A stretch of 64,000 nt of DNA from contig JAJRUT010000077.1 in assembly GCA_024277655.1 (NCBI GenBank), positions 3,867 to 67,866 on the forward strand, read 5' to 3'. The number at the start of each line of letters is the position of its first letter. Position 1 is the first letter of the stretch. Below the pieces are notes generated by a model, which had not been told where the DNA came from, did not search any database, and was given only the letters and a program-made list of their open reading frames with translations. The translations under genes and the position numbers were made by a program. Below are positions 1-64,000 of the stretch, piece after piece. The DNA comes from Deltaproteobacteria bacterium. Its GTDB lineage: Bacteria > Desulfobacterota > Desulfobulbia > Desulfobulbales > SURF-16.

Positions 1-271
1 GGCCTGAGCTGTAACCGCTAACCACATCTGGCTGGCAATAATCCAGTGCCTCAAGTGCCATGGCAAGGCTAAGGTGAAATACACCGAGCTGGGCTGACTT
101 GTCCGAGTCGATGCTGGACTGCTGAAAATGACGGAGCGCTGGTGTTTCCGGCGAGGCGAATTTATCATAGGTGGCTGCGATGGATGTACTAAAAAAACCG
201 CTCAGGGGTGTTTCTGGTACTGCCCCCTGACCGGGGAAGAGAAAAGCTATGTTTGTATTGGTTTTGGCCAT
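1..271 (-). CDS. FabD-like acyltransferase (malonyl-CoA:ACP transacylase family), N-terminal 90 codons only; the gene runs off the window
   Basis: Not in the ORF track because it is truncated. Hand translation from ATG at 271: MAKTNTNIAFLFPGQGAV...LAMALEALDYCQPDVVSGYSSG. It has the FLFPGQG motif. The position of the FabD GHSxG nucleophile elbow reads GYSSG. Confidence 0.6.
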   Translation of the reverse strand, partial: MAKTNTNIAFLFPGQGAVPETPLSGFFSTSIAATYDKFASPETPALRHFQQSSIDSDKSAQLGVFHLSLAMALEALDYCQPDVVSGYSSG

Positions 272-385
272 GATATTTTAGATAAAGAGTAGTGCTAACA
301 ACGATGTATAGAAGCTAAAGGAGGTAAAGAAAATAGAGAATGATAATGACAGTATCTTCTGTTATATTTTTTCCCAGCGGTGTCC

Positions 386-564
386 GGATTTTTATGCCCC
401 TTTATTCCACTTGGACTCCACAGCCCTTGGTTTTTAAATATTTTTGTCTCCCATTTTTACCATGCGACTCCCATCGCAAAGACAGATAAAAATGGGAGAC
501 AAAAATATTAAGAAAATACTACGGGATGTACAGAATTACGATCCATAAAGGGGCATAAAAATCC
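386..564. repeat. Nested perfect inverted repeats in a 400-bp intergenic gap
   Basis: Outer arms GGATTTTTATGCCCCTTTAT (386-405) / ATAAAGGGGCATAAAAATCC (545-564). Inner arms AATATTTTTGTCTCCCATTTTTA (437-459) / TAAAAATGGGAGACAAAAATATT (487-509). No ORF inside. Confidence 0.85.
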
Positions 565-672
565 TCGGGCACGTTTCAAGCAGGACATCACTGATTCTTT
601 TATCCTATTTTTTCAGGCGAAGCGATAATGTCTAAGTCAGACAGGTTATAAGGGCGGGAAGAGTTATAACTC

Positions 673-2136
673 TCATCTTTGCCAGTATTCCTTTTTAAGT
701 ATGATTTCCGCCGGTACCTCTTGAAAATTATCCTGGATCCAGACCATGTTCCGGGCCTCGTAATAGGCGTAGCGCATAATTAGTTTATAGGCCATGCGGA
801 TAAACTGGTTGGTGGAAAAGAACATCTTCCAGAAGATTATTGGCCTGGTGTAGTATTTCCTAAGATATTTCTTTTGCAGGGCAAGGATCTCCTCCCCGTT
901 ATAGGCGTTGTTTTTAATCACCGGATTCATAAAATCGTACTTTGCAAAATCCCGCTCCTCGATGCGGTTTTCTTCCTCGCAATGTTTATAATAACGGGTG
1001 CCGGGCAGGGGTGTGGTGAGGGTCATCACCAGAAAATCGCCAAGTTCTGTGGCAAAATCAAAGATGGCGGCCAAGGTCTCCTCGGTGTCATCCACGTCAC
1101 CGAACATGACATTGGTCATCACCATGATACCGTGGGATTTAAGGATTTCCGCCGCCTCCCTGATCTGTTCAGCCGATTGATTCTTGGTGTAGTTTTTAAG
1201 GGCTGCAGGCGAAATGGACTCCACTCCAAGCATCACCTCGTAGAGGCCAAGTTTGCGAAATTCTTTTAGTAAATCCTTGTCGCGCAGGATGTCCTTAATC
1301 CGCGATTGAAACCAGAAATCACATTTTAGTCCTGAGTTGCCCAGAGATTCAAGAAAATCCTCGTTGCGTCTGCGGGTCTGGTTAAAGGAGTTTTCATTGA
1401 AGACAAAGAGGGATTTGCCGTATTTTGCCTGGAGCATCTCCATCTCTTTGACCACAAGATGTCCCGAGCGCCCGCGCCATTTGGCGTTCCATAGCTGTGA
1501 TTCCGAGCAGTAGGAGCAATGATCGCCACAACCGCGACTGGTGGAAATGCCGGTCATCCGGGTGCCCATCCCATGTAGATAATAGGTGGGGTTCATGATA
1601 TCCAGCAGGTGATAGCCCGGCATGGGCAGACTGTCGAGATCGGCAATCTGGGGTCTTGATTGGGTAAATTTTATTTCACCAGCCTTTTTATAGGCGATGC
1701 CTTTAATGGTGCAGTCGCTGTTCTTTTCAGGGAGATTGTTGAGTAACTCTGTAAAGGTAAGCTCTCCTTCGCCAAGGACGATAAAGTCAACCTCAGGGGC
1801 CTGAGCGAACATTACCTCATAGTTCAGGGTGAAATGACCACCGCCACCGATGATAATTGCGTCCGGTAAACAGCGGCGCACCTGGCGCACGGCGTGGATG
1901 GCGTCTTTGTGGAAGGTTGCGGCCTGGCAGGTCACGCCAACCACATCGTATTTTCCGGCCTTTAGTTTTTGCTCAAGATCAGACCAGGGCTGTTTAAGGG
2001 TGGTGGAATCCAACACCTCAACAGCAAAACCTTCCCGTTCAAGGTAGGCGCCAAGAGCCATAAGGCCGGGGGATGGCATCCACATTCTGAGGGCGGCAAA
2101 AATCTGGTGGGGTGGGTCAAGTAGGAGTATTTTCAC
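673..2136 (-). CDS. B12-binding domain radical SAM protein (class B rSAM), about 490-510 aa type
   Basis: CX3CX2C motif in RGCGDHCSYCSE. N-terminal Rossmann-like B12 region (VVGVTC...IIIGGGGH). Paralog of 40909-42447. The longest ORF reaches 2205, but a GTG at 2136 (VKILLLDPPH) matches the short N-termini of the paralogs and cuts the overlap with the upstream gene to 20 nt. Confidence 0.85.
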   Translation of the reverse strand: MKILLLDPPHQIFAALRMWMPSPGLMALGAYLEREGFAVEVLDSTTLKQPWSDLEQKLKAGKYDVVGVTCQAATFHKDAIHAVRQVRRCLPDAIIIGGGGHFTLNYEVMFAQAPEVDFIVLGEGELTFTELLNNLPEKNSDCTIKGIAYKKAGEIKFTQSRPQIADLDSLPMPGYHLLDIMNPTYYLHGMGTRMTGISTSRGCGDHCSYCSESQLWNAKWRGRSGHLVVKEMEMLQAKYGKSLFVFNENSFNQTRRRNEDFLESLGNSGLKCDFWFQSRIKDILRDKDLLKEFRKLGLYEVMLGVESISPAALKNYTKNQSAEQIREAAEILKSHGIMVMTNVMFGDVDDTEETLAAIFDFATELGDFLVMTLTTPLPGTRYYKHCEEENRIEERDFAKYDFMNPVIKNNAYNGEEILALQKKYLRKYYTRPIIFWKMFFSTNQFIRMAYKLIMRYAYYEARNMVWIQDNFQEVPAEIILKKEYWQR

Positions 2137-3028
2137 TGCTGTAGGTGCTCCAATAGTCAAAGAATTGATACCATTGATCAGGGTGTTTGCGGATATTCTT
2201 TTCAAACACCGAGGCCAGTTCCTGGGTCTTTTGGGCGATTAGTTCATCGTTACTGATGCCTGGTTGCCTGGTAACCATAATGGGTTTTTCCATCCAGGCC
2301 TGATATTTATTATCCGGACGCAGGGTTATAAACACCGGGATAATCGGCGCTCCGGTGGCCTGGGCCAGGACAAAGGCGCCGGATGGGAAGTAGACCTTGC
2401 GACCAAAAAAAACAACCTCACTCTTCTTGCCACCCACGAGCCTGTCACCGAGCATGGCGATCACCTGATTATCCCTTAGCAAACGGGCCATCTTTAAAAT
2501 CGTGCCGTGGTCATTTGGGTCAACATGGATGGTCTTGATGCCAAGTGAGCCCCGAACCTCATCCCGGTAGTCCTGCACCATATCTTCATCGTCTTTTAGG
2601 GTGAGGGCGTGGATCGGGCAACCGCGCAGGGCAAAGGTGACACCGCCAAGCTCCCAGTTGCCGAGGTGGGGGGTGATGAGAATTGCGCCATTGCCGTCTG
2701 CTAATGCCTTTTCTATGTACTCTGTGCCGATTTCACTCGCCACTGTTTCCTTATAATTTTCTTTGCTGAGATCATGGATCAGGACATAATCCCGCAGATA
2801 CAAGCCGTAGTTACGAAAGAGCTGAATCACCGTCTCTTTGACCTGGGGATCATCCTCGGCTAGTCCCATGACCTGGGCCGTATTGGTGTGCAGTACCCTC
2901 TGTTTTGAACCCCATAAATAGTAAAGACAGACACTTACCACCTTATTCTGTACAAGCTGCCACCAGCGCGGGGCCGTTTTGGCAAAGATATAGGTGAGGA
3001 GGAGGTATGGTTTTTTGGGGAAGAGCAT
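2117..3028 (-). CDS. Lysophospholipid / lipid A-type acyltransferase (LpxL/HtrB family)
   Basis: 303 aa. PHLGNWELGG matches the HX4(D/E) acyltransferase motif of the LpxL family. The size is typical. Confidence 0.7.
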   Translation of the reverse strand: MLFPKKPYLLLTYIFAKTAPRWWQLVQNKVVSVCLYYLWGSKQRVLHTNTAQVMGLAEDDPQVKETVIQLFRNYGLYLRDYVLIHDLSKENYKETVASEIGTEYIEKALADGNGAILITPHLGNWELGGVTFALRGCPIHALTLKDDEDMVQDYRDEVRGSLGIKTIHVDPNDHGTILKMARLLRDNQVIAMLGDRLVGGKKSEVVFFGRKVYFPSGAFVLAQATGAPIIPVFITLRPDNKYQAWMEKPIMVTRQPGISNDELIAQKTQELASVFEKNIRKHPDQWYQFFDYWSTYSSENTPT

Positions 3029-3118
3029 AAATTAGGCTTAAGGCTAAAGGTTGGAAGGGTTAAGGGGGTAGGGCTAAGGGTGCTACGTCATCTATCTGCT
3101 ACATTGGGCTGCGACCGC

Positions 3119-4597
3119 CTACTGAGCCTTTTTAGAAATCGTATTGGCGGCAAAACTGCCCGATAGTCCAGCCCCGACGATGCCGTGGGCGGGGCGGGTA
3201 TAATGGCCGATCCACAGCAGGTTTTTGAGCCTTGTCTGGGTAGGGGGCCTGCGGGGGCCGACCTGGTTCATGGCGGCATCAAGCCCGTACATGGCCCCTT
3301 CAATATTACCGGTGCGAAGGTGCAGGGTATGCGGGGTGGCGTATGTGTCTAAAACAACATTACTACCAAGGTTTAGGTCTGTTTTATCTAGAATGACCTT
3401 AAATACTTTTTGCTGAAGTCTTTTGATGTTTTCAGGGCTACCCTGGTCTTTGAATTTGTCAAGATGGGGGGCATGCACCAGAATTTTCAAACTGTGAAAA
3501 CCCTTGGGGGCCAGGCTTTGGTCGAGTAGGGATGGGGTGGTAATAACCAGATGCAGCCCCGCGTCCATATTGCCCTGTTCGATGGCCTGGCATTCCTGCT
3601 CAGGATTCTTGCCGGTGTGGAGCGAGACAAAATAGGGCCAGTCTTTGGGGAGGGCTGATTCTTTGATGCCGAGATAAAATAGCACGGCTGAGGGCGACAC
3701 GGTGTACTGATCCAGGTCAAACATTTTGGTGTAGAGTTTGGTGGAACCGGTCAGTAGCTCTTGGCCAATATATGGGTTCATGGCGCCAATATACCAGTCT
3801 GCCCGATGGGTATGCCCATCGCTTGTGACCACACCCTGCACCTGTTGCCCATCTGTTTTGATCTCCTGAATAGTACTGTTTTTAATGGTGATGCCACCGT
3901 TATCTGTAATGGCTTGGGTCAAAATGTCGGTGAGTTGTACCATACCACCCTTGGGGTAAAATACGCCATCCTTCAAGACCTTGGCCCAGAGTACGGCTAC
4001 AAAAATATAGGAGAGCTTTGAGGGGGGCAGGGTGCTTGGGAGAGCCGACAGGCCATGGTAAATCTCGTCGTTATCGCCGAAAAAATGGTGGAGGATCGCG
4101 CCGTGGGAGTGGCGGGCACATTTAAACAGGGTACGGTACAGGATGGGGAGTAGGAACTTTTTCCAGATGGGCGCCCGTTCAAAGGCCAGAAATTCCTGGC
4201 CTAACCGGGCGGTGAGTTTGGCGTATTCCTCCAGGGACACCGCATGTTGGGGGAACTCTTTTTTGAGGGTTTCAACGTAGGCCAGCGGGTTTTTATAATA
4301 GAGATTTAGTTCATAGGTCGGATAGATATTACGGATGGCGGGAATCTGGATAAAATCAAGTTTTTCTGCAAGGCCAATCTCCTGAAATATCTCGAAAAAC
4401 TCACTGCCAGGCAGGCAGGCCGCAAGGAACGAGCCGGTGGCATCAAAATAGAAGTCGTCACGCCTAAAGCCACTGACATAGCCCCCGGTTTTCTCCTGTT
4501 TTTCGAGGAGCGTCACCCGAAATCCCCGTTTGGCAAGGAGCGCCCCGGCAGAAAGTCCTGCCATGCCGCCCCCCATAATCAGTACCGATTCAGTCAT
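3119..4597 (-). CDS. FAD-dependent oxidoreductase, phytoene desaturase (CrtI)/amine oxidase-like
   Basis: N-terminal dinucleotide fold IMGGGMAGLSAGALLAKRGFRVTLLEKQEKTGG. About 490 aa. C-terminal GHYTRPAHGIVGA. Paralog of 39428-40903. Confidence 0.75.
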   Translation of the reverse strand: MTESVLIMGGGMAGLSAGALLAKRGFRVTLLEKQEKTGGYVSGFRRDDFYFDATGSFLAACLPGSEFFEIFQEIGLAEKLDFIQIPAIRNIYPTYELNLYYKNPLAYVETLKKEFPQHAVSLEEYAKLTARLGQEFLAFERAPIWKKFLLPILYRTLFKCARHSHGAILHHFFGDNDEIYHGLSALPSTLPPSKLSYIFVAVLWAKVLKDGVFYPKGGMVQLTDILTQAITDNGGITIKNSTIQEIKTDGQQVQGVVTSDGHTHRADWYIGAMNPYIGQELLTGSTKLYTKMFDLDQYTVSPSAVLFYLGIKESALPKDWPYFVSLHTGKNPEQECQAIEQGNMDAGLHLVITTPSLLDQSLAPKGFHSLKILVHAPHLDKFKDQGSPENIKRLQQKVFKVILDKTDLNLGSNVVLDTYATPHTLHLRTGNIEGAMYGLDAAMNQVGPRRPPTQTRLKNLLWIGHYTRPAHGIVGAGLSGSFAANTISKKAQ

Positions 4598-6995
4598 CCT
4601 GGTGTTCCCTTAGGGACAGGAGGGCGGGGAGGGATACGGCTGAAAAGAAGAAGCAGGAGGAGACGCCGATGATGGTGAGCATCCCCATATCAGCCAGGAC
4701 ATGATACTTAGCTAGTGCCAGTGAGCCAAAGCCGAGGCAGGTGGTGAGTGAGGTAAGGAGGATGGAGCGTCCGGTGGAGGTAATGGTTGTTTTGATGCAC
4801 CTGCTCTCCCGGTAGCGATCCATAATATGGATACCATCATCAAGACCAATACCGATTAAAATGGGCAGAATAATAAAGTTGATAAGGTTAAAACTGATCC
4901 CCAGCCAGCCCATAAGACCGGTGGTGACGATCACGCCAAGTATCATTGGTACAAGGGCAAGAAAAGAGGTTTTCAGACTTTTGAAAAAGACGAGAAGAAT
5001 GGTCACCACAATGACAAAGGCCAGACCAACCGTTTGCACCATATTACCTTTTGCTGTCTCCATAAGGGACGATAAGGCCATATCGAGGGTCACCACCATG
5101 ATGTCCTGATCCTGCCAGAGTTTTTGCAGACTAGCTATCACCTCTGGCGATCTGCCATTTACCCAGGTGATGCCTATAATCTTGCCGTTTTCTTCAATAA
5201 AGAAGCGTTGATGGAGTTTTGCACTGGAAAGGGTTGTGGAGGGAGTTCTAGCCCGATGGCTGATTAGTGTTGTTAATGATGGGAAGGACTCGGTCGTAAG
5301 CTTGTATTTAGCAAGGGCAGAGGCCAGATTTTTCTGGCCTGTCTCGCTGATCGTAAAGGCTGTGGGGGAGGTCACTGTGGTGAGGGAGGCAAAACTTGCG
5401 ATATTATCGCCAAGTCCTGCAAGATCCGCATCAATCCGGGCTGATTTTTGCCAGAACTCTTCCTTTGTCGAGGCCTCAAAGCTAACGAAGATACCGGTAA
5501 TACCCTTTGAAAAATGATTAAAAATAGCAGAGCGTACGGCAAGGGCCTCAAGGCCTTCCGGGTGGAGGGCCTCAAGTGATCGTTCAAAATGGATATTTTT
5601 TAGGCCAGGGGTGGCAAGAAGGAGGATGATTCCGGATAGGATAAGGAGTTTCTTTGGGTGCTGATCAACAAAATCTGCCAGTAATCCCGTGCCGAGGAGG
5701 GAAAAACCTTGGTGTTTCTTGCCGGGATTACGTCTGTCGAGCCAGTTTAGCCAGGCTGGCAGGGCCAGGAGGATGGCCAGCAGGGAGAAGAACAGGCCAA
5801 GGGCCACCAGCCAGCCAATCTGTTGGAGAACCGGGGTGCCGGTGAAGGTCAGGACGATAAAGGCGGTGAGACTGGTGAGTCCACCTGCAAAAACGGCAGA
5901 TCCGGTACGAAATATTGCCCGGTGGGTGGCCTCTTCAGCGCTTGCGCCAAGGGCGCGTTCGGAGCCGTAGCGATCATATACATGGATGGCAAAATCAACC
6001 CCAAGGCCAAGCACCACCGCTGAAAAGGCCACTGAGATAATATGTACCTGACCGAAAAGAACAGCCATCACCCCAAGGGCCAATTGCAACCCCACGGCAA
6101 GGGGCAGGATAATAAACACAAGCACTGAAAAACGTCTGTAGGCCAAGAGAAAGAGCAGGCTGATACCGAGTATGGAGCCGATCATACAGGTGATGATATC
6201 CCCCTTCATCACCTGTTCTTCCTGGGCGGCAATAACGTAGCCGCCGGTAATGCCGATTTTAAGATCGGCAAAGTCGTGGAAAACCGTGTGGCAGGCAACA
6301 ACAAGTTCCTTGGCGTGTTTCTGTGGGTTGTCGGACGTTGCCGGTGTGCCGATGACAATGATTGCCTCACCATCGGCCGCCATCATCTCCGGACGCGTGG
6401 CAAAGTCCATCGAGCCTTGCATGGATCTTAGTTTGGCAATGAGAAAACGGCGCAGATTAAGTGGGTCTTTGACCACCATCGCCGCAAGATCGCCACTTCC
6501 TGGGGTGGCAAGGAGCGCCAGTGAACGGCGGATCTCCCGGTCAAGATCCTTTGGGGAATTAAAAAAACGGGAAAGTTCGGCATGGTCTGCACCATTTAAA
6601 AATAGGCCAGGGTCAGCAAGGTACTTATCGAGCAGATGACTGAATTCCGCTGAACTTACCGCCTCGGCCTGGAGCATGGTGAGCCGTTTAAAGGCAGGCC
6701 CATCACCTGTTTGTATATGTTTAAGCCGGGTAATAAGCTCTGTGGTCTGGTTGATCAGCCCCTCTTCATCACCCCCTGCACCCTCCACCAGAATATACAC
6801 CTTCTCCTGCCCGTCTGAAGAGGTGACCGAGTGGGATAGGAGCTTAAAGGCGCGATTATCCTGGGGTAAAAGGCCAAGAATATTCTGCTCAAATTTTAAG
6901 AGACCGGTGATAAGTACAGCCAAAAGGAGAACTGCACAAAATCCGAGCAGAACACGTCCCGGATGCCGGGTAAGAAGTTTGGTGGCTTTATTCAT
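4590..6995 (-). CDS. MMPL/RND-superfamily membrane exporter
   Basis: 801 aa with two blocks of multiple hydrophobic helices separated by large soluble loops. This architecture matches the predicted exporters of aryl-polyene-type clusters. 8-nt overlap with the downstream gene. Confidence 0.65.
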   Translation of the reverse strand: MNKATKLLTRHPGRVLLGFCAVLLLAVLITGLLKFEQNILGLLPQDNRAFKLLSHSVTSSDGQEKVYILVEGAGGDEEGLINQTTELITRLKHIQTGDGPAFKRLTMLQAEAVSSAEFSHLLDKYLADPGLFLNGADHAELSRFFNSPKDLDREIRRSLALLATPGSGDLAAMVVKDPLNLRRFLIAKLRSMQGSMDFATRPEMMAADGEAIIVIGTPATSDNPQKHAKELVVACHTVFHDFADLKIGITGGYVIAAQEEQVMKGDIITCMIGSILGISLLFLLAYRRFSVLVFIILPLAVGLQLALGVMAVLFGQVHIISVAFSAVVLGLGVDFAIHVYDRYGSERALGASAEEATHRAIFRTGSAVFAGGLTSLTAFIVLTFTGTPVLQQIGWLVALGLFFSLLAILLALPAWLNWLDRRNPGKKHQGFSLLGTGLLADFVDQHPKKLLILSGIILLLATPGLKNIHFERSLEALHPEGLEALAVRSAIFNHFSKGITGIFVSFEASTKEEFWQKSARIDADLAGLGDNIASFASLTTVTSPTAFTISETGQKNLASALAKYKLTTESFPSLTTLISHRARTPSTTLSSAKLHQRFFIEENGKIIGITWVNGRSPEVIASLQKLWQDQDIMVVTLDMALSSLMETAKGNMVQTVGLAFVIVVTILLVFFKSLKTSFLALVPMILGVIVTTGLMGWLGISFNLINFIILPILIGIGLDDGIHIMDRYRESRCIKTTITSTGRSILLTSLTTCLGFGSLALAKYHVLADMGMLTIIGVSSCFFFSAVSLPALLSLREHQDD

Positions 6996-7112
6996 AGGTG
7001 GGATAAATTATTATGCCAACACGTTTGATGTGTTCGCGCAAAGCTGTTGAGGTGATGGTATTAAAATCAACAAGATCAAATGAGTCTGGTCTATTTGGCC
7101 AAGCCTTGTTGG

Positions 7113-8699
7113 TTAATAGGGCCTCTGGTAATTTTTAGGCTTTAATTTAAGTAATGTCGAGGCGACTTTGCACAGCAACCGCCCCTGCCAAGGTTTACCA
7201 TATTTTTTGGGATTCGGATGGAGAAAGCATAACCGTTTGCATTTGATCTTCTGCATCCGCTCCGCAAAATCCTCGTAGGGCCTGGACATATCCAGGGGTT
7301 TTTTGAAAAAATCGGTGAGATAATAGCCAAAGGAGGTGTAGGTGGAGTTGCCGTACTCGCCGTGGGCATGATAAAAATCGCTGAAGGTCTTGCGGTCGGT
7401 GACGATGCCGTAATGATCCGGGTCAATCTGCCAGGGGGCACCCGGTTCCATTTCGATGGAAAGCGTGCGCAGTCCGCGGATATGTTTAAAACGAGCCATC
7501 AGGGTTTTACGCAGTTTAAAGGTGTCCTCCATGATCTTTTCATTTTCACCAGGCAATCCATAGGTGAAGAAGATCTCGGTTGATATCCCCCGGGAGTCCA
7601 GCTTCTCCATGGTTTCAAGGAAACGTTTGGTGGTAAAACCCGGTCCCTTATGGCGCAGGCGCAACTCCTCATTACCCACCTCAGGCGACATGGCAATGAT
7701 GGAATCTTTACCAGGAAAGGTCTTTTGAAATTCGTCAATAAATTCATCTGTTGGCAAGCCGTTGGCCTCAAACATCCAGTTAACCTTGATACCCTCGGCC
7801 CGAATCTTCTGCCATAACTCGATAAAATATTCCTGGGTGACAGGTTCCGGGTCGGTGGCGGTGTGCATGGTCTTATAACCTGCAGCGATGCCATCCTTTA
7901 CCGTTTTGATAACGGCCTCGTGGGAGCGGTAGATAAACCCCACCCGTGTTGAGATATGCCGCTGCTGGGGGATATGGGAACCACCACACCAGGTACAGTT
8001 AAAGGGGCATCCCCGGCCAATGGCAACCGGCAGAAGGGGCGAGCGGATGGTAAATTGTTTGAAGTTCTGTTCCTTGCTGAACCCTTTGGCGTAGAAAAAC
8101 GGCAGACCAATATACTGGATATAGGTGTCCCGGTGCCTTAAGAGCTTAAAGTTTGTGTAATTTAACTCTGAGACCAGTTTTTCATCACCCACATAGGTAT
8201 GTTCATTAATTTTAACGCCGTTATCGCGATAGGTGAGATTTTGGACCGACTTTAGCGAGGTGCCATCTTTAAAGGCAGTTAACAACTCCAGGGTCGGGAT
8301 CTCACCATCGCCGCGGATGACCCCATCAATCATGGGGTATTGGTCAATGATCTGCTCATGGAAGAATGAGGCGGTGAAACCACCGAGAAAGATAAAAATA
8401 TCAGGGCGCAGTTCTTTAATTTTGCGCGCACATTCAATTACATCATAGGCTTGGTAATGCCAGTGTATCGGCATACCGATGGCCTTGATCTCAGTGTCTT
8501 TGAGGACTTCGTCGATCTTAAAAAGTCGATTCTCCACCCACTCCACCCCCACATGGATGATCTCCGTCTCAAACCCATGCTGCTTAATATAATCAGCAAT
8601 GGCAAACAACCCCTGGGGCATATAGTTGATCCAGATAAAATCGCCGATTGGTTTGTAGGAGTTATTGAATTTTGGGACGTGGAGGAAGAGGGTTTTCAT
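7113..8699 (-). CDS. B12-binding domain radical SAM protein (528 aa, distinct subtype)
   Basis: RGCPFNCTWCGG (CX3CX2C). N-terminal MKTLFLHVPKF...IFLGGFTASFF B12-like region. Confidence 0.8.
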   Translation of the reverse strand: MKTLFLHVPKFNNSYKPIGDFIWINYMPQGLFAIADYIKQHGFETEIIHVGVEWVENRLFKIDEVLKDTEIKAIGMPIHWHYQAYDVIECARKIKELRPDIFIFLGGFTASFFHEQIIDQYPMIDGVIRGDGEIPTLELLTAFKDGTSLKSVQNLTYRDNGVKINEHTYVGDEKLVSELNYTNFKLLRHRDTYIQYIGLPFFYAKGFSKEQNFKQFTIRSPLLPVAIGRGCPFNCTWCGGSHIPQQRHISTRVGFIYRSHEAVIKTVKDGIAAGYKTMHTATDPEPVTQEYFIELWQKIRAEGIKVNWMFEANGLPTDEFIDEFQKTFPGKDSIIAMSPEVGNEELRLRHKGPGFTTKRFLETMEKLDSRGISTEIFFTYGLPGENEKIMEDTFKLRKTLMARFKHIRGLRTLSIEMEPGAPWQIDPDHYGIVTDRKTFSDFYHAHGEYGNSTYTSFGYYLTDFFKKPLDMSRPYEDFAERMQKIKCKRLCFLHPNPKKYGKPWQGRLLCKVASTLLKLKPKNYQRPY

Positions 8700-8771
8700 G
8701 TGGTTAGTTTATGCCCGTAATGGAAGCAATGGTTGTGAAGGGTCCCAAGGCTATGATTTGTATTTATATTT

Positions 8772-8804
8772 TTGAACGTCCAACATCCAACATCGAACGT
8801 TCAA
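8772..8804. repeat. Heptamer-periodic GAACGTC/CAACATC element with palindromic ends
   Basis: TTGAACGT-CCAACATCCAACATCGA-ACGTTCAA. The 8-bp ends are complementary. Related arrays lie at 10901-10932 and 14005-14040. Confidence 0.7.
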
Positions 8805-8879
8805 TTTTGAATAATGATTTTTTGTCTTTTACAGACAAGCGAAGCGCTTCTTCTTCATTATTATTATTCAACGTTCTTT

Positions 8880-10049
8880 CTACTTTCCAAAAATATCGCC
8901 ATCGGTAATTACCTTGGCAAAGGCACTGAGTTTATCAGCCTGGGTCATGGCGATATCTTTGTGGTGGGTGCCGATTTTCTCGAAGAATTTCTGGCAATAT
9001 CCACAATCATCGCAGGATACCCGCCGACAATCATGGGTTTTAAAGAATTCCAGGAAACCAGCAAGTTTTTTATTGGGGATATCAATGGCGTCATGAAACG
9101 AAAAATCCATAATACCTGCCACCGCCTGTACCTGTTGCATATCCACCATGTCGGGTTTATTGAAGTAGGCCATATTGGGAGGCAGGTAAGAGCCTTTGTT
9201 GGGCAGGGTCAACAGGTCAATAAGGTTGCCATCAAAACTGCGCTCGGCATAGGCCTGCACTGCCATGGTCAGGGCATCGGAGGTCTTGAATCTCTCAACA
9301 ACCTTGAAGCGGCTGATGCCGATCTCCTCATAATGATGGAGATCCTCTGGGCGAATCCAGCGCGCTTTCATGATATTGACCGGATCGCTGAGCTTTTGGC
9401 CGGAACAGATGATATAGGGCAGTTGCAGGTAACAATAATTATTATGGGACTGGGTCTGGGAGGCATGCCCATCGTGGTTTACATGCTCAAACTGCTGGGC
9501 GCATTCCCACAAACAGCAGGGGTTGCCAATCACCTCGATGGGGATGTTCACCGATTTGTTGATTGCCTCAAGGGTCTGGAAGTCACGGTTAAGCATCTCA
9601 TCTATAATGAGTTCATCCACCCCCATATCTTCATACTGTTTGGCCCTGGTTACGGTGTTGATCCGGCTGACCGATGAAACCTTGACGTAAAAATGGGGGT
9701 AATGTTCCTTGACCAGACGGATGAGGTAGGGAATGGCGATGGTCAGTGCGTCCACCTTGATCTCGGTGAGCCAGTCGAGGAGTTCGCGGATCTGTCCGTA
9801 CCCCTCCTTGGTGTACTGGGTGTTATCGAGGCACAGGGTATTTAGGAGATATGAGAATTTGATTCCCACCGCATGACAGTCAGCCACATGGGTGGCGATA
9901 TCCTCACGATTTACCTGGGGCAGAAGGAACGAGGGTCTGCAGCCGCCAATGACATCATCTGGAAGTTTACCGTACACATGGCTAACGGGATATTTACTTA
10001 GGGCTTCAGGGAGTTTTGGATCCCAGTTTGTTGATACGCGGATTTCCAT
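8880..10049 (-). CDS. Peptidase U32 family-like protein (UbiU/RlhA-type fold suspected)
   Basis: 389 aa. The pattern AVGIKFSYLLNT...VDALTIAIPYLIRLV...VKVSS...IEVIGNPCCLWEC resembles the U32 TIM-barrel core and its Cys region. There is an extra C-terminal CDDCGYC. Motif-level call only. Confidence 0.4.
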   Translation of the reverse strand: MEIRVSTNWDPKLPEALSKYPVSHVYGKLPDDVIGGCRPSFLLPQVNREDIATHVADCHAVGIKFSYLLNTLCLDNTQYTKEGYGQIRELLDWLTEIKVDALTIAIPYLIRLVKEHYPHFYVKVSSVSRINTVTRAKQYEDMGVDELIIDEMLNRDFQTLEAINKSVNIPIEVIGNPCCLWECAQQFEHVNHDGHASQTQSHNNYCYLQLPYIICSGQKLSDPVNIMKARWIRPEDLHHYEEIGISRFKVVERFKTSDALTMAVQAYAERSFDGNLIDLLTLPNKGSYLPPNMAYFNKPDMVDMQQVQAVAGIMDFSFHDAIDIPNKKLAGFLEFFKTHDCRRVSCDDCGYCQKFFEKIGTHHKDIAMTQADKLSAFAKVITDGDIFGK

Positions 10050-10084
10050 ATTTTTTCTTATGTTTTGTTTTTATCTATTTGTAA

Positions 10085-10816
10085 TCAGACGGTAAATCCG
10101 CCATCTATGTGTATCTGCTTGCCCTGCACGGAGGGTATCTTGCCGGCGGCAATAACAAGAGCTAAGGCGGCAATCTCGTCCGGCTCAACAAGCATTCCTG
10201 AGGGGATTACCTCGCGGATCTGTTGTTCCACTGCTTCCTTCGGTGCCCCCACCAATTCGGATATTTCAGCAATTCCCCGGTCAAGCATATCTCCCTGCAC
10301 GGGGCCGGGATTAAGGCTTACAGCCAGAACATTTTTATCGCCAAATTCAGCCGCAATGGAACGGGTAATACTGTCAATGCCGGCCTTTGACGCTGAGTAG
10401 GCTGTGGCCAGAGGAATGGTCTTTGTGGAGAGGGCTGAAGAAATATTGATGATGGTCAGTTGTTCTTGATAGTGGCGCAAGGCCTCACGACAGACCAGAA
10501 AGCATCCTGTGGTATTGGTGTGTAAAAGTTCATTAAAGTCAGATATTTCAAGGGCGGTAAAGGGCTTTAGGTGGCTGAAGATACCAGCACAATTAATGAT
10601 AACATCCGGAAAGGCGGGAAGATTAGTGAAGGCATCTGCAACCGCATCTTCGTTTGTGGTATCAACAATGTGCAACTTGAAATTTGTATTAATATCATTA
10701 ATATCCCAAAGGGTAACGGTTGCTCCTGCGTCTTTTGCCTGACTGGCAATGACTTGGCCAATTCCACCAGCGCCGCCTGTAATAAGGATATGTTTGTTTT
10801 TTAGTTGCTTGCTCAT
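10085..10816 (-). CDS. SDR-family oxidoreductase (3-oxoacyl-ACP reductase-like)
   Basis: TGGAGGIG cofactor motif, NCAG, and catalytic YSASK (YxxxK). Confidence 0.8.
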   Translation of the reverse strand: MSKQLKNKHILITGGAGGIGQVIASQAKDAGATVTLWDINDINTNFKLHIVDTTNEDAVADAFTNLPAFPDVIINCAGIFSHLKPFTALEISDFNELLHTNTTGCFLVCREALRHYQEQLTIINISSALSTKTIPLATAYSASKAGIDSITRSIAAEFGDKNVLAVSLNPGPVQGDMLDRGIAEISELVGAPKEAVEQQIREVIPSGMLVEPDEIAALALVIAAGKIPSVQGKQIHIDGGFTV

Positions 10817-10835
10817 AATCTTACTATTGGTTCCA

Positions 10836-10900
10836 ATTTTTTGGGGGTATCTGTCTGCCGAAATTATTATGAAAATTGATATTGTAAAGGTTTAGCCACA
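10836..10900. repeat. Approximately 64-bp intergenic repeat element, copy 1 (copy 2 at 29823-29885)
   Basis: ATTTTTTGGGGGTATCTGTCTGCCGAAATTATTATGAAAATTGATATTGTAAAGGTTTAGCCACA. By eye it differs from copy 2 by 4 mismatches and 2 single-base indels. It lies 20-85 nt upstream of the SDR start on the minus strand. Confidence 0.85.
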
Positions 10901-10932
10901 TTAACGTTGAACGTTGGAAGTTGAACGTTCAG
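10901..10932. repeat. Heptamer-periodic array (minus strand reads GAACGTT CAACTTC CAACGTT CAACGTT)
   Basis: Read directly from the sequence. It abuts the 64-bp element and lies just 3' of the LuxC-like gene. Confidence 0.7.
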
Positions 10933-10939
10933 TATTTCT

Positions 10940-12327
10940 TCATCTCTCCATTTCCATATCAAGCCAGCGTACCATCTCGGAAAAACTGGAGATGCCATCA
11001 TGTTTCCAACGCATGGATGGTCGATGCATAAGCCCCGGTCTGGTGATACGTGATGCGCCGAGCCGTCCCAACTGTTCGGCTAATGCATACCTCGTTTGCT
11101 CATCCGTTTCAATGCCAACGTTTTGCAGTACCGAGCCAAAGGGGGCCAGGATGGGGAGAACGTCGTCCAGGGAGTCCACGGGGCAGACCTTAATAAACCG
11201 GGTGGGCAGCACTGAAGTAAAGGCGGGATCAGGGTCAATGATGATGGTGGCCGGCCCTTTTTCAAAGAGTTCATAGCCCTCCTGCTGACTGGCTTTAAAG
11301 CGGGCAAGGTTACGCTCCATACCCAGAGACGCGCCGGTGTCCACACTCATTATTGATGGGGGCAGGCTGGTTTCCAGTTCCAGTAGCGCCTCTTCAAGCA
11401 GGTGGCAAAAGGCGGAAAGGGAAAGGGTGCTGCCCCGTTCTACATAGGCGATCTGCGGGGCAATGCAGGCCCGCTGGTCAAAGACGGCGATGTCCATGGC
11501 AACACGGCTCGCCAGATCCTTTGCCATACTTTCATCAGCGAGAGAATCTTTGCTAACAAGAAGTACGCCGATTTTATGGCCATGTTCAATGATCTTCTTC
11601 TGACCGCCGATGCGTTTACGTAAGGTATGAATTGTCTCCTCTCCGCCGTAGAGCATGACGGTTTCACACGGCCCAAACATGGCATCCTCCAGAGGGATAT
11701 TGCCGCCCTGGAAGTGGCAGAGCGCCACACACTCACCAAGTTTGGCTCAATCCGGGTAACTGATTTAATCCAGGCCGGGCCAAAGAGGGGCTCATCACTG
11801 GCAAGTTTGGCGATGAGCGGGGCTTTTACCATAAGGGAGCGCACCATGGGCAGATAACTTAACCCTGGAACATTGGCGGTGAGAATTCCCGCCACCATAT
11901 TTGGCCCGAAACAGCGGGTTTTATCACCAAGCTGTTTATTAAAGACAAAGCCGTCCAGGGCTTTATGATCGCCCAGATCACGATCCATGGCGGCAAGGAT
12001 GTCATCGGTACTGGAGTTGCCCTGTTCAACCGAGATGGAGTGACTGACCACCTCTTGTGACAGCCCCGTAAGATTGGCAATCCCCTGGCAGAGTGTCGAT
12101 TTTATCTCGCTATCGGTCTGCCAGAAGTCAGCCACCCTGCCAAAGATTTCGGCCAGATCATCGGTACTGAATTGGCGGAGGATCTCCCGACCTTGCTGGA
12201 GTGTATCGGTGGCGTGTTTGACGTCGGAAGCCGTGAGCCGTGGCAGGATAATGGTGGTGTCAGCAACAACCCGTTTATACGTCTCCCCTGTAAAGCCTGG
12301 GATGTGAAAGCCGGTAAAAATTGCCAT
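10940..12327 (-). pseudogene. LuxC-like acyl-CoA (acyl-protein) reductase, interrupted by a 1-nt frameshift near 11741-11750
   Basis: Two overlapping ORFs (11440-12327 and 10940-11728) together give about 460 aa, the LuxC size. The sensible sequence ends at ...AWIKSVTRIEPNL in one frame and resumes at (K)LGECVALCHFQGGNIPLE in the other. The junction sits at a short A/T run (TTT at 11741-11743). Confidence 0.7.
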
Positions 12328-13376
12328 TAGCGCATCTCCTCAAGGGACAGGGAACAGCCACGGGGTGCCGAACCTGAAGCACGGCCAAGGAGTTCAAAAC
12401 CGTCCTCGTGGCGGATGGCAAGATCATCGGTGAGGATGACAAACGGCTTACTGATATTGGCCAGATCGTATAAAACGGCGACGCCCTGCTCTCCGACACC
12501 TACGTTGTGTAGGGTGAGGGGATGACAGACCCTAACCCTGGTCCAGTGGGGAGGTTGCTTGGGCCCGCCTGCCTGGGAATAAAACTGTGAGCCTAGTTCG
12601 GTCAGGCCGTACAGGTTGAAGCAGAGCTTTTCGGGGACGTTAAAAAAACGACTGGTCAGTTCCACAAAATCAGCCCGGTTCAGCTCCCTGCTCCTCCCCT
12701 TAAAGCCTCCGGCATCAAGGAGGCGACTTCCTTCCGGTAAGGGCATGGTCTGGATGTTTTCGGAGATAGCATCTATAAAATTAACAAAACCAAAACTGCC
12801 GCCAATAATGGTGATCGGCACATTCTCGGCAATGGCCCTCTTGATATAGGCACCGGCCTCCTTGACCAACAATTGTCCCTGTTGGACTGCAAAGAGAGGG
12901 GGCTCAACCCCCCACCGTTGGCCAATGCGGTTCATCCCGTAGGCCATAATGATATTCGGTGCCTCATCTGGGGAGGGAACCAGCATCAGAAAACGGGTTT
13001 TTCGCTCATCGGCACAGAGCTGGTTGTGGCAATTTTGGAGGATGGAGGTTTCCATCACGTGAAGATCAATATCATCAAAGCAGGATGTTCCCCGCCCCTT
13101 GCCACTGGTGCCAATGGTCTGAAAGGTTATTTTAGCCTGCTCTCCGGCGAAAAAACAGGTTTCTTTAAAGACGTTGAGACCAATGGGGGGGATGGCGGTG
13201 ATGTCCGGCAGGTTTTCAGGGGTTACACTAAGACCATCGTAATAGAGGCGAGCCTGGGCAATATGCTGATACTGGAAGGCGAATAGTTCACGGGCCAGCG
13301 GGTCAAAATTATTCGTGTTTTCATTCCGGATGAAATCGCCTATGCGCCGGGCGATCTGTTCTTTGGCCTGAATCAT
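12327..13376 (-). CDS. LuxE-like acyl-protein synthetase (adenylate-forming)
   Basis: About 350 aa from MIQAKEQIARRIG. TSGKGRG phosphate-loop-like motif. C-terminal ...GRASGSAPRGCSL. The ATG at 13376 lies 2 nt after the upstream stop. Its stop overlaps the LuxC start (TAATG). Confidence 0.6.
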   Translation of the reverse strand: MIQAKEQIARRIGDFIRNENTNNFDPLARELFAFQYQHIAQARLYYDGLSVTPENLPDITAIPPIGLNVFKETCFFAGEQAKITFQTIGTSGKGRGTSCFDDIDLHVMETSILQNCHNQLCADERKTRFLMLVPSPDEAPNIIMAYGMNRIGQRWGVEPPLFAVQQGQLLVKEAGAYIKRAIAENVPITIIGGSFGFVNFIDAISENIQTMPLPEGSRLLDAGGFKGRSRELNRADFVELTSRFFNVPEKLCFNLYGLTELGSQFYSQAGGPKQPPHWTRVRVCHPLTLHNVGVGEQGVAVLYDLANISKPFVILTDDLAIRHEDGFELLGRASGSAPRGCSLSLEEMR

Positions 13377-13378
13377 TG

Positions 13379-13813
13379 TCACATTTCCACCGGTTCGACC
13401 AGACCAATGGTAAAGCGGCCCTTGCCTAGTTCCTGTTGCTCCACCATAATATTTCCTGAGGCCAGAATAAGACTGCCCCATATTTTGATGATGGACACAT
13501 GGGCCGCAATGATATCCCCAGGTTTAGCCCGGCCTGGGCAATCCAGGTCAAACCCCGCCAGATAGCCCTGACCAAGATTGTCAGGATTTGGGGCATCTGC
13601 CGCACAGATCATGGCACAGGTCTGGGCCATGATCTCAATAAAAAAAGAACCGGGCAGGGTCATGTCACTGCCGGTGAGCCACGTCTCATTGGCTGTGACC
13701 AATTTATATCCTACGCCGGATTTTCCAGGGATAATATCCATGACCTTATCAATAAAGAGAAAGGGGGCACGGTGGGGGAGGATTTTTTTAATATCGGCGA
13801 TTGATAAGTTCAT
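13379..13813 (-). CDS. FabZ/FabA-like beta-hydroxyacyl-ACP dehydratase (hotdog fold)
   Basis: 144 aa. ILPHRAPFLFIDKV matches the FabZ LPHRxPFLLVD motif. Confidence 0.8.
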   Translation of the reverse strand: MNLSIADIKKILPHRAPFLFIDKVMDIIPGKSGVGYKLVTANETWLTGSDMTLPGSFFIEIMAQTCAMICAADAPNPDNLGQGYLAGFDLDCPGRAKPGDIIAAHVSIIKIWGSLILASGNIMVEQQELGKGRFTIGLVEPVEM

Positions 13814-14004
13814 ATTTTATTTAGTGGAATACAAGGAATTAAAGAAGGTAGCGGCAGATAAAGAATGACGATTGGCACCATTTATTGTTTCTGTGTAGGG
13901 GTAAAACCTTCGCCTTTCGGAGTATCGTCCCTCACTTACCGGGCGGATAACAGCGAAGAGGTGTCTATTTTGCTAGCAGTCGTCGCGTTGCTACTGTTTT
14001 CTTT

Positions 14005-14040
14005 GAACGTCCAACATCGAACTTCCAACGTCCAACGCTG
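14005..14040. repeat. Heptamer-periodic array GAACGTC CAACATC GAACTTC CAACGTC CAACGCT
   Basis: Read directly from the sequence, inside the 454-bp gap between the FabZ-like and rSAM genes. Confidence 0.7.
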
Positions 14041-14267
14041 AATATGGAACTTTACTTTATCAAAACAGACAGTCGTCGCGTTTCCATATCGGAGTCTCAC
14101 AGGTTCGCTTACCTCGATGTTAATTTGTTTGTTGTACTGTTAATAAAACCAGCCTGTGCCGGTGAGGGACTTCTCGAAGTCTCGTTGCCCTCGCTGGTCG
14201 GTCCGCATTTTAACCCACCTGCTTGAGCGGGTGGTAGTTGAGTTTCTTTATCTTCCGCTTTTCTTCT

Positions 14268-15602
14268 CTAGATTTGTCCACACGGCAATCCGGCTGATAC
14301 CGATTTAAACCGTCTATATGCCTTACGGATCGCCGGCACATGACCAAAATTCATCGGCATAAAGATGATGTTTGATCGGCGTTTTAGCGAGGATAACCTA
14401 AATAACCGGCGTATGGTGGAGGACATGGAGTAGAACCCCTTATTGACCTGCCAGAATCCTTCCTGGAGTTCTTTGACGCTCATTCCCTTGGGTTGGTAGA
14501 CCACGGTGGCCATATCGTAGAGCGACCAGTCTGTGGTGAGGATTCGGCCCTCTTTTTCAAGCCGGTCATGGATACGGGTGCCGGGGAATGGGGTTAAGAC
14601 TGGTAAGAATGCGCCGTCAACCGCGGTCTTGTTTGCAAAGTTTAAATACTGGTCAAACACGGCGGGAGTATCGTGATCGTAGCCGAAGACAAAGGAACCA
14701 TAGACGCCGATGCCCTTGGCGTGGATACGCTTAATTGCCTCTTCGTAGAACTCCACTGCATTTTGTTTCTTACCCATAATCTCGATGTTTTTGGAGTTCA
14801 GGCTCTCAAAACCGATAAAAATACCGTGGCAGCCGGCCTCCGCCATTTTTTGCAGAAGTGCGTCATTTTTGGCAATGGGCAGCGGCGCCTGACAGACCCA
14901 GCGCAACCGCTGGTTTTTTAACTCCGAGAGCAGGGCGTCCGTGTGTTTGTTATGGGCAATGAAATTATCATCCACAAAGAAGATATAGCCCGGTTGCCGG
15001 GCCAGACTCTGAACTTCCGCGATAACCCGCTCCACCGGACGGGGCCGATATGTCCCGCCAAAAAAGGTGGTAACGGTGCAAAACTCACATTTATATGGGC
15101 AACCCCTGGTGGTTTGGATCATGTTTTCAAAAAAGTATTTCTTGGTGGGGTATAAACTGCGATTGGCGGTGGGGATAATCGCCATATCGGTATATGCCGA
15201 CTGGCGATAGGTGGCTTTAAGACAATTTTCCTCGACATCGGCCAAAATGGTCGGCCAGATTTCATCCGCCTCGCCGATAATGACGGAATCTACATGGGCG
15301 GCGGCCTCAGCCGCCATATTCGATACATGGATTCCCCCCATCACAACCTTGATGCCCCGCTTACGAAAGCCATCGGCAATCTCATAACCACGGGGAGCAA
15401 GGGGGGTCATGGCGGTAATACAAACCAGATCAGGGCTGATGGAGGGATCAAAATCCTGGATCGACTCATCAATATATGTAATCTTATGGCGGTCAGGGGT
15501 CATGCCCGCAAGGGTGGCTAAGGCCAGGGGCGGGAATTTGAAGAAGAGGACATCCCAAAAACTGCCCTTGGGCCAGCCGGGAACGATAAAAAGAATATGC
15601 AT
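14268..15602 (-). CDS. B12-binding domain radical SAM protein (about 450-aa TTRGCP subtype)
   Basis: TTRGCPYKCEFCTV. N-terminal LVCITAMT...VVMGGIHVS B12-like region. GFESL block. Paralog of 29947, 33977 and 43025. Confidence 0.85.
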   Translation of the reverse strand: MHILFIVPGWPKGSFWDVLFFKFPPLALATLAGMTPDRHKITYIDESIQDFDPSISPDLVCITAMTPLAPRGYEIADGFRKRGIKVVMGGIHVSNMAAEAAAHVDSVIIGEADEIWPTILADVEENCLKATYRQSAYTDMAIIPTANRSLYPTKKYFFENMIQTTRGCPYKCEFCTVTTFFGGTYRPRPVERVIAEVQSLARQPGYIFFVDDNFIAHNKHTDALLSELKNQRLRWVCQAPLPIAKNDALLQKMAEAGCHGIFIGFESLNSKNIEIMGKKQNAVEFYEEAIKRIHAKGIGVYGSFVFGYDHDTPAVFDQYLNFANKTAVDGAFLPVLTPFPGTRIHDRLEKEGRILTTDWSLYDMATVVYQPKGMSVKELQEGFWQVNKGFYSMSSTIRRLFRLSSLKRRSNIIFMPMNFGHVPAIRKAYRRFKSVSAGLPCGQI

Positions 15603-15882
15603 ATAGTTTAGATAATACCTGAAATTTAAGGGACATAATTGCTACGAAAATAATTGTTATACCCTTTTTCATGGCCTGTAAATCTCTATTTATGGCGATA
15701 TCGGTAAAAAAACGGGCAATTGTCTCGATAGGAGAATATAAACGTGTAAAATAAGGGGTTTTTTAGTTGAAGTTGGCAAATCTGAGCAAAAACTCTTTAC
15801 CATAAAACGTCTATCCAATATATTGACTAGATTGGGGTTTGGCGTCAATTTCATGTTCATGTTTTATTTCAGGAGAGATTAA

Positions 15883-16545
15883 ATGAAGAATATTCTGTAT
15901 GTACTCGTTGTGGTAACAGCATTTTTCGCCCTGAACGGTTGTGGTGGCTCCAGGTCAGGCTCCACCGTTGCCCTGGCCCCGGATCAGGTGTCGAAACTAG
16001 CCGATTTCCCGGCCAATGGTTTTGATCACAAGGTTTACCGGGCCGGAATGTCCAAGGTGGCCACCAACACCCTGTACTGGCAAGATCCCAAGGCTCGTTT
16101 GGGTGATTATCACTCGGTAAAAATTGAAGGCCCAACCGATAAATACCTACCCATCAATGCCAGTTTTGTTCATAAGCCCTACGTCACCGCATTTGGTAAG
16201 GCGTTTAATACTAACCTTGATCTGAAACAGAGTTCAGGCGCAAAGAGTCTCAGGCTGGTTGTGGCGGTGGTTGAATGCAATCCCGGTAGTCGCGCTGCCC
16301 GCTACTGGGTTGGCATGGGAGCCGGTAGGGCGGCTGCTACGGTTGTGGTTGAGGTGTATGAACCTGGTAAGTCCACTCCTTCCCTTAAAATTTATGCCCG
16401 TGACACAGGGTCTGCCGGTATGTTTGGTGGAGATTCCATGTCTATGATGAACCATATCTACGAAACCATGGCAATCCGCGTCACCACCGTCCTTGAGGGA
16501 CGGATTGATGTGGCTAAGATCGGCCGCAAGGGTAAGAATATTTAA
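15883..16545 (+). CDS. Putative lipoprotein, unknown function
   Basis: Signal peptide ending in the lipobox-like FFALNGC. AGGAGAG Shine-Dalgarno just upstream of the ATG. First gene of the plus-strand operon. Confidence 0.55.
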   Translation: MKNILYVLVVVTAFFALNGCGGSRSGSTVALAPDQVSKLADFPANGFDHKVYRAGMSKVATNTLYWQDPKARLGDYHSVKIEGPTDKYLPINASFVHKPYVTAFGKAFNTNLDLKQSSGAKSLRLVVAVVECNPGSRAARYWVGMGAGRAAATVVVEVYEPGKSTPSLKIYARDTGSAGMFGGDSMSMMNHIYETMAIRVTTVLEGRIDVAKIGRKGKNI

Positions 16546-16605
16546 GGTGAGAAGTGAGGACCTGTTTTTCGTGTCGTAATAATAACCCATTGCTCAAGGT
16601 ATTAC

Positions 16606-16869
16606 ATGTCTGACCAAGTACTTGTTGATGAATTAAAGCAGCTCGTTGTAACCGCTCTGCGGATTGAAGATTTTGATCCGCAGGAAATTAAAGATGAAGA
16701 ACCTCTGTTTGGTGATGAAGGACTCGGCCTTGACTCGGTGGATGCCCTGGAACTTGTTGTTCATATTGAACAGCAATACGGGATTCAGATTGAGGATGAG
16801 GAGGTGGGGCGCAAGGCCTTTGCCTCGATCAATGCTCTGGCTGAGTTTATTGCTGAGAAAAAAGGCTAA
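16606..16869 (+). CDS. Acyl carrier protein
   Basis: 87 aa and acidic. Phosphopantetheine attachment motif GLDSVDALEL. Confidence 0.85.
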   Translation: MSDQVLVDELKQLVVTALRIEDFDPQEIKDEEPLFGDEGLGLDSVDALELVVHIEQQYGIQIEDEEVGRKAFASINALAEFIAEKKG

Positions 16870-17000
16870 ATTGCCAGGGTGACGGCTAGAGGGTGAAGGG
16901 TGAAGATGCCTGTTGGCATTATATCTTTCATCCTTTTTTTATCTGTGCAACCTTGTTGCTCCGGTTGCTGTTTTGTAGCACTCGGTCAGGTGGAATTCCC

Positions 17001-17450
17001 ATGCATATTTTTGAGACAGAGGTGAAGGTACGTTTTAACGAGGTGGATCAGTGGGGTATTGTCTATTATGCCAACTATCTCACCTATGTTGAGGTTGCCC
17101 GGGCCGAGTTGTTTGAAAAGGTTGGCCTGTTGCCAACGTTGCTGTCCAGGACGGGGTTTACCGCGCCCATTGTTAGCCTGCAAGCCAATTTCCGCTCATC
17201 GGCTGTATTTAACGATACTCTCGTCGTTAAGCTGCATCTCATTCCCCAGATCACCGCAAAGCTTGTCTTCGGTTTTACAATTTTAAGTAAAGACACGGGT
17301 CAGGTGGTGATGGATGGCGAGTCAACCCAGGTTTTGTTAAATGAGAAGGGGTTTATGGTGTTTGTTTTAAACGCTGAGCTTGCAGGTAAAATAAAGGATC
17401 TTCACGATTTTTTCGGGCTTGAAATGTTGGAAAAGCAATCATCTATATGA
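17001..17450 (+). CDS. 4HBT/YbgC-type acyl-CoA/ACP thioesterase (hotdog)
   Basis: From the internal ATG at 17001: MHIFETEVKVRFNEVDQWGIVYYANY, a typical 4HBT N-terminus. The ORF track starts upstream at a GTG (16893). Confidence 0.7.
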   Translation: MHIFETEVKVRFNEVDQWGIVYYANYLTYVEVARAELFEKVGLLPTLLSRTGFTAPIVSLQANFRSSAVFNDTLVVKLHLIPQITAKLVFGFTILSKDTGQVVMDGESTQVLLNEKGFMVFVLNAELAGKIKDLHDFFGLEMLEKQSSI

Positions 17451-18241
17451 AAACCTGTATTCTCCTCCCAGCCTATAATGTCGCCTCCACCCTGGCTGAA
17501 CTAATCGAAGAGCTGTTATGCTATGATCACGCCATACTTGTTATCAATGACGGTTCGTTGGACGGGACACAGGCGGTTGCCGAGAACTACGTTGGTGAGC
17601 GGCTAACGCTTTTGAATCACGCTAAAAATTATGGTAAGGGCAGAGCGCTGCGTACCGGGTTTGCCTGTGCTATGGAGCAGGGGTTTGAGATGGTGGTGGC
17701 TATGGATTCTGATCTCCAGCATGCCTCGTCTGACCTGCCGGGGTTATTGGAAATATTTCAGGCCCATAATCTTGATCTTCTGATTGGTGACCGGATGCAC
17801 GACCAAGTCGATATGCCGATGATGCGGCGGTTGGGTAACTGGTTTTCGAGTTGGGGGACGGGGAACTTTTGCCATCAGCATATCTTTGATGCCCAATGTG
17901 GTTTTCGACTTTTTCGGCTGGATACGTGCAAAAAAATGCTCGGTGAGTTAAAGCTAGACCGCTACGTTTCTGAAAGCGAAATGCTGGTGCGGGCGTCCAT
18001 GAATTGTCTGCGGATCGGTTTTTCCCCCATCACTGTCATTTACCCCGAAGATCTGGAGCATAAATCGTTTTATCGGCCGTGGGTTGATACCTACCGGATT
18101 GTTTATTATTTCACTGGCGAGTTGTTGCGGCGTGTTTTTACCCTGCGTGGTCGTCAAGAGTTACGAGAATTAAATCAATATGTCAAAAGTTGTCGTGACT
18201 GGCCTCGGTATTATCTGCTGTCTGGGGAAAAACGTTCATAA
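17447..18241 (+). CDS. Family 2 glycosyltransferase
   Basis: ILLPAYNVASTL...VINDGSLDGT...MDSDLQH (DxD-like), typical of the GT2 N-terminal domain. 4-nt overlap with the thioesterase gene. Confidence 0.75.
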   Translation: MKTCILLPAYNVASTLAELIEELLCYDHAILVINDGSLDGTQAVAENYVGERLTLLNHAKNYGKGRALRTGFACAMEQGFEMVVAMDSDLQHASSDLPGLLEIFQAHNLDLLIGDRMHDQVDMPMMRRLGNWFSSWGTGNFCHQHIFDAQCGFRLFRLDTCKKMLGELKLDRYVSESEMLVRASMNCLRIGFSPITVIYPEDLEHKSFYRPWVDTYRIVYYFTGELLRRVFTLRGRQELRELNQYVKSCRDWPRYYLLSGEKRS

Positions 18242-19394
18242 CGTCTGGCCCCGTTTGTTGACCGGGGAAACCCGTTTTCAGCCCATCTCTTTGCCCGGTT
18301 TTGACACCTTTGTAAATCGTATAGGCGGTGAGGTTGATTCCGCCGATCTTGCAGATGCTAATCCTGCCCTTTCCCGTCACGCACAACTGGCCCATATTGC
18401 TGCTGCCGAGGCTGTTTCTGATAGTGGACTTCTTGCTGATAATTATTATACCCCTGATGATATCGGTGTCTTTGCCGGTGTTGGCGCGGCGGGGATGCTT
18501 GAGGCTGAGGACTGGCTTGCCAACCGTGATGGTACGGGGCGTCATTTTCCATCGGTAAGACTGCACGGTTATCCTGCCTCATCCCTTGCAGACTCACTCT
18601 GTGCTGAATATGGGTTGGCCGGATCAAAACTTTCGGTGGCCACCGCCTGTTCGTCCAGTTTGACAGCGCTTGGCCTCGGATTTGATCATATTCGCCATGG
18701 CCGGGTGAAGGCGGCAGTTGTCCTTGGTGGCGAGGGGCTCAGTCGCTTGACCTACGGTGGTTTTCATGCCCTGCGCTCCATTGCCCCGCAAAAATGCCAA
18801 CCCTTTGATCAAAATCGTCTGGGTATCTTTCTGGGCGAGGGTGGAGGATGTCTTATTCTTGAGGAGTATGACGCGGCGGTGGCGCGTGGGGCGAAAATTT
18901 ACTGCGAGGTGAGCGGTTGGGGACTTAGTTCCGACGGCTATCATATGACTGCGCCGGAACCGGATGGCAAGGGGGCGGTACAGGCTATGGAGATAGCGTT
19001 GCACCAATCCGGTCTTATTCCTGCCGATATCGGCTATATCAACCTGCACGGCACCGGCACCATCCATAACGATCTGGCCGAGACAAACGGCGTCAAGGCT
19101 GTGTTTAAGGAGCATGCCCGGAAGATTTTACTATCTTCAACAAAAGCCATGACGGGCCATTGTCTGGGGGCGGCAGGAGCCATTGAATCTGTATTTACGG
19201 TGCTGGCACTTCACCACGAGTATTGCCCGCAAACGGCATCTTTGTACACGCCTGATCCGGCCTGTGACCTGAATTATCTACCCCGCGCCTCACAGCCCTG
19301 CCAGGGTGTGCGCCACATGATGAATAACGTTCTGGCCTTTGGTGGCAATAATGTTGCCGTGGTGTTTTCCAGGATGGGGGGGCTTCATGGCTGA
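18180..19394 (+). CDS. Beta-ketoacyl-ACP synthase (KS, FabF-like)
   Basis: MSKVVVTGLG. Active-site ATACSSS. HGTGT and GHCLGAAG His motifs. Confidence 0.9.
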   Translation: MSKVVVTGLGIICCLGKNVHNVWPRLLTGETRFQPISLPGFDTFVNRIGGEVDSADLADANPALSRHAQLAHIAAAEAVSDSGLLADNYYTPDDIGVFAGVGAAGMLEAEDWLANRDGTGRHFPSVRLHGYPASSLADSLCAEYGLAGSKLSVATACSSSLTALGLGFDHIRHGRVKAAVVLGGEGLSRLTYGGFHALRSIAPQKCQPFDQNRLGIFLGEGGGCLILEEYDAAVARGAKIYCEVSGWGLSSDGYHMTAPEPDGKGAVQAMEIALHQSGLIPADIGYINLHGTGTIHNDLAETNGVKAVFKEHARKILLSSTKAMTGHCLGAAGAIESVFTVLALHHEYCPQTASLYTPDPACDLNYLPRASQPCQGVRHMMNNVLAFGGNNVAVVFSRMGGLHG

Positions 19395-20556
19395 TTCGGT
19401 GTATATCTCCGGGGTGTCCTGTCTGAGTTCCTGCGGTCTGACAACGGTGGATCTGCTGAACGCTATGCAGGGTTTGCCCCAGTGGCCTGGGACAATTCAG
19501 GTTGGCAGGGGCAAACACGATGTCAGCTACGGTGCGCTTTGTGATTTCAGCAAACCCCTGGCCCGCTTTGTTAAACCACTCAAGCGTCGAAAGCTCAGTC
19601 GGTTGTCGCGCCTGGCGGTGACTGCTGCCGGACTTGCCCTGGAGGATGCCGGTCTGGCGAAACCGGATCCTGACTGTGGTGTCGTTTTAGGCACGGCTTT
19701 TGGCTCGACATCCCAGTCGGAACTCTTTTATCTGGATATGCTTAAAGTCGGCGCAGTGAAGGGGAATCCCGGTCTGTTTCCAGAGACGGTGCCAAACAGT
19801 CCTGCCGGGCAGGTGTCGCTTGCCTTTGGGATGCGTGGCCCCAGCACCACGATCTGTCAGCAATCCCTCTCCTCTGAACTTGGTTTAATGACCGCCTTTG
19901 ATCTTATTGCCGATGGTAAGGCGCAGCAGGTGATGGTGATCGGGGTGGAGGAGATGAGTGGTGGTTTGCTCTCCGGTTTATGGAGTTGTGGAGGTCTGCA
20001 GGATGCAGGTTGTGGCGTCAGTCGGCCCCTGAGAAAACGCATGGTTGTTGGTGAGGCGGTGGTGGCAATGCTTCTTGAGTCTTCAGCGGCTTTAGCCCGG
20101 CGTAAGAAGGCAGCTCTGGCTAAGCTTATCTCTGTGCATGCCGCGGGTTCGGCGCGGTGGCCGGCAGCGTATACCGATATTGCCAGATCTGTGCAGCGGG
20201 TGGCTACTTTAACCAAGGTAAATGGTGTTGATTGTGTGATTCCCTCAGGCTCGTTTATTCAGGATGTTGATCAGCAGCATTTAAATACCCTGTTGCAGTT
20301 TTTAGCCAAAGAGACGCCCATGCTGGTTCCTGAATATCATACCGGTGCCCTCTTTGGGGCTGGATTGATTAAACAGGCACTTGGGGTTGCCCTTTTGAAT
20401 CTAGACAACTTTATGGCAAGAGGGGTGGGGTCCTGGGTCGATATGCACTATGATTCCCTGTACCAAGAAAGATTTTCTAAAATATCAAATGTTTACACTT
20501 CAGCCATTACAGCCGGTGGTGGTTGTGCCGGCACAGTCTTACAGCGGATTTCTTAA
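19387..20556 (+). CDS. KS-like partner subunit (chain-length-factor-like)
   Basis: Thiolase-fold-like (TTICQQSLSS aligns with the KS Cys region), but the HGTGT and GHxxGAAG His motifs are not recognisable. RRKLSRLSRL motif is shared with the second half of 37293-39425. The ATG at 19387 overlaps the KS stop (ATGGCTGA). Confidence 0.65.
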   Translation: MADSVYISGVSCLSSCGLTTVDLLNAMQGLPQWPGTIQVGRGKHDVSYGALCDFSKPLARFVKPLKRRKLSRLSRLAVTAAGLALEDAGLAKPDPDCGVVLGTAFGSTSQSELFYLDMLKVGAVKGNPGLFPETVPNSPAGQVSLAFGMRGPSTTICQQSLSSELGLMTAFDLIADGKAQQVMVIGVEEMSGGLLSGLWSCGGLQDAGCGVSRPLRKRMVVGEAVVAMLLESSAALARRKKAALAKLISVHAAGSARWPAAYTDIARSVQRVATLTKVNGVDCVIPSGSFIQDVDQQHLNTLLQFLAKETPMLVPEYHTGALFGAGLIKQALGVALLNLDNFMARGVGSWVDMHYDSLYQERFSKISNVYTSAITAGGGCAGTVLQRIS

Positions 20557-21918
20557 ATGCGGGTATTGCTTGTATCGTTAAATAATGAGCTTTTACCCGA
20601 ACCGGCCTTTCCCCTAGGGCTGGCCATTATTGCCGGTTCCCTTGCCGGAACGGGTCATGGGTATAAGCTTGTTGATCTCTGTTTCACCCCTCCTGAACGT
20701 CTCTTTGCCATGGCACAAGAGTATAATCCTGATGTTATCGGCCTTTCCCTCAGAAATGTCGATAATGTCGCCTATCCAGATACATTGACCTACATTCCCT
20801 ATTACCAGGAGGTTGTTGCCGGGTTGCGGAAAAGTACAACATGTCCCATTATCCTTGGAGGGCCAGGTTACTCCCTGTTTCCCAAGGAACTTCTGGAGGT
20901 GCTTGACTGTGAGTACGGGGTTAGGGGTAGTGGTGAAAAGCTGTTTCCGGAGTTGCTTTGCGCCATCCATGCTCATGATAAGCCACCTGATTCTCAGGGT
21001 ATTTATAGTCTGATTGATGGGGTGGGACGTTGTGGCACGGTAAAATCTGAGGTCATCCAGTCTCGACCAGATCATAGCCAGTTTGATATCCCGGCCTATA
21101 ATCAGGCGGGCGGGATGGTTAATGTGCAGACCAAACGGGGCTGCGCCTTTACCTGTATTTATTGTTCATACCCCGTTCTTGAAGGCAGGGTTCCTGTCAC
21201 CAGACCGATCCCGGAAGTGGTTGATGAATTACGGTTGCACGCGGAGCAGGGGGTGGAGGAGGTCTACTTTGTTGACTCCCTCTTTAATCATCCGGTTGCC
21301 TATGCCAAAGATCTCTGTCGCGCCCTGATTGCCGCAAATCTCCCTTTGAAGTGGACCTGTTACGCCGCGCCCTATCTCTTTGATCAGGAAATTGCTGATC
21401 TTTTCGCTGCAAGTGGTTGCCTTGGCGTTGAATTTGGTACTGATTGTCTGTCGGAACCCATGCTTAAAAGTATGGGCAAGGTGTTTTCTGTAAAAGACGT
21501 GCAGGATGCCAGTGACCATTGCCGTAAAGCTGGTCTTGCCTTTTGCCATGCTCTGCTTCTTGGTGGGCCTGGGGAAACATGGGATACGGTTCAGGAAACG
21601 GTGGATAATGCCACAGCAACGGAGCCAACCGCAGTTATTTTTATGACAGGCTTGAGGATTATTCCCAATACAAAACTCTATGATATTAGTCTCAATGAAG
21701 GTGTTGTTACTCCTGAAACAAATATGCTTGAACCCCAGTTTTATCTCTCCAAGGCCTTGACCGATCTGACTCAAAATGTAAATAAGTTGTCACGTATTCA
21801 CAAGACCTGGATTTTTCCCGGTCATTCCATCAGATGCTCTGTGCATCTTGCAGATTATTTACGTAAACGAGGCGCACGCGGACCATTATGGTTACACATG
21901 GCAAAGAAAAACCTGTAA
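20557..21918 (+). CDS. B12-binding domain radical SAM protein (453 aa, distinct subtype)
   Basis: TKRGCAFTCIYCSY. N-terminal MRVLLVSLN...VIGLSLRN...ILGGPGYS. Confidence 0.8.
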   Translation: MRVLLVSLNNELLPEPAFPLGLAIIAGSLAGTGHGYKLVDLCFTPPERLFAMAQEYNPDVIGLSLRNVDNVAYPDTLTYIPYYQEVVAGLRKSTTCPIILGGPGYSLFPKELLEVLDCEYGVRGSGEKLFPELLCAIHAHDKPPDSQGIYSLIDGVGRCGTVKSEVIQSRPDHSQFDIPAYNQAGGMVNVQTKRGCAFTCIYCSYPVLEGRVPVTRPIPEVVDELRLHAEQGVEEVYFVDSLFNHPVAYAKDLCRALIAANLPLKWTCYAAPYLFDQEIADLFAASGCLGVEFGTDCLSEPMLKSMGKVFSVKDVQDASDHCRKAGLAFCHALLLGGPGETWDTVQETVDNATATEPTAVIFMTGLRIIPNTKLYDISLNEGVVTPETNMLEPQFYLSKALTDLTQNVNKLSRIHKTWIFPGHSIRCSVHLADYLRKRGARGPLWLHMAKKNL

Positions 21919-22757
21919 CATGTCCGGTTTGTGGTGCAGCTCGGCCACCATTTTTCTACATGGAAAATGGCTACGACTATTATAAATGTGAGGCGTGTTC
22001 CCTGCTCTTTCTCTATCCCGTGCCAACTCAGGAGAATTTGCATGACCATTATCAGGAGTATCTGCCGGTGGACCCCAAGCTTGTTGATGCTTGGGGGTAT
22101 GAGATGGAACCGGTTATTGCCAGTTCCGTTCATTTTTTAGCCAGTCAATGTGCAGTTCCGGGCAGGCTTCTTGACATTGGCTGCGGTTATGGATTTTTCC
22201 TTGAGGCTATGCAGGTTTGCGGTTGGGAGGTGGAGGGTATTGAGTTGTCAAAACCTGCTGCTGATATTGCTAGATCTAAAAAATGTGGACTGATTCATGC
22301 CCGCGCCGTTGAAGAGATGCACGATATGGCCCCCTTTGATGTGATCACCATGTTCTATGTTATCGAGCATGTCGCCGATCCGCTGGCGATCCTAAAAGCT
22401 GTACGCAGGCTGCTTAAGCCAAACGGTATCTTGGTGCTCCGTTACCCAAATACCAGTCCCCTGTTGGCCTTTTCCCGGACTCTTGGCCGCAAACTTGCCC
22501 TGATGCAGGCACCATCTCATCTTTATGACTACGCTGGTGACTCCATGCAGCGGATTATGGTGGAGGCTGGATATGGTTCCATTCAGACCACCATTGATGC
22601 CAACACCCGTTCCCCTCATCCTGTGAAACGTTTTATCTCCTGCAAGATGGGTAAGGTGCCCGTGTGGCTTGCCCGCCTTTCAAAGAATAGACTCCTGTTT
22701 CCAGGTTATAGTAGGGTGACCTATGGCGCGGTGCAAGAGGGCCGTTTCAGGCTGTAG
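21888..22757 (+). CDS. Class I SAM-dependent methyltransferase with N-terminal zinc ribbon
   Basis: CPVCG...CEAC, then motif I LLDIGCGYGFF. Confidence 0.75.
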   Translation: MVTHGKEKPVTCPVCGAARPPFFYMENGYDYYKCEACSLLFLYPVPTQENLHDHYQEYLPVDPKLVDAWGYEMEPVIASSVHFLASQCAVPGRLLDIGCGYGFFLEAMQVCGWEVEGIELSKPAADIARSKKCGLIHARAVEEMHDMAPFDVITMFYVIEHVADPLAILKAVRRLLKPNGILVLRYPNTSPLLAFSRTLGRKLALMQAPSHLYDYAGDSMQRIMVEAGYGSIQTTIDANTRSPHPVKRFISCKMGKVPVWLARLSKNRLLFPGYSRVTYGAVQEGRFRL

Positions 22758-22999
22758 ACCACGCACACTGACCGTAGTTTCTCTCCGCTTATTCTCTCTA
22801 GAGCTGTTTCTTGTCGTTGATCTGTCCCCGCATATATCCCACCCGGTACTTAATTAAATTATCTTACTCGTTTAAGTTGTCGTTCCACCGGTGTTGTCGC
22901 GTTCTTTGCGGTTTTCTGGTTAGCAATGGGCCTTTGCAAAGAAGGCTCTTTTTTGGCATTTTCCGGTGGAATGCTGTCCACTCGACAGCCAATATTTTA

Positions 23000-23054
23000 T
23001 TGACAATTTTGTGTAGAAATGAGATACTGCGGAGCTAGTACCACAGCGTGATAT
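23000..23054 (+). promoter_or_regulatory. Sigma70-type promoter plus conserved downstream motif
   Basis: TTGACA (23000-23005), 17-nt spacer, GATACT (23023-23028), followed by GTACCACAGCGTGATAT (23038-23054). The whole block resembles 25098-25176. Confidence 0.45.
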
Positions 23055-23279
23055 CTCTTGGCTTGGGTGTTCCTGGTGTTTAACAGAGGTGATCTTTGTA
23101 AATCCAGAGAAAACCAGATGCGGGAAAGGGGGAGAGTGCCTAGGCGTATTACAAGCTTGTCGGGACTTTATGGGTCAGGAAAACAGAGTGAAACTGGTTG
23201 GCTGAGAGAAAATAGTGATGCCTGGTCTGGGTCAGTATCTTTATTCTAACTTTTAATCAGGGTAACCCAGGGAATATAT

Positions 23280-25025
23280 ATGACAGATGGTTCACTTGAA
23301 CAACGTGTTGATATTTTAGAACAGGAAGTCCATGCCATACACGGCCACCTTGACACCCTGGTCAAGCAACTGCAGACCACGCAACCCCCGCAACGGTCAA
23401 ACAATAATAAAAAAGAAACTGCCAGCACGCCGGTTATCAGCTCAGACCAGCTCTGGTCATGGGTGGGAAAATCGTCCATTTTGCCACGGATTGCAACCAT
23501 ATGCTTTATTATGGTCTTTGCCCTCATTCTCCGGACATTAACGGATAATAATATAATAGGTTTACAGCTGGGTTCCTTTGTTGGAATAGGCTACGCCGCT
23601 ATTCTTGTTGGTTGGGGGGCAAAACTCCTGGCGCAACAGAGCAGGCTTGCCACCGTGTTTTTGGTCTGTGGCCTGCTACTCATGTATAGCGTTACCCTCG
23701 AGTCCTATGTTCGGTTTGTTTCTATTTCCGCGCAATCAGTTTACCTCATCCTGTTTATCCTTTTGCTCGTAACGTGTTTTGTTGGTATTCGTTTTAAACA
23801 TGCCAGCCTGAATGCTGTGTCCATCTTCAGTGCCTGTCTTGTGGCATCTGTCATAGATTTTCCGACCCCTTGTTTTGTCTCCTTGATCTACCTGCTCCTT
23901 GTGGGAAATGTTTTGGCCTTTATGTCGGCCAAAAAACTTGGGCGAGGTGAATTTAGTCGTCTTGCTATCTTTCTTTTGACTATATCTGTCTGGGTTCTGT
24001 GGACCTGTAGGCTACAGGTAGCTCTGAGCAAGGGGCTGGAAAACTCCCTGTATTTATCCGCGCCCTGGTTTTTCCCCAGCATATTCCTGTTTATGGCCAT
24101 TTTTATGGCCATGTCGGCCTATATGGCCTGGAAGAGGCAGTCCTCTGTCTTTGACCTGATTCTGCCAACCTTCAATGTTCTGTGGGGCTATTTGCTGGCA
24201 CTTGCTGTGGTCAAGGATGCTGGCTATCCTCAGGTTCTGCTTGGTTGTGCTGGCCTTCTTTTTGCGCTCATCCACCTTGTTTTTGCAACATACCTGTTCA
24301 GGCAGAACGAGAAGATGGCAAGTGTCAGTTTTACCGTGGCCGGACTTATTGTTTTTATGCTGGCATCACCTCTGGCCCTAGGCAATATCCTGCCAGCCCT
24401 GCTACTCTGGTCTATCCTGGCCTTTGTTTTGGGAAGATTTGCTCAGTCAGTACAAGCCGGTAATTTTAGGGTCTTGTCTTACCTTCTACAGGTGTCAGCC
24501 TGTTTGACGGGTTTAATCTCTGGGGATTTTCTGCCCTCTGCATCCCAACCTTTTTTGACGCTTACCGTAACCGGTATTATTGCCGGACTGAGTGGTTGGC
24601 AATTTCTATGGTGCAGGAGAAAACAGGGATCTGATGTCGTTGAACTCCAAGAAGGGAGGCAAGGGGGAGATCGCAGTGCTGTACTTTTACTGGCAACCAG
24701 TCTGATATCCGGCTTCTTCACCTTGCATCTCCTGGCCTTTCAAATCGTTGGCATCTTTTCGGCCGATCCGGTCAACACCTTGAAGGGAGTACAGTCAGTT
24801 ATTATTAACACAGGGGCCATATTCCTGCTCTTTATGGCAATGCCAAGCAGAAATAAAGAGATCCTCTGGATTGCTGTGGTTGTTATCATTATTGGTGCCT
24901 TTAAGGTGTTTGGTTATGATCTGTTTAAGACAAGCGGTATACCCCTTGTGCTCAGTGTTCTCTCCTTTGGAGCAGTGGCTGCGGTTGGCTCAGTACTTCT
25001 GAGCCGCTGGTCGCGAACCGGTTGA
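23280..25025 (+). CDS. Polytopic membrane protein, DUF2339-like
   Basis: 581 aa. N-terminal coiled-coil LEQRVDILEQEVHAIHGHLDTLVKQLQ, then a low-complexity linker and more than 12 hydrophobic helices. Confidence 0.5.
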   Translation: MTDGSLEQRVDILEQEVHAIHGHLDTLVKQLQTTQPPQRSNNNKKETASTPVISSDQLWSWVGKSSILPRIATICFIMVFALILRTLTDNNIIGLQLGSFVGIGYAAILVGWGAKLLAQQSRLATVFLVCGLLLMYSVTLESYVRFVSISAQSVYLILFILLLVTCFVGIRFKHASLNAVSIFSACLVASVIDFPTPCFVSLIYLLLVGNVLAFMSAKKLGRGEFSRLAIFLLTISVWVLWTCRLQVALSKGLENSLYLSAPWFFPSIFLFMAIFMAMSAYMAWKRQSSVFDLILPTFNVLWGYLLALAVVKDAGYPQVLLGCAGLLFALIHLVFATYLFRQNEKMASVSFTVAGLIVFMLASPLALGNILPALLLWSILAFVLGRFAQSVQAGNFRVLSYLLQVSACLTGLISGDFLPSASQPFLTLTVTGIIAGLSGWQFLWCRRKQGSDVVELQEGRQGGDRSAVLLLATSLISGFFTLHLLAFQIVGIFSADPVNTLKGVQSVIINTGAIFLLFMAMPSRNKEILWIAVVVIIIGAFKVFGYDLFKTSGIPLVLSVLSFGAVAAVGSVLLSRWSRTG

Positions 25026-25109
25026 TACCCTACCCATGGAGAGGTTTTGGGAATAGTTACTAAGGTATTTAAAACTCTCACGTTTTTGTTCTTTTTGCCA
25101 ATATTCTGT

Positions 25110-25138
25110 TTGACAGTTATAGCAAAAATGTGTAGATA
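25110..25138 (+). promoter_or_regulatory. Sigma70-type promoter of the cytochrome/FeS/NrfD operon
   Basis: TTGACA (25110-25115), 17-nt spacer, TAGATA (25133-25138), preceded by GCCAATATT as at 22988. Confidence 0.4.
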
Positions 25139-25155
25139 CTCCAGTGCTAAACCAC

Positions 25156-25212
25156 GGGAGTGCCACAGTGTGGTATATGTGTCTATGCTAGGGGAGTGCT
25201 ACAATGTGGTAT
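25156..25212 (+). promoter_or_regulatory. Two 21-bp direct repeats containing a pseudo-palindrome (candidate operator)
   Basis: GGGAGTGCCACAGTGTGGTAT (25156-25176) and GGGAGTGCTACAATGTGGTAT (25192-25212), 36 bp apart. The core TGCCACA-G-TGTGGTA is an imperfect palindrome. Confidence 0.5.
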
Positions 25213-25348
25213 GTAAAATTTAGACATCTTTTTAGGTGGTATATCCGTACGATATGAGACCTCGAAAGGAACGATAAGTTTTGCACATGTACGATTTCAA
25301 CGTATACACTCATTATTTTATGCAATATGCAAAACAAGGAGTACATTT

Positions 25349-25819
25349 ATGAAAAATCATGTATTGCGGCCTATTATGGTTGCGATCGCAGCAGTAGCTC
25401 TGTTGTTGACGGCAAGAAGTATTTATGTGCCAGATGACTTTGGAGTTCATGGGAAAAACTTCACCTTTGGCTTTTATCGGGAGAGTAATGTCGATGAATG
25501 GAAGGCTATGCCAGCAAAGTACAAAGGGAAGCAGTATTGTGCAGAGTGCCATGATGAGCAGTATGACAGCATTACAGCCTCTAAGCATAAAATCATCCAA
25601 TGCGAAAATTGTCACGGTCCAGCTCTTAATCATCCTGACGAGCCTGAGGCTCTGACAATTGACAGAAGTCGTGGCCTTTGTCTCAGGTGTCACGCAGATC
25701 TACCATACCCGAATACTCTTCGGGCTGAACTTCCAGGTATCGACCCGGTTGAACATAATGCGGGTTCCGAATGCAGTGAATGTCATAACCCACATAAGCC
25801 ATCTCTGGAGGACATGTAA
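25349..25819 (+). CDS. Membrane-anchored tetraheme cytochrome c
   Basis: Four CXXCH motifs (CAECH, CENCH, CLRCH, CSECH) and an N-terminal hydrophobic helix. Confidence 0.85.
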   Translation: MKNHVLRPIMVAIAAVALLLTARSIYVPDDFGVHGKNFTFGFYRESNVDEWKAMPAKYKGKQYCAECHDEQYDSITASKHKIIQCENCHGPALNHPDEPEALTIDRSRGLCLRCHADLPYPNTLRAELPGIDPVEHNAGSECSECHNPHKPSLEDM

Positions 25820-25821
25820 TC

Positions 25822-26607
25822 ATGACTATTTCACGTAGAAACCTGCTCAAGAAAACCCTTGTTGGCACAGCAGTTGCAGCTCTTCCTGCTTTGCCACTTG
25901 GTGCCATTAAATTCCTCTCGCCTGCCGAGGCAAAGGCGGCTGTGAGCGAATCCAAGACCCGTTATGCCTTCTTGGTTGATACAAACAAATGTGTTGGCTG
26001 TGGTTTTTGTGTCAAGGCCTGTAAAAAGGAAAATGACGTTCCCTATGATTCACCGGTAACCAGGACCTGGGTTGAACGATACCTTATCACCAAAGATGGC
26101 AAATCCCATATCGATTCCCCTAAGGGGGCTCGTGATGGTTTCACCTCCCAGCTTCAGGAAAATCAACACGAAACGGTTGATCCTAAAGAGATTGATAAGG
26201 CATTCTTTGTTCCTAAGCTTTGCAACCAGTGTGAAAGCCCGGCATGTGTGCAGGTTTGCCCCGTTGGGGCAACATATCAAACCAATGATGGTGTTGTTCT
26301 CATTGACAGAACATGGTGTATCGGCTGTGGTTATTGCATTATGGCCTGTCCTTATGGTGTGCGTTATTTTCACCCTAAGTATAAGGTCGCCGATAAATGT
26401 ACCTTCTGTTATCACCGCCTTGCCAAAGGCTTGAAAACAGCATGTGTTGATGCCTGTTCTTTCGGAGCACGTCAGGTCTGTGATCTGAAAAATCCTGAAG
26501 ATCCCGCCACAAAAATTATTTTGACTGAACGAGTAGCTGTCCTAAAAGACGAGTATGGCACAAAGCCCCACGTCTTTTATCTCGGACTCGATAGGAATGT
26601 GAGGTAA
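25822..26607 (+). CDS. Tat-exported 4Fe-4S ferredoxin-type subunit (NrfC/PsrB/DsrO family)
   Basis: Twin-arginine signal SRRNLLK. Multiple CxxCxxCxxxC(P) clusters (CVGCGFCVKAC, CNQCESPACVQVCP, CIGCGYCIMACP). Confidence 0.85.
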   Translation: MTISRRNLLKKTLVGTAVAALPALPLGAIKFLSPAEAKAAVSESKTRYAFLVDTNKCVGCGFCVKACKKENDVPYDSPVTRTWVERYLITKDGKSHIDSPKGARDGFTSQLQENQHETVDPKEIDKAFFVPKLCNQCESPACVQVCPVGATYQTNDGVVLIDRTWCIGCGYCIMACPYGVRYFHPKYKVADKCTFCYHRLAKGLKTACVDACSFGARQVCDLKNPEDPATKIILTERVAVLKDEYGTKPHVFYLGLDRNVR

Positions 26608-26610
26608 GCA

Positions 26611-27858
26611 ATGAATGAACAATTAATAACCCACGGTGCTGATTGGACAATCAAACACCTTTTTGTCTATCCAAATGAGTTTATTTACTGGGGGCTCACC
26701 ATTGTGATGTACCCCTACATGACGGGACTCGTTGCTGGAGCCTTTGTTTTGTCATCGCTCTATCATGTTTTTGGTCAAGACGATCTCAAGGATTTGGCAA
26801 AGTTTGCCCTTGTTTTTTCCCTGGCACTCCTGCCGGTTGCCATGATGCCGCTTATGCTGCATCTCCAGCAACCGTTTCGGGGTATACATGTCATGTTTAC
26901 GCCGCATTTCACCTCAGCCATTGCCGCGTTCGGTATTGTCTTTTCGACCTACGCCATGATTGTTCTCAGTGAAATCTGGTTTGTGTACAGAAAATACTTT
27001 GTTGAGCAGGTACATGCTTTAAAGGACAGCGACAGCCGTGTTCTGCGAATGAAACGTCTGGTGTATGTGGTTTTGTCCCTTGGTGCCTTTGACCTTAGTG
27101 ACGAGGCTATCGCCAAGGATAAAAAAGCCGTTACCATCCTTGCTGCAATTGGTATTCCTGTGGCCTGTTTTCTCCACGGCTATGCCGGGTTTATCTTTGG
27201 CTCGGTCAAGGCTAACGCCCTGTGGATGTCGCCACTTATGCCGGTCATTTTTATCATGTCCGCCATTGTCTCGGGTATTGCCCTGTGTATGTTGACCTAT
27301 ATCATCATCATGGAATGGAAGAAATTCTCCACTACCCTGGCCCGTGGCCGCGGGGATGACAGTGTCAAGATTATTGCCGGTGTCGAACTTGATGTTATCA
27401 AGAAGGCCACCCGTTATCTTATTGGCTTTCTTATTGCTGCCATTACCCTGGAGCTTCTTGATCTCATCTTCCGTGGCTACACCGCGATGAAATCATGGGA
27501 TATCCTTAGAGAGGTTATGTACAAGGAAGACTTCTTTAAGATTTTCATCCTGCAATACGGTTTTGGTAACCTGTTGCCATTCCTGATGCTGATGATCCCA
27601 GGGGCCAAGATTAAACGTACGGCAATTGCCCTGGCACTCATCCTCTTCGGTGTATTTATGATGCGTTGGAATGTTGTTATTGGTGGTCAGGCGTTCTCTT
27701 TATCCTTTGCCGGATTCATGGATTACGACGTGCCATTTATTCCCCATCATCTAGAGTTGTACAAGGAAGGTATTTTGGGTGCTCTTACCGTAGCAGCTAC
27801 GCCTTTCTGTCTCTTTTATATCATTAACAAGTTTGTTCCATCACTCAAACGAAGTTAA
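26611..27858 (+). CDS. NrfD/PsrC/DsrP-family integral membrane quinone-interacting subunit
   Basis: 415 aa with about 10 hydrophobic helices. It follows the FeS subunit directly, which is the typical NrfCD gene order. Confidence 0.7.
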   Translation: MNEQLITHGADWTIKHLFVYPNEFIYWGLTIVMYPYMTGLVAGAFVLSSLYHVFGQDDLKDLAKFALVFSLALLPVAMMPLMLHLQQPFRGIHVMFTPHFTSAIAAFGIVFSTYAMIVLSEIWFVYRKYFVEQVHALKDSDSRVLRMKRLVYVVLSLGAFDLSDEAIAKDKKAVTILAAIGIPVACFLHGYAGFIFGSVKANALWMSPLMPVIFIMSAIVSGIALCMLTYIIIMEWKKFSTTLARGRGDDSVKIIAGVELDVIKKATRYLIGFLIAAITLELLDLIFRGYTAMKSWDILREVMYKEDFFKIFILQYGFGNLLPFLMLMIPGAKIKRTAIALALILFGVFMMRWNVVIGGQAFSLSFAGFMDYDVPFIPHHLELYKEGILGALTVAATPFCLFYIINKFVPSLKRS

Positions 27859-27910
27859 TTTTATATACTTTGGCTTGCGATAGCGGAAACGGAGCCAAAG
27901 TCTCTCCCTG

Positions 27911-27946
27911 GGCCCCACAGGATTTATCCTGTGGGGCCTTTTTTTT
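27911..27946 (+). terminator. Rho-independent terminator
   Basis: GGCCCCACAGGA-TTT-ATCCTGTGGGGCC followed by TTTTTTTT, 50 nt after the NrfD stop. Confidence 0.85.
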
Positions 27947-28429
27947 ATCTAAATGACTCAAAAGTGCCTTGGGTTACGACCTGTCTAAAATGGCTAAGAT
28001 GTGATTACGAAGAGGTTAGGGCGGGTAAAAATATTGCTTGTTCCGGTTTAGTTTAGGGGGTTTGCGTGGTTTTTATAAACAACATGTGGGGCTTGGTGTG
28101 GGGGAACAGAAGAGGTTTAGTCCTCTCTATCTTTCTGGGGTAGATTGTCATGGGGTGAGAGTAGGTGACTATCTCTCACTGGGGAAGTTATACAGGCGAT
28201 GCTGGCTGGTTTTACAGCGGTATCTTGGACCAGTAGTACCGTGTAAAGTTTAAACATTCGTGGTGACAAAAAGAGATATAACGGTGCGAAAAATCAAGTA
28301 TTACATTGCACTGGGAGTCTGTCGGATTTAGAGAATCGTAGCAACTTCTAATATCTGCTTAAACTGTACTTTGCTTTAGGGGCAGGTACTGAGACGATTT
28401 CCCTGCTTGTCTTTGCTTGCTTCTGGTGC

Positions 28430-28870
28430 CTAAGGTTTATGGTTATTGCTCAGCCATTTTTCAAGGAGGAGGTACGCCTGTTTGTATTGGCTCTCCGCCT
28501 CCTCCATCTGCTGTTGTGATTCATAGAATTCAGCTAGGGCGTAATGCAATTCATAGCTGTCTGGGTGATCGCCAAGAAGAATTTTAATGTCGTTTATGGC
28601 CTCTTCGGCTAGACCTTTTTTGAATTTGACCTGGGCCAGGCAGGTTTTAGCCTTGACGGTCTCAGGTTTGCCAGACAGACCCTTGATGAGTTCCTCTTCG
28701 GCCTCTTGCAGTTGGTTTTTTTCAAGGTAAAGGCAACCAAGCTCAATCCGCGCCTGGCACAGCTTGGGGTTATAAGCCAGGGCTTGCTGGAGTTCGTCAA
28801 TGGCCGTATCGGTCTGGCCGCGCTGAAGTAAAACAAGGGCAAAGTTGAAACGACGGTTACCGGCAAGCTC
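28430..28870 (-). other. TPR-repeat coding region with no start codon, in frame with the upstream redoxin ORF across one TAA
   Basis: Hand translation: ELAGNRRFNFALVLLQRGQTDTAIDELQQALAYNPKLCQARIELGCLYLEKNQLQEAEEELIKGL...ALAEFYESQQQMEEAESQYKQAYLLLEKWLSNNHKP*. These are TPR-like 34-aa repeats. It starts immediately after the TAA at 28871-28873. Confidence 0.65.
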
Positions 28871-29491
28871 TTAGGCTGTTTTTTCTTGCATTTTGGGGTG
28901 AAGCTCAGCCTCAATCTGCTCCATAGTCTTTTCACCCAGCATGATCTCAACGGCCCCTCGAAGTCGGTGAACCATGTCACGGCTGTATCCCATACCAGCA
29001 ACAACATTCCCGTCTTTATCCACCAGGAGTATTGCTGGCATAACATATACCCCCAATGCTCCATAGGCCATTTGCTCATGGTCATGGAAAACTGGAAAGC
29101 TGTTGCCCGATTGTTGTTTAACTTCGGCAATTATATCCGGGTTACTCCCATGAATATCCACAGAGAAGGGATAAACCTCCCTGTCCTTAAAAAATATAGA
29201 GAGGCTTTCTATTTCTCTAAGGGTGGCGATGGAGTGTTCCTTCATTGTATTTGTATCAACGCTTGTCCCCCAAAATATAGCCACAAAGGGCTTGCCCTTT
29301 AAGGCTGAGAAGCTCAGGTCTGGTTGGTTCTGGGTATAGCCAATCAAGCTAACATCCGGGACAGGGTCCCCTATGGCAAGTTCTCTGAATGGAAATGAAT
29401 AGGCAACAGCACTGGTACTACAATAGAAAATAACAGCAAAGATGGCAAAAAAACGGCTAGGGGAATTATTTTTCGAAATCAATTTATGCAC
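28871..29491 (-). CDS. Secreted thioredoxin-fold (TlpA/redoxin-like) protein lacking the CXXC motif
   Basis: Signal-like N-terminus. KGKPFVAIFWGTSVDT replaces the usual FWATWCxPC. ...PVFHD...YGALGVYVMPAILLVDKDGNVV is typical of TlpA-like proteins. Confidence 0.6.
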   Translation of the reverse strand: MHKLISKNNSPSRFFAIFAVIFYCSTSAVAYSFPFRELAIGDPVPDVSLIGYTQNQPDLSFSALKGKPFVAIFWGTSVDTNTMKEHSIATLREIESLSIFFKDREVYPFSVDIHGSNPDIIAEVKQQSGNSFPVFHDHEQMAYGALGVYVMPAILLVDKDGNVVAGMGYSRDMVHRLRGAVEIMLGEKTMEQIEAELHPKMQEKTA

Positions 29492-29523
29492 CTTTCCACC
29501 CCTGTTTAAGCTAACGTGAGAGG

Positions 29524-29559
29524 CATGGATTAGGCCTCAGACATAATGCCTAATCCATG
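29524..29559. other. Perfect 12-bp stem hairpin
   Basis: CATGGATTAGGC-(12 nt)-GCCTAATCCATG, 33 nt upstream of the redoxin start on the minus strand. Confidence 0.7.
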
Positions 29560-29600
29560 TATGGGGGAGTGGGCAGAAAGTATGGGCGGGGTAGTAAGTT

Positions 29601-29688
29601 AGAATTCAGGATTCAGGATTCAGGAGCCAGAATTTAAGTAGAATGGCTGGGAAATATGTTGTAGCGAATTCTGAATTCAAAGAATACT
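29601..29688. repeat. Approximately 85-bp repeat element copy A (GATTCAG heptamers plus conserved core)
   Basis: Shares the blocks TCAGGATTCAG, AGCCAGAATT, AGTAGAATGGC, AAATATGTTGT and GAATT..TGAAT, in the same order and orientation, with 31412-31497. Confidence 0.75.
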
Positions 29689-29822
29689 TCCATATACCAT
29701 AAGGACAGATGGCAGAAAATACAAAAGACGGCCTATTTTCTCATCTATGGCGAAAAAAATAAAAAAGGGGGGATCCACTTAGCGCAAGTGGCAGATTCCT
29801 GTAAATTTAACGTTTTATGTCT

Positions 29823-29885
29823 ATTTTTTGGGGTATCTAGCTGCCGAAATTGTCATGAAAATTGATATTGTAAGGTTTAGCCACA
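29823..29885. repeat. Approximately 64-bp intergenic repeat element, copy 2
   Basis: ATTTTTTGGGGTATCTAGCTGCCGAAATTGTCATGAAAATTGATATTGTAAGGTTTAGCCACA (see 10836-10900). It runs into a hairpin GCCACAG..AAAACAC / GTGTTTT CTGTGGC (29879-29930). Confidence 0.85.
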
Positions 29886-29946
29886 GAATCCACGGAAAAC
29901 ACAGGATGTTTTGGCCGTGTTTTCTGTGGCTAAAATAAAAAAAGAG

Positions 29947-31350
29947 CTAGGTTTTAGGCGTTGGCCACACCTTTTCGGAGGCAATAATCTTTGTGCATTT
30001 GCGAAATCCAAGATTAACCGGCAGAAAGAAAAATGGGCGAATTCGCGGTTTCCTTAAAATTCGCTGCCAGATCCCTTTAAGTGAGTAGACCCGTTTCCAT
30101 ACATGGCGCATCCCCTGATGTAGCTCCCTTGCTGTCATCTTTTGGGGGATAAAGGTCACGGTGCCATGTTCATAATCCCCCCAGTCTTTACTGGTAATTC
30201 TGTTCTCGCGCTCCATCTGGTGAAATAGCGCAGTACCCGGCAGGGGGGTCATGATTAGGGTGAAGGCGGTTTCCAATTGGTTTTCCAGGATAAAATCGGC
30301 AAGTTCAGCAAAGACCTCGGGGGTATCCTCATCAAAACCCACGATAAACGTGCCCATCACACCAATATCCCGGTCGTGCAACGCCTTGATACACTCGGCG
30401 TACTGGTCGACCTTATTGGGGATTTTGCCCATATTGTTGATATTGGCCTGGTTGAGGGACTCAAAGCCGATATTCATACTCATGCACCCCGATTCTGCCA
30501 TTAGATCAAGAAGTTCCGGGTCACGTATCAGGTTGAAACTGGCATGCCCGTACCACCTGATATCACATTCCTTTAACACTTGAAGTACGGCTCGGGCGTG
30601 GGCTGGCTCAGAGATAAAATTTGAATCCATTACGTAGAGTAATCGGTGTTCTATGAAGTAGGGGATGTCCTTGTGCCAATGCTTGGCAAGCCAAAGTTTC
30701 CATTTGGCCTGGGGGGGACGGGGGCCGAAGAGGTCCAGTAGCTCTTTTTTTATGGCTTCAGGCGGTCTGGTGCGAAATTTTGACCCGAAAAAATCTTTCA
30801 CCGCGCAAAATTTACAGCCAACCGGGCAGCCCCTGGTGGTCTCAATAATTTCCCCCGGATGATAAAATTTTTGCTTAAATAAATCACGCCGAATAGGGGG
30901 CAGAGTGGCTAGGTCAACCGGGGTGCCAGCGTAGGTTGTTTGTAATTTTCCTGCTGTGAAATCGTTAAGGATTTGCGCCCAGACTGATTCTCCTTCATGG
31001 AGGATGATAGCGTCGGCATGGCGCAGGCCTTCCTCCGGCAGGGCGGTGACGTGCATCCCGCCCAAAATTGTTGTGACCCCGCGTTTTAGCAGGGCATCAC
31101 TAATTTTATAGGCCGAGGGCATATGGTGGGTTTGGCCGACAATAAGGGCCAGATCGCACGGCTCATCATGGGGGACCTCTTCAAAGGTGCAATCCACCAG
31201 GCGAACCGTAAATGTTTCCGGGGTGATGGCGGCAATCATCGGCAGACTTATGGCTGGATATCCCAGGAGGGGAAGTTTGATTCCGAAGGCCCTGTTGCGT
31301 TCCGGGGATTCCATGGCTGGGGCGATAAGAAAGATTGTTGGCTTTGGCAT
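29947..31350 (-). CDS. B12-binding domain radical SAM protein (about 460-aa TTRGCP subtype)
   Basis: TTRGCPVGCKFCAV. LALIVGQT...ILGGMHVT B12-like region. GFESL. Confidence 0.85.
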   Translation of the reverse strand: MPKPTIFLIAPAMESPERNRAFGIKLPLLGYPAISLPMIAAITPETFTVRLVDCTFEEVPHDEPCDLALIVGQTHHMPSAYKISDALLKRGVTTILGGMHVTALPEEGLRHADAIILHEGESVWAQILNDFTAGKLQTTYAGTPVDLATLPPIRRDLFKQKFYHPGEIIETTRGCPVGCKFCAVKDFFGSKFRTRPPEAIKKELLDLFGPRPPQAKWKLWLAKHWHKDIPYFIEHRLLYVMDSNFISEPAHARAVLQVLKECDIRWYGHASFNLIRDPELLDLMAESGCMSMNIGFESLNQANINNMGKIPNKVDQYAECIKALHDRDIGVMGTFIVGFDEDTPEVFAELADFILENQLETAFTLIMTPLPGTALFHQMERENRITSKDWGDYEHGTVTFIPQKMTARELHQGMRHVWKRVYSLKGIWQRILRKPRIRPFFFLPVNLGFRKCTKIIASEKVWPTPKT

Positions 31351-31411
31351 TTTTGAGTGGGGGCAAAGGATTAAGGAGAAGGAGTCGGCGCTTTTTTGTT
31401 GCCTTTATTTT

Positions 31412-31497
31412 GAAGTCAGGATTCAGAAGCCAGAATTCAGTAGAATGGCAAAAAAATATGTTGTGCTGAATTATGAATACTGAATTCAGCACAGCAC
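31412..31497. repeat. Approximately 85-bp repeat element copy B, includes a terminator-like hairpin
   Basis: Same blocks as copy A. On the minus strand GTGCTGAATT(C)-loop-AATTCAGCAC is followed by AACATATTTTTTT, directly 3' of the TIM-like gene. Confidence 0.75.
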
Positions 31498-31537
31498 TTC
31501 AGCCGAGATGATAATAGGTCGGGTGGTATTCGTCACT

Positions 31538-32221
31538 TTAGAGTTTGCAAATTTCGGCAAATTCTTCAGGATCTAAACAGGACGAACCGACCATAAGCCC
31601 GGATATCCCCGCAAGTTTAAGATAGTCAGCCTTGTTTTCTCTCCTGATTGAGCCGCCGTATAAAATCGGGATGCCGGGCGCCATCTTTTTAATGGTCAGG
31701 ATATTCTCCTGTTGCTCTTCCGGCAGTTGGGGAATCTCAAGATTAACTGCGGCAACAGGGGTATAGCCGATAAGTAATTCTTGGTCCAAGGCCTCTGGGT
31801 CAAGTGCTGCAAGTTGAGTTCTAGCGTAGGGCATGTCGAGGCAGAGGATGGGGGTGATTCCGGCACTCTGTGCTTCAGCCACCTTCCGGGCTATATCGGT
31901 ATGGCTTTCGTGAAAATATGTACGCCGCTCTGAATGGCCGACCAGGGCGTACCGGACAAGACCTGCCAACATATCTGCAGCTACAGCCCCGGTGTAAGAA
32001 CCGGTTGGAAAGGGGGAAATGTCTTGCACTGCCAAGGAGATGCCGGTCACAGCTGTTTTGGTCAAAATATGTTTGAGTGTGGCAAGGTAAGGCGTTGGTG
32101 GGGCAATGATGATATTTAGATCTTGATTCGGTTTATAATGGTGTAAAAATGTTTGAAGCCAGTGGCTTGCCTCAGACATTGTTTTGGTGGATTTCCAATT
32201 GGCAAGAATAGTAGTGGTCAT
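31538..32221 (-). CDS. Triosephosphate isomerase-like protein, degenerate active site
   Basis: ANWK (Lys), GSYTGAVAADML, VGHSERRTYFHES (His) and ILYGGSI are conserved. However, the AYEPVWAIGTG block reads GYTPVAAVNLE, so the catalytic Glu is Thr and the lid loop is not conserved. Confidence 0.7.
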   Translation of the reverse strand: MTTTILANWKSTKTMSEASHWLQTFLHHYKPNQDLNIIIAPPTPYLATLKHILTKTAVTGISLAVQDISPFPTGSYTGAVAADMLAGLVRYALVGHSERRTYFHESHTDIARKVAEAQSAGITPILCLDMPYARTQLAALDPEALDQELLIGYTPVAAVNLEIPQLPEEQQENILTIKKMAPGIPILYGGSIRRENKADYLKLAGISGLMVGSSCLDPEEFAEICKL

Positions 32222-32366
32222 GAGTGTTTCCTTAAGGTTTACAAGGTGAAAAAATGAATGGAAAAGATGGGTAATAGTTGTTATAATTCTCCCTTTACCG
32301 CGATTCTGTTGGTATCACTGAATAGATATCTTGAAAACTGTAGTTTTACTAACTTTAAGGACGAAA

Positions 32367-33650
32367 ATGCTAAATATGAAATTACCCGGAGGGCTGATTA
32401 GCACTGTGCTTAGCTTGGCCTCTAACCTATCGGATAAAAATTTACTGCGCATCATCAATTCCTTGGGAAAATTAACCTCTATTGAATGGCAGGATAAAGG
32501 AGTTCGCGCCCTCAGGCGAATGATTGAAGAGAAACATTCCGGTATTGAAGCCACCAAGCGGGCCATAAAGAACATGAACCCGAAGGTGCGGGCCCAGATG
32601 GTGAACAACTTTCTGCTTGGCGGTATCTTACTTGGCTATAAAAAACGTTACGCCTTTTGGGAGGCCAACGGTGTGGCTCCTCCTGGAAACTTGATGATCT
32701 CCACCACCACCAAATGTAATCTCCGCTGTTATGGGTGTTATGCTGGAACCCACCAGATTGCCGATGAGCTGACCCGCGAAGAGGTGGAGATGCTTGTTGA
32801 AGAAGCGGGCAAGGCTGGGACAAATATTATTACCATGCTTGGTGGTGAGCCTCTTACCATGCCGTGGATGCTTGATGTTGTGGAAAAATATCCTGATGTC
32901 GGGTTCCAGATTTTCACCAACTCTCTCCTTCTTGATGATGAGAAAATTGCCCGTCTTGCTAAAACTGGTAATGCCATAATTGCAATTGGGGTTGACGGCC
33001 CCAAAGAACTCACTGATGATCGTAAGGGCGAGGGGGCATTTGACGGGGCGCTGGCCAATATGCGTAAACTTCGTGATGCCGGTGTCTTGGTGGGTTATTC
33101 CACCATGGTCAGTCGGAAAAACTTTGATCATATCTATGCCGATCCGTTTATTGATACCATGATTGAGGCCGGGGCTTCTTTTGGTTGGTGTGCCGTTGCT
33201 ATTCCGCAGGGTAAGGCATGTCGTGAGTTACAGCTCATCCCAACCCCTGAGCAAAAGGCGAGAATTCCGGAAATGGTGCGGAAGGTTAGGGAGCGAAAGC
33301 CCATTACGATCATTGACTTTTACTCCGACGCCAATGTCACCGAAGGGTGTGGGGCTGGGCGTGTTACCCTGCATGTTAATAACACCGGTGATGTTGAGCC
33401 CTGTGTCTTCTTTCCATTTACGGTTGATAATATTCGCGACAAACCTTTCCATGAGATATTGAAATCTGATTTTCTCAGAGATATCCGCAAGGTCCATAAG
33501 GATTATCCAGGCCAGCTGCAAACCTGTATGATGGTGTCTCAGCCCCAGGCGGCGCTGAAGGTTATTACTGACTGCAGGGCTAAAGAGACATCTGATGGTA
33601 CCTTGGAGCAGCTTGCCAATTTAGCTGAAGTAGCTGAAGCTGCTAATTAG
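32367..33650 (+). CDS. Radical SAM protein with SPASM/twitch-like C-terminal Cys region
   Basis: TKCNLRCYGCYAG (CX3CX2C). C-terminal GCGAGRVTLHVNNTGDVEPC matches the CxAG...GDVxPC SPASM signature. The ATG at 32367 has AAGGA 6 nt upstream; the ORF track starts at TTG 32331. Confidence 0.75.
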   Translation: MLNMKLPGGLISTVLSLASNLSDKNLLRIINSLGKLTSIEWQDKGVRALRRMIEEKHSGIEATKRAIKNMNPKVRAQMVNNFLLGGILLGYKKRYAFWEANGVAPPGNLMISTTTKCNLRCYGCYAGTHQIADELTREEVEMLVEEAGKAGTNIITMLGGEPLTMPWMLDVVEKYPDVGFQIFTNSLLLDDEKIARLAKTGNAIIAIGVDGPKELTDDRKGEGAFDGALANMRKLRDAGVLVGYSTMVSRKNFDHIYADPFIDTMIEAGASFGWCAVAIPQGKACRELQLIPTPEQKARIPEMVRKVRERKPITIIDFYSDANVTEGCGAGRVTLHVNNTGDVEPCVFFPFTVDNIRDKPFHEILKSDFLRDIRKVHKDYPGQLQTCMMVSQPQAALKVITDCRAKETSDGTLEQLANLAEVAEAAN

Positions 33651-33728
33651 TGGTAGCTGTTGTTAATTGTACATGATTACCACCGATCGTCAGCCTCGTA
33701 AAATTTCAGTGTAAAAAATGTTTTTTTT

Positions 33729-33807
33729 CAACCGCAAAGACGCAAAGAGCGCAAAGTGTCTGTGGTAAAACTAAAAAAACTGTGCGCTCTTTGCGGTTGG
33801 TTTTTTT
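33729..33807 (+). terminator. Terminator-like hairpin with flanking T runs
   Basis: CGCAAAGAGCGCA (33741-33753) pairs with TGCGCTCTTTGCG (33783-33795), then GTTGG-TTTTTTT. A T8 run precedes it, so it may work in both directions. The loop is long (29 nt). Confidence 0.6.
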
Positions 33808-33976
33808 GTGTTACGTGTCTTGTGGTTTCTCAATTTGAAAATATCAGTTGGGTGGTAATCAGATAATTGTAAGCATGGATAAGATCAGACTGTTTTTTAC
33901 CATGCAGGTACGACTGTCACGAAGTTTGCGTTTTCACAGGTCGTTTTCGGGGTAGAAAATATTTTTTTGGTTTTAG

Positions 33977-35347
33977 ATGTGTATTTGCAAGAGTAGTAAG
34001 CAGACAAAAAAGGTTCTCCTTATCTTTCCGCGCACCCAGGGAAGTCAGGTCTTTAACGATGCTGGCTTCCCCTTTCCGCTTTTGGGCCTAACCCAACTTG
34101 CGGCTGCTTTTCCTGAGCGCTATAAATTTACCCTTATCGATGAGAGTGTGCGGCCGGTGTCAGGGGCTGAGGACGCTGATCTTGTCTGCATCACCACCAT
34201 GACGGCCACGGCAAATCGGGCCTATGAACTTGGCGATTTGTATCTGCAGCGCGGCCTGACTGTGATTATTGGTGGCGCCCATGCCACGGTTCTGCCTGAT
34301 GAAGCCGCGCAACACGCAACGAGCGTTGTGATTGGCGAGGCTGAAAATGTTATTTCTGAGCTCGTTGACGATCTTGAAGCGGGCACCCTTAAGCCAAGAT
34401 ACAAGGCCAGTGAATATACGTCTCTTTCTACATTGTCTCCTCCCAGGGTTGATCTTTTAAGTTGGCGCCATCGTCTGTTCCTGGCATCATTGCAAACCAC
34501 ACGCGGTTGTCCGAATCATTGTGATTTTTGTTCCGTCCCCCAGGTGTTTGGTCGTAGGCTGCGCCAGAAATCCATCGAAACCATCAAACGTGAGTTGCAA
34601 ACTGCTAAAAAGTACCGCTCCAGGTATATGTTTGTGGTGGATGATAACTTTACCGCCAATCGTGCCAGTGCCCGTGAGCTTATGGCGGTGTTTAAATTCT
34701 ACGGTATGCCGTGGATGGGCTTTTCCACCCTGGCAACCGCTGAAGACCCACTATTTTTGCGAGAGCTTCGTGATTCAGGCTGTATTTCTCTTTTTATTGG
34801 CTTTGAATCCCTTCTGCAGCCGGGAGCCTTTGTTAAAAACAAAAAATATGCTGATCCTGCTGCCGTTGCCGGGGCTGTAAAAACTATTCATGCTGCGGGT
34901 ATTGGTATTCAGGGCTCGTTTATCTTTGGTTTCGATCACGATACGGTTGCGGTGTTTGCTTCAGTTGTGCAGTTTATTCAGGAAAATGAGATTGAGGTGC
35001 TTAATATGAACATCCTCACCCCATTTCCCGGCACCAAACTCTATGACCGTTTTGAGGCCGAGGGGCGTCTTATTCACCACGACTGGTCACAATATGATAT
35101 GAACCATGTGGTGTTTACCCCCACCGGTATTACGGCAGAAGAATTGATGCAAGGCTATCTCTGGACGATTAAATATTTGGCCTCACCCACTATTATTTTA
35201 AAACGGTTATCATGGCGCAGGCCCCATTACACCTATTTTCTAACCGCCAATTTCGCTATGCACAGGGCTCACACCAGGATGGCAAACAGTCGCTGGAATA
35301 AAGAGGTGCAAACGCAGATTGAAGCTAAAGGGGGATGTTTGATTTGA
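33977..35347 (+). CDS. B12-binding domain radical SAM protein (about 456-aa TTRGCP subtype)
   Basis: TTRGCPNHCDFCSV. LVCITTMT...IIGGAHAT. GFESL. Confidence 0.85.
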   Translation: MCICKSSKQTKKVLLIFPRTQGSQVFNDAGFPFPLLGLTQLAAAFPERYKFTLIDESVRPVSGAEDADLVCITTMTATANRAYELGDLYLQRGLTVIIGGAHATVLPDEAAQHATSVVIGEAENVISELVDDLEAGTLKPRYKASEYTSLSTLSPPRVDLLSWRHRLFLASLQTTRGCPNHCDFCSVPQVFGRRLRQKSIETIKRELQTAKKYRSRYMFVVDDNFTANRASARELMAVFKFYGMPWMGFSTLATAEDPLFLRELRDSGCISLFIGFESLLQPGAFVKNKKYADPAAVAGAVKTIHAAGIGIQGSFIFGFDHDTVAVFASVVQFIQENEIEVLNMNILTPFPGTKLYDRFEAEGRLIHHDWSQYDMNHVVFTPTGITAEELMQGYLWTIKYLASPTIILKRLSWRRPHYTYFLTANFAMHRAHTRMANSRWNKEVQTQIEAKGGCLI

Positions 35348-35811
35348 TTGCGGATATTGGCATTGTTTTTACCTCCTATTTAGGACTTGGGCGAACCGGG
35401 GCGATTATCTCCTCCTTTTACCTGCAGCAGAATATCGGGCTTACCCTTGTACTTTCTCTGATACTTGATTTTGGGCAGATTCCGGTTTATGGGTTTCTCC
35501 TTGAATCCACCGCCAAACATACCAGTTTTGGGCGCAAGATGGACGTCTGGATGGCGAGAAAACGTCTTTTATGGGATAAACGTCTGGATGGCGACGGGTT
35601 CTGGGTGAAAATGGCAAAGATACAGCCCGTTGCCATTATTCTGGTGGCCATGATCCCGGTGCGGGGCTGTGGGATTATCTCGGCCTGCGTTCTTTGTTAT
35701 ATGCTTGGTGTCGGCAGGATATATTGTACTGTTTTGGTGATGACTGGCTCGCTTTTGGGCGCTGGTCTGACTTTAGCCATTTTATATCAACCCGTTATGA
35801 TGCTTAGTTAG
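35335..35811 (+). CDS. Small integral membrane protein, unknown function
   Basis: 158 aa with 4-5 hydrophobic segments. 13-nt overlap with the upstream rSAM gene. Confidence 0.45.
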   Translation: MFDLIADIGIVFTSYLGLGRTGAIISSFYLQQNIGLTLVLSLILDFGQIPVYGFLLESTAKHTSFGRKMDVWMARKRLLWDKRLDGDGFWVKMAKIQPVAIILVAMIPVRGCGIISACVLCYMLGVGRIYCTVLVMTGSLLGAGLTLAILYQPVMMLS

Positions 35812-35854
35812 GGAAGGTCTGAGTCTTCCCGCCCCCTTCCCCCTTGAAAAAAAA

Positions 35855-36535
35855 ATGATAAGACCACGAATCCCGGAAACCTGTGAAGTAGAGACCGATA
35901 CCATCGGCGTGTTTTCCCGTGTTGCGGGTTGGACGGGCTATGGTGCGGCATGGCGGGTGCGGGGGATTATGGCTGAGCCTTTTTATGATGGAGAGCTGAT
36001 TGTTGATGTGGGAACCGGGCCTGGTACCATTCCCCTGCATCTGCAAAAGATGTTTCCAGGTGCTAGCTTCCATGGTCTTGATCTTGGTATGCCCATGCTT
36101 GCCAAGGCAAGGCATCACTCCCGGCAAATGGCAGTGAATTTGCCTATGATCTGCGCTGATGGTACATCATTGCCCTTTAAGGATAGTTCCCTTGATTCTA
36201 TTATCTCCTTTTTCTGTTTGCACCATATTAATGATCCCGGTCTTTTTCTAAAGGAGATTGATCGGGTTCTTAAAGATGATGGTAAACTGCTTATTCTTGA
36301 TTTTAAACGGGATATCCCCGCCATTTTAGATCGGTTGATGGATCTGTTTTGGAGACTTGGTTTTATTTTTAGTTCCGGCAAAAATGGTCTTAAAGAATCA
36401 ATCGATTCTGCCTGGGCCAAGGCGGAGATTGACGAGGCCATCAAGGCCTATAACTTATCGCGTTTTTTGGTTCATGAGACCCGCACCGAGCTACTGGTAA
36501 CTGCGGGACTAAAGAAGTTTCATGGAGATTTATAG
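35855..36535 (+). CDS. Class I SAM-dependent methyltransferase
   Basis: Motif I VDVGTGPGTIPL. Post-I LDLG. ...LLILDF. Confidence 0.7.
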   Translation: MIRPRIPETCEVETDTIGVFSRVAGWTGYGAAWRVRGIMAEPFYDGELIVDVGTGPGTIPLHLQKMFPGASFHGLDLGMPMLAKARHHSRQMAVNLPMICADGTSLPFKDSSLDSIISFFCLHHINDPGLFLKEIDRVLKDDGKLLILDFKRDIPAILDRLMDLFWRLGFIFSSGKNGLKESIDSAWAKAEIDEAIKAYNLSRFLVHETRTELLVTAGLKKFHGDL

Positions 36536-37186
36536 ATGAAATATTTTATGTCATGGGTTCTTGCCTTGCTCGTGTTGTCCCAGGCTCCTGTTGTTCTGGC
36601 AGCTGAACGGCAAATTGACGGGGCTGAGGCGGAGGCGCTTCTTTTGCGGATTAAAGAGAGTCAGGTCACGATTACGACCATCATTGGTTCTTTCAGTGAA
36701 GAGCGGATGATCAAAACCATGCCGGTGCCGTTAATCTTCACAGGTAAGGTTTATGCGAGACCACCTGAGTTTTTATTTCTCTCCTACGAGGAGCCTATCC
36801 AGCATATTATGAAGGTCACCGGTGATACGGTGCTGTTTTATGTTGTCGACTCGGCCACCGCCGATCAGATTAATTTGCAAAATGTGGCTGAGGGTGGGGC
36901 ACCGCCAAATCTCTTTGGTTGGGATCCCAGCGATTTTAAGGGTAAAATCCTTGAAACGGCCACTGGGTATATGCTGTATAATCCAGAGGTTAAGGCCGGG
37001 GGGCGGGAAATACGGATTACCCTGGATAAAGAAACCCTGATGGTTCAGGCCCTTATCATGCAAGAGCCGGGTGGGGATGTAACCAAGATTATAATGAAAG
37101 ATTTACAGGTGAATGGTGAAATTCCGGATGCCATTTTAAACTATACCCTGCCGGATGGAGTAAATATCAATAAGATGGGCCAGTAA
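36536..37186 (+). CDS. LolA-like periplasmic lipid/lipoprotein carrier
   Basis: Signal peptide ...VVLAAE. About 190-aa mature size. The GKVYARPPEFLFLSYEEPIQHIMKVTGDTVLFYV pattern resembles the LolA family. The start abuts the upstream stop (TAGATG). Confidence 0.5.
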   Translation: MKYFMSWVLALLVLSQAPVVLAAERQIDGAEAEALLLRIKESQVTITTIIGSFSEERMIKTMPVPLIFTGKVYARPPEFLFLSYEEPIQHIMKVTGDTVLFYVVDSATADQINLQNVAEGGAPPNLFGWDPSDFKGKILETATGYMLYNPEVKAGGREIRITLDKETLMVQALIMQEPGGDVTKIIMKDLQVNGEIPDAILNYTLPDGVNINKMGQ

Positions 37187-37197
37187 CCACCCTGCCC

Positions 37198-37257
37198 GGA
37201 AGTGCGACTTCCGTTGCGCCGTGACTCAGAGTTCTGCGTGACTGAAGTCGCACTTCC
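37198..37257. other. 14-bp perfect-stem hairpin between the LolA-like and KS genes
   Basis: GGAAGTGCGACTTC (37198-37211) / GAAGTCGCACTTCC (37244-37257) with a 32-nt loop. Each arm is itself a mini-palindrome (GAAGT-GCG-ACTTC). Confidence 0.75.
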
Positions 37258-37292
37258 AGAAAAAATCATCAGCCGTTAATTATGGAATCAGT

Positions 37293-39425
37293 ATGACTGA
37301 GTCGTATAAAATAGCCATTACAGGTATGGGTATCATTACTCCGGCAGGGTGCGGAGTTGCCCCCTTTGCCAAAGCTCTTTTTGCCGGAGACCATCAATTT
37401 TCCCCAATCCGGGGTTTTGCTGCCAATCTCCACCGTACCCAAGTTGGCGCTGAAATTACCCGTTGCGACTATTCTGCCAATCGTCTTGATATGTCTACTT
37501 TGGCAAGGACAGATCTCTTCGCTCTTGAGGCTGCCAGTCAGGCCTTGACTGATGCCGGTCTTCTCGATGCTGACAGGTTATGTCTTGCCCCGCATATGGG
37601 AGTTGTCTGTGGCACGGCGGGTGGTGCTATTTCTGGTCTTGAAACCTTTTTTTCTAATAGGTTTCACGGCAGGTCATGTGAGGCAAAATCACTGTTAAAC
37701 TCATTTTGCCTGTCGGCTCTTGCCACTAATATTGCCAGGGAGTTTCAGATTGAAGGCCCCAGAACCACCCTTGCCACCGTTTGTTCTTCAAGTGGCCTGG
37801 CGTTGGCTAGGGGTTTTGAGATGCTCCTAACCGATAAGACGGTGGATCATGTTCTGGTGGTCGCCGCCGAGAGTCTGTCGGAGGTAACCCATGGCGGGTT
37901 TAACGCCCTGCGCTCCGTTGCCCCTGAACTATGCCAACCCTTTGATGTGAACAGAAAGGGCTTGATCCTTGGTGAGGCAGGGTGTGCGTTGGTCTTAAGC
38001 CGTGTTGGCCCATCTAAATATGGTTATCTGGCAGGCTATGGACTCACCACCGATCTTTATCATTTTACCGCCCCTGATCCGCAGGGTGGAGCCATTGCCA
38101 CTGCCATCAGCAAGGGGTTATCCCATGCGGGAATTACGGCTTTAGATGTTGATTATATTAATTGCCATGGTACAGCGACGCCAAAGAATGATGCGGCTGA
38201 AGCCAGGGGCATAGGTGCTGTGTTTAAAGACCGGCGTATTCCGGTTTCTTCGACAAAATCCATGTTTGGTCATACCCTTGGGGCGGCAAGTTTGCTTGAA
38301 GCCATTGCCACACTCCTCGGTATGGCAAAGGAGTTGCTACCTCCTTCCGCGAATCTTGATACCCCTGATGATTTTGAGTTGGATGTTGTTACCAGGGCAA
38401 GACCATGTAAGATAAAAGCGGCCCTATCTAACTCCTTTGCCTTTGGCGGTTCCGATATCTCCCTCGTCTTGACCACGGATCATTCACCAAGGCATAGCTT
38501 TCGGGAGCCAATAACAGAGGCGGTGATCACCGGTATTGGTGTTGTCTCGCCGCTCGGGATTGGCTGTGATACTTTTAAGACCAATGTTGCAGGTGGGGAG
38601 TCTGGTCTGCAGTCCATGGCTCTGTTTGGTTCTGAGTTTACGATGCCGGGTGGTTTGGTTGATATGACCGAGGTGCGGAGCCATATCCCCTTGAAGCGCC
38701 GACGCAGGTTGAATCGCCTTGGCAGTTTTCTCAGCGTTGCCGTGGCTGAGGCCTTAAGTCAGGCGGGTCTTGTTGATGATGTCTCAGGTCTGGCCATGGT
38801 ATATGGGTCGGCCTTTGGTTGTTCGTCCAATGTTCATCAGTTTTACTCGAAAATACTAGAGGGTGGGGCTGCCACCGCTTCCCCCCAGGAATTTATGTTT
38901 TCCGTAACCAATGCCCCGGTTGCCCTTGTGGCCCAGCACCTGCAAATTCCCGGTGAGGTGTGGGTGCTGGTGCAAGATGAGGTCTCCTTTGAGGCAGCTC
39001 TCCATTATGGTGCCATGCTCATTGAAACCGGTAAGGAACAACGGGTGATTGTCGCTGCCGCCGATGAGCTTAGTGACTCAATCCTGGCCATTCATCAGGG
39101 CCTTGGCTTTTTTGCTGGAGATTATGTGCTGGGTGAGGGGTGTGTGGCTCTGGTTCTTGAAAATAGGTATATGGCAGTTGGGCGGCAAGCGCAAATTATA
39201 GGGAAAATCAAACTATGCGAAATGAGTCAGGATCCAAGCTGTGGGCCGGTTGATTTTAGTATGCATGGCCTGGTAGGCAATGACTTTCATTCCCGTATCG
39301 GTCAGTCCGGTGTGGTGGGTGGTTTAACCCTTGTGGCCGATATCCTTGCTGGCAACCACAATGACATTAAGGTCGTCACTCGTAGTCGTGGCGGTATCAA
39401 TGCTACAACCATGGTGTCACGGTAG
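37293..39425 (+). CDS. Fused beta-ketoacyl synthase + KS-like (CLF-like) didomain protein
   Basis: 710 aa. The N-terminal half has ATVCSSS, CHGTATPKND and GHTLGAAS. The C-terminal half (from about aa 410, AVITGIGVVSPLG) is thiolase-like with RRRRLNRLGS but lacks the His motifs. Confidence 0.8.
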   Translation: MTESYKIAITGMGIITPAGCGVAPFAKALFAGDHQFSPIRGFAANLHRTQVGAEITRCDYSANRLDMSTLARTDLFALEAASQALTDAGLLDADRLCLAPHMGVVCGTAGGAISGLETFFSNRFHGRSCEAKSLLNSFCLSALATNIAREFQIEGPRTTLATVCSSSGLALARGFEMLLTDKTVDHVLVVAAESLSEVTHGGFNALRSVAPELCQPFDVNRKGLILGEAGCALVLSRVGPSKYGYLAGYGLTTDLYHFTAPDPQGGAIATAISKGLSHAGITALDVDYINCHGTATPKNDAAEARGIGAVFKDRRIPVSSTKSMFGHTLGAASLLEAIATLLGMAKELLPPSANLDTPDDFELDVVTRARPCKIKAALSNSFAFGGSDISLVLTTDHSPRHSFREPITEAVITGIGVVSPLGIGCDTFKTNVAGGESGLQSMALFGSEFTMPGGLVDMTEVRSHIPLKRRRRLNRLGSFLSVAVAEALSQAGLVDDVSGLAMVYGSAFGCSSNVHQFYSKILEGGAATASPQEFMFSVTNAPVALVAQHLQIPGEVWVLVQDEVSFEAALHYGAMLIETGKEQRVIVAAADELSDSILAIHQGLGFFAGDYVLGEGCVALVLENRYMAVGRQAQIIGKIKLCEMSQDPSCGPVDFSMHGLVGNDFHSRIGQSGVVGGLTLVADILAGNHNDIKVVTRSRGGINATTMVSR

Positions 39426-39427
39426 TT

Positions 39428-40903
39428 ATGGCTGATTTTGACGCTGTTGTTATCGGTTCAGGCCTTGGCGGACTTACCACTGCCGCATTGCTTGTAAAGC
39501 AGGGGCTAAAGGTATGTCTGCTCGAAAAGAATAACAGGCTTGGCGGTTATGCGGTTAATTACACGGCTCGTGGTCATCGCTTTGATGTGGCGACCCAGGC
39601 CCTTGGGGGGTGTGGTGAGGGCGGGATTGTCTCGGCCCTTCTTAGAGACCTTGGTCTTTATAATAAGCTTACCTTTCTTCCCTGTGAACCGGCGCGAATC
39701 TATCATTTCCCCGACTCACCAGCCCCCTTTATTCAGCATGGGTTCCTCAAGGAGCAACGGAACCTGCTATGTTCACTCTACCCCGATCAGCGGCTGGCGA
39801 TAGAAACCTGTTTTGAGGTTTTTACCACGCTCTTTGCTGAGTTGCAGGACATTGCTGTGGCTGATACCAGCCCGTTGTTTGGTTTTAGTAAAAAATACCC
39901 GGCCCTTGCCCGCTATGGACGGCTGACGGTTAAGGAATTTTTTGACTCGTTACACCTCCCTGAGAAATTACAGATAAGAATTGGTGCCAGGTCTGGTTAT
40001 TGTATGCTCCCCCTGTCTGATTTGTCACTGGTGGCTTTTGCCTGTACTGAAATGAGTTACGGGGGCGGGGCATGGATGGTGCGGGGTGGCGTGGGGCAAC
40101 TGGTTACGGTGCTTGGCGATTATCTTCGTGAAGACAGGGTTGAGATTTACAGGAAAAGCAGGGTGGAGAGACTTTTATTTGCCGGTGACAAGGTTGTTGG
40201 CGTAGAGACACGGCAGGGCAAAAAAATCACCGGCAAAGCGGTTGTCATGGCTGTGGATGGCTCGGGAATTTTGGCGCAATCAGAGGAACCCTGTGCGCCA
40301 CTTCTGGCAAAATATAAAAAAATGGCATGCACTGGTTCCTATCTTGTCAGTTATTACCAGGTTCCGCTGGATTGTGTCGAGAATATGCAGGCCAATATTG
40401 AAGTCAGGCTTCCCAGGCAAATCATTGCCGAGACAACAAAAATAGATGTATATTACCTCCTTATTCCGTCCTTGGTTGATAAGGATTCAGCACCGGAGGG
40501 TAAGCATTCATTTTGTGTTTCAGTGCCCCTTCGGGCGGGTGTTATGCCGGATCATCATGAGCGTCTTGCCATTCGCATGCGCCTTGAGCAACTGGTGGTG
40601 GAGTTATATCCCCGGTTGGCAGGTAAGTTAAGTTTTTTGTTTACACTTGGGCCAGATCACTTTAAGTCCATGACAGGTAACAGTAATGGCGCGGCCTACG
40701 GTTTCTCTCAGACCGTTAGTCAATCCGGGATCTACCGTTTAGGCAATAATCCCAGGATTGCTGGACTTTATCTGGCCGGACACTGGACCATGCCCGGTGG
40801 TGGGATTGCCGGGGTGATGACCTCTGGGAAATTATGCGCGCGAGCTGTGATTAATGATGTTTGTCACCTTGAAAAGTTAACCTCTAAAAGCATGCCATCC
40901 TAA
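39428..40903 (+). CDS. FAD-dependent oxidoreductase, phytoene desaturase (CrtI)/amine oxidase-like
   Basis: VVIGSGLGGLTTAALLVKQGLKVCLLEKNNRLGG. C-terminal LAGHWTMPGGGIAGV. Paralog of 3119-4597. Confidence 0.75.
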   Translation: MADFDAVVIGSGLGGLTTAALLVKQGLKVCLLEKNNRLGGYAVNYTARGHRFDVATQALGGCGEGGIVSALLRDLGLYNKLTFLPCEPARIYHFPDSPAPFIQHGFLKEQRNLLCSLYPDQRLAIETCFEVFTTLFAELQDIAVADTSPLFGFSKKYPALARYGRLTVKEFFDSLHLPEKLQIRIGARSGYCMLPLSDLSLVAFACTEMSYGGGAWMVRGGVGQLVTVLGDYLREDRVEIYRKSRVERLLFAGDKVVGVETRQGKKITGKAVVMAVDGSGILAQSEEPCAPLLAKYKKMACTGSYLVSYYQVPLDCVENMQANIEVRLPRQIIAETTKIDVYYLLIPSLVDKDSAPEGKHSFCVSVPLRAGVMPDHHERLAIRMRLEQLVVELYPRLAGKLSFLFTLGPDHFKSMTGNSNGAAYGFSQTVSQSGIYRLGNNPRIAGLYLAGHWTMPGGGIAGVMTSGKLCARAVINDVCHLEKLTSKSMPS

Positions 40904-40908
40904 CAATT

Positions 40909-42447
40909 ATGACAAAATCAAAAACAAAATTTCTTCTGGTTGATCCCCCCCATCGTATCTGGGATATCTTAAAGGCGTGGATTCCGTCCCCCGGTTGTCT
41001 GCAACTTGCCGCCTATTTAGAGGATTATTTCAGCATAGATTTCATGGACTGCACCCTTAATAAAAGTCCATGGCATGATCTTGAAAAGAAACTTCGCGCT
41101 GATCGGCCTGATGTTGTGGGTATTTCCATTGGTTGTACCTATTTTACCTATGATGGTTATAACGCCGCTTCACTAGTGCGTGATATCCTGCCTGATGCCG
41201 TGATTATTGTTGGTGGGGCGCATCCTACCCTAAATGCTGATGAGTGTTTTGCTGATTGTCCTGAGATTGACTTTATCTGCATGGGGGAGGGGGAGTACAC
41301 CACCCGGGAGTTTCTTGAGAATTTTGCTAAGGGCAACCCTGACTACTCGCATATCAAGGGTCTTGCCTACAAAGATGAACAGGGCAATCTTGTTATTAAC
41401 GAAAAACGGCCCCTAATTGAAGATCTTGACTCCCTGCCCATCCCGGCCTACCACCTGGTTGATATGGAACATCCTTATATTGGTCTGCCCTCTGAGGGTA
41501 AGCGGGCGTTCTTGGTGAACTTTGCCAGGGGCTGCGGTTTCCGCTGTAAATTTTGTTCAGAATCTGTTTTTTGGGAGCGGAAATGGCGGGGGCGTTGTCC
41601 TGAGCTGATTGGTGATGAGCTTGAACTCTTGAAAAAGACCTATAATCGCGACACCTTCTATGTCGGGGATAACATCTTTAACTTTACCCGTGAACGCTCC
41701 AAAGGGTTTATCAGCGAGATGAAGAAGCGCGACTTAAAGCAGAATTTCTGGTTGCAGTCCCGGGCCGATATTGTCGTGCGGGATGCTGATCTTATGGCCG
41801 GCTTTAAGGAGGCAGGGGTTTATCAGTTTATGATTGGCGTGGAGTACTCTAGTCAGGAGGTTCTAAATACCCTGGATAAGGATATCTCCATGCAGACGGT
41901 TGAAAAGGCCATGCAGATCCTCCAGAAGCATCAGTTTATGATTATGGCAACACTCATGATTGGTCACTGGGACGAGACAGATGAGGATCGCCAGAAGCTG
42001 TTTGATTTTTGTACCAAATATGTCAATCATTTTGGCCTCAATGTCGTGACACCACTGCCTGGGACGGAGTTTCACACCGAGATGAAGGCCCTGGGGCGGG
42101 TGGAAAACGTTGATTACCGTAAATTCGATTATATTCAGGCCATCATGCCCACAAAGGAGATTGATGATCTTGATAAAATCACCGAACTGCACCTTGGCAT
42201 GATCCGCAAATTCTATTGGCGACCCATTGAGCTGTGGCGCACGTTCTTTTCAAAGAATAAAATCCTCCGCCATCACCACCGCTACTTTATGAAGTACGGT
42301 TTTGAAGTGGCCCAGCACGAGATTTTTGGCAAACCACTCTGGGTGCAGGAAAACTTCCAGACCTTTGAATCCTTCCTGCGTGAGCGCGGAGTGCCTATTA
42401 ATGGTAGTTTTGCCGGGTATGAGCCGGATGAGAGTGTGGAAATTTAA
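40909..42447 (+). CDS. B12-binding domain radical SAM protein (512 aa; paralog of 673-2136)
   Basis: ARGCGFRCKFCSE. FLLVDPPHRIW...SPG...VVGISIG...IVGGAHPT. Its C-terminal region aligns with that of 673-2136. Confidence 0.85.
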   Translation: MTKSKTKFLLVDPPHRIWDILKAWIPSPGCLQLAAYLEDYFSIDFMDCTLNKSPWHDLEKKLRADRPDVVGISIGCTYFTYDGYNAASLVRDILPDAVIIVGGAHPTLNADECFADCPEIDFICMGEGEYTTREFLENFAKGNPDYSHIKGLAYKDEQGNLVINEKRPLIEDLDSLPIPAYHLVDMEHPYIGLPSEGKRAFLVNFARGCGFRCKFCSESVFWERKWRGRCPELIGDELELLKKTYNRDTFYVGDNIFNFTRERSKGFISEMKKRDLKQNFWLQSRADIVVRDADLMAGFKEAGVYQFMIGVEYSSQEVLNTLDKDISMQTVEKAMQILQKHQFMIMATLMIGHWDETDEDRQKLFDFCTKYVNHFGLNVVTPLPGTEFHTEMKALGRVENVDYRKFDYIQAIMPTKEIDDLDKITELHLGMIRKFYWRPIELWRTFFSKNKILRHHHRYFMKYGFEVAQHEIFGKPLWVQENFQTFESFLRERGVPINGSFAGYEPDESVEI

Positions 42448-42472
42448 GGGGAACAGGGCGCGACTGCGGCGT

Positions 42473-42853
42473 TTATGCCCTTGATTCACATAACTGCCCA
42501 TACACCCGCTTCCACTCTTGCACGGCAATGAGTGTCTGGCCCCGGCGGAGAAAAACCCTTAGCTCGCAGGCCACCATGGCGGGTTGCCCTTTATCATTAT
42601 GGTAATCCACCTGGATCACGTAAAAGATGGATGAGTAGGTCTTCTTTTGAAAGGCGCGAAGGTTTGTAATCTGTGCCAGGGGGATGTTGAGGTTGATGGC
42701 GGCTGTCTTTTTAGTTGCCGGGATTTTGAGGGCAAATCCTGCCGGTGACAGGGTGGCTTTACCTAGTTGTTGGCGTTCGGGTAAACCAAGGGTCGAGGCG
42801 TGGAAAATTATTTTTGCGCAGATTGTGTTTTCAGGTTTTGAGAATAGGCCCAT
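42473..42853 (-). CDS. Hypothetical protein (126 aa)
   Basis: Clean ORF with no motif I recognise. Divergent from the rSAM gene at 43025. Confidence 0.35.
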   Translation of the reverse strand: MGLFSKPENTICAKIIFHASTLGLPERQQLGKATLSPAGFALKIPATKKTAAINLNIPLAQITNLRAFQKKTYSSIFYVIQVDYHNDKGQPAMVACELRVFLRRGQTLIAVQEWKRVYGQLCESRA

Positions 42854-42880
42854 ATTTAACCTTTTAGTTTATAAAAAAGC

Positions 42881-43007
42881 AGTAGTGTCCGGTTTAACTC
42901 TTGCGCCGGATAAATATAGTGTTTGCCTGCGCTTATGAAAGACGCTTCAATAAACACTATATTCATCCGGCGTTTATGCTCTCGCAATTTTCTAACCGGA
43001 CACTACT
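42881..43007. repeat. Nested inverted repeat (127 nt) in a divergent intergenic region
   Basis: Outer arms AGTAGTGTCCGGTT (42881-42894) / AACCGGACACTACT (42994-43007). Inner arms GCCGGATAAATATAGTGTTT (42904-42923) / AAACACTATATTCATCCGGC (42952-42971; one mismatch). Flanked by A runs. Confidence 0.8.
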
Positions 43008-43024
43008 GATAAAAAAAGTAAAAA

Positions 43025-44413
43025 ATGCAAAGAAACAAAAAGAAAATACTCTTTATTTCACCAGCCAGAAACAGGGGGCCGGATGAAGACTTCATCTTCA
43101 AACTCAGCTTTCTTAATCTCCCCTATCTTGCCGGGGTTACACCGGATCATTATGACGTTGAGATTATAGACGAAGAACGCAATGTTATCAACTTTGATGA
43201 TGATGTCTGGCTTGTGGCGTTAACGGCTCAAACCCCGATTGCCCCTAGAGCCTATGAGGTTGCGGGTGAATTTCGCAGGCGGGGGGTGACGGTTATTATG
43301 GGCGGGGTGCATGCCTCGACCTTGCCAGATGAGGCGCTTTGCCATGTGGATTCGGTTATTATTGGTGAGGGTGAATTTGTCTGGCGCCAGATTCTTGATG
43401 ACCTGGAGGCCGACAGTCTGCAAGAACGTTACTCCAGCGGCACCACCCATTCCCTGGCTGGTCTGGACTGGCCCCGGCGTGATCTGTTGAATCCAAAACA
43501 TTACATTCCTCTGACCCTGATGGAGACCACACGGGGTTGTCCCCATCACTGTGATTTCTGTGGGGTGTCCAAGTTCTTTGGTCATAAATATCGTAAACGC
43601 CCCCTGTCTGAGGTGAAGGCGGAACTTGAATCATTGTTTGGTGGTGGCTTTCGCCATGCTTTCTCCCGTTTTCTGGCCAAAATGGGGCTGGATATGCCCT
43701 ATTTTATCGAACGCCGGCTTATTTATTTCATTGATTCAAATTTTGCCGCCGATAAAAAATATGCCGTCAGCATCATGGAGGAGCTTAAAAAACTCGATGT
43801 GAAATGGTGGTGTCACGCCACGGTGGATATTGCCAGTGATCCCGATTTTCTTACGAAGATGAATGAATCAGGGTGCTTGGCGGTTAATGTCGGTTTTGAA
43901 TCTCTGTCGCCAGAAAATTTAAAATCCATGCATAAATCCTATGCCGCAAAGCACGATTATCCCAAGGCTATAAAGGCCTTTCACGATCATAATATCGGTG
44001 TGATGGGCACCTTTGTGGTGGGGTTTGATGGGGAGGACGCGTCAATCTTTCGCCGGGTCTTTGATTTTTCCATTGATAATCAGCTTGACTGGTCACTTAC
44101 CTTTATCAGAACCCCGTATCCCGGTACCACTATGTATAACAAGATGGAGGAGGAGGGGCGGATTACGGTGCGGGACTGGGAGAAGTATGACACCCTCCAC
44201 TGTGTGTTTGAGCCTGAGGGTATGTCGGTACTGGAGCTTGAAGATGGCTTGAAATCGTTATGGAAATACACCTTTTCCATGAGTTCAATCTATCGCCGGA
44301 TCATTAAGGGGCCACGGGTACATCCGTTGTTTTATCTAGGGATGAATATGCAGTTCTTGCAGATGGTCAGGAAGTGGCGGGTCAAGTATGATCCCTTCGT
44401 GGACAAAGGGTGA
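43025..44413 (+). CDS. B12-binding domain radical SAM protein (about 462-aa TTRGCP subtype)
   Basis: TTRGCPHHCDFCGV. LVALTAQT...IMGGVHAS. GFESL. Confidence 0.85.
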   Translation: MQRNKKKILFISPARNRGPDEDFIFKLSFLNLPYLAGVTPDHYDVEIIDEERNVINFDDDVWLVALTAQTPIAPRAYEVAGEFRRRGVTVIMGGVHASTLPDEALCHVDSVIIGEGEFVWRQILDDLEADSLQERYSSGTTHSLAGLDWPRRDLLNPKHYIPLTLMETTRGCPHHCDFCGVSKFFGHKYRKRPLSEVKAELESLFGGGFRHAFSRFLAKMGLDMPYFIERRLIYFIDSNFAADKKYAVSIMEELKKLDVKWWCHATVDIASDPDFLTKMNESGCLAVNVGFESLSPENLKSMHKSYAAKHDYPKAIKAFHDHNIGVMGTFVVGFDGEDASIFRRVFDFSIDNQLDWSLTFIRTPYPGTTMYNKMEEEGRITVRDWEKYDTLHCVFEPEGMSVLELEDGLKSLWKYTFSMSSIYRRIIKGPRVHPLFYLGMNMQFLQMVRKWRVKYDPFVDKG

Positions 44414-45578
44414 TGGCCCGTTGTTCAAGTAGAGCTGTAATCTGGGCGTAGATATTCTTATGCGTTTTCTTTAACTTGCCAATGGCAGTTCTGCCGTCAA
44501 GCTGAGGCCAGAGGGCAGGATCAGCCCCTGGCGGCCAGTGATCCAAAAGATGTACCGGGATATCCTCGTCCTGTAATTGGTAGTCGTCTGTGGTGTCAGC
44601 CCCTACCGAGTCATCACCGTAGTAGGCAAAGAGCGGTGCGGGGCTGCCATATTTAAACTCGTGGGCGTATCTGTAGGCCGAAAGACCGGCCTTTGTTCCT
44701 TCACCCAGGGCAACCACCGCCGAAAATGGTGGGCCGCCACAATCCCCGGCAATATATAACCCCTGATGATTCTGTTCTTGCAGATAACCGTTGGCTCTAG
44801 CCACTAGCCCTTGTGGCAGGGCGGGACGCTTGAGTTCCAGTGAGTTAAATTCAATGACGATACGGTCGGTTTCCAGACTGACAACTCCCTTCTCAGTTTG
44901 GATGTTTACCCTCATTTCTTTCGCATTTCTGTCAATATGATCCAGCGTTCCCCATATAGTATTTTCGTTACTTTGCTGTGTTTTTCCGTCAATAAGCAGG
45001 GTCGCCCCTGGGTTAATTTCAAGAATCATTTCTCTTAGTTGCAGGAGATGCACACCGCCAAGGATCAGCGGTTTTTTACTTGCGCTAAGCTCTTTTTTTA
45101 AGATGGCCCCGATATTGGCCCGGTTACCAAATGTTGCCGTGACGCCCTTTTGCCAGAACGAATGTATATTTCGTAAATCCAGCATTCCACAGGCCATAAT
45201 GACACTGATACTGCTAATGGTTGTGCCATCGGCAAGGGTTGTTATGAAGAGGGATTCTTTTTTGGCAACGGAGACAACCGTCTGGGTGATAATGGGGGCA
45301 GGGTAGGTTGCAAGATCCTTTTTGAGGCGTGCAACCAGTTCTCCGGCCGGAAATGCCAGGGATGGGCCGGTGAGAATAGAGTTACCAAGTTTTGCCAGCC
45401 CCCCCAAAGGGCCTGAGTTGACCAGAACCACCGAGAGTGGAATTGGATTCATGGTTTTCAGCCAGCGCAGTCGGGTTAAGGCCGCAAGACCAGCCGGGCC
45501 ACCGCCAACCACTAATACATCCACATCCCATGGTTGGCTCCCTGACCAGGGAAAAGTGTTTGTTGTGGGTTTAGCCAT
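44382..45578 (-). CDS. FAD/NAD(P)-binding oxidoreductase (thioredoxin-reductase-like fold) with C-terminal extension
   Basis: VLVVGGGPAGLAAL dinucleotide motif, later GLYIAGDCGG. No CxxC redox pair noticed. Confidence 0.55.
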   Translation of the reverse strand: MAKPTTNTFPWSGSQPWDVDVLVVGGGPAGLAALTRLRWLKTMNPIPLSVVLVNSGPLGGLAKLGNSILTGPSLAFPAGELVARLKKDLATYPAPIITQTVVSVAKKESLFITTLADGTTISSISVIMACGMLDLRNIHSFWQKGVTATFGNRANIGAILKKELSASKKPLILGGVHLLQLREMILEINPGATLLIDGKTQQSNENTIWGTLDHIDRNAKEMRVNIQTEKGVVSLETDRIVIEFNSLELKRPALPQGLVARANGYLQEQNHQGLYIAGDCGGPPFSAVVALGEGTKAGLSAYRYAHEFKYGSPAPLFAYYGDDSVGADTTDDYQLQDEDIPVHLLDHWPPGADPALWPQLDGRTAIGKLKKTHKNIYAQITALLEQRAITLCPRRDHT

Positions 45579-46068
45579 GGTGGTTAACCTGAAACAGGTT
45601 GTCGATGGAGTTTAATAAACCACCCTGACTGATGATTTTCCGGGCGAAGGGGGAGGGCGGGGCAAGTTCAATATGCTGGCCCTCTTGAGCGCTTATTGTC
45701 TGGTTCTCTTCGTCATAGATAATGGTAACCTTTGAGCCTTCTTGCCAGGGTATTCGGGAGGTAATGGTGGCGATGGGGATACCGAGATTTACCATATTTC
45801 GGTAAAAAATACGGGCAAAGGAGAGGGCGCAGACAAGTTTTATTTTGCGATCGGCAAAGACCCTGGCCGTGACCTCCCTGGATGAACCACAGCCAAGATT
45901 ATGGCCCGCTATGATCACGGAACCTGGCTCAATGGTCTTGGCCCACTCAGGGTTATAACCATGCAGCAGACCCTGTTTACGGATATTTTTATCTAGGCTA
46001 AAGAAATTTGGCGGATGGATGAGATCGGTGGAAATATTCTCTCCCACCACGTAGGCAAAACGGTTCAT
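45571..46068 (-). CDS. Aconitase-family small subunit (LeuD / homoaconitase small subunit-like)
   Basis: 165 aa. GHNLGCGSSRE matches the LeuD G-x-NFGCGSSRE motif. Confidence 0.8.
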   Translation of the reverse strand: MNRFAYVVGENISTDLIHPPNFFSLDKNIRKQGLLHGYNPEWAKTIEPGSVIIAGHNLGCGSSREVTARVFADRKIKLVCALSFARIFYRNMVNLGIPIATITSRIPWQEGSKVTIIYDEENQTISAQEGQHIELAPPSPFARKIISQGGLLNSIDNLFQVNHHG

Positions 46069-47300
46069 GGGGCAAACTCCCTGGGGTCGGTGATATACCC
46101 TGTTATAGCACTTGCCGCAGTAACAAGGGCCGAGGCCAGATAGGTGTCACCGGGGCCGGTGCGCCCAGGGAAATTGCGATTTGAGGTGGCGATCATATTC
46201 TGGCCTGAACCAATGATGCCCTTATCAATCCCGCCACATGGCCCACAGGATGGGGCATCGACAATGCCTCCGGCCTTGATGATCTCGCTGATATAGCCAG
46301 CTTCAAGGGCGTCAAGATACACTTTTTTAGAGGCTGGAATAACCACAAGGCGTACATTGGTTGCCACCTTTTTGCCTTTGATTATGGCAACCGTATCGGC
46401 AATATCCTCAAGCCGCCCGCCGGTACAGGAGCCGACAAAGGCTTGGTGGATGGGGATGTGTTTAAGATCTTTGGCAGGTTCCACACACCAAGGGGCGGGG
46501 GGGATGGCAACAAGCGGTTCGCTGGGTATCTGGATGGTTTCCCTGGCATCATAGTGTGCGTTGTGATCGGCAAGGATGGCTGGTGTTTTAACTCCTTTGG
46601 CCTGTAAAAAGGTTGCCGTGATTTCATCGTGAACAATGGTGAAAAATGCTGCTCCCATCTCAGCCCCCATACAGGCCAGGGAAAAGCGTGAGTCCATACT
46701 GAGTTTGGTTGTGGTTGCATCAACACATTCAAAGGCGTAATCAGCATAGGTTGTGGTGCCAAGGGTGTGGAGGATTTGCAGGGCGATGTCTTTGCCCCTG
46801 ATAGTGGTCGTCTGATTTCCCTGGAGTTTAAGCTTGAGGATCTTTGGTGGCGCAAGCCAGGTGAATCCTGTGACCATGGAAAAAAGAATGTCGGTGGAGC
46901 CAAGTCCACAGGCAAGATTGCCCAAGGCTCCGGCCATAATGGTGTGGGAGTCAGCACCAATAATAAATTGTCCGCAACCCACCAGCGGATCCTCCACCAT
47001 TATCTGGTGGCAGATGCCGGTGAAGGGTGAACGGCGGATCCCGGCAAGTTCAAGGGTGAAATCCAGATACTGTTGCAATATTTCAGCTCGTTCGGCAGTG
47101 GCAGGGGGGACAAAATGATCAGCGGCAGCAAGGATACGCTCAGGGTGGGCAAGGGGTTTGCCAAGTTTCCTGAATGGTTCAATAAGAAGCGCACCTGTGG
47201 CATCGTGAAGGAGTAAGTGGTCGTAGGATATAAGCAGGTGGTCGCCATCCTGCCTTAGGGTGTGGCGCGCAAGGATTTTACTTGTCAGAGACTGCGCCAT
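46065..47300 (-). CDS. Aconitase-family large subunit (LeuC / homoaconitase large subunit-like)
   Basis: 411 aa. GADSHT, GSCTGG and CGPCGG Fe-S ligand motifs. Confidence 0.8.
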   Translation of the reverse strand: MAQSLTSKILARHTLRQDGDHLLISYDHLLLHDATGALLIEPFRKLGKPLAHPERILAAADHFVPPATAERAEILQQYLDFTLELAGIRRSPFTGICHQIMVEDPLVGCGQFIIGADSHTIMAGALGNLACGLGSTDILFSMVTGFTWLAPPKILKLKLQGNQTTTIRGKDIALQILHTLGTTTYADYAFECVDATTTKLSMDSRFSLACMGAEMGAAFFTIVHDEITATFLQAKGVKTPAILADHNAHYDARETIQIPSEPLVAIPPAPWCVEPAKDLKHIPIHQAFVGSCTGGRLEDIADTVAIIKGKKVATNVRLVVIPASKKVYLDALEAGYISEIIKAGGIVDAPSCGPCGGIDKGIIGSGQNMIATSNRNFPGRTGPGDTYLASALVTAASAITGYITDPREFAP

Positions 47301-48493
47301 CAGGAGACTCCTTCCACCATTGACATAAACAGATCATCGGAGAGGCCTGCATGTGACTTGTAAAAAGAGCGACATTTGACAATGAAATCTCTAAGGTCTG
47401 TGCCCTTGTGTTTTTCCTGGAAGCCTTTTATTTGGGTGAGAAGCCGCTCTTTTTGCTCCCCGGTTAAGCAGATCTTCTTTTGGTCAAGGAGAAATTCGAG
47501 GTACTCCATCCCCGTATGTTTGCCCAGGGCAAAGGTGCGGGACTGACCGACCTGTTCCGGGGCAAATGGCTCGTAGCTCCCCTTCTGGCGCAGAAGGGCG
47601 CGGGCGTGGAGCCCTGATTCACACTTAAAGGTGTTTGAGCCGGAGACAGGTTTAATCGGCGGAACAATCATGCCGGAAATCTCTTCAACCAGGTGGCATA
47701 TCTCTACAAGTTTATCGGTGTTTATGTCGATGTTCAGGCCAAGGAGGTTCTTTATGCCAATGCTGACCTCTTCAATGGAGGCGTTGCCGGCTCTCTCGCC
47801 GATGGAATTTATGGTTCCTGAAAAATAGACGGCACCGGCCTCGATGGCGGCCAGTGAATTTGCGGTGGCAAGGCCGTAGTCATCGTGACAGTGGATACCA
47901 AATTTTATTTTCGGAAAGGCTTTTACCAGTTGTGCTACTTTTTGCTGCATTCCCCAAGGGGTGAGGGCACCAACACTTTCGGCAATGATAAACGAATCAA
48001 CACCGAGAGCCTGAAGTTTTTCGATGGTGTCTTCCTCTGCACCACTTCCGGCCCGTCCGGCATCTTCAAGGACAACCATTACCTTAAGATTGATGCTAAA
48101 GGCATGGGTTACAGCATCGACAATAATGGTTTGGAACTCGGCAAATGATACGGAGCGGATAAGCCCACTTAATATTCGTGAGATGGGAAAGAAGAGAAAG
48201 ATACCAACTGCACCAAGCTCCTTGGCCTGACTTATCTCATGGTTGTCCGGACGCACTGTGGCAAAGATTTCAGCCTTAAGTCCGGCCCCGGCAACAGCCC
48301 TGAAGGAATCTTGTTCCTCCTTTGAAACAATGGGGAATCCCGCATCAAGAATAGTGACACCGGCCTTGCTTAAGGCTGTGGCGATGCGAAGTTTGTCATC
48401 TTTTGTGAAGTAAACTCCGGCTGCCTGTTCACCATCACGCAGGGTTGAGTCGATGGTTATAATGGTGTGCGGTCTGTTTTTTTTGCCGGTCAT
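47300..48493 (-). CDS. Homocitrate / 2-isopropylmalate / citramalate synthase family enzyme
   Basis: From the ATG at 48493: ...IDSTLRDGEQ, and HCHDDYGLATANSLAAIEAG (DRE-TIM metallolyase motifs). About 400 aa with no LeuA-type regulatory domain. Confidence 0.8.
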   Translation of the reverse strand: MTGKKNRPHTIITIDSTLRDGEQAAGVYFTKDDKLRIATALSKAGVTILDAGFPIVSKEEQDSFRAVAGAGLKAEIFATVRPDNHEISQAKELGAVGIFLFFPISRILSGLIRSVSFAEFQTIIVDAVTHAFSINLKVMVVLEDAGRAGSGAEEDTIEKLQALGVDSFIIAESVGALTPWGMQQKVAQLVKAFPKIKFGIHCHDDYGLATANSLAAIEAGAVYFSGTINSIGERAGNASIEEVSIGIKNLLGLNIDINTDKLVEICHLVEEISGMIVPPIKPVSGSNTFKCESGLHARALLRQKGSYEPFAPEQVGQSRTFALGKHTGMEYLEFLLDQKKICLTGEQKERLLTQIKGFQEKHKGTDLRDFIVKCRSFYKSHAGLSDDLFMSMVEGVS

Positions 48494-48608
48494 GTGAAAG
48501 ATAAAATTGAGAGTAACTCTTATAAAATAAGAGGGTGCCATGGTGCATGGAAGTTGTTAATAATAGCTCAGTAATAGCTAATTTGAAAGGTAAAAAAAAG
48601 GTGGGTGT

Positions 48609-49409
48609 ATGTTGAAAAATAAGTCAGTGCCATGGGGCAGATTGAAACCTGTTTTAGCCTATGTGCTTATGCTGTTTCTGATTTACGGGTGTGCAGCAAA
48701 ACCCCTTGATCTTTCCCTTGTCCCGACAGAGGGTATGCAGGTTAAGGTCAGTCAAAAACGAGCGCAGGGTAGCGTTGGAGTGGTGCCATTTGTGGACGCA
48801 AGACCCGTTCGCCATGGTAGTGATAATGCCAAGTGGAGGGGGCTTATCCCCGGCATGTTGTGGATTGAGATAAGTTCTGATATTCCTGAGACCTATACGG
48901 CGTTTTCCCATTATGAGTCAAAGCCCCTTGAGCGGGCAAGCTCCAGGGCCGCAGTTGATATTCTTAAACGTTCAGGTCTGTTTGCCGAGGTAATTGATCT
49001 GCAAAAACAGCCCTTGGCCAGCCCGCAATACCGCTTAACTGGCGTGGTGTATAAAACCATGGTCAATGAGACGGGCTATTACTATGGCTCTTCTATCTAT
49101 GCCTGGCTGCTCAGGGTTATCGGCTTGCCCTATGTCTCCTTTGAGGTGGAGTATCATATCGGTCTCTCATTGGCGGAGGCAGATTCCGGTAATATTCTAT
49201 GGCAGACAAAGATTAAGGGAGCGCGTGAGGATAAGTTTTATTCGGTATATAGTGTCAGTAATGGGCGTGATGGCAAACATGTTATTGCCTGGAATATGGC
49301 CGATATCTTTGCCGAGGAGTTTAGTCTGCATGTTGCTGAGTTGCAGGCTGTTTTAGCTGAAAAAGGGTCGGCGTATGATTCTAATGGGCTTAAACTTTTT
49401 GTCAGATAA
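48609..49409 (+). CDS. Putative lipoprotein, unknown function
   Basis: Signal peptide with the lipobox-like LIYGC. Confidence 0.45.
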   Translation: MLKNKSVPWGRLKPVLAYVLMLFLIYGCAAKPLDLSLVPTEGMQVKVSQKRAQGSVGVVPFVDARPVRHGSDNAKWRGLIPGMLWIEISSDIPETYTAFSHYESKPLERASSRAAVDILKRSGLFAEVIDLQKQPLASPQYRLTGVVYKTMVNETGYYYGSSIYAWLLRVIGLPYVSFEVEYHIGLSLAEADSGNILWQTKIKGAREDKFYSVYSVSNGRDGKHVIAWNMADIFAEEFSLHVAELQAVLAEKGSAYDSNGLKLFVR

Positions 49410-49596
49410 GGTCTGGGGAATTGTCAGTAATGTATGGCTGTTCAAGGCTTGTTTTTTTCGTTTTACATGGATGGACAGCGTTTCTCTCTTTATCCTGCTC
49501 ATCCTGTCCTGAATCCTGAATCCGAATAATATTCAAGTCCAATAAGAGCAAAAAAACGACGTTAATCTATCAATAGAATGCAAGTGGGAAGGTGGA

Positions 49597-50322
49597 ATGC
49601 AAGCAAAGAAAATAGTTTTAGTCACCGGAGCAAGCCGAGGGATTGGCGCGGCTATCGTCAAACGAATAAGCCTAGAGTATGAGGTTTGGCTAAATTACCG
49701 ATCTGATCATGATTCGGCCAGAAATATTCATGCAGATATTGAAACCCAGGGCGGGGTGTGTAAACTACTGCCCTTTGATGTTGCCGATGAACAGAAGGTG
49801 AATGGGGCAATCAAACCACTCCTTAAGGATAATAAGGTGTATGGCCTTGTCCATAACGCTGGTATCACTAGGGACACCCTGGTTGCTACCATGACCAGAG
49901 TTCAGTGGGATGAGGTCATGGGGGTGCATCTAACCGCCTATTTTCATCTGACTAGGGTTTTAGCGCGAAATATGCTCTTTGCTAGGGAGGGCAGGGTGAT
50001 TGCTATCTCATCGGTGTCGGGTGAAACAGGGCAATCCGGTCAGGTGAATTATTCGGCAGCTAAGGCAGGACTCATCGGTGCCTCAATGGCCTATGCCCGC
50101 GAGGTTGCCCGGAGAAATGTTCTGGTTAATGTCGTGTCGCCGGGGCTTATTGACACGGAAATGACTGAGGGGCTTTCCAAAGATGCCATGCTTCCGGCTA
50201 TTCCCCTGGGGCGGTATGGAACCTGTGATGAGGTTTCAGGGCTAGTGAATTTTCTGCTGGGACCGGAGGCTTCTTACATTACAGGCCAGGTACTAAGCGT
50301 CAATGGTGGTTTGTATATGTGA
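49597..50322 (+). CDS. fabG: 3-oxoacyl-ACP reductase (FabG-like SDR)
   Basis: VLVTGASRGIGAAI, NAGITRD, YSAAKAG. Confidence 0.8.
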   Translation: MQAKKIVLVTGASRGIGAAIVKRISLEYEVWLNYRSDHDSARNIHADIETQGGVCKLLPFDVADEQKVNGAIKPLLKDNKVYGLVHNAGITRDTLVATMTRVQWDEVMGVHLTAYFHLTRVLARNMLFAREGRVIAISSVSGETGQSGQVNYSAAKAGLIGASMAYAREVARRNVLVNVVSPGLIDTEMTEGLSKDAMLPAIPLGRYGTCDEVSGLVNFLLGPEASYITGQVLSVNGGLYM

Positions 50323-50343
50323 CCTGGTTTAAAGAAGGGGTAG

Positions 50344-52986
50344 TTATTTGGTTGCCAGGGCAATTATCTCTTCGTACAGTTCCTTTGCGCCGTCAAAATC
50401 ATCATTTTCCAGCCTTTCCTGGAGTTGAAAGGTCTCGTTGTCGGCAATCTCAAGGAGGTGGGGTTTCAGGATGTAAAAGAGGTGCTTGGCCTCAGGGATT
50501 CCACCGGTGATATATTGGCGCAGCTGGGTAACGCGTTTTTCCTGACCCGCAAGTGGTTTTTTGCTAGAGGGCTTTGTTGGCTGTAATTGTCCCGCAAGCT
50601 CTGGGATGTTCTCTGCCAGGGAAGTTTGTATCTTGATCATCTTTTCTTCCAGCACGCCGAAGTACTTATGGGTATCTTTGCCGTTTTTGCGTAACTCCTT
50701 GTCAAGGCTTATAGCAACCTGGACAAGTTCCAGAGCACCTATGTTTCCTGCGACACCTTTCAGGGTATGGACGAGCCGTGCTGCTTCCTGTGGTTGCTCC
50801 TCTTTTAGATGGCGCCCTATCAAGGGGATGATTTGGCTGTAGTCACTGGCAAATTGGATCAGGAGTGACCGGTACAACCCTGTGTTCCCTGCCAAGCGGC
50901 GCATTGCTGTTTCCTGGTCAATGCCGCTGATTTCTGCTGGAAGTTCTGCGTTGACCATGCTTGGCTTGAGATGATCGCAGGAAAAATCGTGTTGTTTGTC
51001 TTCTGGCATGAATTTTAGAAGCATTGCCAGAACATCACTCGGCTCCAGAGGTTTGGTCAGGTGGTCGGTCATTCCAGCCGCAATACTTTTTTCCTTATCC
51101 CCCGTCATGGCAAATGCCGTCATGGCAATGATTGGCAGGTCAATCTTTTGACCTTTAATCTGTTGCTGTCTCTCCCATAGCCGTATTTCTTTAGTTGCCG
51201 CAAGTCCATCCAGGACAGGCATTTGGATATCCATGAGAACAAGGTCAAAATGTTGCTCCTGGACAAGGGTAACAGCCTGCTGTCCATCATCTGCTGTGGT
51301 GACAATAATATCCCAGGATTCCAGGAATTCCCTGGCAATTTGCTGATTGATGGAGTTGTCCTCCACCACTAGTATTTGTCTGCCGGCAAGTTTTGCTCTT
51401 AATTCTTTGTTTGCATCAAGCTTGTTGTCGAGCTGATTGGGAACGATGGTCGTTGCGAGCGCTTTAAGGATGGCATCCTTCAGGGATTGGCTTGTGACAG
51501 GTTTTAAGAGAAAGCCGTCAACCTCAAGATTCCTGAATTCTTCCTGTTTCGTTGCCTCTTCGTAAGCGGTGACGAGGATCATGGCTGGAAGGGTGGGGAT
51601 ATCGAGTGAGGTCTGAATAGTTTTAATGCACTCTATGCCACTTTTGCCCGGTAGTTGCCAATCAAAGATTACTAGGTCAAATGCTGATTCTTGCACCAGC
51701 AGAAGGGCCTCCTCACCGGAGGATGCGGTGGTTACTTCAAAAGAAAAGGATTTGAGGATAATGGTAAAGATTTTTTGGACGGTGATATTGTCATCAACAA
51801 CCAGAACCTTTGAGCCCTGAAGCTGATCCGGGATATGGTGGGCGCAGGCTATGGAGGAGGATGATCTGGACAGGACAATTTCAAAATAGAATGTCGAGCC
51901 CTGACCAAGTGCGGAGTTGACTTCAATCTTACCATCCATAAGGCCAACGAGTAGCCTGCTGATGGTGAGTCCGAGTCCGGTGCCGCCGTATTTACTGGTG
52001 GTGCCATTCTCGGCCTGGCTGAATGCCTCAAATACCTTTTCCTGCTGTTCCTCGGTTAAACCGATACCGGTATCCATGATAGAAAAACGGATGGTGACCT
52101 GTTTGGCATTTTTATCAACGAGTTCAGCCCCCACGATAATTTCGCCCATCGGGGTGAATTTTAAAGCGTTGGTTACAAGGTTTAGTAGAACCTGGCTCAG
52201 TCTTAATGGGTCACCGATAAGATTTGTTGGGATCTCGGGGTGGATTGAGGTGATAATTTCAACATTGGGATTGTATTCCTTGGTGATGGCAATATCATTA
52301 ACATTTTTAAAGACATCCTTAAGGTTAAAATCGCTAAGTTCCAGTTCAAACTTACCAGCCTCTATCTTTGAAAGATCCAGAATGTCATTGATGATAGCAA
52401 GCATATTATGGGATGCTACATTGATCTTTGTCAGGTAGTCATCCTGTTTTGAATTTAGAGAGGTGCTTTGTAATAAATGGGCCAGGCCAATAATACCATT
52501 TAGGGGTGTGCGGATTTCATGGCTCATGGAGGCGAGAAAACGACTCTTGAGACGGTTGGCATTTTCTGCCTGTTCACTGGCCTTCTGAATCTCGATCTGA
52601 TTCATCTGTTGAACAATCTGTTGTTCGCGACTCCTTTTTTCGAAGGCGTTGTGGAGGATAGTAATAAGATCGGACTTATCATAATCCTCGCTAAAAATAT
52701 GATACACATGGCCCTTATTCACTGCCTGGATGAGAATCTCCGGGAAGTCTTTTGCACAGATGATAATCCGGAAGGTGCCCTTGTGAGTCAGGCGAATTTC
52801 GGCATAAAAATCCAGCAGGGTTTCATCATCGTCACGTTGAAAGCCAACAACAGCCCCCACAGCGTGGTTGCTGAGTATTTTCCGTGCCTGGTCAGGTGTT
52901 TCTGCCGTATATATGGTGTAATCACCGAGTCCCTGTTGAAAATCCCGGGTTGCCTTCTGATCGTGGTCGAGATAGAGAATGGTCAT
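50344..52986 (-). CDS. Hybrid sensor histidine kinase / response regulator with Hpt domain
   Basis: From [10 protein letters not shown] (ATG at 52986): REC-like N-terminus, H-box [11 protein letters not shown]2 box [10 protein letters not shown], two receiver domains ([28 protein letters not shown]), and Hpt [12 protein letters not shown]. No transmembrane segment noticed. Confidence 0.85.
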
Positions 52987-53255
52987 AGGTGGCGTGGACA
53001 GTTGTGATATCGTGAAAAAAAACAATAATTTATGATAATGGGGTTGAGGCTTATTATATGGATAGTTTTCTGGTGGAGTCAACCTGTTTTTGTTGAATTT
53101 ATAAGGTTTAAGACGTGGAGGGGCGAATGCGGAGATGTAATGATGTTAAGCTATTTGTCAGAGGGATAGATCTTTGTAGGTGTTATGGTGCAACGCCAAA
53201 AGTTAGGGTAATTGTTATGCTACCCCCCACTGTCTCTCTATGGGTTTACGGGCCC

Positions 53256-53456
53256 TTAGTCTTCCGGGGTAAACCCGATCTTTAAAATGGCATTTTTAAT
53301 GACACTCGTGTCGACATCCGCTGTGGTTTTATATTGAACAAGGCCGGAGGCGAGATCCACCGAGATATCACAGACTCGGTCTATTTCTTCCAGGGCCTTT
53401 GTTACGGATGCCACGCAATGTCCACAGCTCATGCCACTTACTTTAATGGTTTTCAT
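53256..53456 (-). CDS. copZ: Copper chaperone, heavy-metal-associated domain
   Basis: MKTIKVSGMSCGHCV (GMxCxxC), 66 aa from the ATG at 53456. Confidence 0.8.
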   Translation of the reverse strand: MKTIKVSGMSCGHCVASVTKALEEIDRVCDISVDLASGLVQYKTTADVDTSVIKNAILKIGFTPED

Positions 53457-53594
53457 CCTAGTCCTCTTGCTGGTTGGGGGTTTATAAGGGGTGGTAGCCA
53501 CTCATATTTATTATTAAGCTCATTTGTAATTAGGTATAGAACAACTGAAACGGTATTGATACCTGTTTTAAGAAAAAAACGGAACCTAGGAAAA

Positions 53595-56084
53595 ATGATG
53601 ATTCAAAATATTTCTGCCGCTCTTACCGGTATGCACTGCGCCTCCTGTTCAACCCGAATTGAAAAGGTCGTCTCGGAACTTGTTGGGGTTGAGTCTTGCG
53701 GGGTGAATTTGGCCGCAGAGACAGTCAGCCTGCGTTTTGATTCCGCGCTTATTACTGTTCAGGTGATTAGTGATGTTATTGCCGGTCTCGGTTTTGGTCT
53801 TGTTCTAGCAAATAAAAATTCGGAAAAACAGGTACATCTGACAATTAAGGGCATGCATTGCGCCTCCTGTTCAACCCGGATTGAGAAGGTAGTTGGTCAG
53901 CTTGACGGGGTGGTAAGTTGTGCGGTTAATCTGGCCAGTGAGGATTGTCACCTCATTATTATGCCGACAAAAATTAGGGTGCGCACCATCCTTGAGGTGA
54001 TAAGAGGTCTGGGGTTTGAAGCGACTCCCGTGCGGGATGGCGAGAATGCGGTGCTTAAAAAGCAGGAGGAGGTACGTTTACGTCTGCAGGCCATGCGGAG
54101 GAGGCTGTTGCCCTCATTTGGCCTGGCTCTAATGGTGATGTTCTTTTCCATGGGTGAAATGGTTTTTACCTATCCAGCGGCAATAAGCTCTAGTCATGCT
54201 CCCTTTGTCTTTGCCTTTATCCAGTTTTGTCTTACTCTGCCTGTTCTTTTTCTGGGGCGGCATTTCTATATCATTGGTATTCCCGCTCTGCTCCGGCGTG
54301 TTCCAAATATGGATTCACTTATTGCCCTTGGGACTGGCGCGGCCTTTGTCTATTCCACCTGGAATCTTGTTGAGATTGGCCTTGGTATTGATGCCCTTAA
54401 ACGGGCCCACGATCTCTACTTTGAATCGGCGGCTATGCTTATTGCTCTGGTGTCGGTGGGCAAATATCTGGAGGCTAGGTCAAAGGCTAATGCCTCCAGT
54501 GCGATTAGGCAAATGATGAAACTCACCCCCGATACCGCCACGTTGATTCAGGATGGGCGACAGGTGGCGGTGTTGGTGGATGATATCATGGTGGGGGATA
54601 AGTTGTATGTAAAGCCCGGGGCGCGAATTCCGGTGGATAGTGTCATTGTTGGTGGCAGATCCACAATTGATGAGTCAATGCTCACCGGTGAAAGTCTGCC
54701 GGTCAAGAGGGGAGAGGGTGAAGATGTGTATGGTGGAACCCTGAACAGGAATGGGGTGCTTACGGTCAGGGCGGTTCATGTCGGTCAGGAAACCATGCTG
54801 TCGCGCATCATAAAGATGGTGCAGGATGCCCAGGGTTCCAAGGCCCCCATTGCCAATATGGCTGATCGCATCAGTTTATACTTTGTGCCGGTGGTGATGG
54901 TTATTGCCCTGATCTCAGGTCTCTCCTGGTTTTTTATTGGTGGTATGGATTTTAGTTTCAGTCTACGAATGTTTATTGCGGTTCTGGTTATCGCCTGCCC
55001 TTGTGCCATGGGGCTTGCCACTCCAACATCTATTATGGTGGGTACTGGCCGGGGGGCGCAGCTTGGGGTTCTTGTCAAAAATGGTGAGGCTCTGGAGATG
55101 GCCGGCAAAATTGATGTGGTGGTTTTTGATAAAACCGGAACCTTAACCCACGGTAGACCAACAGTTACCGATATGTTTCTCTTTTCTGGTGGGTATACAG
55201 AGCGTGAATTGCTGCATTTGATCGCCTGTGCTGAATCCGGTTCCGAGCATCCCCTGGCTGAGGCCATTGTTAATCATGGCAAAGAACTTGGTCTAGAGGT
55301 CACCCCTCCCACAGAGTTTGTAGCTCTTCCCGGCCGGGGAATTAAAGCTGTTGTTGCTGGCAAAGAGGTTCTGATTGGCAATCACGCCTGTATGCTGGAG
55401 CATGATGTGGCAGATCTTGACGGAATGATTGCAAAGCAGGCTCTGGTTCTGTCCGAACAGGGCAAGACGGCCCTGTATCTAGCGGTTGATTGCAGTTTTC
55501 AGGCGGTTATTGGTGTGGCTGATTCAATGAAAGATGAGGCCCCCCCGGTTGTCCGGCTACTTACAGATATGGGGGTAGAGGTGGTGATGCTCACTGGTGA
55601 CAATGAAAAAACGGCGCGGGCTGTTGCCTATCAGGTTGGGATTAAAAAGGTGATTTCCGAGGTTATGCCAACTGATAAGGCCGAGGAAATCCTGAAATTA
55701 CAGCAAAATAACAGACGGATTGCCATGGTGGGTGATGGCATAAATGATGCCCCGGCCCTTGCCCAGGCTGATGTTGGTATTGGTATGGGCACAGGCATTG
55801 ATATTGCGATTGAATCAGCCGATATTGTCCTTATGACAGGTCACCTTTTGGGCGTTGTCACGGCCCTGTCTCTCAGTCGGGCCACCATGGTAAATATCAA
55901 ACAAAATCTGTTCTGGGCCTTTGCCTATAATGTGATTGGTATTCCTGTTGCGGCGGGTGTGTTGTACATTTTTGGCGGACCAACCTTAAACCCGATGCTT
56001 GGTGGGGCGGCCATGGCCCTGTCGTCGGTGTCAGTGGTGACGAATGCCCTGCGCCTGCGATTGTTTAAGCCACCCTTACTGTAG
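53595..56084 (+). CDS. copA: Copper-translocating P1B-type ATPase with two N-terminal HMA domains
   Basis: Two GMHCASCS motifs, TGES, the CPC motif (ACPCAMGLATP), DKTGTLT and GDGINDAP. The ATG at 53595 is preferred over the ORF-track start, which overlaps copZ in antisense. Confidence 0.9.
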   Translation: MMIQNISAALTGMHCASCSTRIEKVVSELVGVESCGVNLAAETVSLRFDSALITVQVISDVIAGLGFGLVLANKNSEKQVHLTIKGMHCASCSTRIEKVVGQLDGVVSCAVNLASEDCHLIIMPTKIRVRTILEVIRGLGFEATPVRDGENAVLKKQEEVRLRLQAMRRRLLPSFGLALMVMFFSMGEMVFTYPAAISSSHAPFVFAFIQFCLTLPVLFLGRHFYIIGIPALLRRVPNMDSLIALGTGAAFVYSTWNLVEIGLGIDALKRAHDLYFESAAMLIALVSVGKYLEARSKANASSAIRQMMKLTPDTATLIQDGRQVAVLVDDIMVGDKLYVKPGARIPVDSVIVGGRSTIDESMLTGESLPVKRGEGEDVYGGTLNRNGVLTVRAVHVGQETMLSRIIKMVQDAQGSKAPIANMADRISLYFVPVVMVIALISGLSWFFIGGMDFSFSLRMFIAVLVIACPCAMGLATPTSIMVGTGRGAQLGVLVKNGEALEMAGKIDVVVFDKTGTLTHGRPTVTDMFLFSGGYTERELLHLIACAESGSEHPLAEAIVNHGKELGLEVTPPTEFVALPGRGIKAVVAGKEVLIGNHACMLEHDVADLDGMIAKQALVLSEQGKTALYLAVDCSFQAVIGVADSMKDEAPPVVRLLTDMGVEVVMLTGDNEKTARAVAYQVGIKKVISEVMPTDKAEEILKLQQNNRRIAMVGDGINDAPALAQADVGIGMGTGIDIAIESADIVLMTGHLLGVVTALSLSRATMVNIKQNLFWAFAYNVIGIPVAAGVLYIFGGPTLNPMLGGAAMALSSVSVVTNALRLRLFKPPLL

Positions 56085-56101
56085 CGACCTGGACTCAAGG
56101 G

Positions 56102-56491
56102 TCAGGTGTGGGGTATATTTTCGAGAACTCGTTTTAATTGTTCGGACTTTAGGGGGGAGATGAACCTAACCCCTAGGCTAAATGGGGTGAGGTGGGCGGA
56201 GAGACTGCGGTTAAACCAATCAGGTTTTGCCGGGAGGGTAATCTCTTTGCCACCTGGGCAGTATAAAATGATGTGGAGCAGGAGTTCTCTTGATTCCATG
56301 GCAGTATAGGCCAAGTGAACACGACCATCGAGTATCTCGGGCAGGGACAACCCGGCTCCCTTCATGGAAATATCAATGAGGTTGCCAGTTAAAATGGCTG
56401 ATTTTTGCGCGCCGTATTCACCCTCCGCCAGGAAAATACCGATCTTGCCAGTGCATGGGTGACGCTTGTTTTGTCGCCGTTCAAGTAGCAT
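56102..56491 (-). CDS. PilZ domain protein
   Basis: RRQNKR (RxxxR) and DISMKGAG (DxSxxG). Confidence 0.7.
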   Translation of the reverse strand: MLLERRQNKRHPCTGKIGIFLAEGEYGAQKSAILTGNLIDISMKGAGLSLPEILDGRVHLAYTAMESRELLLHIILYCPGGKEITLPAKPDWFNRSLSAHLTPFSLGVRFISPLKSEQLKRVLENIPHT

Positions 56492-57420
56492 TAAGTCCTT
56501 ATCCGTAACTGTTTGTGGATGGCTTGTTTAATTAGTGGAGCCACCGAGTATATATCAAATAATAAGTCAGATTTGCGATTTGGATAGGTGTTCGTGCCTA
56601 TTATCTTGGTGATGCCGCTTTTTATAAAGCGTTCCTGGCTGTCCCCGGACATTACAAGGTGGGTGGCCATGACGATGGTGTCTGTTGCCCCTGCGTCCTT
56701 GCAGCGTTCGGCGGTTTGGATAATGGAGCCGCCTGTACGAATCATATCATCACAGATAATAACGGTTTTGCCTGAGACCACCGAGGCCACCTGGCCCACC
56801 ATGGTTTTATCTTTGGCAAACCGGTCTTTGTCGGCAGCCGTATGGGCTACGCCAAGTTTACCGGCAAGGCGTGCCACCCATTTTGATCTGCCATAGTCCG
56901 GCGAAACCAGAACAAAGTTTTCTAGATTTAATGAGTTGATTTTGCTGATAATCAACTCATCTGTTTGGATGTGCAGGGTGTGGATATTGCCGCAATGGGC
57001 ATTGAGAACGGCTTCTGAATGGAGGTCGATAAAGGCGGTGAAATGTGGCCTGGCCCTGAATATTTGCCTAGTCCTGGTTATTCCCTTGGGGACTTCAAAG
57101 ATGCCGGGTTTTGCCTGTTCCATGGTTGAGTAGCCGAGATACGGGACAATCACATTGACGGTGTGGGCCATGTAATGATGACAACCATCGATTATGTCAA
57201 TTAGCTCCAGTAACGAGTTGTCGGTCGGGGTGGAGGCGATGATGACCACATCGCGGCCGCCGATATCGGTCGGGAAGGCGTGATAAATTTCGCCATCGGA
57301 GAACTCCTGACGCTGCATTGGTGTGGATTTGCACTGGAGCAGGTCTGCCGTTTCCTTGGCCAGGTCTGCCGATTCCAGGTTGGAGAGAATAATAAGGTCT
57401 TTTATGGATGCTTGTTTCAT
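56491..57420 (-). CDS. prs: Ribose-phosphate pyrophosphokinase
   Basis: 309 aa. VSPDYG. PRPP-binding loop VIICDDMIRTGGSI. Confidence 0.85.
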   Translation of the reverse strand: MKQASIKDLIILSNLESADLAKETADLLQCKSTPMQRQEFSDGEIYHAFPTDIGGRDVVIIASTPTDNSLLELIDIIDGCHHYMAHTVNVIVPYLGYSTMEQAKPGIFEVPKGITRTRQIFRARPHFTAFIDLHSEAVLNAHCGNIHTLHIQTDELIISKINSLNLENFVLVSPDYGRSKWVARLAGKLGVAHTAADKDRFAKDKTMVGQVASVVSGKTVIICDDMIRTGGSIIQTAERCKDAGATDTIVMATHLVMSGDSQERFIKSGITKIIGTNTYPNRKSDLLFDIYSVAPLIKQAIHKQLRIRT

Positions 57421-57614
57421 AAGAGGCTACCAAATCGTGCTTTAGGGCCTGTAAAAAAGATATCAGCTATCTTATTTCCCTACAGACCCTTTACTGGTCG
57501 GAAATAATAAATAATTTTGTGACCTTAATCGAACCACGCCCCTCCCGACCAGAGAAAAAATACAAATCAGTTAAAAATGTGGTCTGGATAGCACCTGATA
57601 TTTGACCTGGGTTA

Positions 57615-58517
57615 TTACAGATGGATATCCTCACCACTCACCAATCTGACAAGTTCTTTGTAGTCCTCACTTCCCTTTGAATTTGGCGCAAATTCAAAGA
57701 TTGTCTGGCCGTAGGCCGGAGCTTCACAGAGCTTGATATTGTATCTGATGGGTTGACTGATGTGGTCGCCGTACAGTTCCTGCAGTTTATGCAAGATGGT
57801 TGCGCTGTTGCGCACCCTTTTGTCGTGAAAGGTGGGAATAATGTATTTTAGACCAAGTTTTTTGTTGTATTTCTGGATTGCTGAGAAGGATTTGAGAAAT
57901 TCCACCAGTCCCTGCAGGGTCATGACCTCCAGAGAAACAGGGACGATAATCTCGGTGACAAAAAACAGGACGTTGACAATGATGGGATCCCAACCGGGGG
58001 AGGTGTCAAAGATAATGTAGTCAAACTGGTCAGCAATGGGGTCAAGCTTTTCGGTGAGGGTATGTTCGCCGCCAAAGTCCTTGCGCTGAATAAGCCGTTT
58101 TACTCCGGCAAGTGATTTTCCACCCCCAAGAAGCCAGAGGTTTTCCCTGGCCTGGAAATACGCCTCTTCAGGGGGTAGTTCGCCGGTGATAAGTTCGGTA
58201 AGCCCCGCCTTCGGTTGTACGCCAAGCATAAAGGCCGACTGGCCCTGGGTGTCGGTATCTATAAGGAGAACCCTTTTTCCGGCAAGAGCCAGGCCGTGGG
58301 CCAGGTGTACGGCTGTGGTGGTTTTTCCGACTCCCCCCTTACTGAGGGTTACTCCAAGTTTTCGTACTTTTTTCTTTTCGGGGATGATCTTTGGCGAGCT
58401 TTCGGTGAAGGGGAAGAGCTTTTTGCAGTATTTACAGCGAACTAGGGTGATATTTGGTGGAATACGGGTCTTGTCAATCGTATGTGTTTTCTGGCAGTGG
58501 GCGCAGTGTAGGATCAT
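57615..58517 (-). CDS. ParA/MinD-family ATPase with N-terminal zinc ribbon
   Basis: CAHCQ...CKYCK (MJ0042-type finger), then the deviant Walker A SKGGVGKTTTAVHLA. Confidence 0.8.
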   Translation of the reverse strand: MILHCAHCQKTHTIDKTRIPPNITLVRCKYCKKLFPFTESSPKIIPEKKKVRKLGVTLSKGGVGKTTTAVHLAHGLALAGKRVLLIDTDTQGQSAFMLGVQPKAGLTELITGELPPEEAYFQARENLWLLGGGKSLAGVKRLIQRKDFGGEHTLTEKLDPIADQFDYIIFDTSPGWDPIIVNVLFFVTEIIVPVSLEVMTLQGLVEFLKSFSAIQKYNKKLGLKYIIPTFHDKRVRNSATILHKLQELYGDHISQPIRYNIKLCEAPAYGQTIFEFAPNSKGSEDYKELVRLVSGEDIHL

Positions 58518-58537
58518 TGGTTCTGGAAACCTGTGGC

Positions 58538-58933
58538 CTAAAAATCTGGCATAAAGGAAAATAAACTGGCTCTATGGTCATCCATAAAACGTTTGAGAAG
58601 TTCTTTTGTCTGGTGATCCATCTCAATGAGTTCAATGCCACAGAGACAGCCCACATCCTCTGCTGAGATGTGGGCGACACAACCCTTGACCTTGCAGGAT
58701 ACGGTGTCAATGGTCAGGACAATGTCAGTAACATTGTCTCCTGTGACAAAGGTGTTGATGTTATCAAGGTAGATGCCAACGCCACCTGCGGCAATATTAA
58801 CAATCTCATAGCTGGTGTCAGCAATAGTGATACTGATCTTACTCGTTTCATCAATTGGTATTCTGAAAAATTTACGACCGCCATTGCTATTGTTGTCTGT
58901 CATCTGAGTTTCCTTTGGGGGTGGAATAATCAT
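58538..58933 (-). CDS. PilZ domain protein
   Basis: RKFFR (RxxxR) and NIAAGGVG (a variant of D/NxSxxG). The stop is 20 nt from the ParA-like start. Confidence 0.6.
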   Translation of the reverse strand: MIIPPPKETQMTDNNSNGGRKFFRIPIDETSKISITIADTSYEIVNIAAGGVGIYLDNINTFVTGDNVTDIVLTIDTVSCKVKGCVAHISAEDVGCLCGIELIEMDHQTKELLKRFMDDHRASLFSFMPDF

Positions 58934-59072
58934 TGTACCGGTCTATTTTAAGGGGGAATATTTGCTTGACAAGGAAGGGCGACCTGTGTTTGTAACGTCA
59001 GTATATCATAGATGTAAGTAGTGGATCAAAAAGAAAAAATCAGGCTTTGCTGGGTGTAAAGGGGGGATATAA

Positions 59073-59294
59073 ATGAAGGTGACAATTACCTACTGTACAA
59101 GGTGAAATTATTTACCGAGGGCTTCCGGTCTGGAGGCTGAACTTGTGACAGCGTTTAAAGCGGATGTCGAGTTGCTTGCTGGCTCTGATGGTATTTATGA
59201 TGTGGTGGTGGACGATGTTCTGATTTTCTCCAAGAAAAAAGAGAGGCGTTTCCCCGAAGATGGTGAGGTTGCCAAGTTGATCGAGGCGTTGTAG
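59073..59294 (+). CDS. SelW/Rdx-family selenoprotein (in-frame TGA = Sec at codon 11)
   Basis: Not in the ORF track. Hand translation: MKVTITYCTR-U-NYLPRASGLEAELVTAFKADVELLAGSDGIYDVVVDDVLIFSKKKERRFPEDGEVAKLIEAL*. CxxU redox motif at TGA 59103-59105. G-rich Shine-Dalgarno (GGGGGG) upstream of the ATG. The frame stays open for 62 codons after the TGA. Confidence 0.75.
59121..59137 (+). promoter_or_regulatory. Candidate bacterial SECIS apical hairpin
   Basis: GCUUCC-GGUCU-GGAGGC (6 bp including one G:U). The stem begins 16 nt after the UGA and the loop is G-containing. Confidence 0.4.
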
Positions 59295-59297
59295 GGC

Positions 59298-59416
59298 CTG
59301 ACTCCTGAATCCTAACTCCTAACTCCTGAATTCTGACTCCTGAATCCTGACTCCTGAATTCTGACTCCTGAATCCTGACTCCTGAATCCTGACTTCTAAC
59401 CCCTAACTCCTACTCC
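59298..59416 (+). repeat. Tandem array of 17 heptamers (CTGACTC/CTGAATC/CTAACTC variants)
   Basis: Units counted directly: CTGACTC CTGAATC CTAACTC CTAACTC CTGAATT CTGACTC CTGAATC CTGACTC CTGAATT CTGACTC CTGAATC CTGACTC CTGAATC CTGACTT CTAACCC CTAACTC CTACTCC. The array fills the whole gap between the convergent selW-like and yggS genes. Confidence 0.9.
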
Positions 59417-60096
59417 CGATTACCAAAGATTGCCGTGCCAACCCGGATCATGGTGGCGCCTTCGGCAATGGCGACTCGGTAATCCGCTGACATGCCCATT
59501 GATAATTCCAATGGTTTGTCTTGGGCCAGCAGGCCGTCCTGTTTAAGGCTCATACCTAATTCCCTGAGGGCTGTAAAATAGGGGCGACTCTCTTCAGGGT
59601 CGTGACCGTAGGGTGGAATGGTCATCAGGCCGCAGATCTCAAGGGCTGGCAGGGGCTGGATGGCCTTCAGTAGTTCCACGGCCTGTTCCGGTAGAATCCC
59701 GGATTTTTGAGGTTCCAGCCCGACGTTTACCTGGATTAGAATCTTTTGGACCTTGCCAAGGTTTGTGGCGTGTTTGGCGATGGTCTTGGCGATTTTCAGC
59801 CGATCCACGGTATGGATTAAGTCAAAATAGGTGACGGCAAGTTTGGCCTTGTTGGATTGCAAGGGGCCAATGAAATGGAAAATGCCACGATCCTCGGAGA
59901 GATCCTTGATCTTCTCCACCGCCTCCTGCATAAAATTTTCGCCAAAATCGACCTGGCCGCAGTCCAGGGCCTGCCTTATCGTTGCAACCGGTTTTCGTTT
60001 GGAGACGGCGATCAGCTTAATGGGGGTGTGGCGGTCAAACTCTTTGGCCGCAGTCTTAATATCCTGTTTTATCCGGGCAATATTGTCAGCAATCAT
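59410..60096 (-). CDS. yggS: YggS-family pyridoxal-phosphate homeostasis protein
   Basis: 228 aa. VSKRKP (PLP Lys), HFIGPLQSNK, and a C-terminal IRVGTAIFG. Confidence 0.8.
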   Translation of the reverse strand: MIADNIARIKQDIKTAAKEFDRHTPIKLIAVSKRKPVATIRQALDCGQVDFGENFMQEAVEKIKDLSEDRGIFHFIGPLQSNKAKLAVTYFDLIHTVDRLKIAKTIAKHATNLGKVQKILIQVNVGLEPQKSGILPEQAVELLKAIQPLPALEICGLMTIPPYGHDPEESRPYFTALRELGMSLKQDGLLAQDKPLELSMGMSADYRVAIAEGATMIRVGTAIFGNRE

Positions 60097-60938
60097 AATT
60101 TTATCTGTAAGAGGTTCTGAACGTTTTGGCTGGTGATTTCTGCCAGTTTTTCAAGGCTTATATTATGGAGCATGGCGACCTTCTCGGCGGTGTAGAGCAG
60201 GTAGGCCGGTTCGTTGCGTTTGCCCCGGTATGGCTCCGGGGCCAGAAAAGGCCCATCGGTCTCAAGCAGTAAGCGATTTAAGGGAACTGAGGCCGTTGCC
60301 TCCTGCAGGTCCAGGGCCTTTTTAAAGGTCACAACTCCAGGGATTGAGAGGTGAAAACCCAGGTCAAGAAATTTACGGGCCACGGTTTTATCGCCGGAAA
60401 AACAGTGGATAATACCCCCGGCCGGGAAGGGGCCCTGGGCCTTGAGAATGGTGATGATTTCCGCGTGGGCTTCACGGTCATGAATAATGATGGGCAGATT
60501 AAGCTCTTTGGCGCATTGAAGCTGGATGGTAAAGGCTTTGATCTGGTCAGCAATCGGGGCATAATCCTTATAGCGGTTAATGCCGATTTCGCCAAAGGCA
60601 ACTACCTTGGGGTGCTTGCTAAGCTCGCGTAACTGAGCCATGGTGCTGGCGTTACATGTCGGGGCATAATGGGGGTGAATGCCCACTGTTGCATAGACAT
60701 TTTGGTGCTGTGAACAGAGTCCAACAGCTTCTTTGGAACTAGCAAGATCAATGCCGATGGTAATAATGGTGCCAACCCCGGCGGATTTTGCCCGGCTGAT
60801 TACGTCGTCCACGTCATCGGTGTACCTGTCCATGTCGAGATGACAGTGGGTGTCGACAAACCCACAGGCTGATTGGAGGAGGGGCAGAGGTTTTCTTTTT
60901 TTCTTTTTAGACATTGTGTTTTGTCGGTGGAATTGCAA
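60093..60938 (-). CDS. TatD-family metal-dependent hydrolase
   Basis: VDTHCHL motif and FGEIG. The ORF-track start is TTG; the ATG at 60914 (MSKKKKRK) is the more likely start. Confidence 0.8.
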   Translation of the reverse strand: MQFHRQNTMSKKKKRKPLPLLQSACGFVDTHCHLDMDRYTDDVDDVISRAKSAGVGTIITIGIDLASSKEAVGLCSQHQNVYATVGIHPHYAPTCNASTMAQLRELSKHPKVVAFGEIGINRYKDYAPIADQIKAFTIQLQCAKELNLPIIIHDREAHAEIITILKAQGPFPAGGIIHCFSGDKTVARKFLDLGFHLSIPGVVTFKKALDLQEATASVPLNRLLLETDGPFLAPEPYRGKRNEPAYLLYTAEKVAMLHNISLEKLAEITSQNVQNLLQIKL

Positions 60939-61100
60939 AGAGTTGGATTTTAGATGTGAGGAGTAAAAGCCAAGCGTGTAGAGTCAAGGTTAAACAACGG
61001 CTGCGCGGTGTAAATTAATTGACAAAGCGCATAAGGACAACTACTTTGTGACCCATATTTTAAATGTTTAATTTTATCTCTTTGATGTTTCTTTATAGAT

Positions 61101-61643
61101 ATGCGTAAAGTTACAAATGCAAAGGTTCAGGTTGCCATGAAACCAGTACAACAGGCCATTTATAACCGGAGATCACGGCGGGAGTTTACCGCTGACCCTG
61201 TTGACAAATCCATCATTGAGGCAATTCTCAAGGCGGGGATCTGGGCGCCATCCGGCCTGAATAACCAGCCGTGGCGGTTTGTGGTTATTACTGATGCCTC
61301 CACTATCAAACAGCTTTCGGAAACGACCCATTACACCCATATTGTCGCTGGTGCGCCGGTACTTATTGGCGTTTACCTTGATGCGGATTCAATGTACGAT
61401 GCGGTCAAGGATTATCAGGCCATTGGTGCCTGTATTCAAAATATGCTGCTTGCCATTGAAGAATGTGGCCTTGGCGGGGTGTGGCTAGGTCAGATCTTGA
61501 AAAATAGGGATGACGTAAATCGCATCCTCGGGGTGGAGAGCCGCTACGAACTGATGGCTGTCCTGGCCCTGGGGCATCCCGCCAAAACGGATCAGCAATC
61601 GAACCGCAAACCACTGGCAGATTTTATCCTGAAAACTATTTAA
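61101..61643 (+). CDS. Nitroreductase-family protein
   Basis: RRSRREFT, PSGLNNQPWRF. Confidence 0.75.
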   Translation: MRKVTNAKVQVAMKPVQQAIYNRRSRREFTADPVDKSIIEAILKAGIWAPSGLNNQPWRFVVITDASTIKQLSETTHYTHIVAGAPVLIGVYLDADSMYDAVKDYQAIGACIQNMLLAIEECGLGGVWLGQILKNRDDVNRILGVESRYELMAVLALGHPAKTDQQSNRKPLADFILKTI

Positions 61644-61702
61644 CCTTACTTCCCACAAGAAAGGCTAAATCTCATTAATATTATGGAAATACGGAGATTA
61701 TT

Positions 61703-62155
61703 ATGAACGGTTTCAATTTAAAGCAACTCCTTGTCCTTATTGCGGTCTCTTTTACCCTTTCAGGGTGCTTGGGGATGGAATCAAGTACTGAAATCAATGG
61801 GGCTGATAATGCTCAGGCCCAGGTTGAGCAGGCCCAGCCTTTTTATCACTCTTCATACTCCAAACTGTTGTTGCCCGATGGCCTCACCATGGATAAGAGG
61901 GAGTCCAGTTTTGTTAAAACGGATTCGTTCACCGGTGGTAATATCCGCTTTGTCGGTAAACTGGAACTCGACTCTCTTGGTCAGTTTTTTTCCAACACAA
62001 TGCCTAAAAATGGCTGGAAGAACGTGTATGCCAGCCAGGGGGCCGAGATTCTGCAGGCCTATACCCGTGAAGGGGCCACCTGTATCATAAAAATCACCGA
62101 GACGAGTTTTAAGACCAACGTTGATATCTACGTGGCTGATGTTGCAGCTAAGTAA
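61703..62155 (+). CDS. Putative lipoprotein, unknown function
   Basis: Signal peptide with the lipobox TLSGC. Confidence 0.5.
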   Translation: MNGFNLKQLLVLIAVSFTLSGCLGMESSTEINGADNAQAQVEQAQPFYHSSYSKLLLPDGLTMDKRESSFVKTDSFTGGNIRFVGKLELDSLGQFFSNTMPKNGWKNVYASQGAEILQAYTREGATCIIKITETSFKTNVDIYVADVAAK

Positions 62156-62173
62156 GACCGGATTTTTGAACTG

Positions 62174-63382
62174 ATGCCATCACCATTACGTGGAAAAAAA
62201 ATACTCCTTGGAGTGTGCGGTTCTATTGCTGCCTATAAGGGTTGTGAGTTTGTCCGCAATTTACGCAAACTTGGGGCTGAGGTTACGGTTGTTCTTACCT
62301 CTGGTGGGGAGCGGTTTGTTACAAGTCTCACCTTTGCAGCGTTGTCGGCAAATAAGGTGTATGGCGGGATGTTTGCCAGTGATGAGAGTCATAAGATTCC
62401 CCATATCAGCCTTTCCCGTGACCATGACCTAATCCTCATTGCTCCGCTTACGGCGCAGACCATCAGTCGTCTTGCCCAGGGTCAGGCCGATGATCTTCTC
62501 TGCTCGGTGGTGCTTGCCGCTAAAATCCCGGTTGTTTTATGCCCGGCGATGAATTCCAACATGTTCACCCATCCTGCCACCCAAAACAATCTGCAAACCC
62601 TGAAAGGCTATGGGTACAGGGTTGTTGAACCGGATTCAGGCAAGATGGCCTGTGATGAGGAAGGGCCGGGCCGTCTAGCTGAGTGGGATGATATCCGTAT
62701 GCAGCTTGAATCTCTCTTTGTAAAGCAGGATTTGGCGGGGAAAAAGGTGCTGGTTACAGCAGGGCCCACCGAGGAGCCCCTTGATCCGGTGCGTTTTTTG
62801 TCGAATAATTCCTCTGGCAGGATGGGGTACGCCCTGGCGAGGGGCGCAGTTCTGCGGGGGGCCGAGGTGACGCTTATCAGTGGGCCGACCAGTCTTCCCC
62901 AACCGGCGGTGCATTGTTTTGAGGCCGTCCGCACCGCTGACGAGATGCAGGGCCAGGTGCATAATTATTTTGCTGCCACCGATATTTTAATTATGGTGGC
63001 AGCCGTTTCCGATTTTAGACCCGCCCACTGCGCGGATCAGAAAATCAAAAAACAGACGGGTGCTGTTCACTTGGAGTTAAGTGGCAACGCTGACATCCTT
63101 CTTTCCTTAACGGGTGAGCGGGATAAACAGTTTATGGTGGGGTTTGCGGCTGAGAGTGAAAAACACATAGAGTCGGGGCTTGATAAATTAAAGCGGAAAG
63201 AACTAAATATGATTGTTGTCAATGATATTGCAAGTACAGAAACAGGTTTTAAGTCCGAGACCAACGTGGTGACCATTCTCCATGATTCTGGGGAAACGGT
63301 TGAGGTAGGGCTTGGAACCAAAGATGAGATCAGTATGACTATTCTGGCTGAGGTTGCGGCGCGTCTTGGTGGCAATTCATGA
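62174..63382 (+). CDS. coaBC: Bifunctional phosphopantothenoylcysteine decarboxylase / phosphopantothenate-cysteine ligase
   Basis: 402 aa. KILLGVCGSIAAYK flavoprotein N-terminus, PAMNSNM, and C-terminal ligase half (VTAGPTEEPLDPVRFLSNNSSG). Confidence 0.85.
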   Translation: MPSPLRGKKILLGVCGSIAAYKGCEFVRNLRKLGAEVTVVLTSGGERFVTSLTFAALSANKVYGGMFASDESHKIPHISLSRDHDLILIAPLTAQTISRLAQGQADDLLCSVVLAAKIPVVLCPAMNSNMFTHPATQNNLQTLKGYGYRVVEPDSGKMACDEEGPGRLAEWDDIRMQLESLFVKQDLAGKKVLVTAGPTEEPLDPVRFLSNNSSGRMGYALARGAVLRGAEVTLISGPTSLPQPAVHCFEAVRTADEMQGQVHNYFAATDILIMVAAVSDFRPAHCADQKIKKQTGAVHLELSGNADILLSLTGERDKQFMVGFAAESEKHIESGLDKLKRKELNMIVVNDIASTETGFKSETNVVTILHDSGETVEVGLGTKDEISMTILAEVAARLGGNS

Positions 63383-64000
63383 TTAGCCGGCGGGATTTTC
63401 TTAAAAGAACAGCAGGCACAGCCCTTTTTGTCGGTGGTGCTTGTGGGACTATTGCTCCTTCTGCCAAGGCTTACACCCTGCGGAGCAAACCAAAACTGGT
63501 TTCCCAAATAGCTACGATCTGTGAGATGTGTAAGGCCAATTGTCCCATGGTTGCCTCCCTGTATAAGGATGGTACCATTCGTCTGGCCGGTAACAGGAAC
63601 AATCCCATTCATGGCCCGGCCTTATGTAGTCGCGGTCTTGCTGCCACCAGACTCCTCAACCATCCCGACCGGCTTAAATTCCCCATGCGCCGGGTAGGTG
63701 GTCGGGGCCAGGGTAGATGGCAGCGAATTTCCTGGGATGATGCCGTGCAGGAGATTGGTCGTAATATTCGTAAAACCTTTGCCACAAGGGGGGGCGATGG
63801 TCTGGCTCTTTTTGCCGGTGGCCGTTCTGCTCGCCATATAAAATCGTTTTTTACAAATCTTGGTTGCTCTAATATCTCTGACAGTTCCGCCGACCGTTCC
63901 CGTTTTATTCGCGCCCTCGGCTATGGCACCACCTTTGGTACCGTCCCCGATCCGGCTCTGGTTAATCTTGAAGGGAGCAGGTGTGTGGTTTTGCTCGGTA
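63379..64000 (+). CDS. Tat-exported molybdopterin oxidoreductase catalytic subunit (PsrA/PhsA-like), 5' part only
   Basis: Not in the ORF track (no stop within the window). Hand translation: MISRRDFLKRTAG... (twin-arginine signal), then the CEMCKANC...CSRG 4Fe-4S motif (CX2CX3C...C). ATGA overlap with the coaBC stop. Confidence 0.7.
   Translation, partial: MISRRDFLKRTAGTALFVGGACGTIAPSAKAYTLRSKPKLVSQIATICEMCKANCPMVASLYKDGTIRLAGNRNNPIHGPALCSRGLAATRLLNHPDRLKFPMRRVGGRGQGRWQRISWDDAVQEIGRNIRKTFATRGGDGLALFAGGRSARHIKSFFTNLGCSNISDSSADRSRFIRALGYGTTFGTVPDPALVNLEGSRCVVLLG

Follow-up and report, generated by a model that had tools for sequence, protein, structure and literature searches.

The locus at 59073-59294 on the forward strand of the analyzed DNA, a 64-kb stretch referred to here as the window, raises the question of whether an in-frame TGA ends a short reading frame or encodes selenocysteine (Sec) within a complete gene. 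The frame comprises 73 codons with a single in-frame TGA, located within a C-T-R-U motif, and it translates as MKVTITYCTR-(TGA)-NYLPRASGLEAELVTAFKADVELLAGSDGIYDVVVDDVLIFSKKKERRFPEDGEVAKLIEAL-(TAG). The start codon occupies 59073-59075 and the terminal stop 59292-59294, giving a product of 73 amino acids in which the TGA is codon 11 and is followed by 62 further codons. Because a TAA is located immediately 5′ of the ATG (59070-59072), no earlier start is possible in this frame. Genes of this type are skipped by ORF finders, since Sec is encoded by the stop codon UGA; accordingly, the sole entry for the locus in a mechanically produced ORF list is a 49-aa fragment extending from GTG 59145 to 59294. 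A preliminary description of the locus, made from the letters of the DNA, had attributed the absence of the gene from a six-frame track to the TGA, and this explanation agrees with the ORF list. Re-translation returned the same coordinates for the gene, the TGA and the stop codon, as well as the same run of 62 open codons after the UGA, and the G-rich Shine-Dalgarno sequence that had been described before the ATG corresponds to the G-run listed in Table 1. A promoter and terminator scan found neither a consensus sigma-70 promoter nor an intrinsic terminator on the forward strand at the locus.

Table 1. Coordinates of the candidate selenoprotein gene and its elements within the window
Feature	Position	Strand	Basis
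Shine-Dalgarno-like G-run AGGGGGG	59060..59066	+	Read from the sequence; 6 nt 5′ of the ATG; putative function
CDS, 73-aa SelW-like (Rdx family) predicted selenoprotein	59073..59294	+	Translation; Pfam/NCBIfam; PDB alignments; same layout in 82 homologous loci
Cys8 codon TGT, predicted resolving cysteine of CxxU	59094..59096	+	Cys invariant in 82 distinct sequences
In-frame UGA, predicted Sec codon (residue 11)	59103..59105	+	TGA in 83/83; second CxxC cysteine at this position in solved Cys-form homologues
SECIS-like hairpin	59120..59138	+	Arms of the conserved core stem at 59122-59127 and 59131-59136; G 59128 in the apical loop; the window sequence adds two closing pairs

The family assignment of the product was examined using a query protein in which Sec (U) was written as C. 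The Pfam Rdx model (PF10262) matches residues 2-71 over profile positions 1-73 of 74 (E = 5.4e-20; 71.8 bits against a cutoff of 22.6), and two NCBIfam models were passed, namely TIGR02174 (56.9 bits; cutoff 34.2) and the equivalog NF041051, "SelT/SelW/SelH family (seleno)protein," the latter at 89.2 bits against a cutoff of 88, a margin of 1.2 bits that hinges on the U-to-C replacement. Likewise, six solved bacterial Rdx proteins (3DEX, 2FA8, 2OKA, 2OBK, 2P0G, and 2OJL) match residues 2-70 with E values between 2.7e-11 and 6.7e-06. In the 3DEX, 2FA8, and 2OKA alignments, which extend from residue 2 or 3 to residues 64-70, YCTQC falls exactly on YCTRU. The CxxC of the Cys forms and the CxxU of the window protein thus constitute a classical Sec/Cys pair, with homology covering both flanks of the TGA. 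The Rdx (SelW/SelT/SelH) layout proposed in the preliminary description is therefore borne out by an end-to-end profile match, and homology restricted to one side of the TGA, which that description had named as an outcome that would speak against its reading, is not what these searches returned. The motif Y-C8-T-R-U11 directly follows the first β-strand, with both Cys8 and the TGA at codon 11 invariant in 83 sequences. A tGxFEI(V)-type motif is present as D-G40-I-Y-D-V, with G40 invariant and GGVFEV or GGVYEV found in the relatives. A thioredoxin-like fold is predicted for the 73-aa protein from its sequence homology to the six solved structures.

Compared with bacterial SelW-like selenoproteins (PF10262, TIGR02174/NF041051), the window protein shows no difference of substance: it shares their size (~70-80 aa), the N-terminal β-strand followed by CxxU, the C-terminal G-x-[FY]-[ED]-[VI] and FSK...RFP motifs, and a SECIS hairpin immediately after the UGA with a G in the apical loop, and it departs from most relatives in carrying DGIYDV in place of GGVFEV/GGVYEV. 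Among the selenoprotein families in the Sargasso Sea data, SelW-like CXXU proteins ranked first in abundance, with 48 genes (PMC1088965). The Cys-form Rdx proteins of solved structure are homologous to residues 2-70, with CxxC aligned on CxxU, and belong to the thioredoxin-like fold family predicted for the window protein, but they have Cys for Sec, are ~30 residues longer (103-108 aa), and carry a W/L-rich helix (CRWLLRAAW) where the selenoprotein clade has UNYLPRASGLE, the segment that encodes the SECIS-like hairpin. Eukaryotic SELENOW and SelT/SelH/SelV also belong to the Rdx family and share with the window protein the Cys-x-x-Sec arrangement, a tGxFEI(V)-type motif, and the thioredoxin-like fold predicted for it. 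The eukaryotic Rdx selenoproteins are regarded as thiol-based oxidoreductases with this type of motif (PMC10650576), and their SECIS elements are located in the 3′ UTR and have another structure, whereas the bacterial type lies inside the coding region after the UGA (PMC1088965).

A scan for relatives, conducted on one genome per species with a query built from four sequences, returned 368 loci, of which the best 80 were examined. The comparison set comprised 82 fetched loci, or 83 sequences together with the window, and codon statistics were computed on 82 distinct sequences. The codon at position 11 is TGA in all 82 fetched loci and in 83 of 83 sequences with the window; a Cys codon was found at this position in none. 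Because the search pattern of the scan lay upstream of codon 11, the TGA was not selected for by the search. It is kept down to ~52% identity and across several phyla: among the best 80 loci, most are from Desulfobulbales (Desulfocapsaceae, Desulfobulbaceae, Desulfurivibrionaceae, and cable bacteria), and a few are from MAGs labelled Acidobacteriota, Planctomycetota, Myxococcota, or Marinimicrobia. The window protein is at most ~70% identical to any retrieved sequence. As a separate observation, two contigs of one MAG, Desulfocapsa sp. NORP205 (L067 and L080), each contain a SelW-like gene with the TGA; the two differ by a few residues and appear to be either recent paralogues or strain variants that were binned together.

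A protein search retrieved 13 relatives, of which the full-length ones have W at the Sec position and the remainder begin just past it. The underlying DNA of two of these relatives has TGA at this position, and the W calls derive from short metagenome contigs of ~500-1100 bases, on which gene callers read TGA with genetic code 4. Public gene calls for this clade (P0001-P0011; L001, positions 118-339) are systematically wrong in one of two ways, with Trp at the Sec position or with an N-terminal truncation that removes CxxU.

The pattern of substitution in the 82 distinct sequences is that of a coding region on both sides of the TGA. Mean column entropy is 0.42 bits at codon positions 1 and 2 versus 1.44 bits at position 3 over codons 2-10, and 0.51 versus 1.22 bits over codons 12-26. 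Cys8 is encoded by TGT in 36 sequences and by TGC in 46; at Ile5, Tyr7, Asn12, Tyr13, and Pro15, the residue is conserved and synonymous change is free. Variation concentrated at third positions on both flanks implies that both are translated in one frame, and the codons either side of the TGA are subject to purifying selection at the protein level. The GTG at 59145, with which the 49-aa ORF begins, is not conserved; codon 25 is AAA, AAG, AGA, or others in the homologues.

Single-sequence folds of the RNA downstream of the TGA gave a hairpin with arms GGCUUCC (59120-59126) and GGAGGCU (59132-59138) and the loop GGUCU, starting 14 nt 3′ of the UGA. The hairpin that the preliminary description had drawn at 59121-59137 is real, being the same helix minus the closing G.U pair. 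Taken alone, it does not exceed shuffled sequence in stability (z = -0.83 and -1.23); with single-sequence stability at chance level, its significance comes entirely from comparison. All 83 sequences align without gaps over the 57 nt that start with the TGA, with no insertions or deletions between the UGA and the hairpin, and RNAalifold applied to this alignment recovered de novo a 6-bp helix (columns 20-25 and 29-34) that coincides with the core stem of Table 1. Its pair 21-33 brings together the third positions of codons 17 (Ala) and 21 and occurs as UA in 42 sequences, CG in 30, UG in 9, and another combination in 1, with C opposite A never observed (Fisher 1.5e-14, a statistic that ignores kinship among the sequences). 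The covariation score, likewise uncorrected for phylogeny, was higher than in any of 500 shuffles and than in each of the slid-partner controls. Within the stem, synonymous sites are frozen, with TCC as the Ser18 codon in 78 of 82 sequences and no variation at the third base of Leu20; at Pro15, beyond the stem, all four codons occur. Similarly, the loop G at position 26 is invariant although the amino acid at residue 19 can be Gly, Ser, or Arg, which places the constraint on the nucleotide and not on the amino acid; the base that follows it is U in 43 sequences, G in 34, and A in 5. Since the stem overlaps the conserved peptide ASxLE, its conservation is partly confounded with that of the protein.

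As in the SECIS of E. coli fdhF, the reference bacterial element, the hairpin is located in the coding region directly 3′ of the UGA. Its apical loop GGUCU presumably has the same letters as the fdhF loop, and its loop G is at position 26, counted from the U of the UGA, compared with G23 in fdhF. The stem is shorter than that of fdhF, and in the SelW-like family only the loop G is invariant, with the following U being variable. Rfam searches of the whole 64-kb window at gathering thresholds gave no match; for 59040-59440, with E values of up to 10 allowed, the matches were all noise, such as snoRNA and lncRNA models, and a SECIS family was not among them. Bacterial selenoprotein genes have been recognized by a stem-loop that directly follows the UGA and carries a G in its small apical loop (PMC1088965), and the same arrangement is found here, in the form of fixed spacing, the invariant G26, and the covarying pair 21-33. 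Thus, by comparative sequence analysis, this hairpin shows the characteristics of a bacterial SECIS, and its distance from the UGA, described earlier as the one expected for such an element, is constant across 83 sequences.

These observations bear on the other ways in which the locus could be read. That the gene is a pseudogene, i.e., a Cys-form Rdx gene killed by a nonsense mutation from TGY to TGA and yielding no full-length product, might be proposed because TGA is one substitution away from TGT and TGC and because no Sec machinery is visible within the window. Such a mutation is difficult to reconcile with a TGA kept in every sequence compared, across several phyla, and followed by 62 open codons, with purifying selection on both of its flanks and with a conserved, covarying hairpin downstream of it; given this conservation, the pseudogene reading is very unlikely. 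An alternative would have the downstream 49-aa ORF alone translated, with the upstream 10 codons as a chance extension. This ORF is the only one listed here by a standard finder, and some database entries are truncated in the same way, but its product would be without β1 and the CxxU redox motif, which define the family, and the putative ribosome-binding site precedes ATG 59073 and not GTG 59145. Moreover, synonymous variation over a conserved protein sequence is seen in codons 2-10 and 12-24. The entropy pattern, taken together with the nonconserved GTG, argues against both this reading, whose probability we regard as negligible, and the pseudogene.

The remaining possibility is readthrough of the UGA without Sec, in which an alternative genetic code or near-cognate suppression would place Trp, Cys, or Gly at this codon. 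The W that gene callers place at this site in homologues would be in line with such readthrough, but these calls originate from short contigs, and TGA terminates 14 of the 46 long ORFs of the window, indicating that the genetic code is standard. In addition, the solved homologues have the catalytic Cys of CxxC at the aligned position, and a conserved SECIS-type hairpin, its loop G invariant, follows the UGA at a fixed spacing, so that non-Sec readthrough appears highly improbable. The reading that we prefer, with a probability of about 0.93, is that 59073-59294 on the forward strand is a functional, monocistronic, and genuine Sec-encoding gene of the SelW-like type (Rdx family) with a product of 73 aa. 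The observation made in the preliminary description is confirmed, and its interpretation is supported.

In the mechanism envisaged for this Sec-encoding gene, the ribosome would initiate at ATG 59073 and would not terminate at the UGA, because the hairpin, with its exposed loop G, would act as a bacterial SECIS and recruit SelB-GTP-Sec-tRNA(Sec). Selenocysteine would be inserted at UGA 59103, with translation running on for 62 codons; the SelB-dependent step is proposed by analogy with established bacterial Sec decoding. The product would be a small thioredoxin-fold protein in which the Cys8-x-x-Sec11 pair, as expected from the family, would cycle between a reduced selenol/thiol and a selenenylsulfide. 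Such cycling would make the protein a thiol-based oxidoreductase.

Such a mechanism depends on the Sec-decoding machinery. Motif screens and Pfam scans of 50 ORFs identified no SelA, SelB, or SelD domains in the 64-kb window, and a tRNA scan found in it no tRNA-Sec and indeed no tRNA gene of any kind; in 60 related loci, no tRNA-Sec was detected and only tRNA-Arg was found. A search of the window for a second selenoprotein gene, covering split ORFs joined by one TGA and C/U redox motifs around every TGA, gave no credible candidate. Deltaproteobacteria are among the bacteria richest in selenoproteins, and Desulfotalea psychrophila is placed in Desulfocapsaceae, in the same order Desulfobulbales that supplies most of the relatives. 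Twelve selenoproteins have been listed for D. psychrophila, SelD and a SelW-like protein among them (PMC1794560, Table 3). Judging from this lineage and these relatives, selA, selB, selC, and selD are probably carried elsewhere in the genome.

The genomic neighbourhood carries no information on function. On the opposite strand 5′ of the gene are a PilZ-domain gene (58538-58933), a ParA-like ATPase gene, a PRPP-synthetase-like gene, and another PilZ gene. On the 3′ side, the convergent neighbours are a YggS-type gene for a PLP-binding fold (Pfam Ala_racemase_N; 59410-60096) and tatD, beyond which follow a nitroreductase gene, a 150-aa ORF, and coaBC; the 150-aa ORF has no Pfam match, and its N-terminus resembles a lipoprotein signal. 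Since the selenoprotein gene stands alone between divergent and convergent genes, there is no operon context to serve as a functional clue. The gene order around it is common to one metagenome contig (L002), with 72-80% protein identity. The order Rdx-yggS-tatD-nitroreductase-coaBC recurs, in part, in only ~7 of 82 loci, and the gene is located elsewhere in most relatives; for this reason, the neighbourhood was rejected as a clue to function.

Two features next to the gene deserve mention in their own right. In the divergent group (56102-58933), the two PilZ-domain genes flank the PRPP-synthetase-like gene and the ATPase, which is of the ParA/MinD type with an N-terminal zinc ribbon, and the same four-gene arrangement is also found upstream of the selenoprotein gene in another related locus (L037). 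On the other side, 59297-59416 is a tandem array of ~17 copies of the heptamer CCTGACT (with the variants CCTGAAT and CCTAACT), which starts 3 nt past the stop codon of the selenoprotein gene and ends 7 nt inside the 3′ end of the convergent YggS-type gene. Short runs of the heptamer are also located at 29604-29625 and 49508-49519, both intergenic (12 matches versus 0.31 expected). The heptamer is absent from all 82 related loci, including the syntenic L002, and no terminator-like structure was found in the array.

Farther from the locus, Pfam scans delineated a very large lipid- or polyketide-like gene cluster at 673-44413. It includes nine B12-binding radical SAM enzymes (among them those encoded at 673-2205, 7113-8699, 14268-15602, 20557-21918, 29947-31350, 33977-35347, 40909-42447, and 43025-44413), one SPASM radical SAM enzyme (32331-33650), three β-ketoacyl synthase genes (18180-19394, 19339-20556, and 37293-39425), and two phytoene-desaturase-like flavin amine oxidases (3119-4597 and 39428-40903). 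The cluster also contains LuxC/LuxE-like genes (11440-13481), an MMPL transporter, a LolA-like protein, a lipid A acyltransferase-like protein, a thioesterase, a family 2 glycosyltransferase, short-chain dehydrogenases, and methyltransferases. We take it to resemble the radical-SAM/desaturase/KAS clusters discussed for ladderane-type and other unusual lipids in anammox bacteria and Desulfotalea. Within the same interval, three genes at 25349-27858 encode a small multihaem cytochrome c with paired CXXCH motifs, a 4Fe-4S dicluster protein whose N-terminus is Tat-signal-like by eye, and an NrfD-type membrane subunit, with no molybdopterin catalytic subunit adjoining them; in appearance, this module resembles the quinone-interacting redox complexes that are typical of sulfate or sulfur reducers.

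With regard to the SelW-like family, the complete retention of TGA (83 of 83 sequences, Cys codon in none) allows a more tentative suggestion, namely that this clade, centred on Desulfobulbales and also found in other phyla, may be obligately Sec-containing; that its R-A-S-x-L-x-x-E-L segment may be conserved chiefly for encoding the SECIS; and that the gene and its SECIS may then have spread together by horizontal transfer. We consider this proposal possible but rather doubtful. If the segment were kept chiefly for the SECIS, RNA structure would be dictating protein sequence, and an obligate requirement for Sec, if true, would refine known biology without adding a new system. The gene itself is one more orthologue of a long-known family with a long-known mechanism, for which curated HMMs already exist. 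Its main value is thus in annotation, since standard ORF callers give a 49-aa fragment here and the public relatives are truncated or mistranslated with Trp. A correct call would add one selenoprotein to the selenoproteome of this organism and would mark its genome as Sec-decoding.
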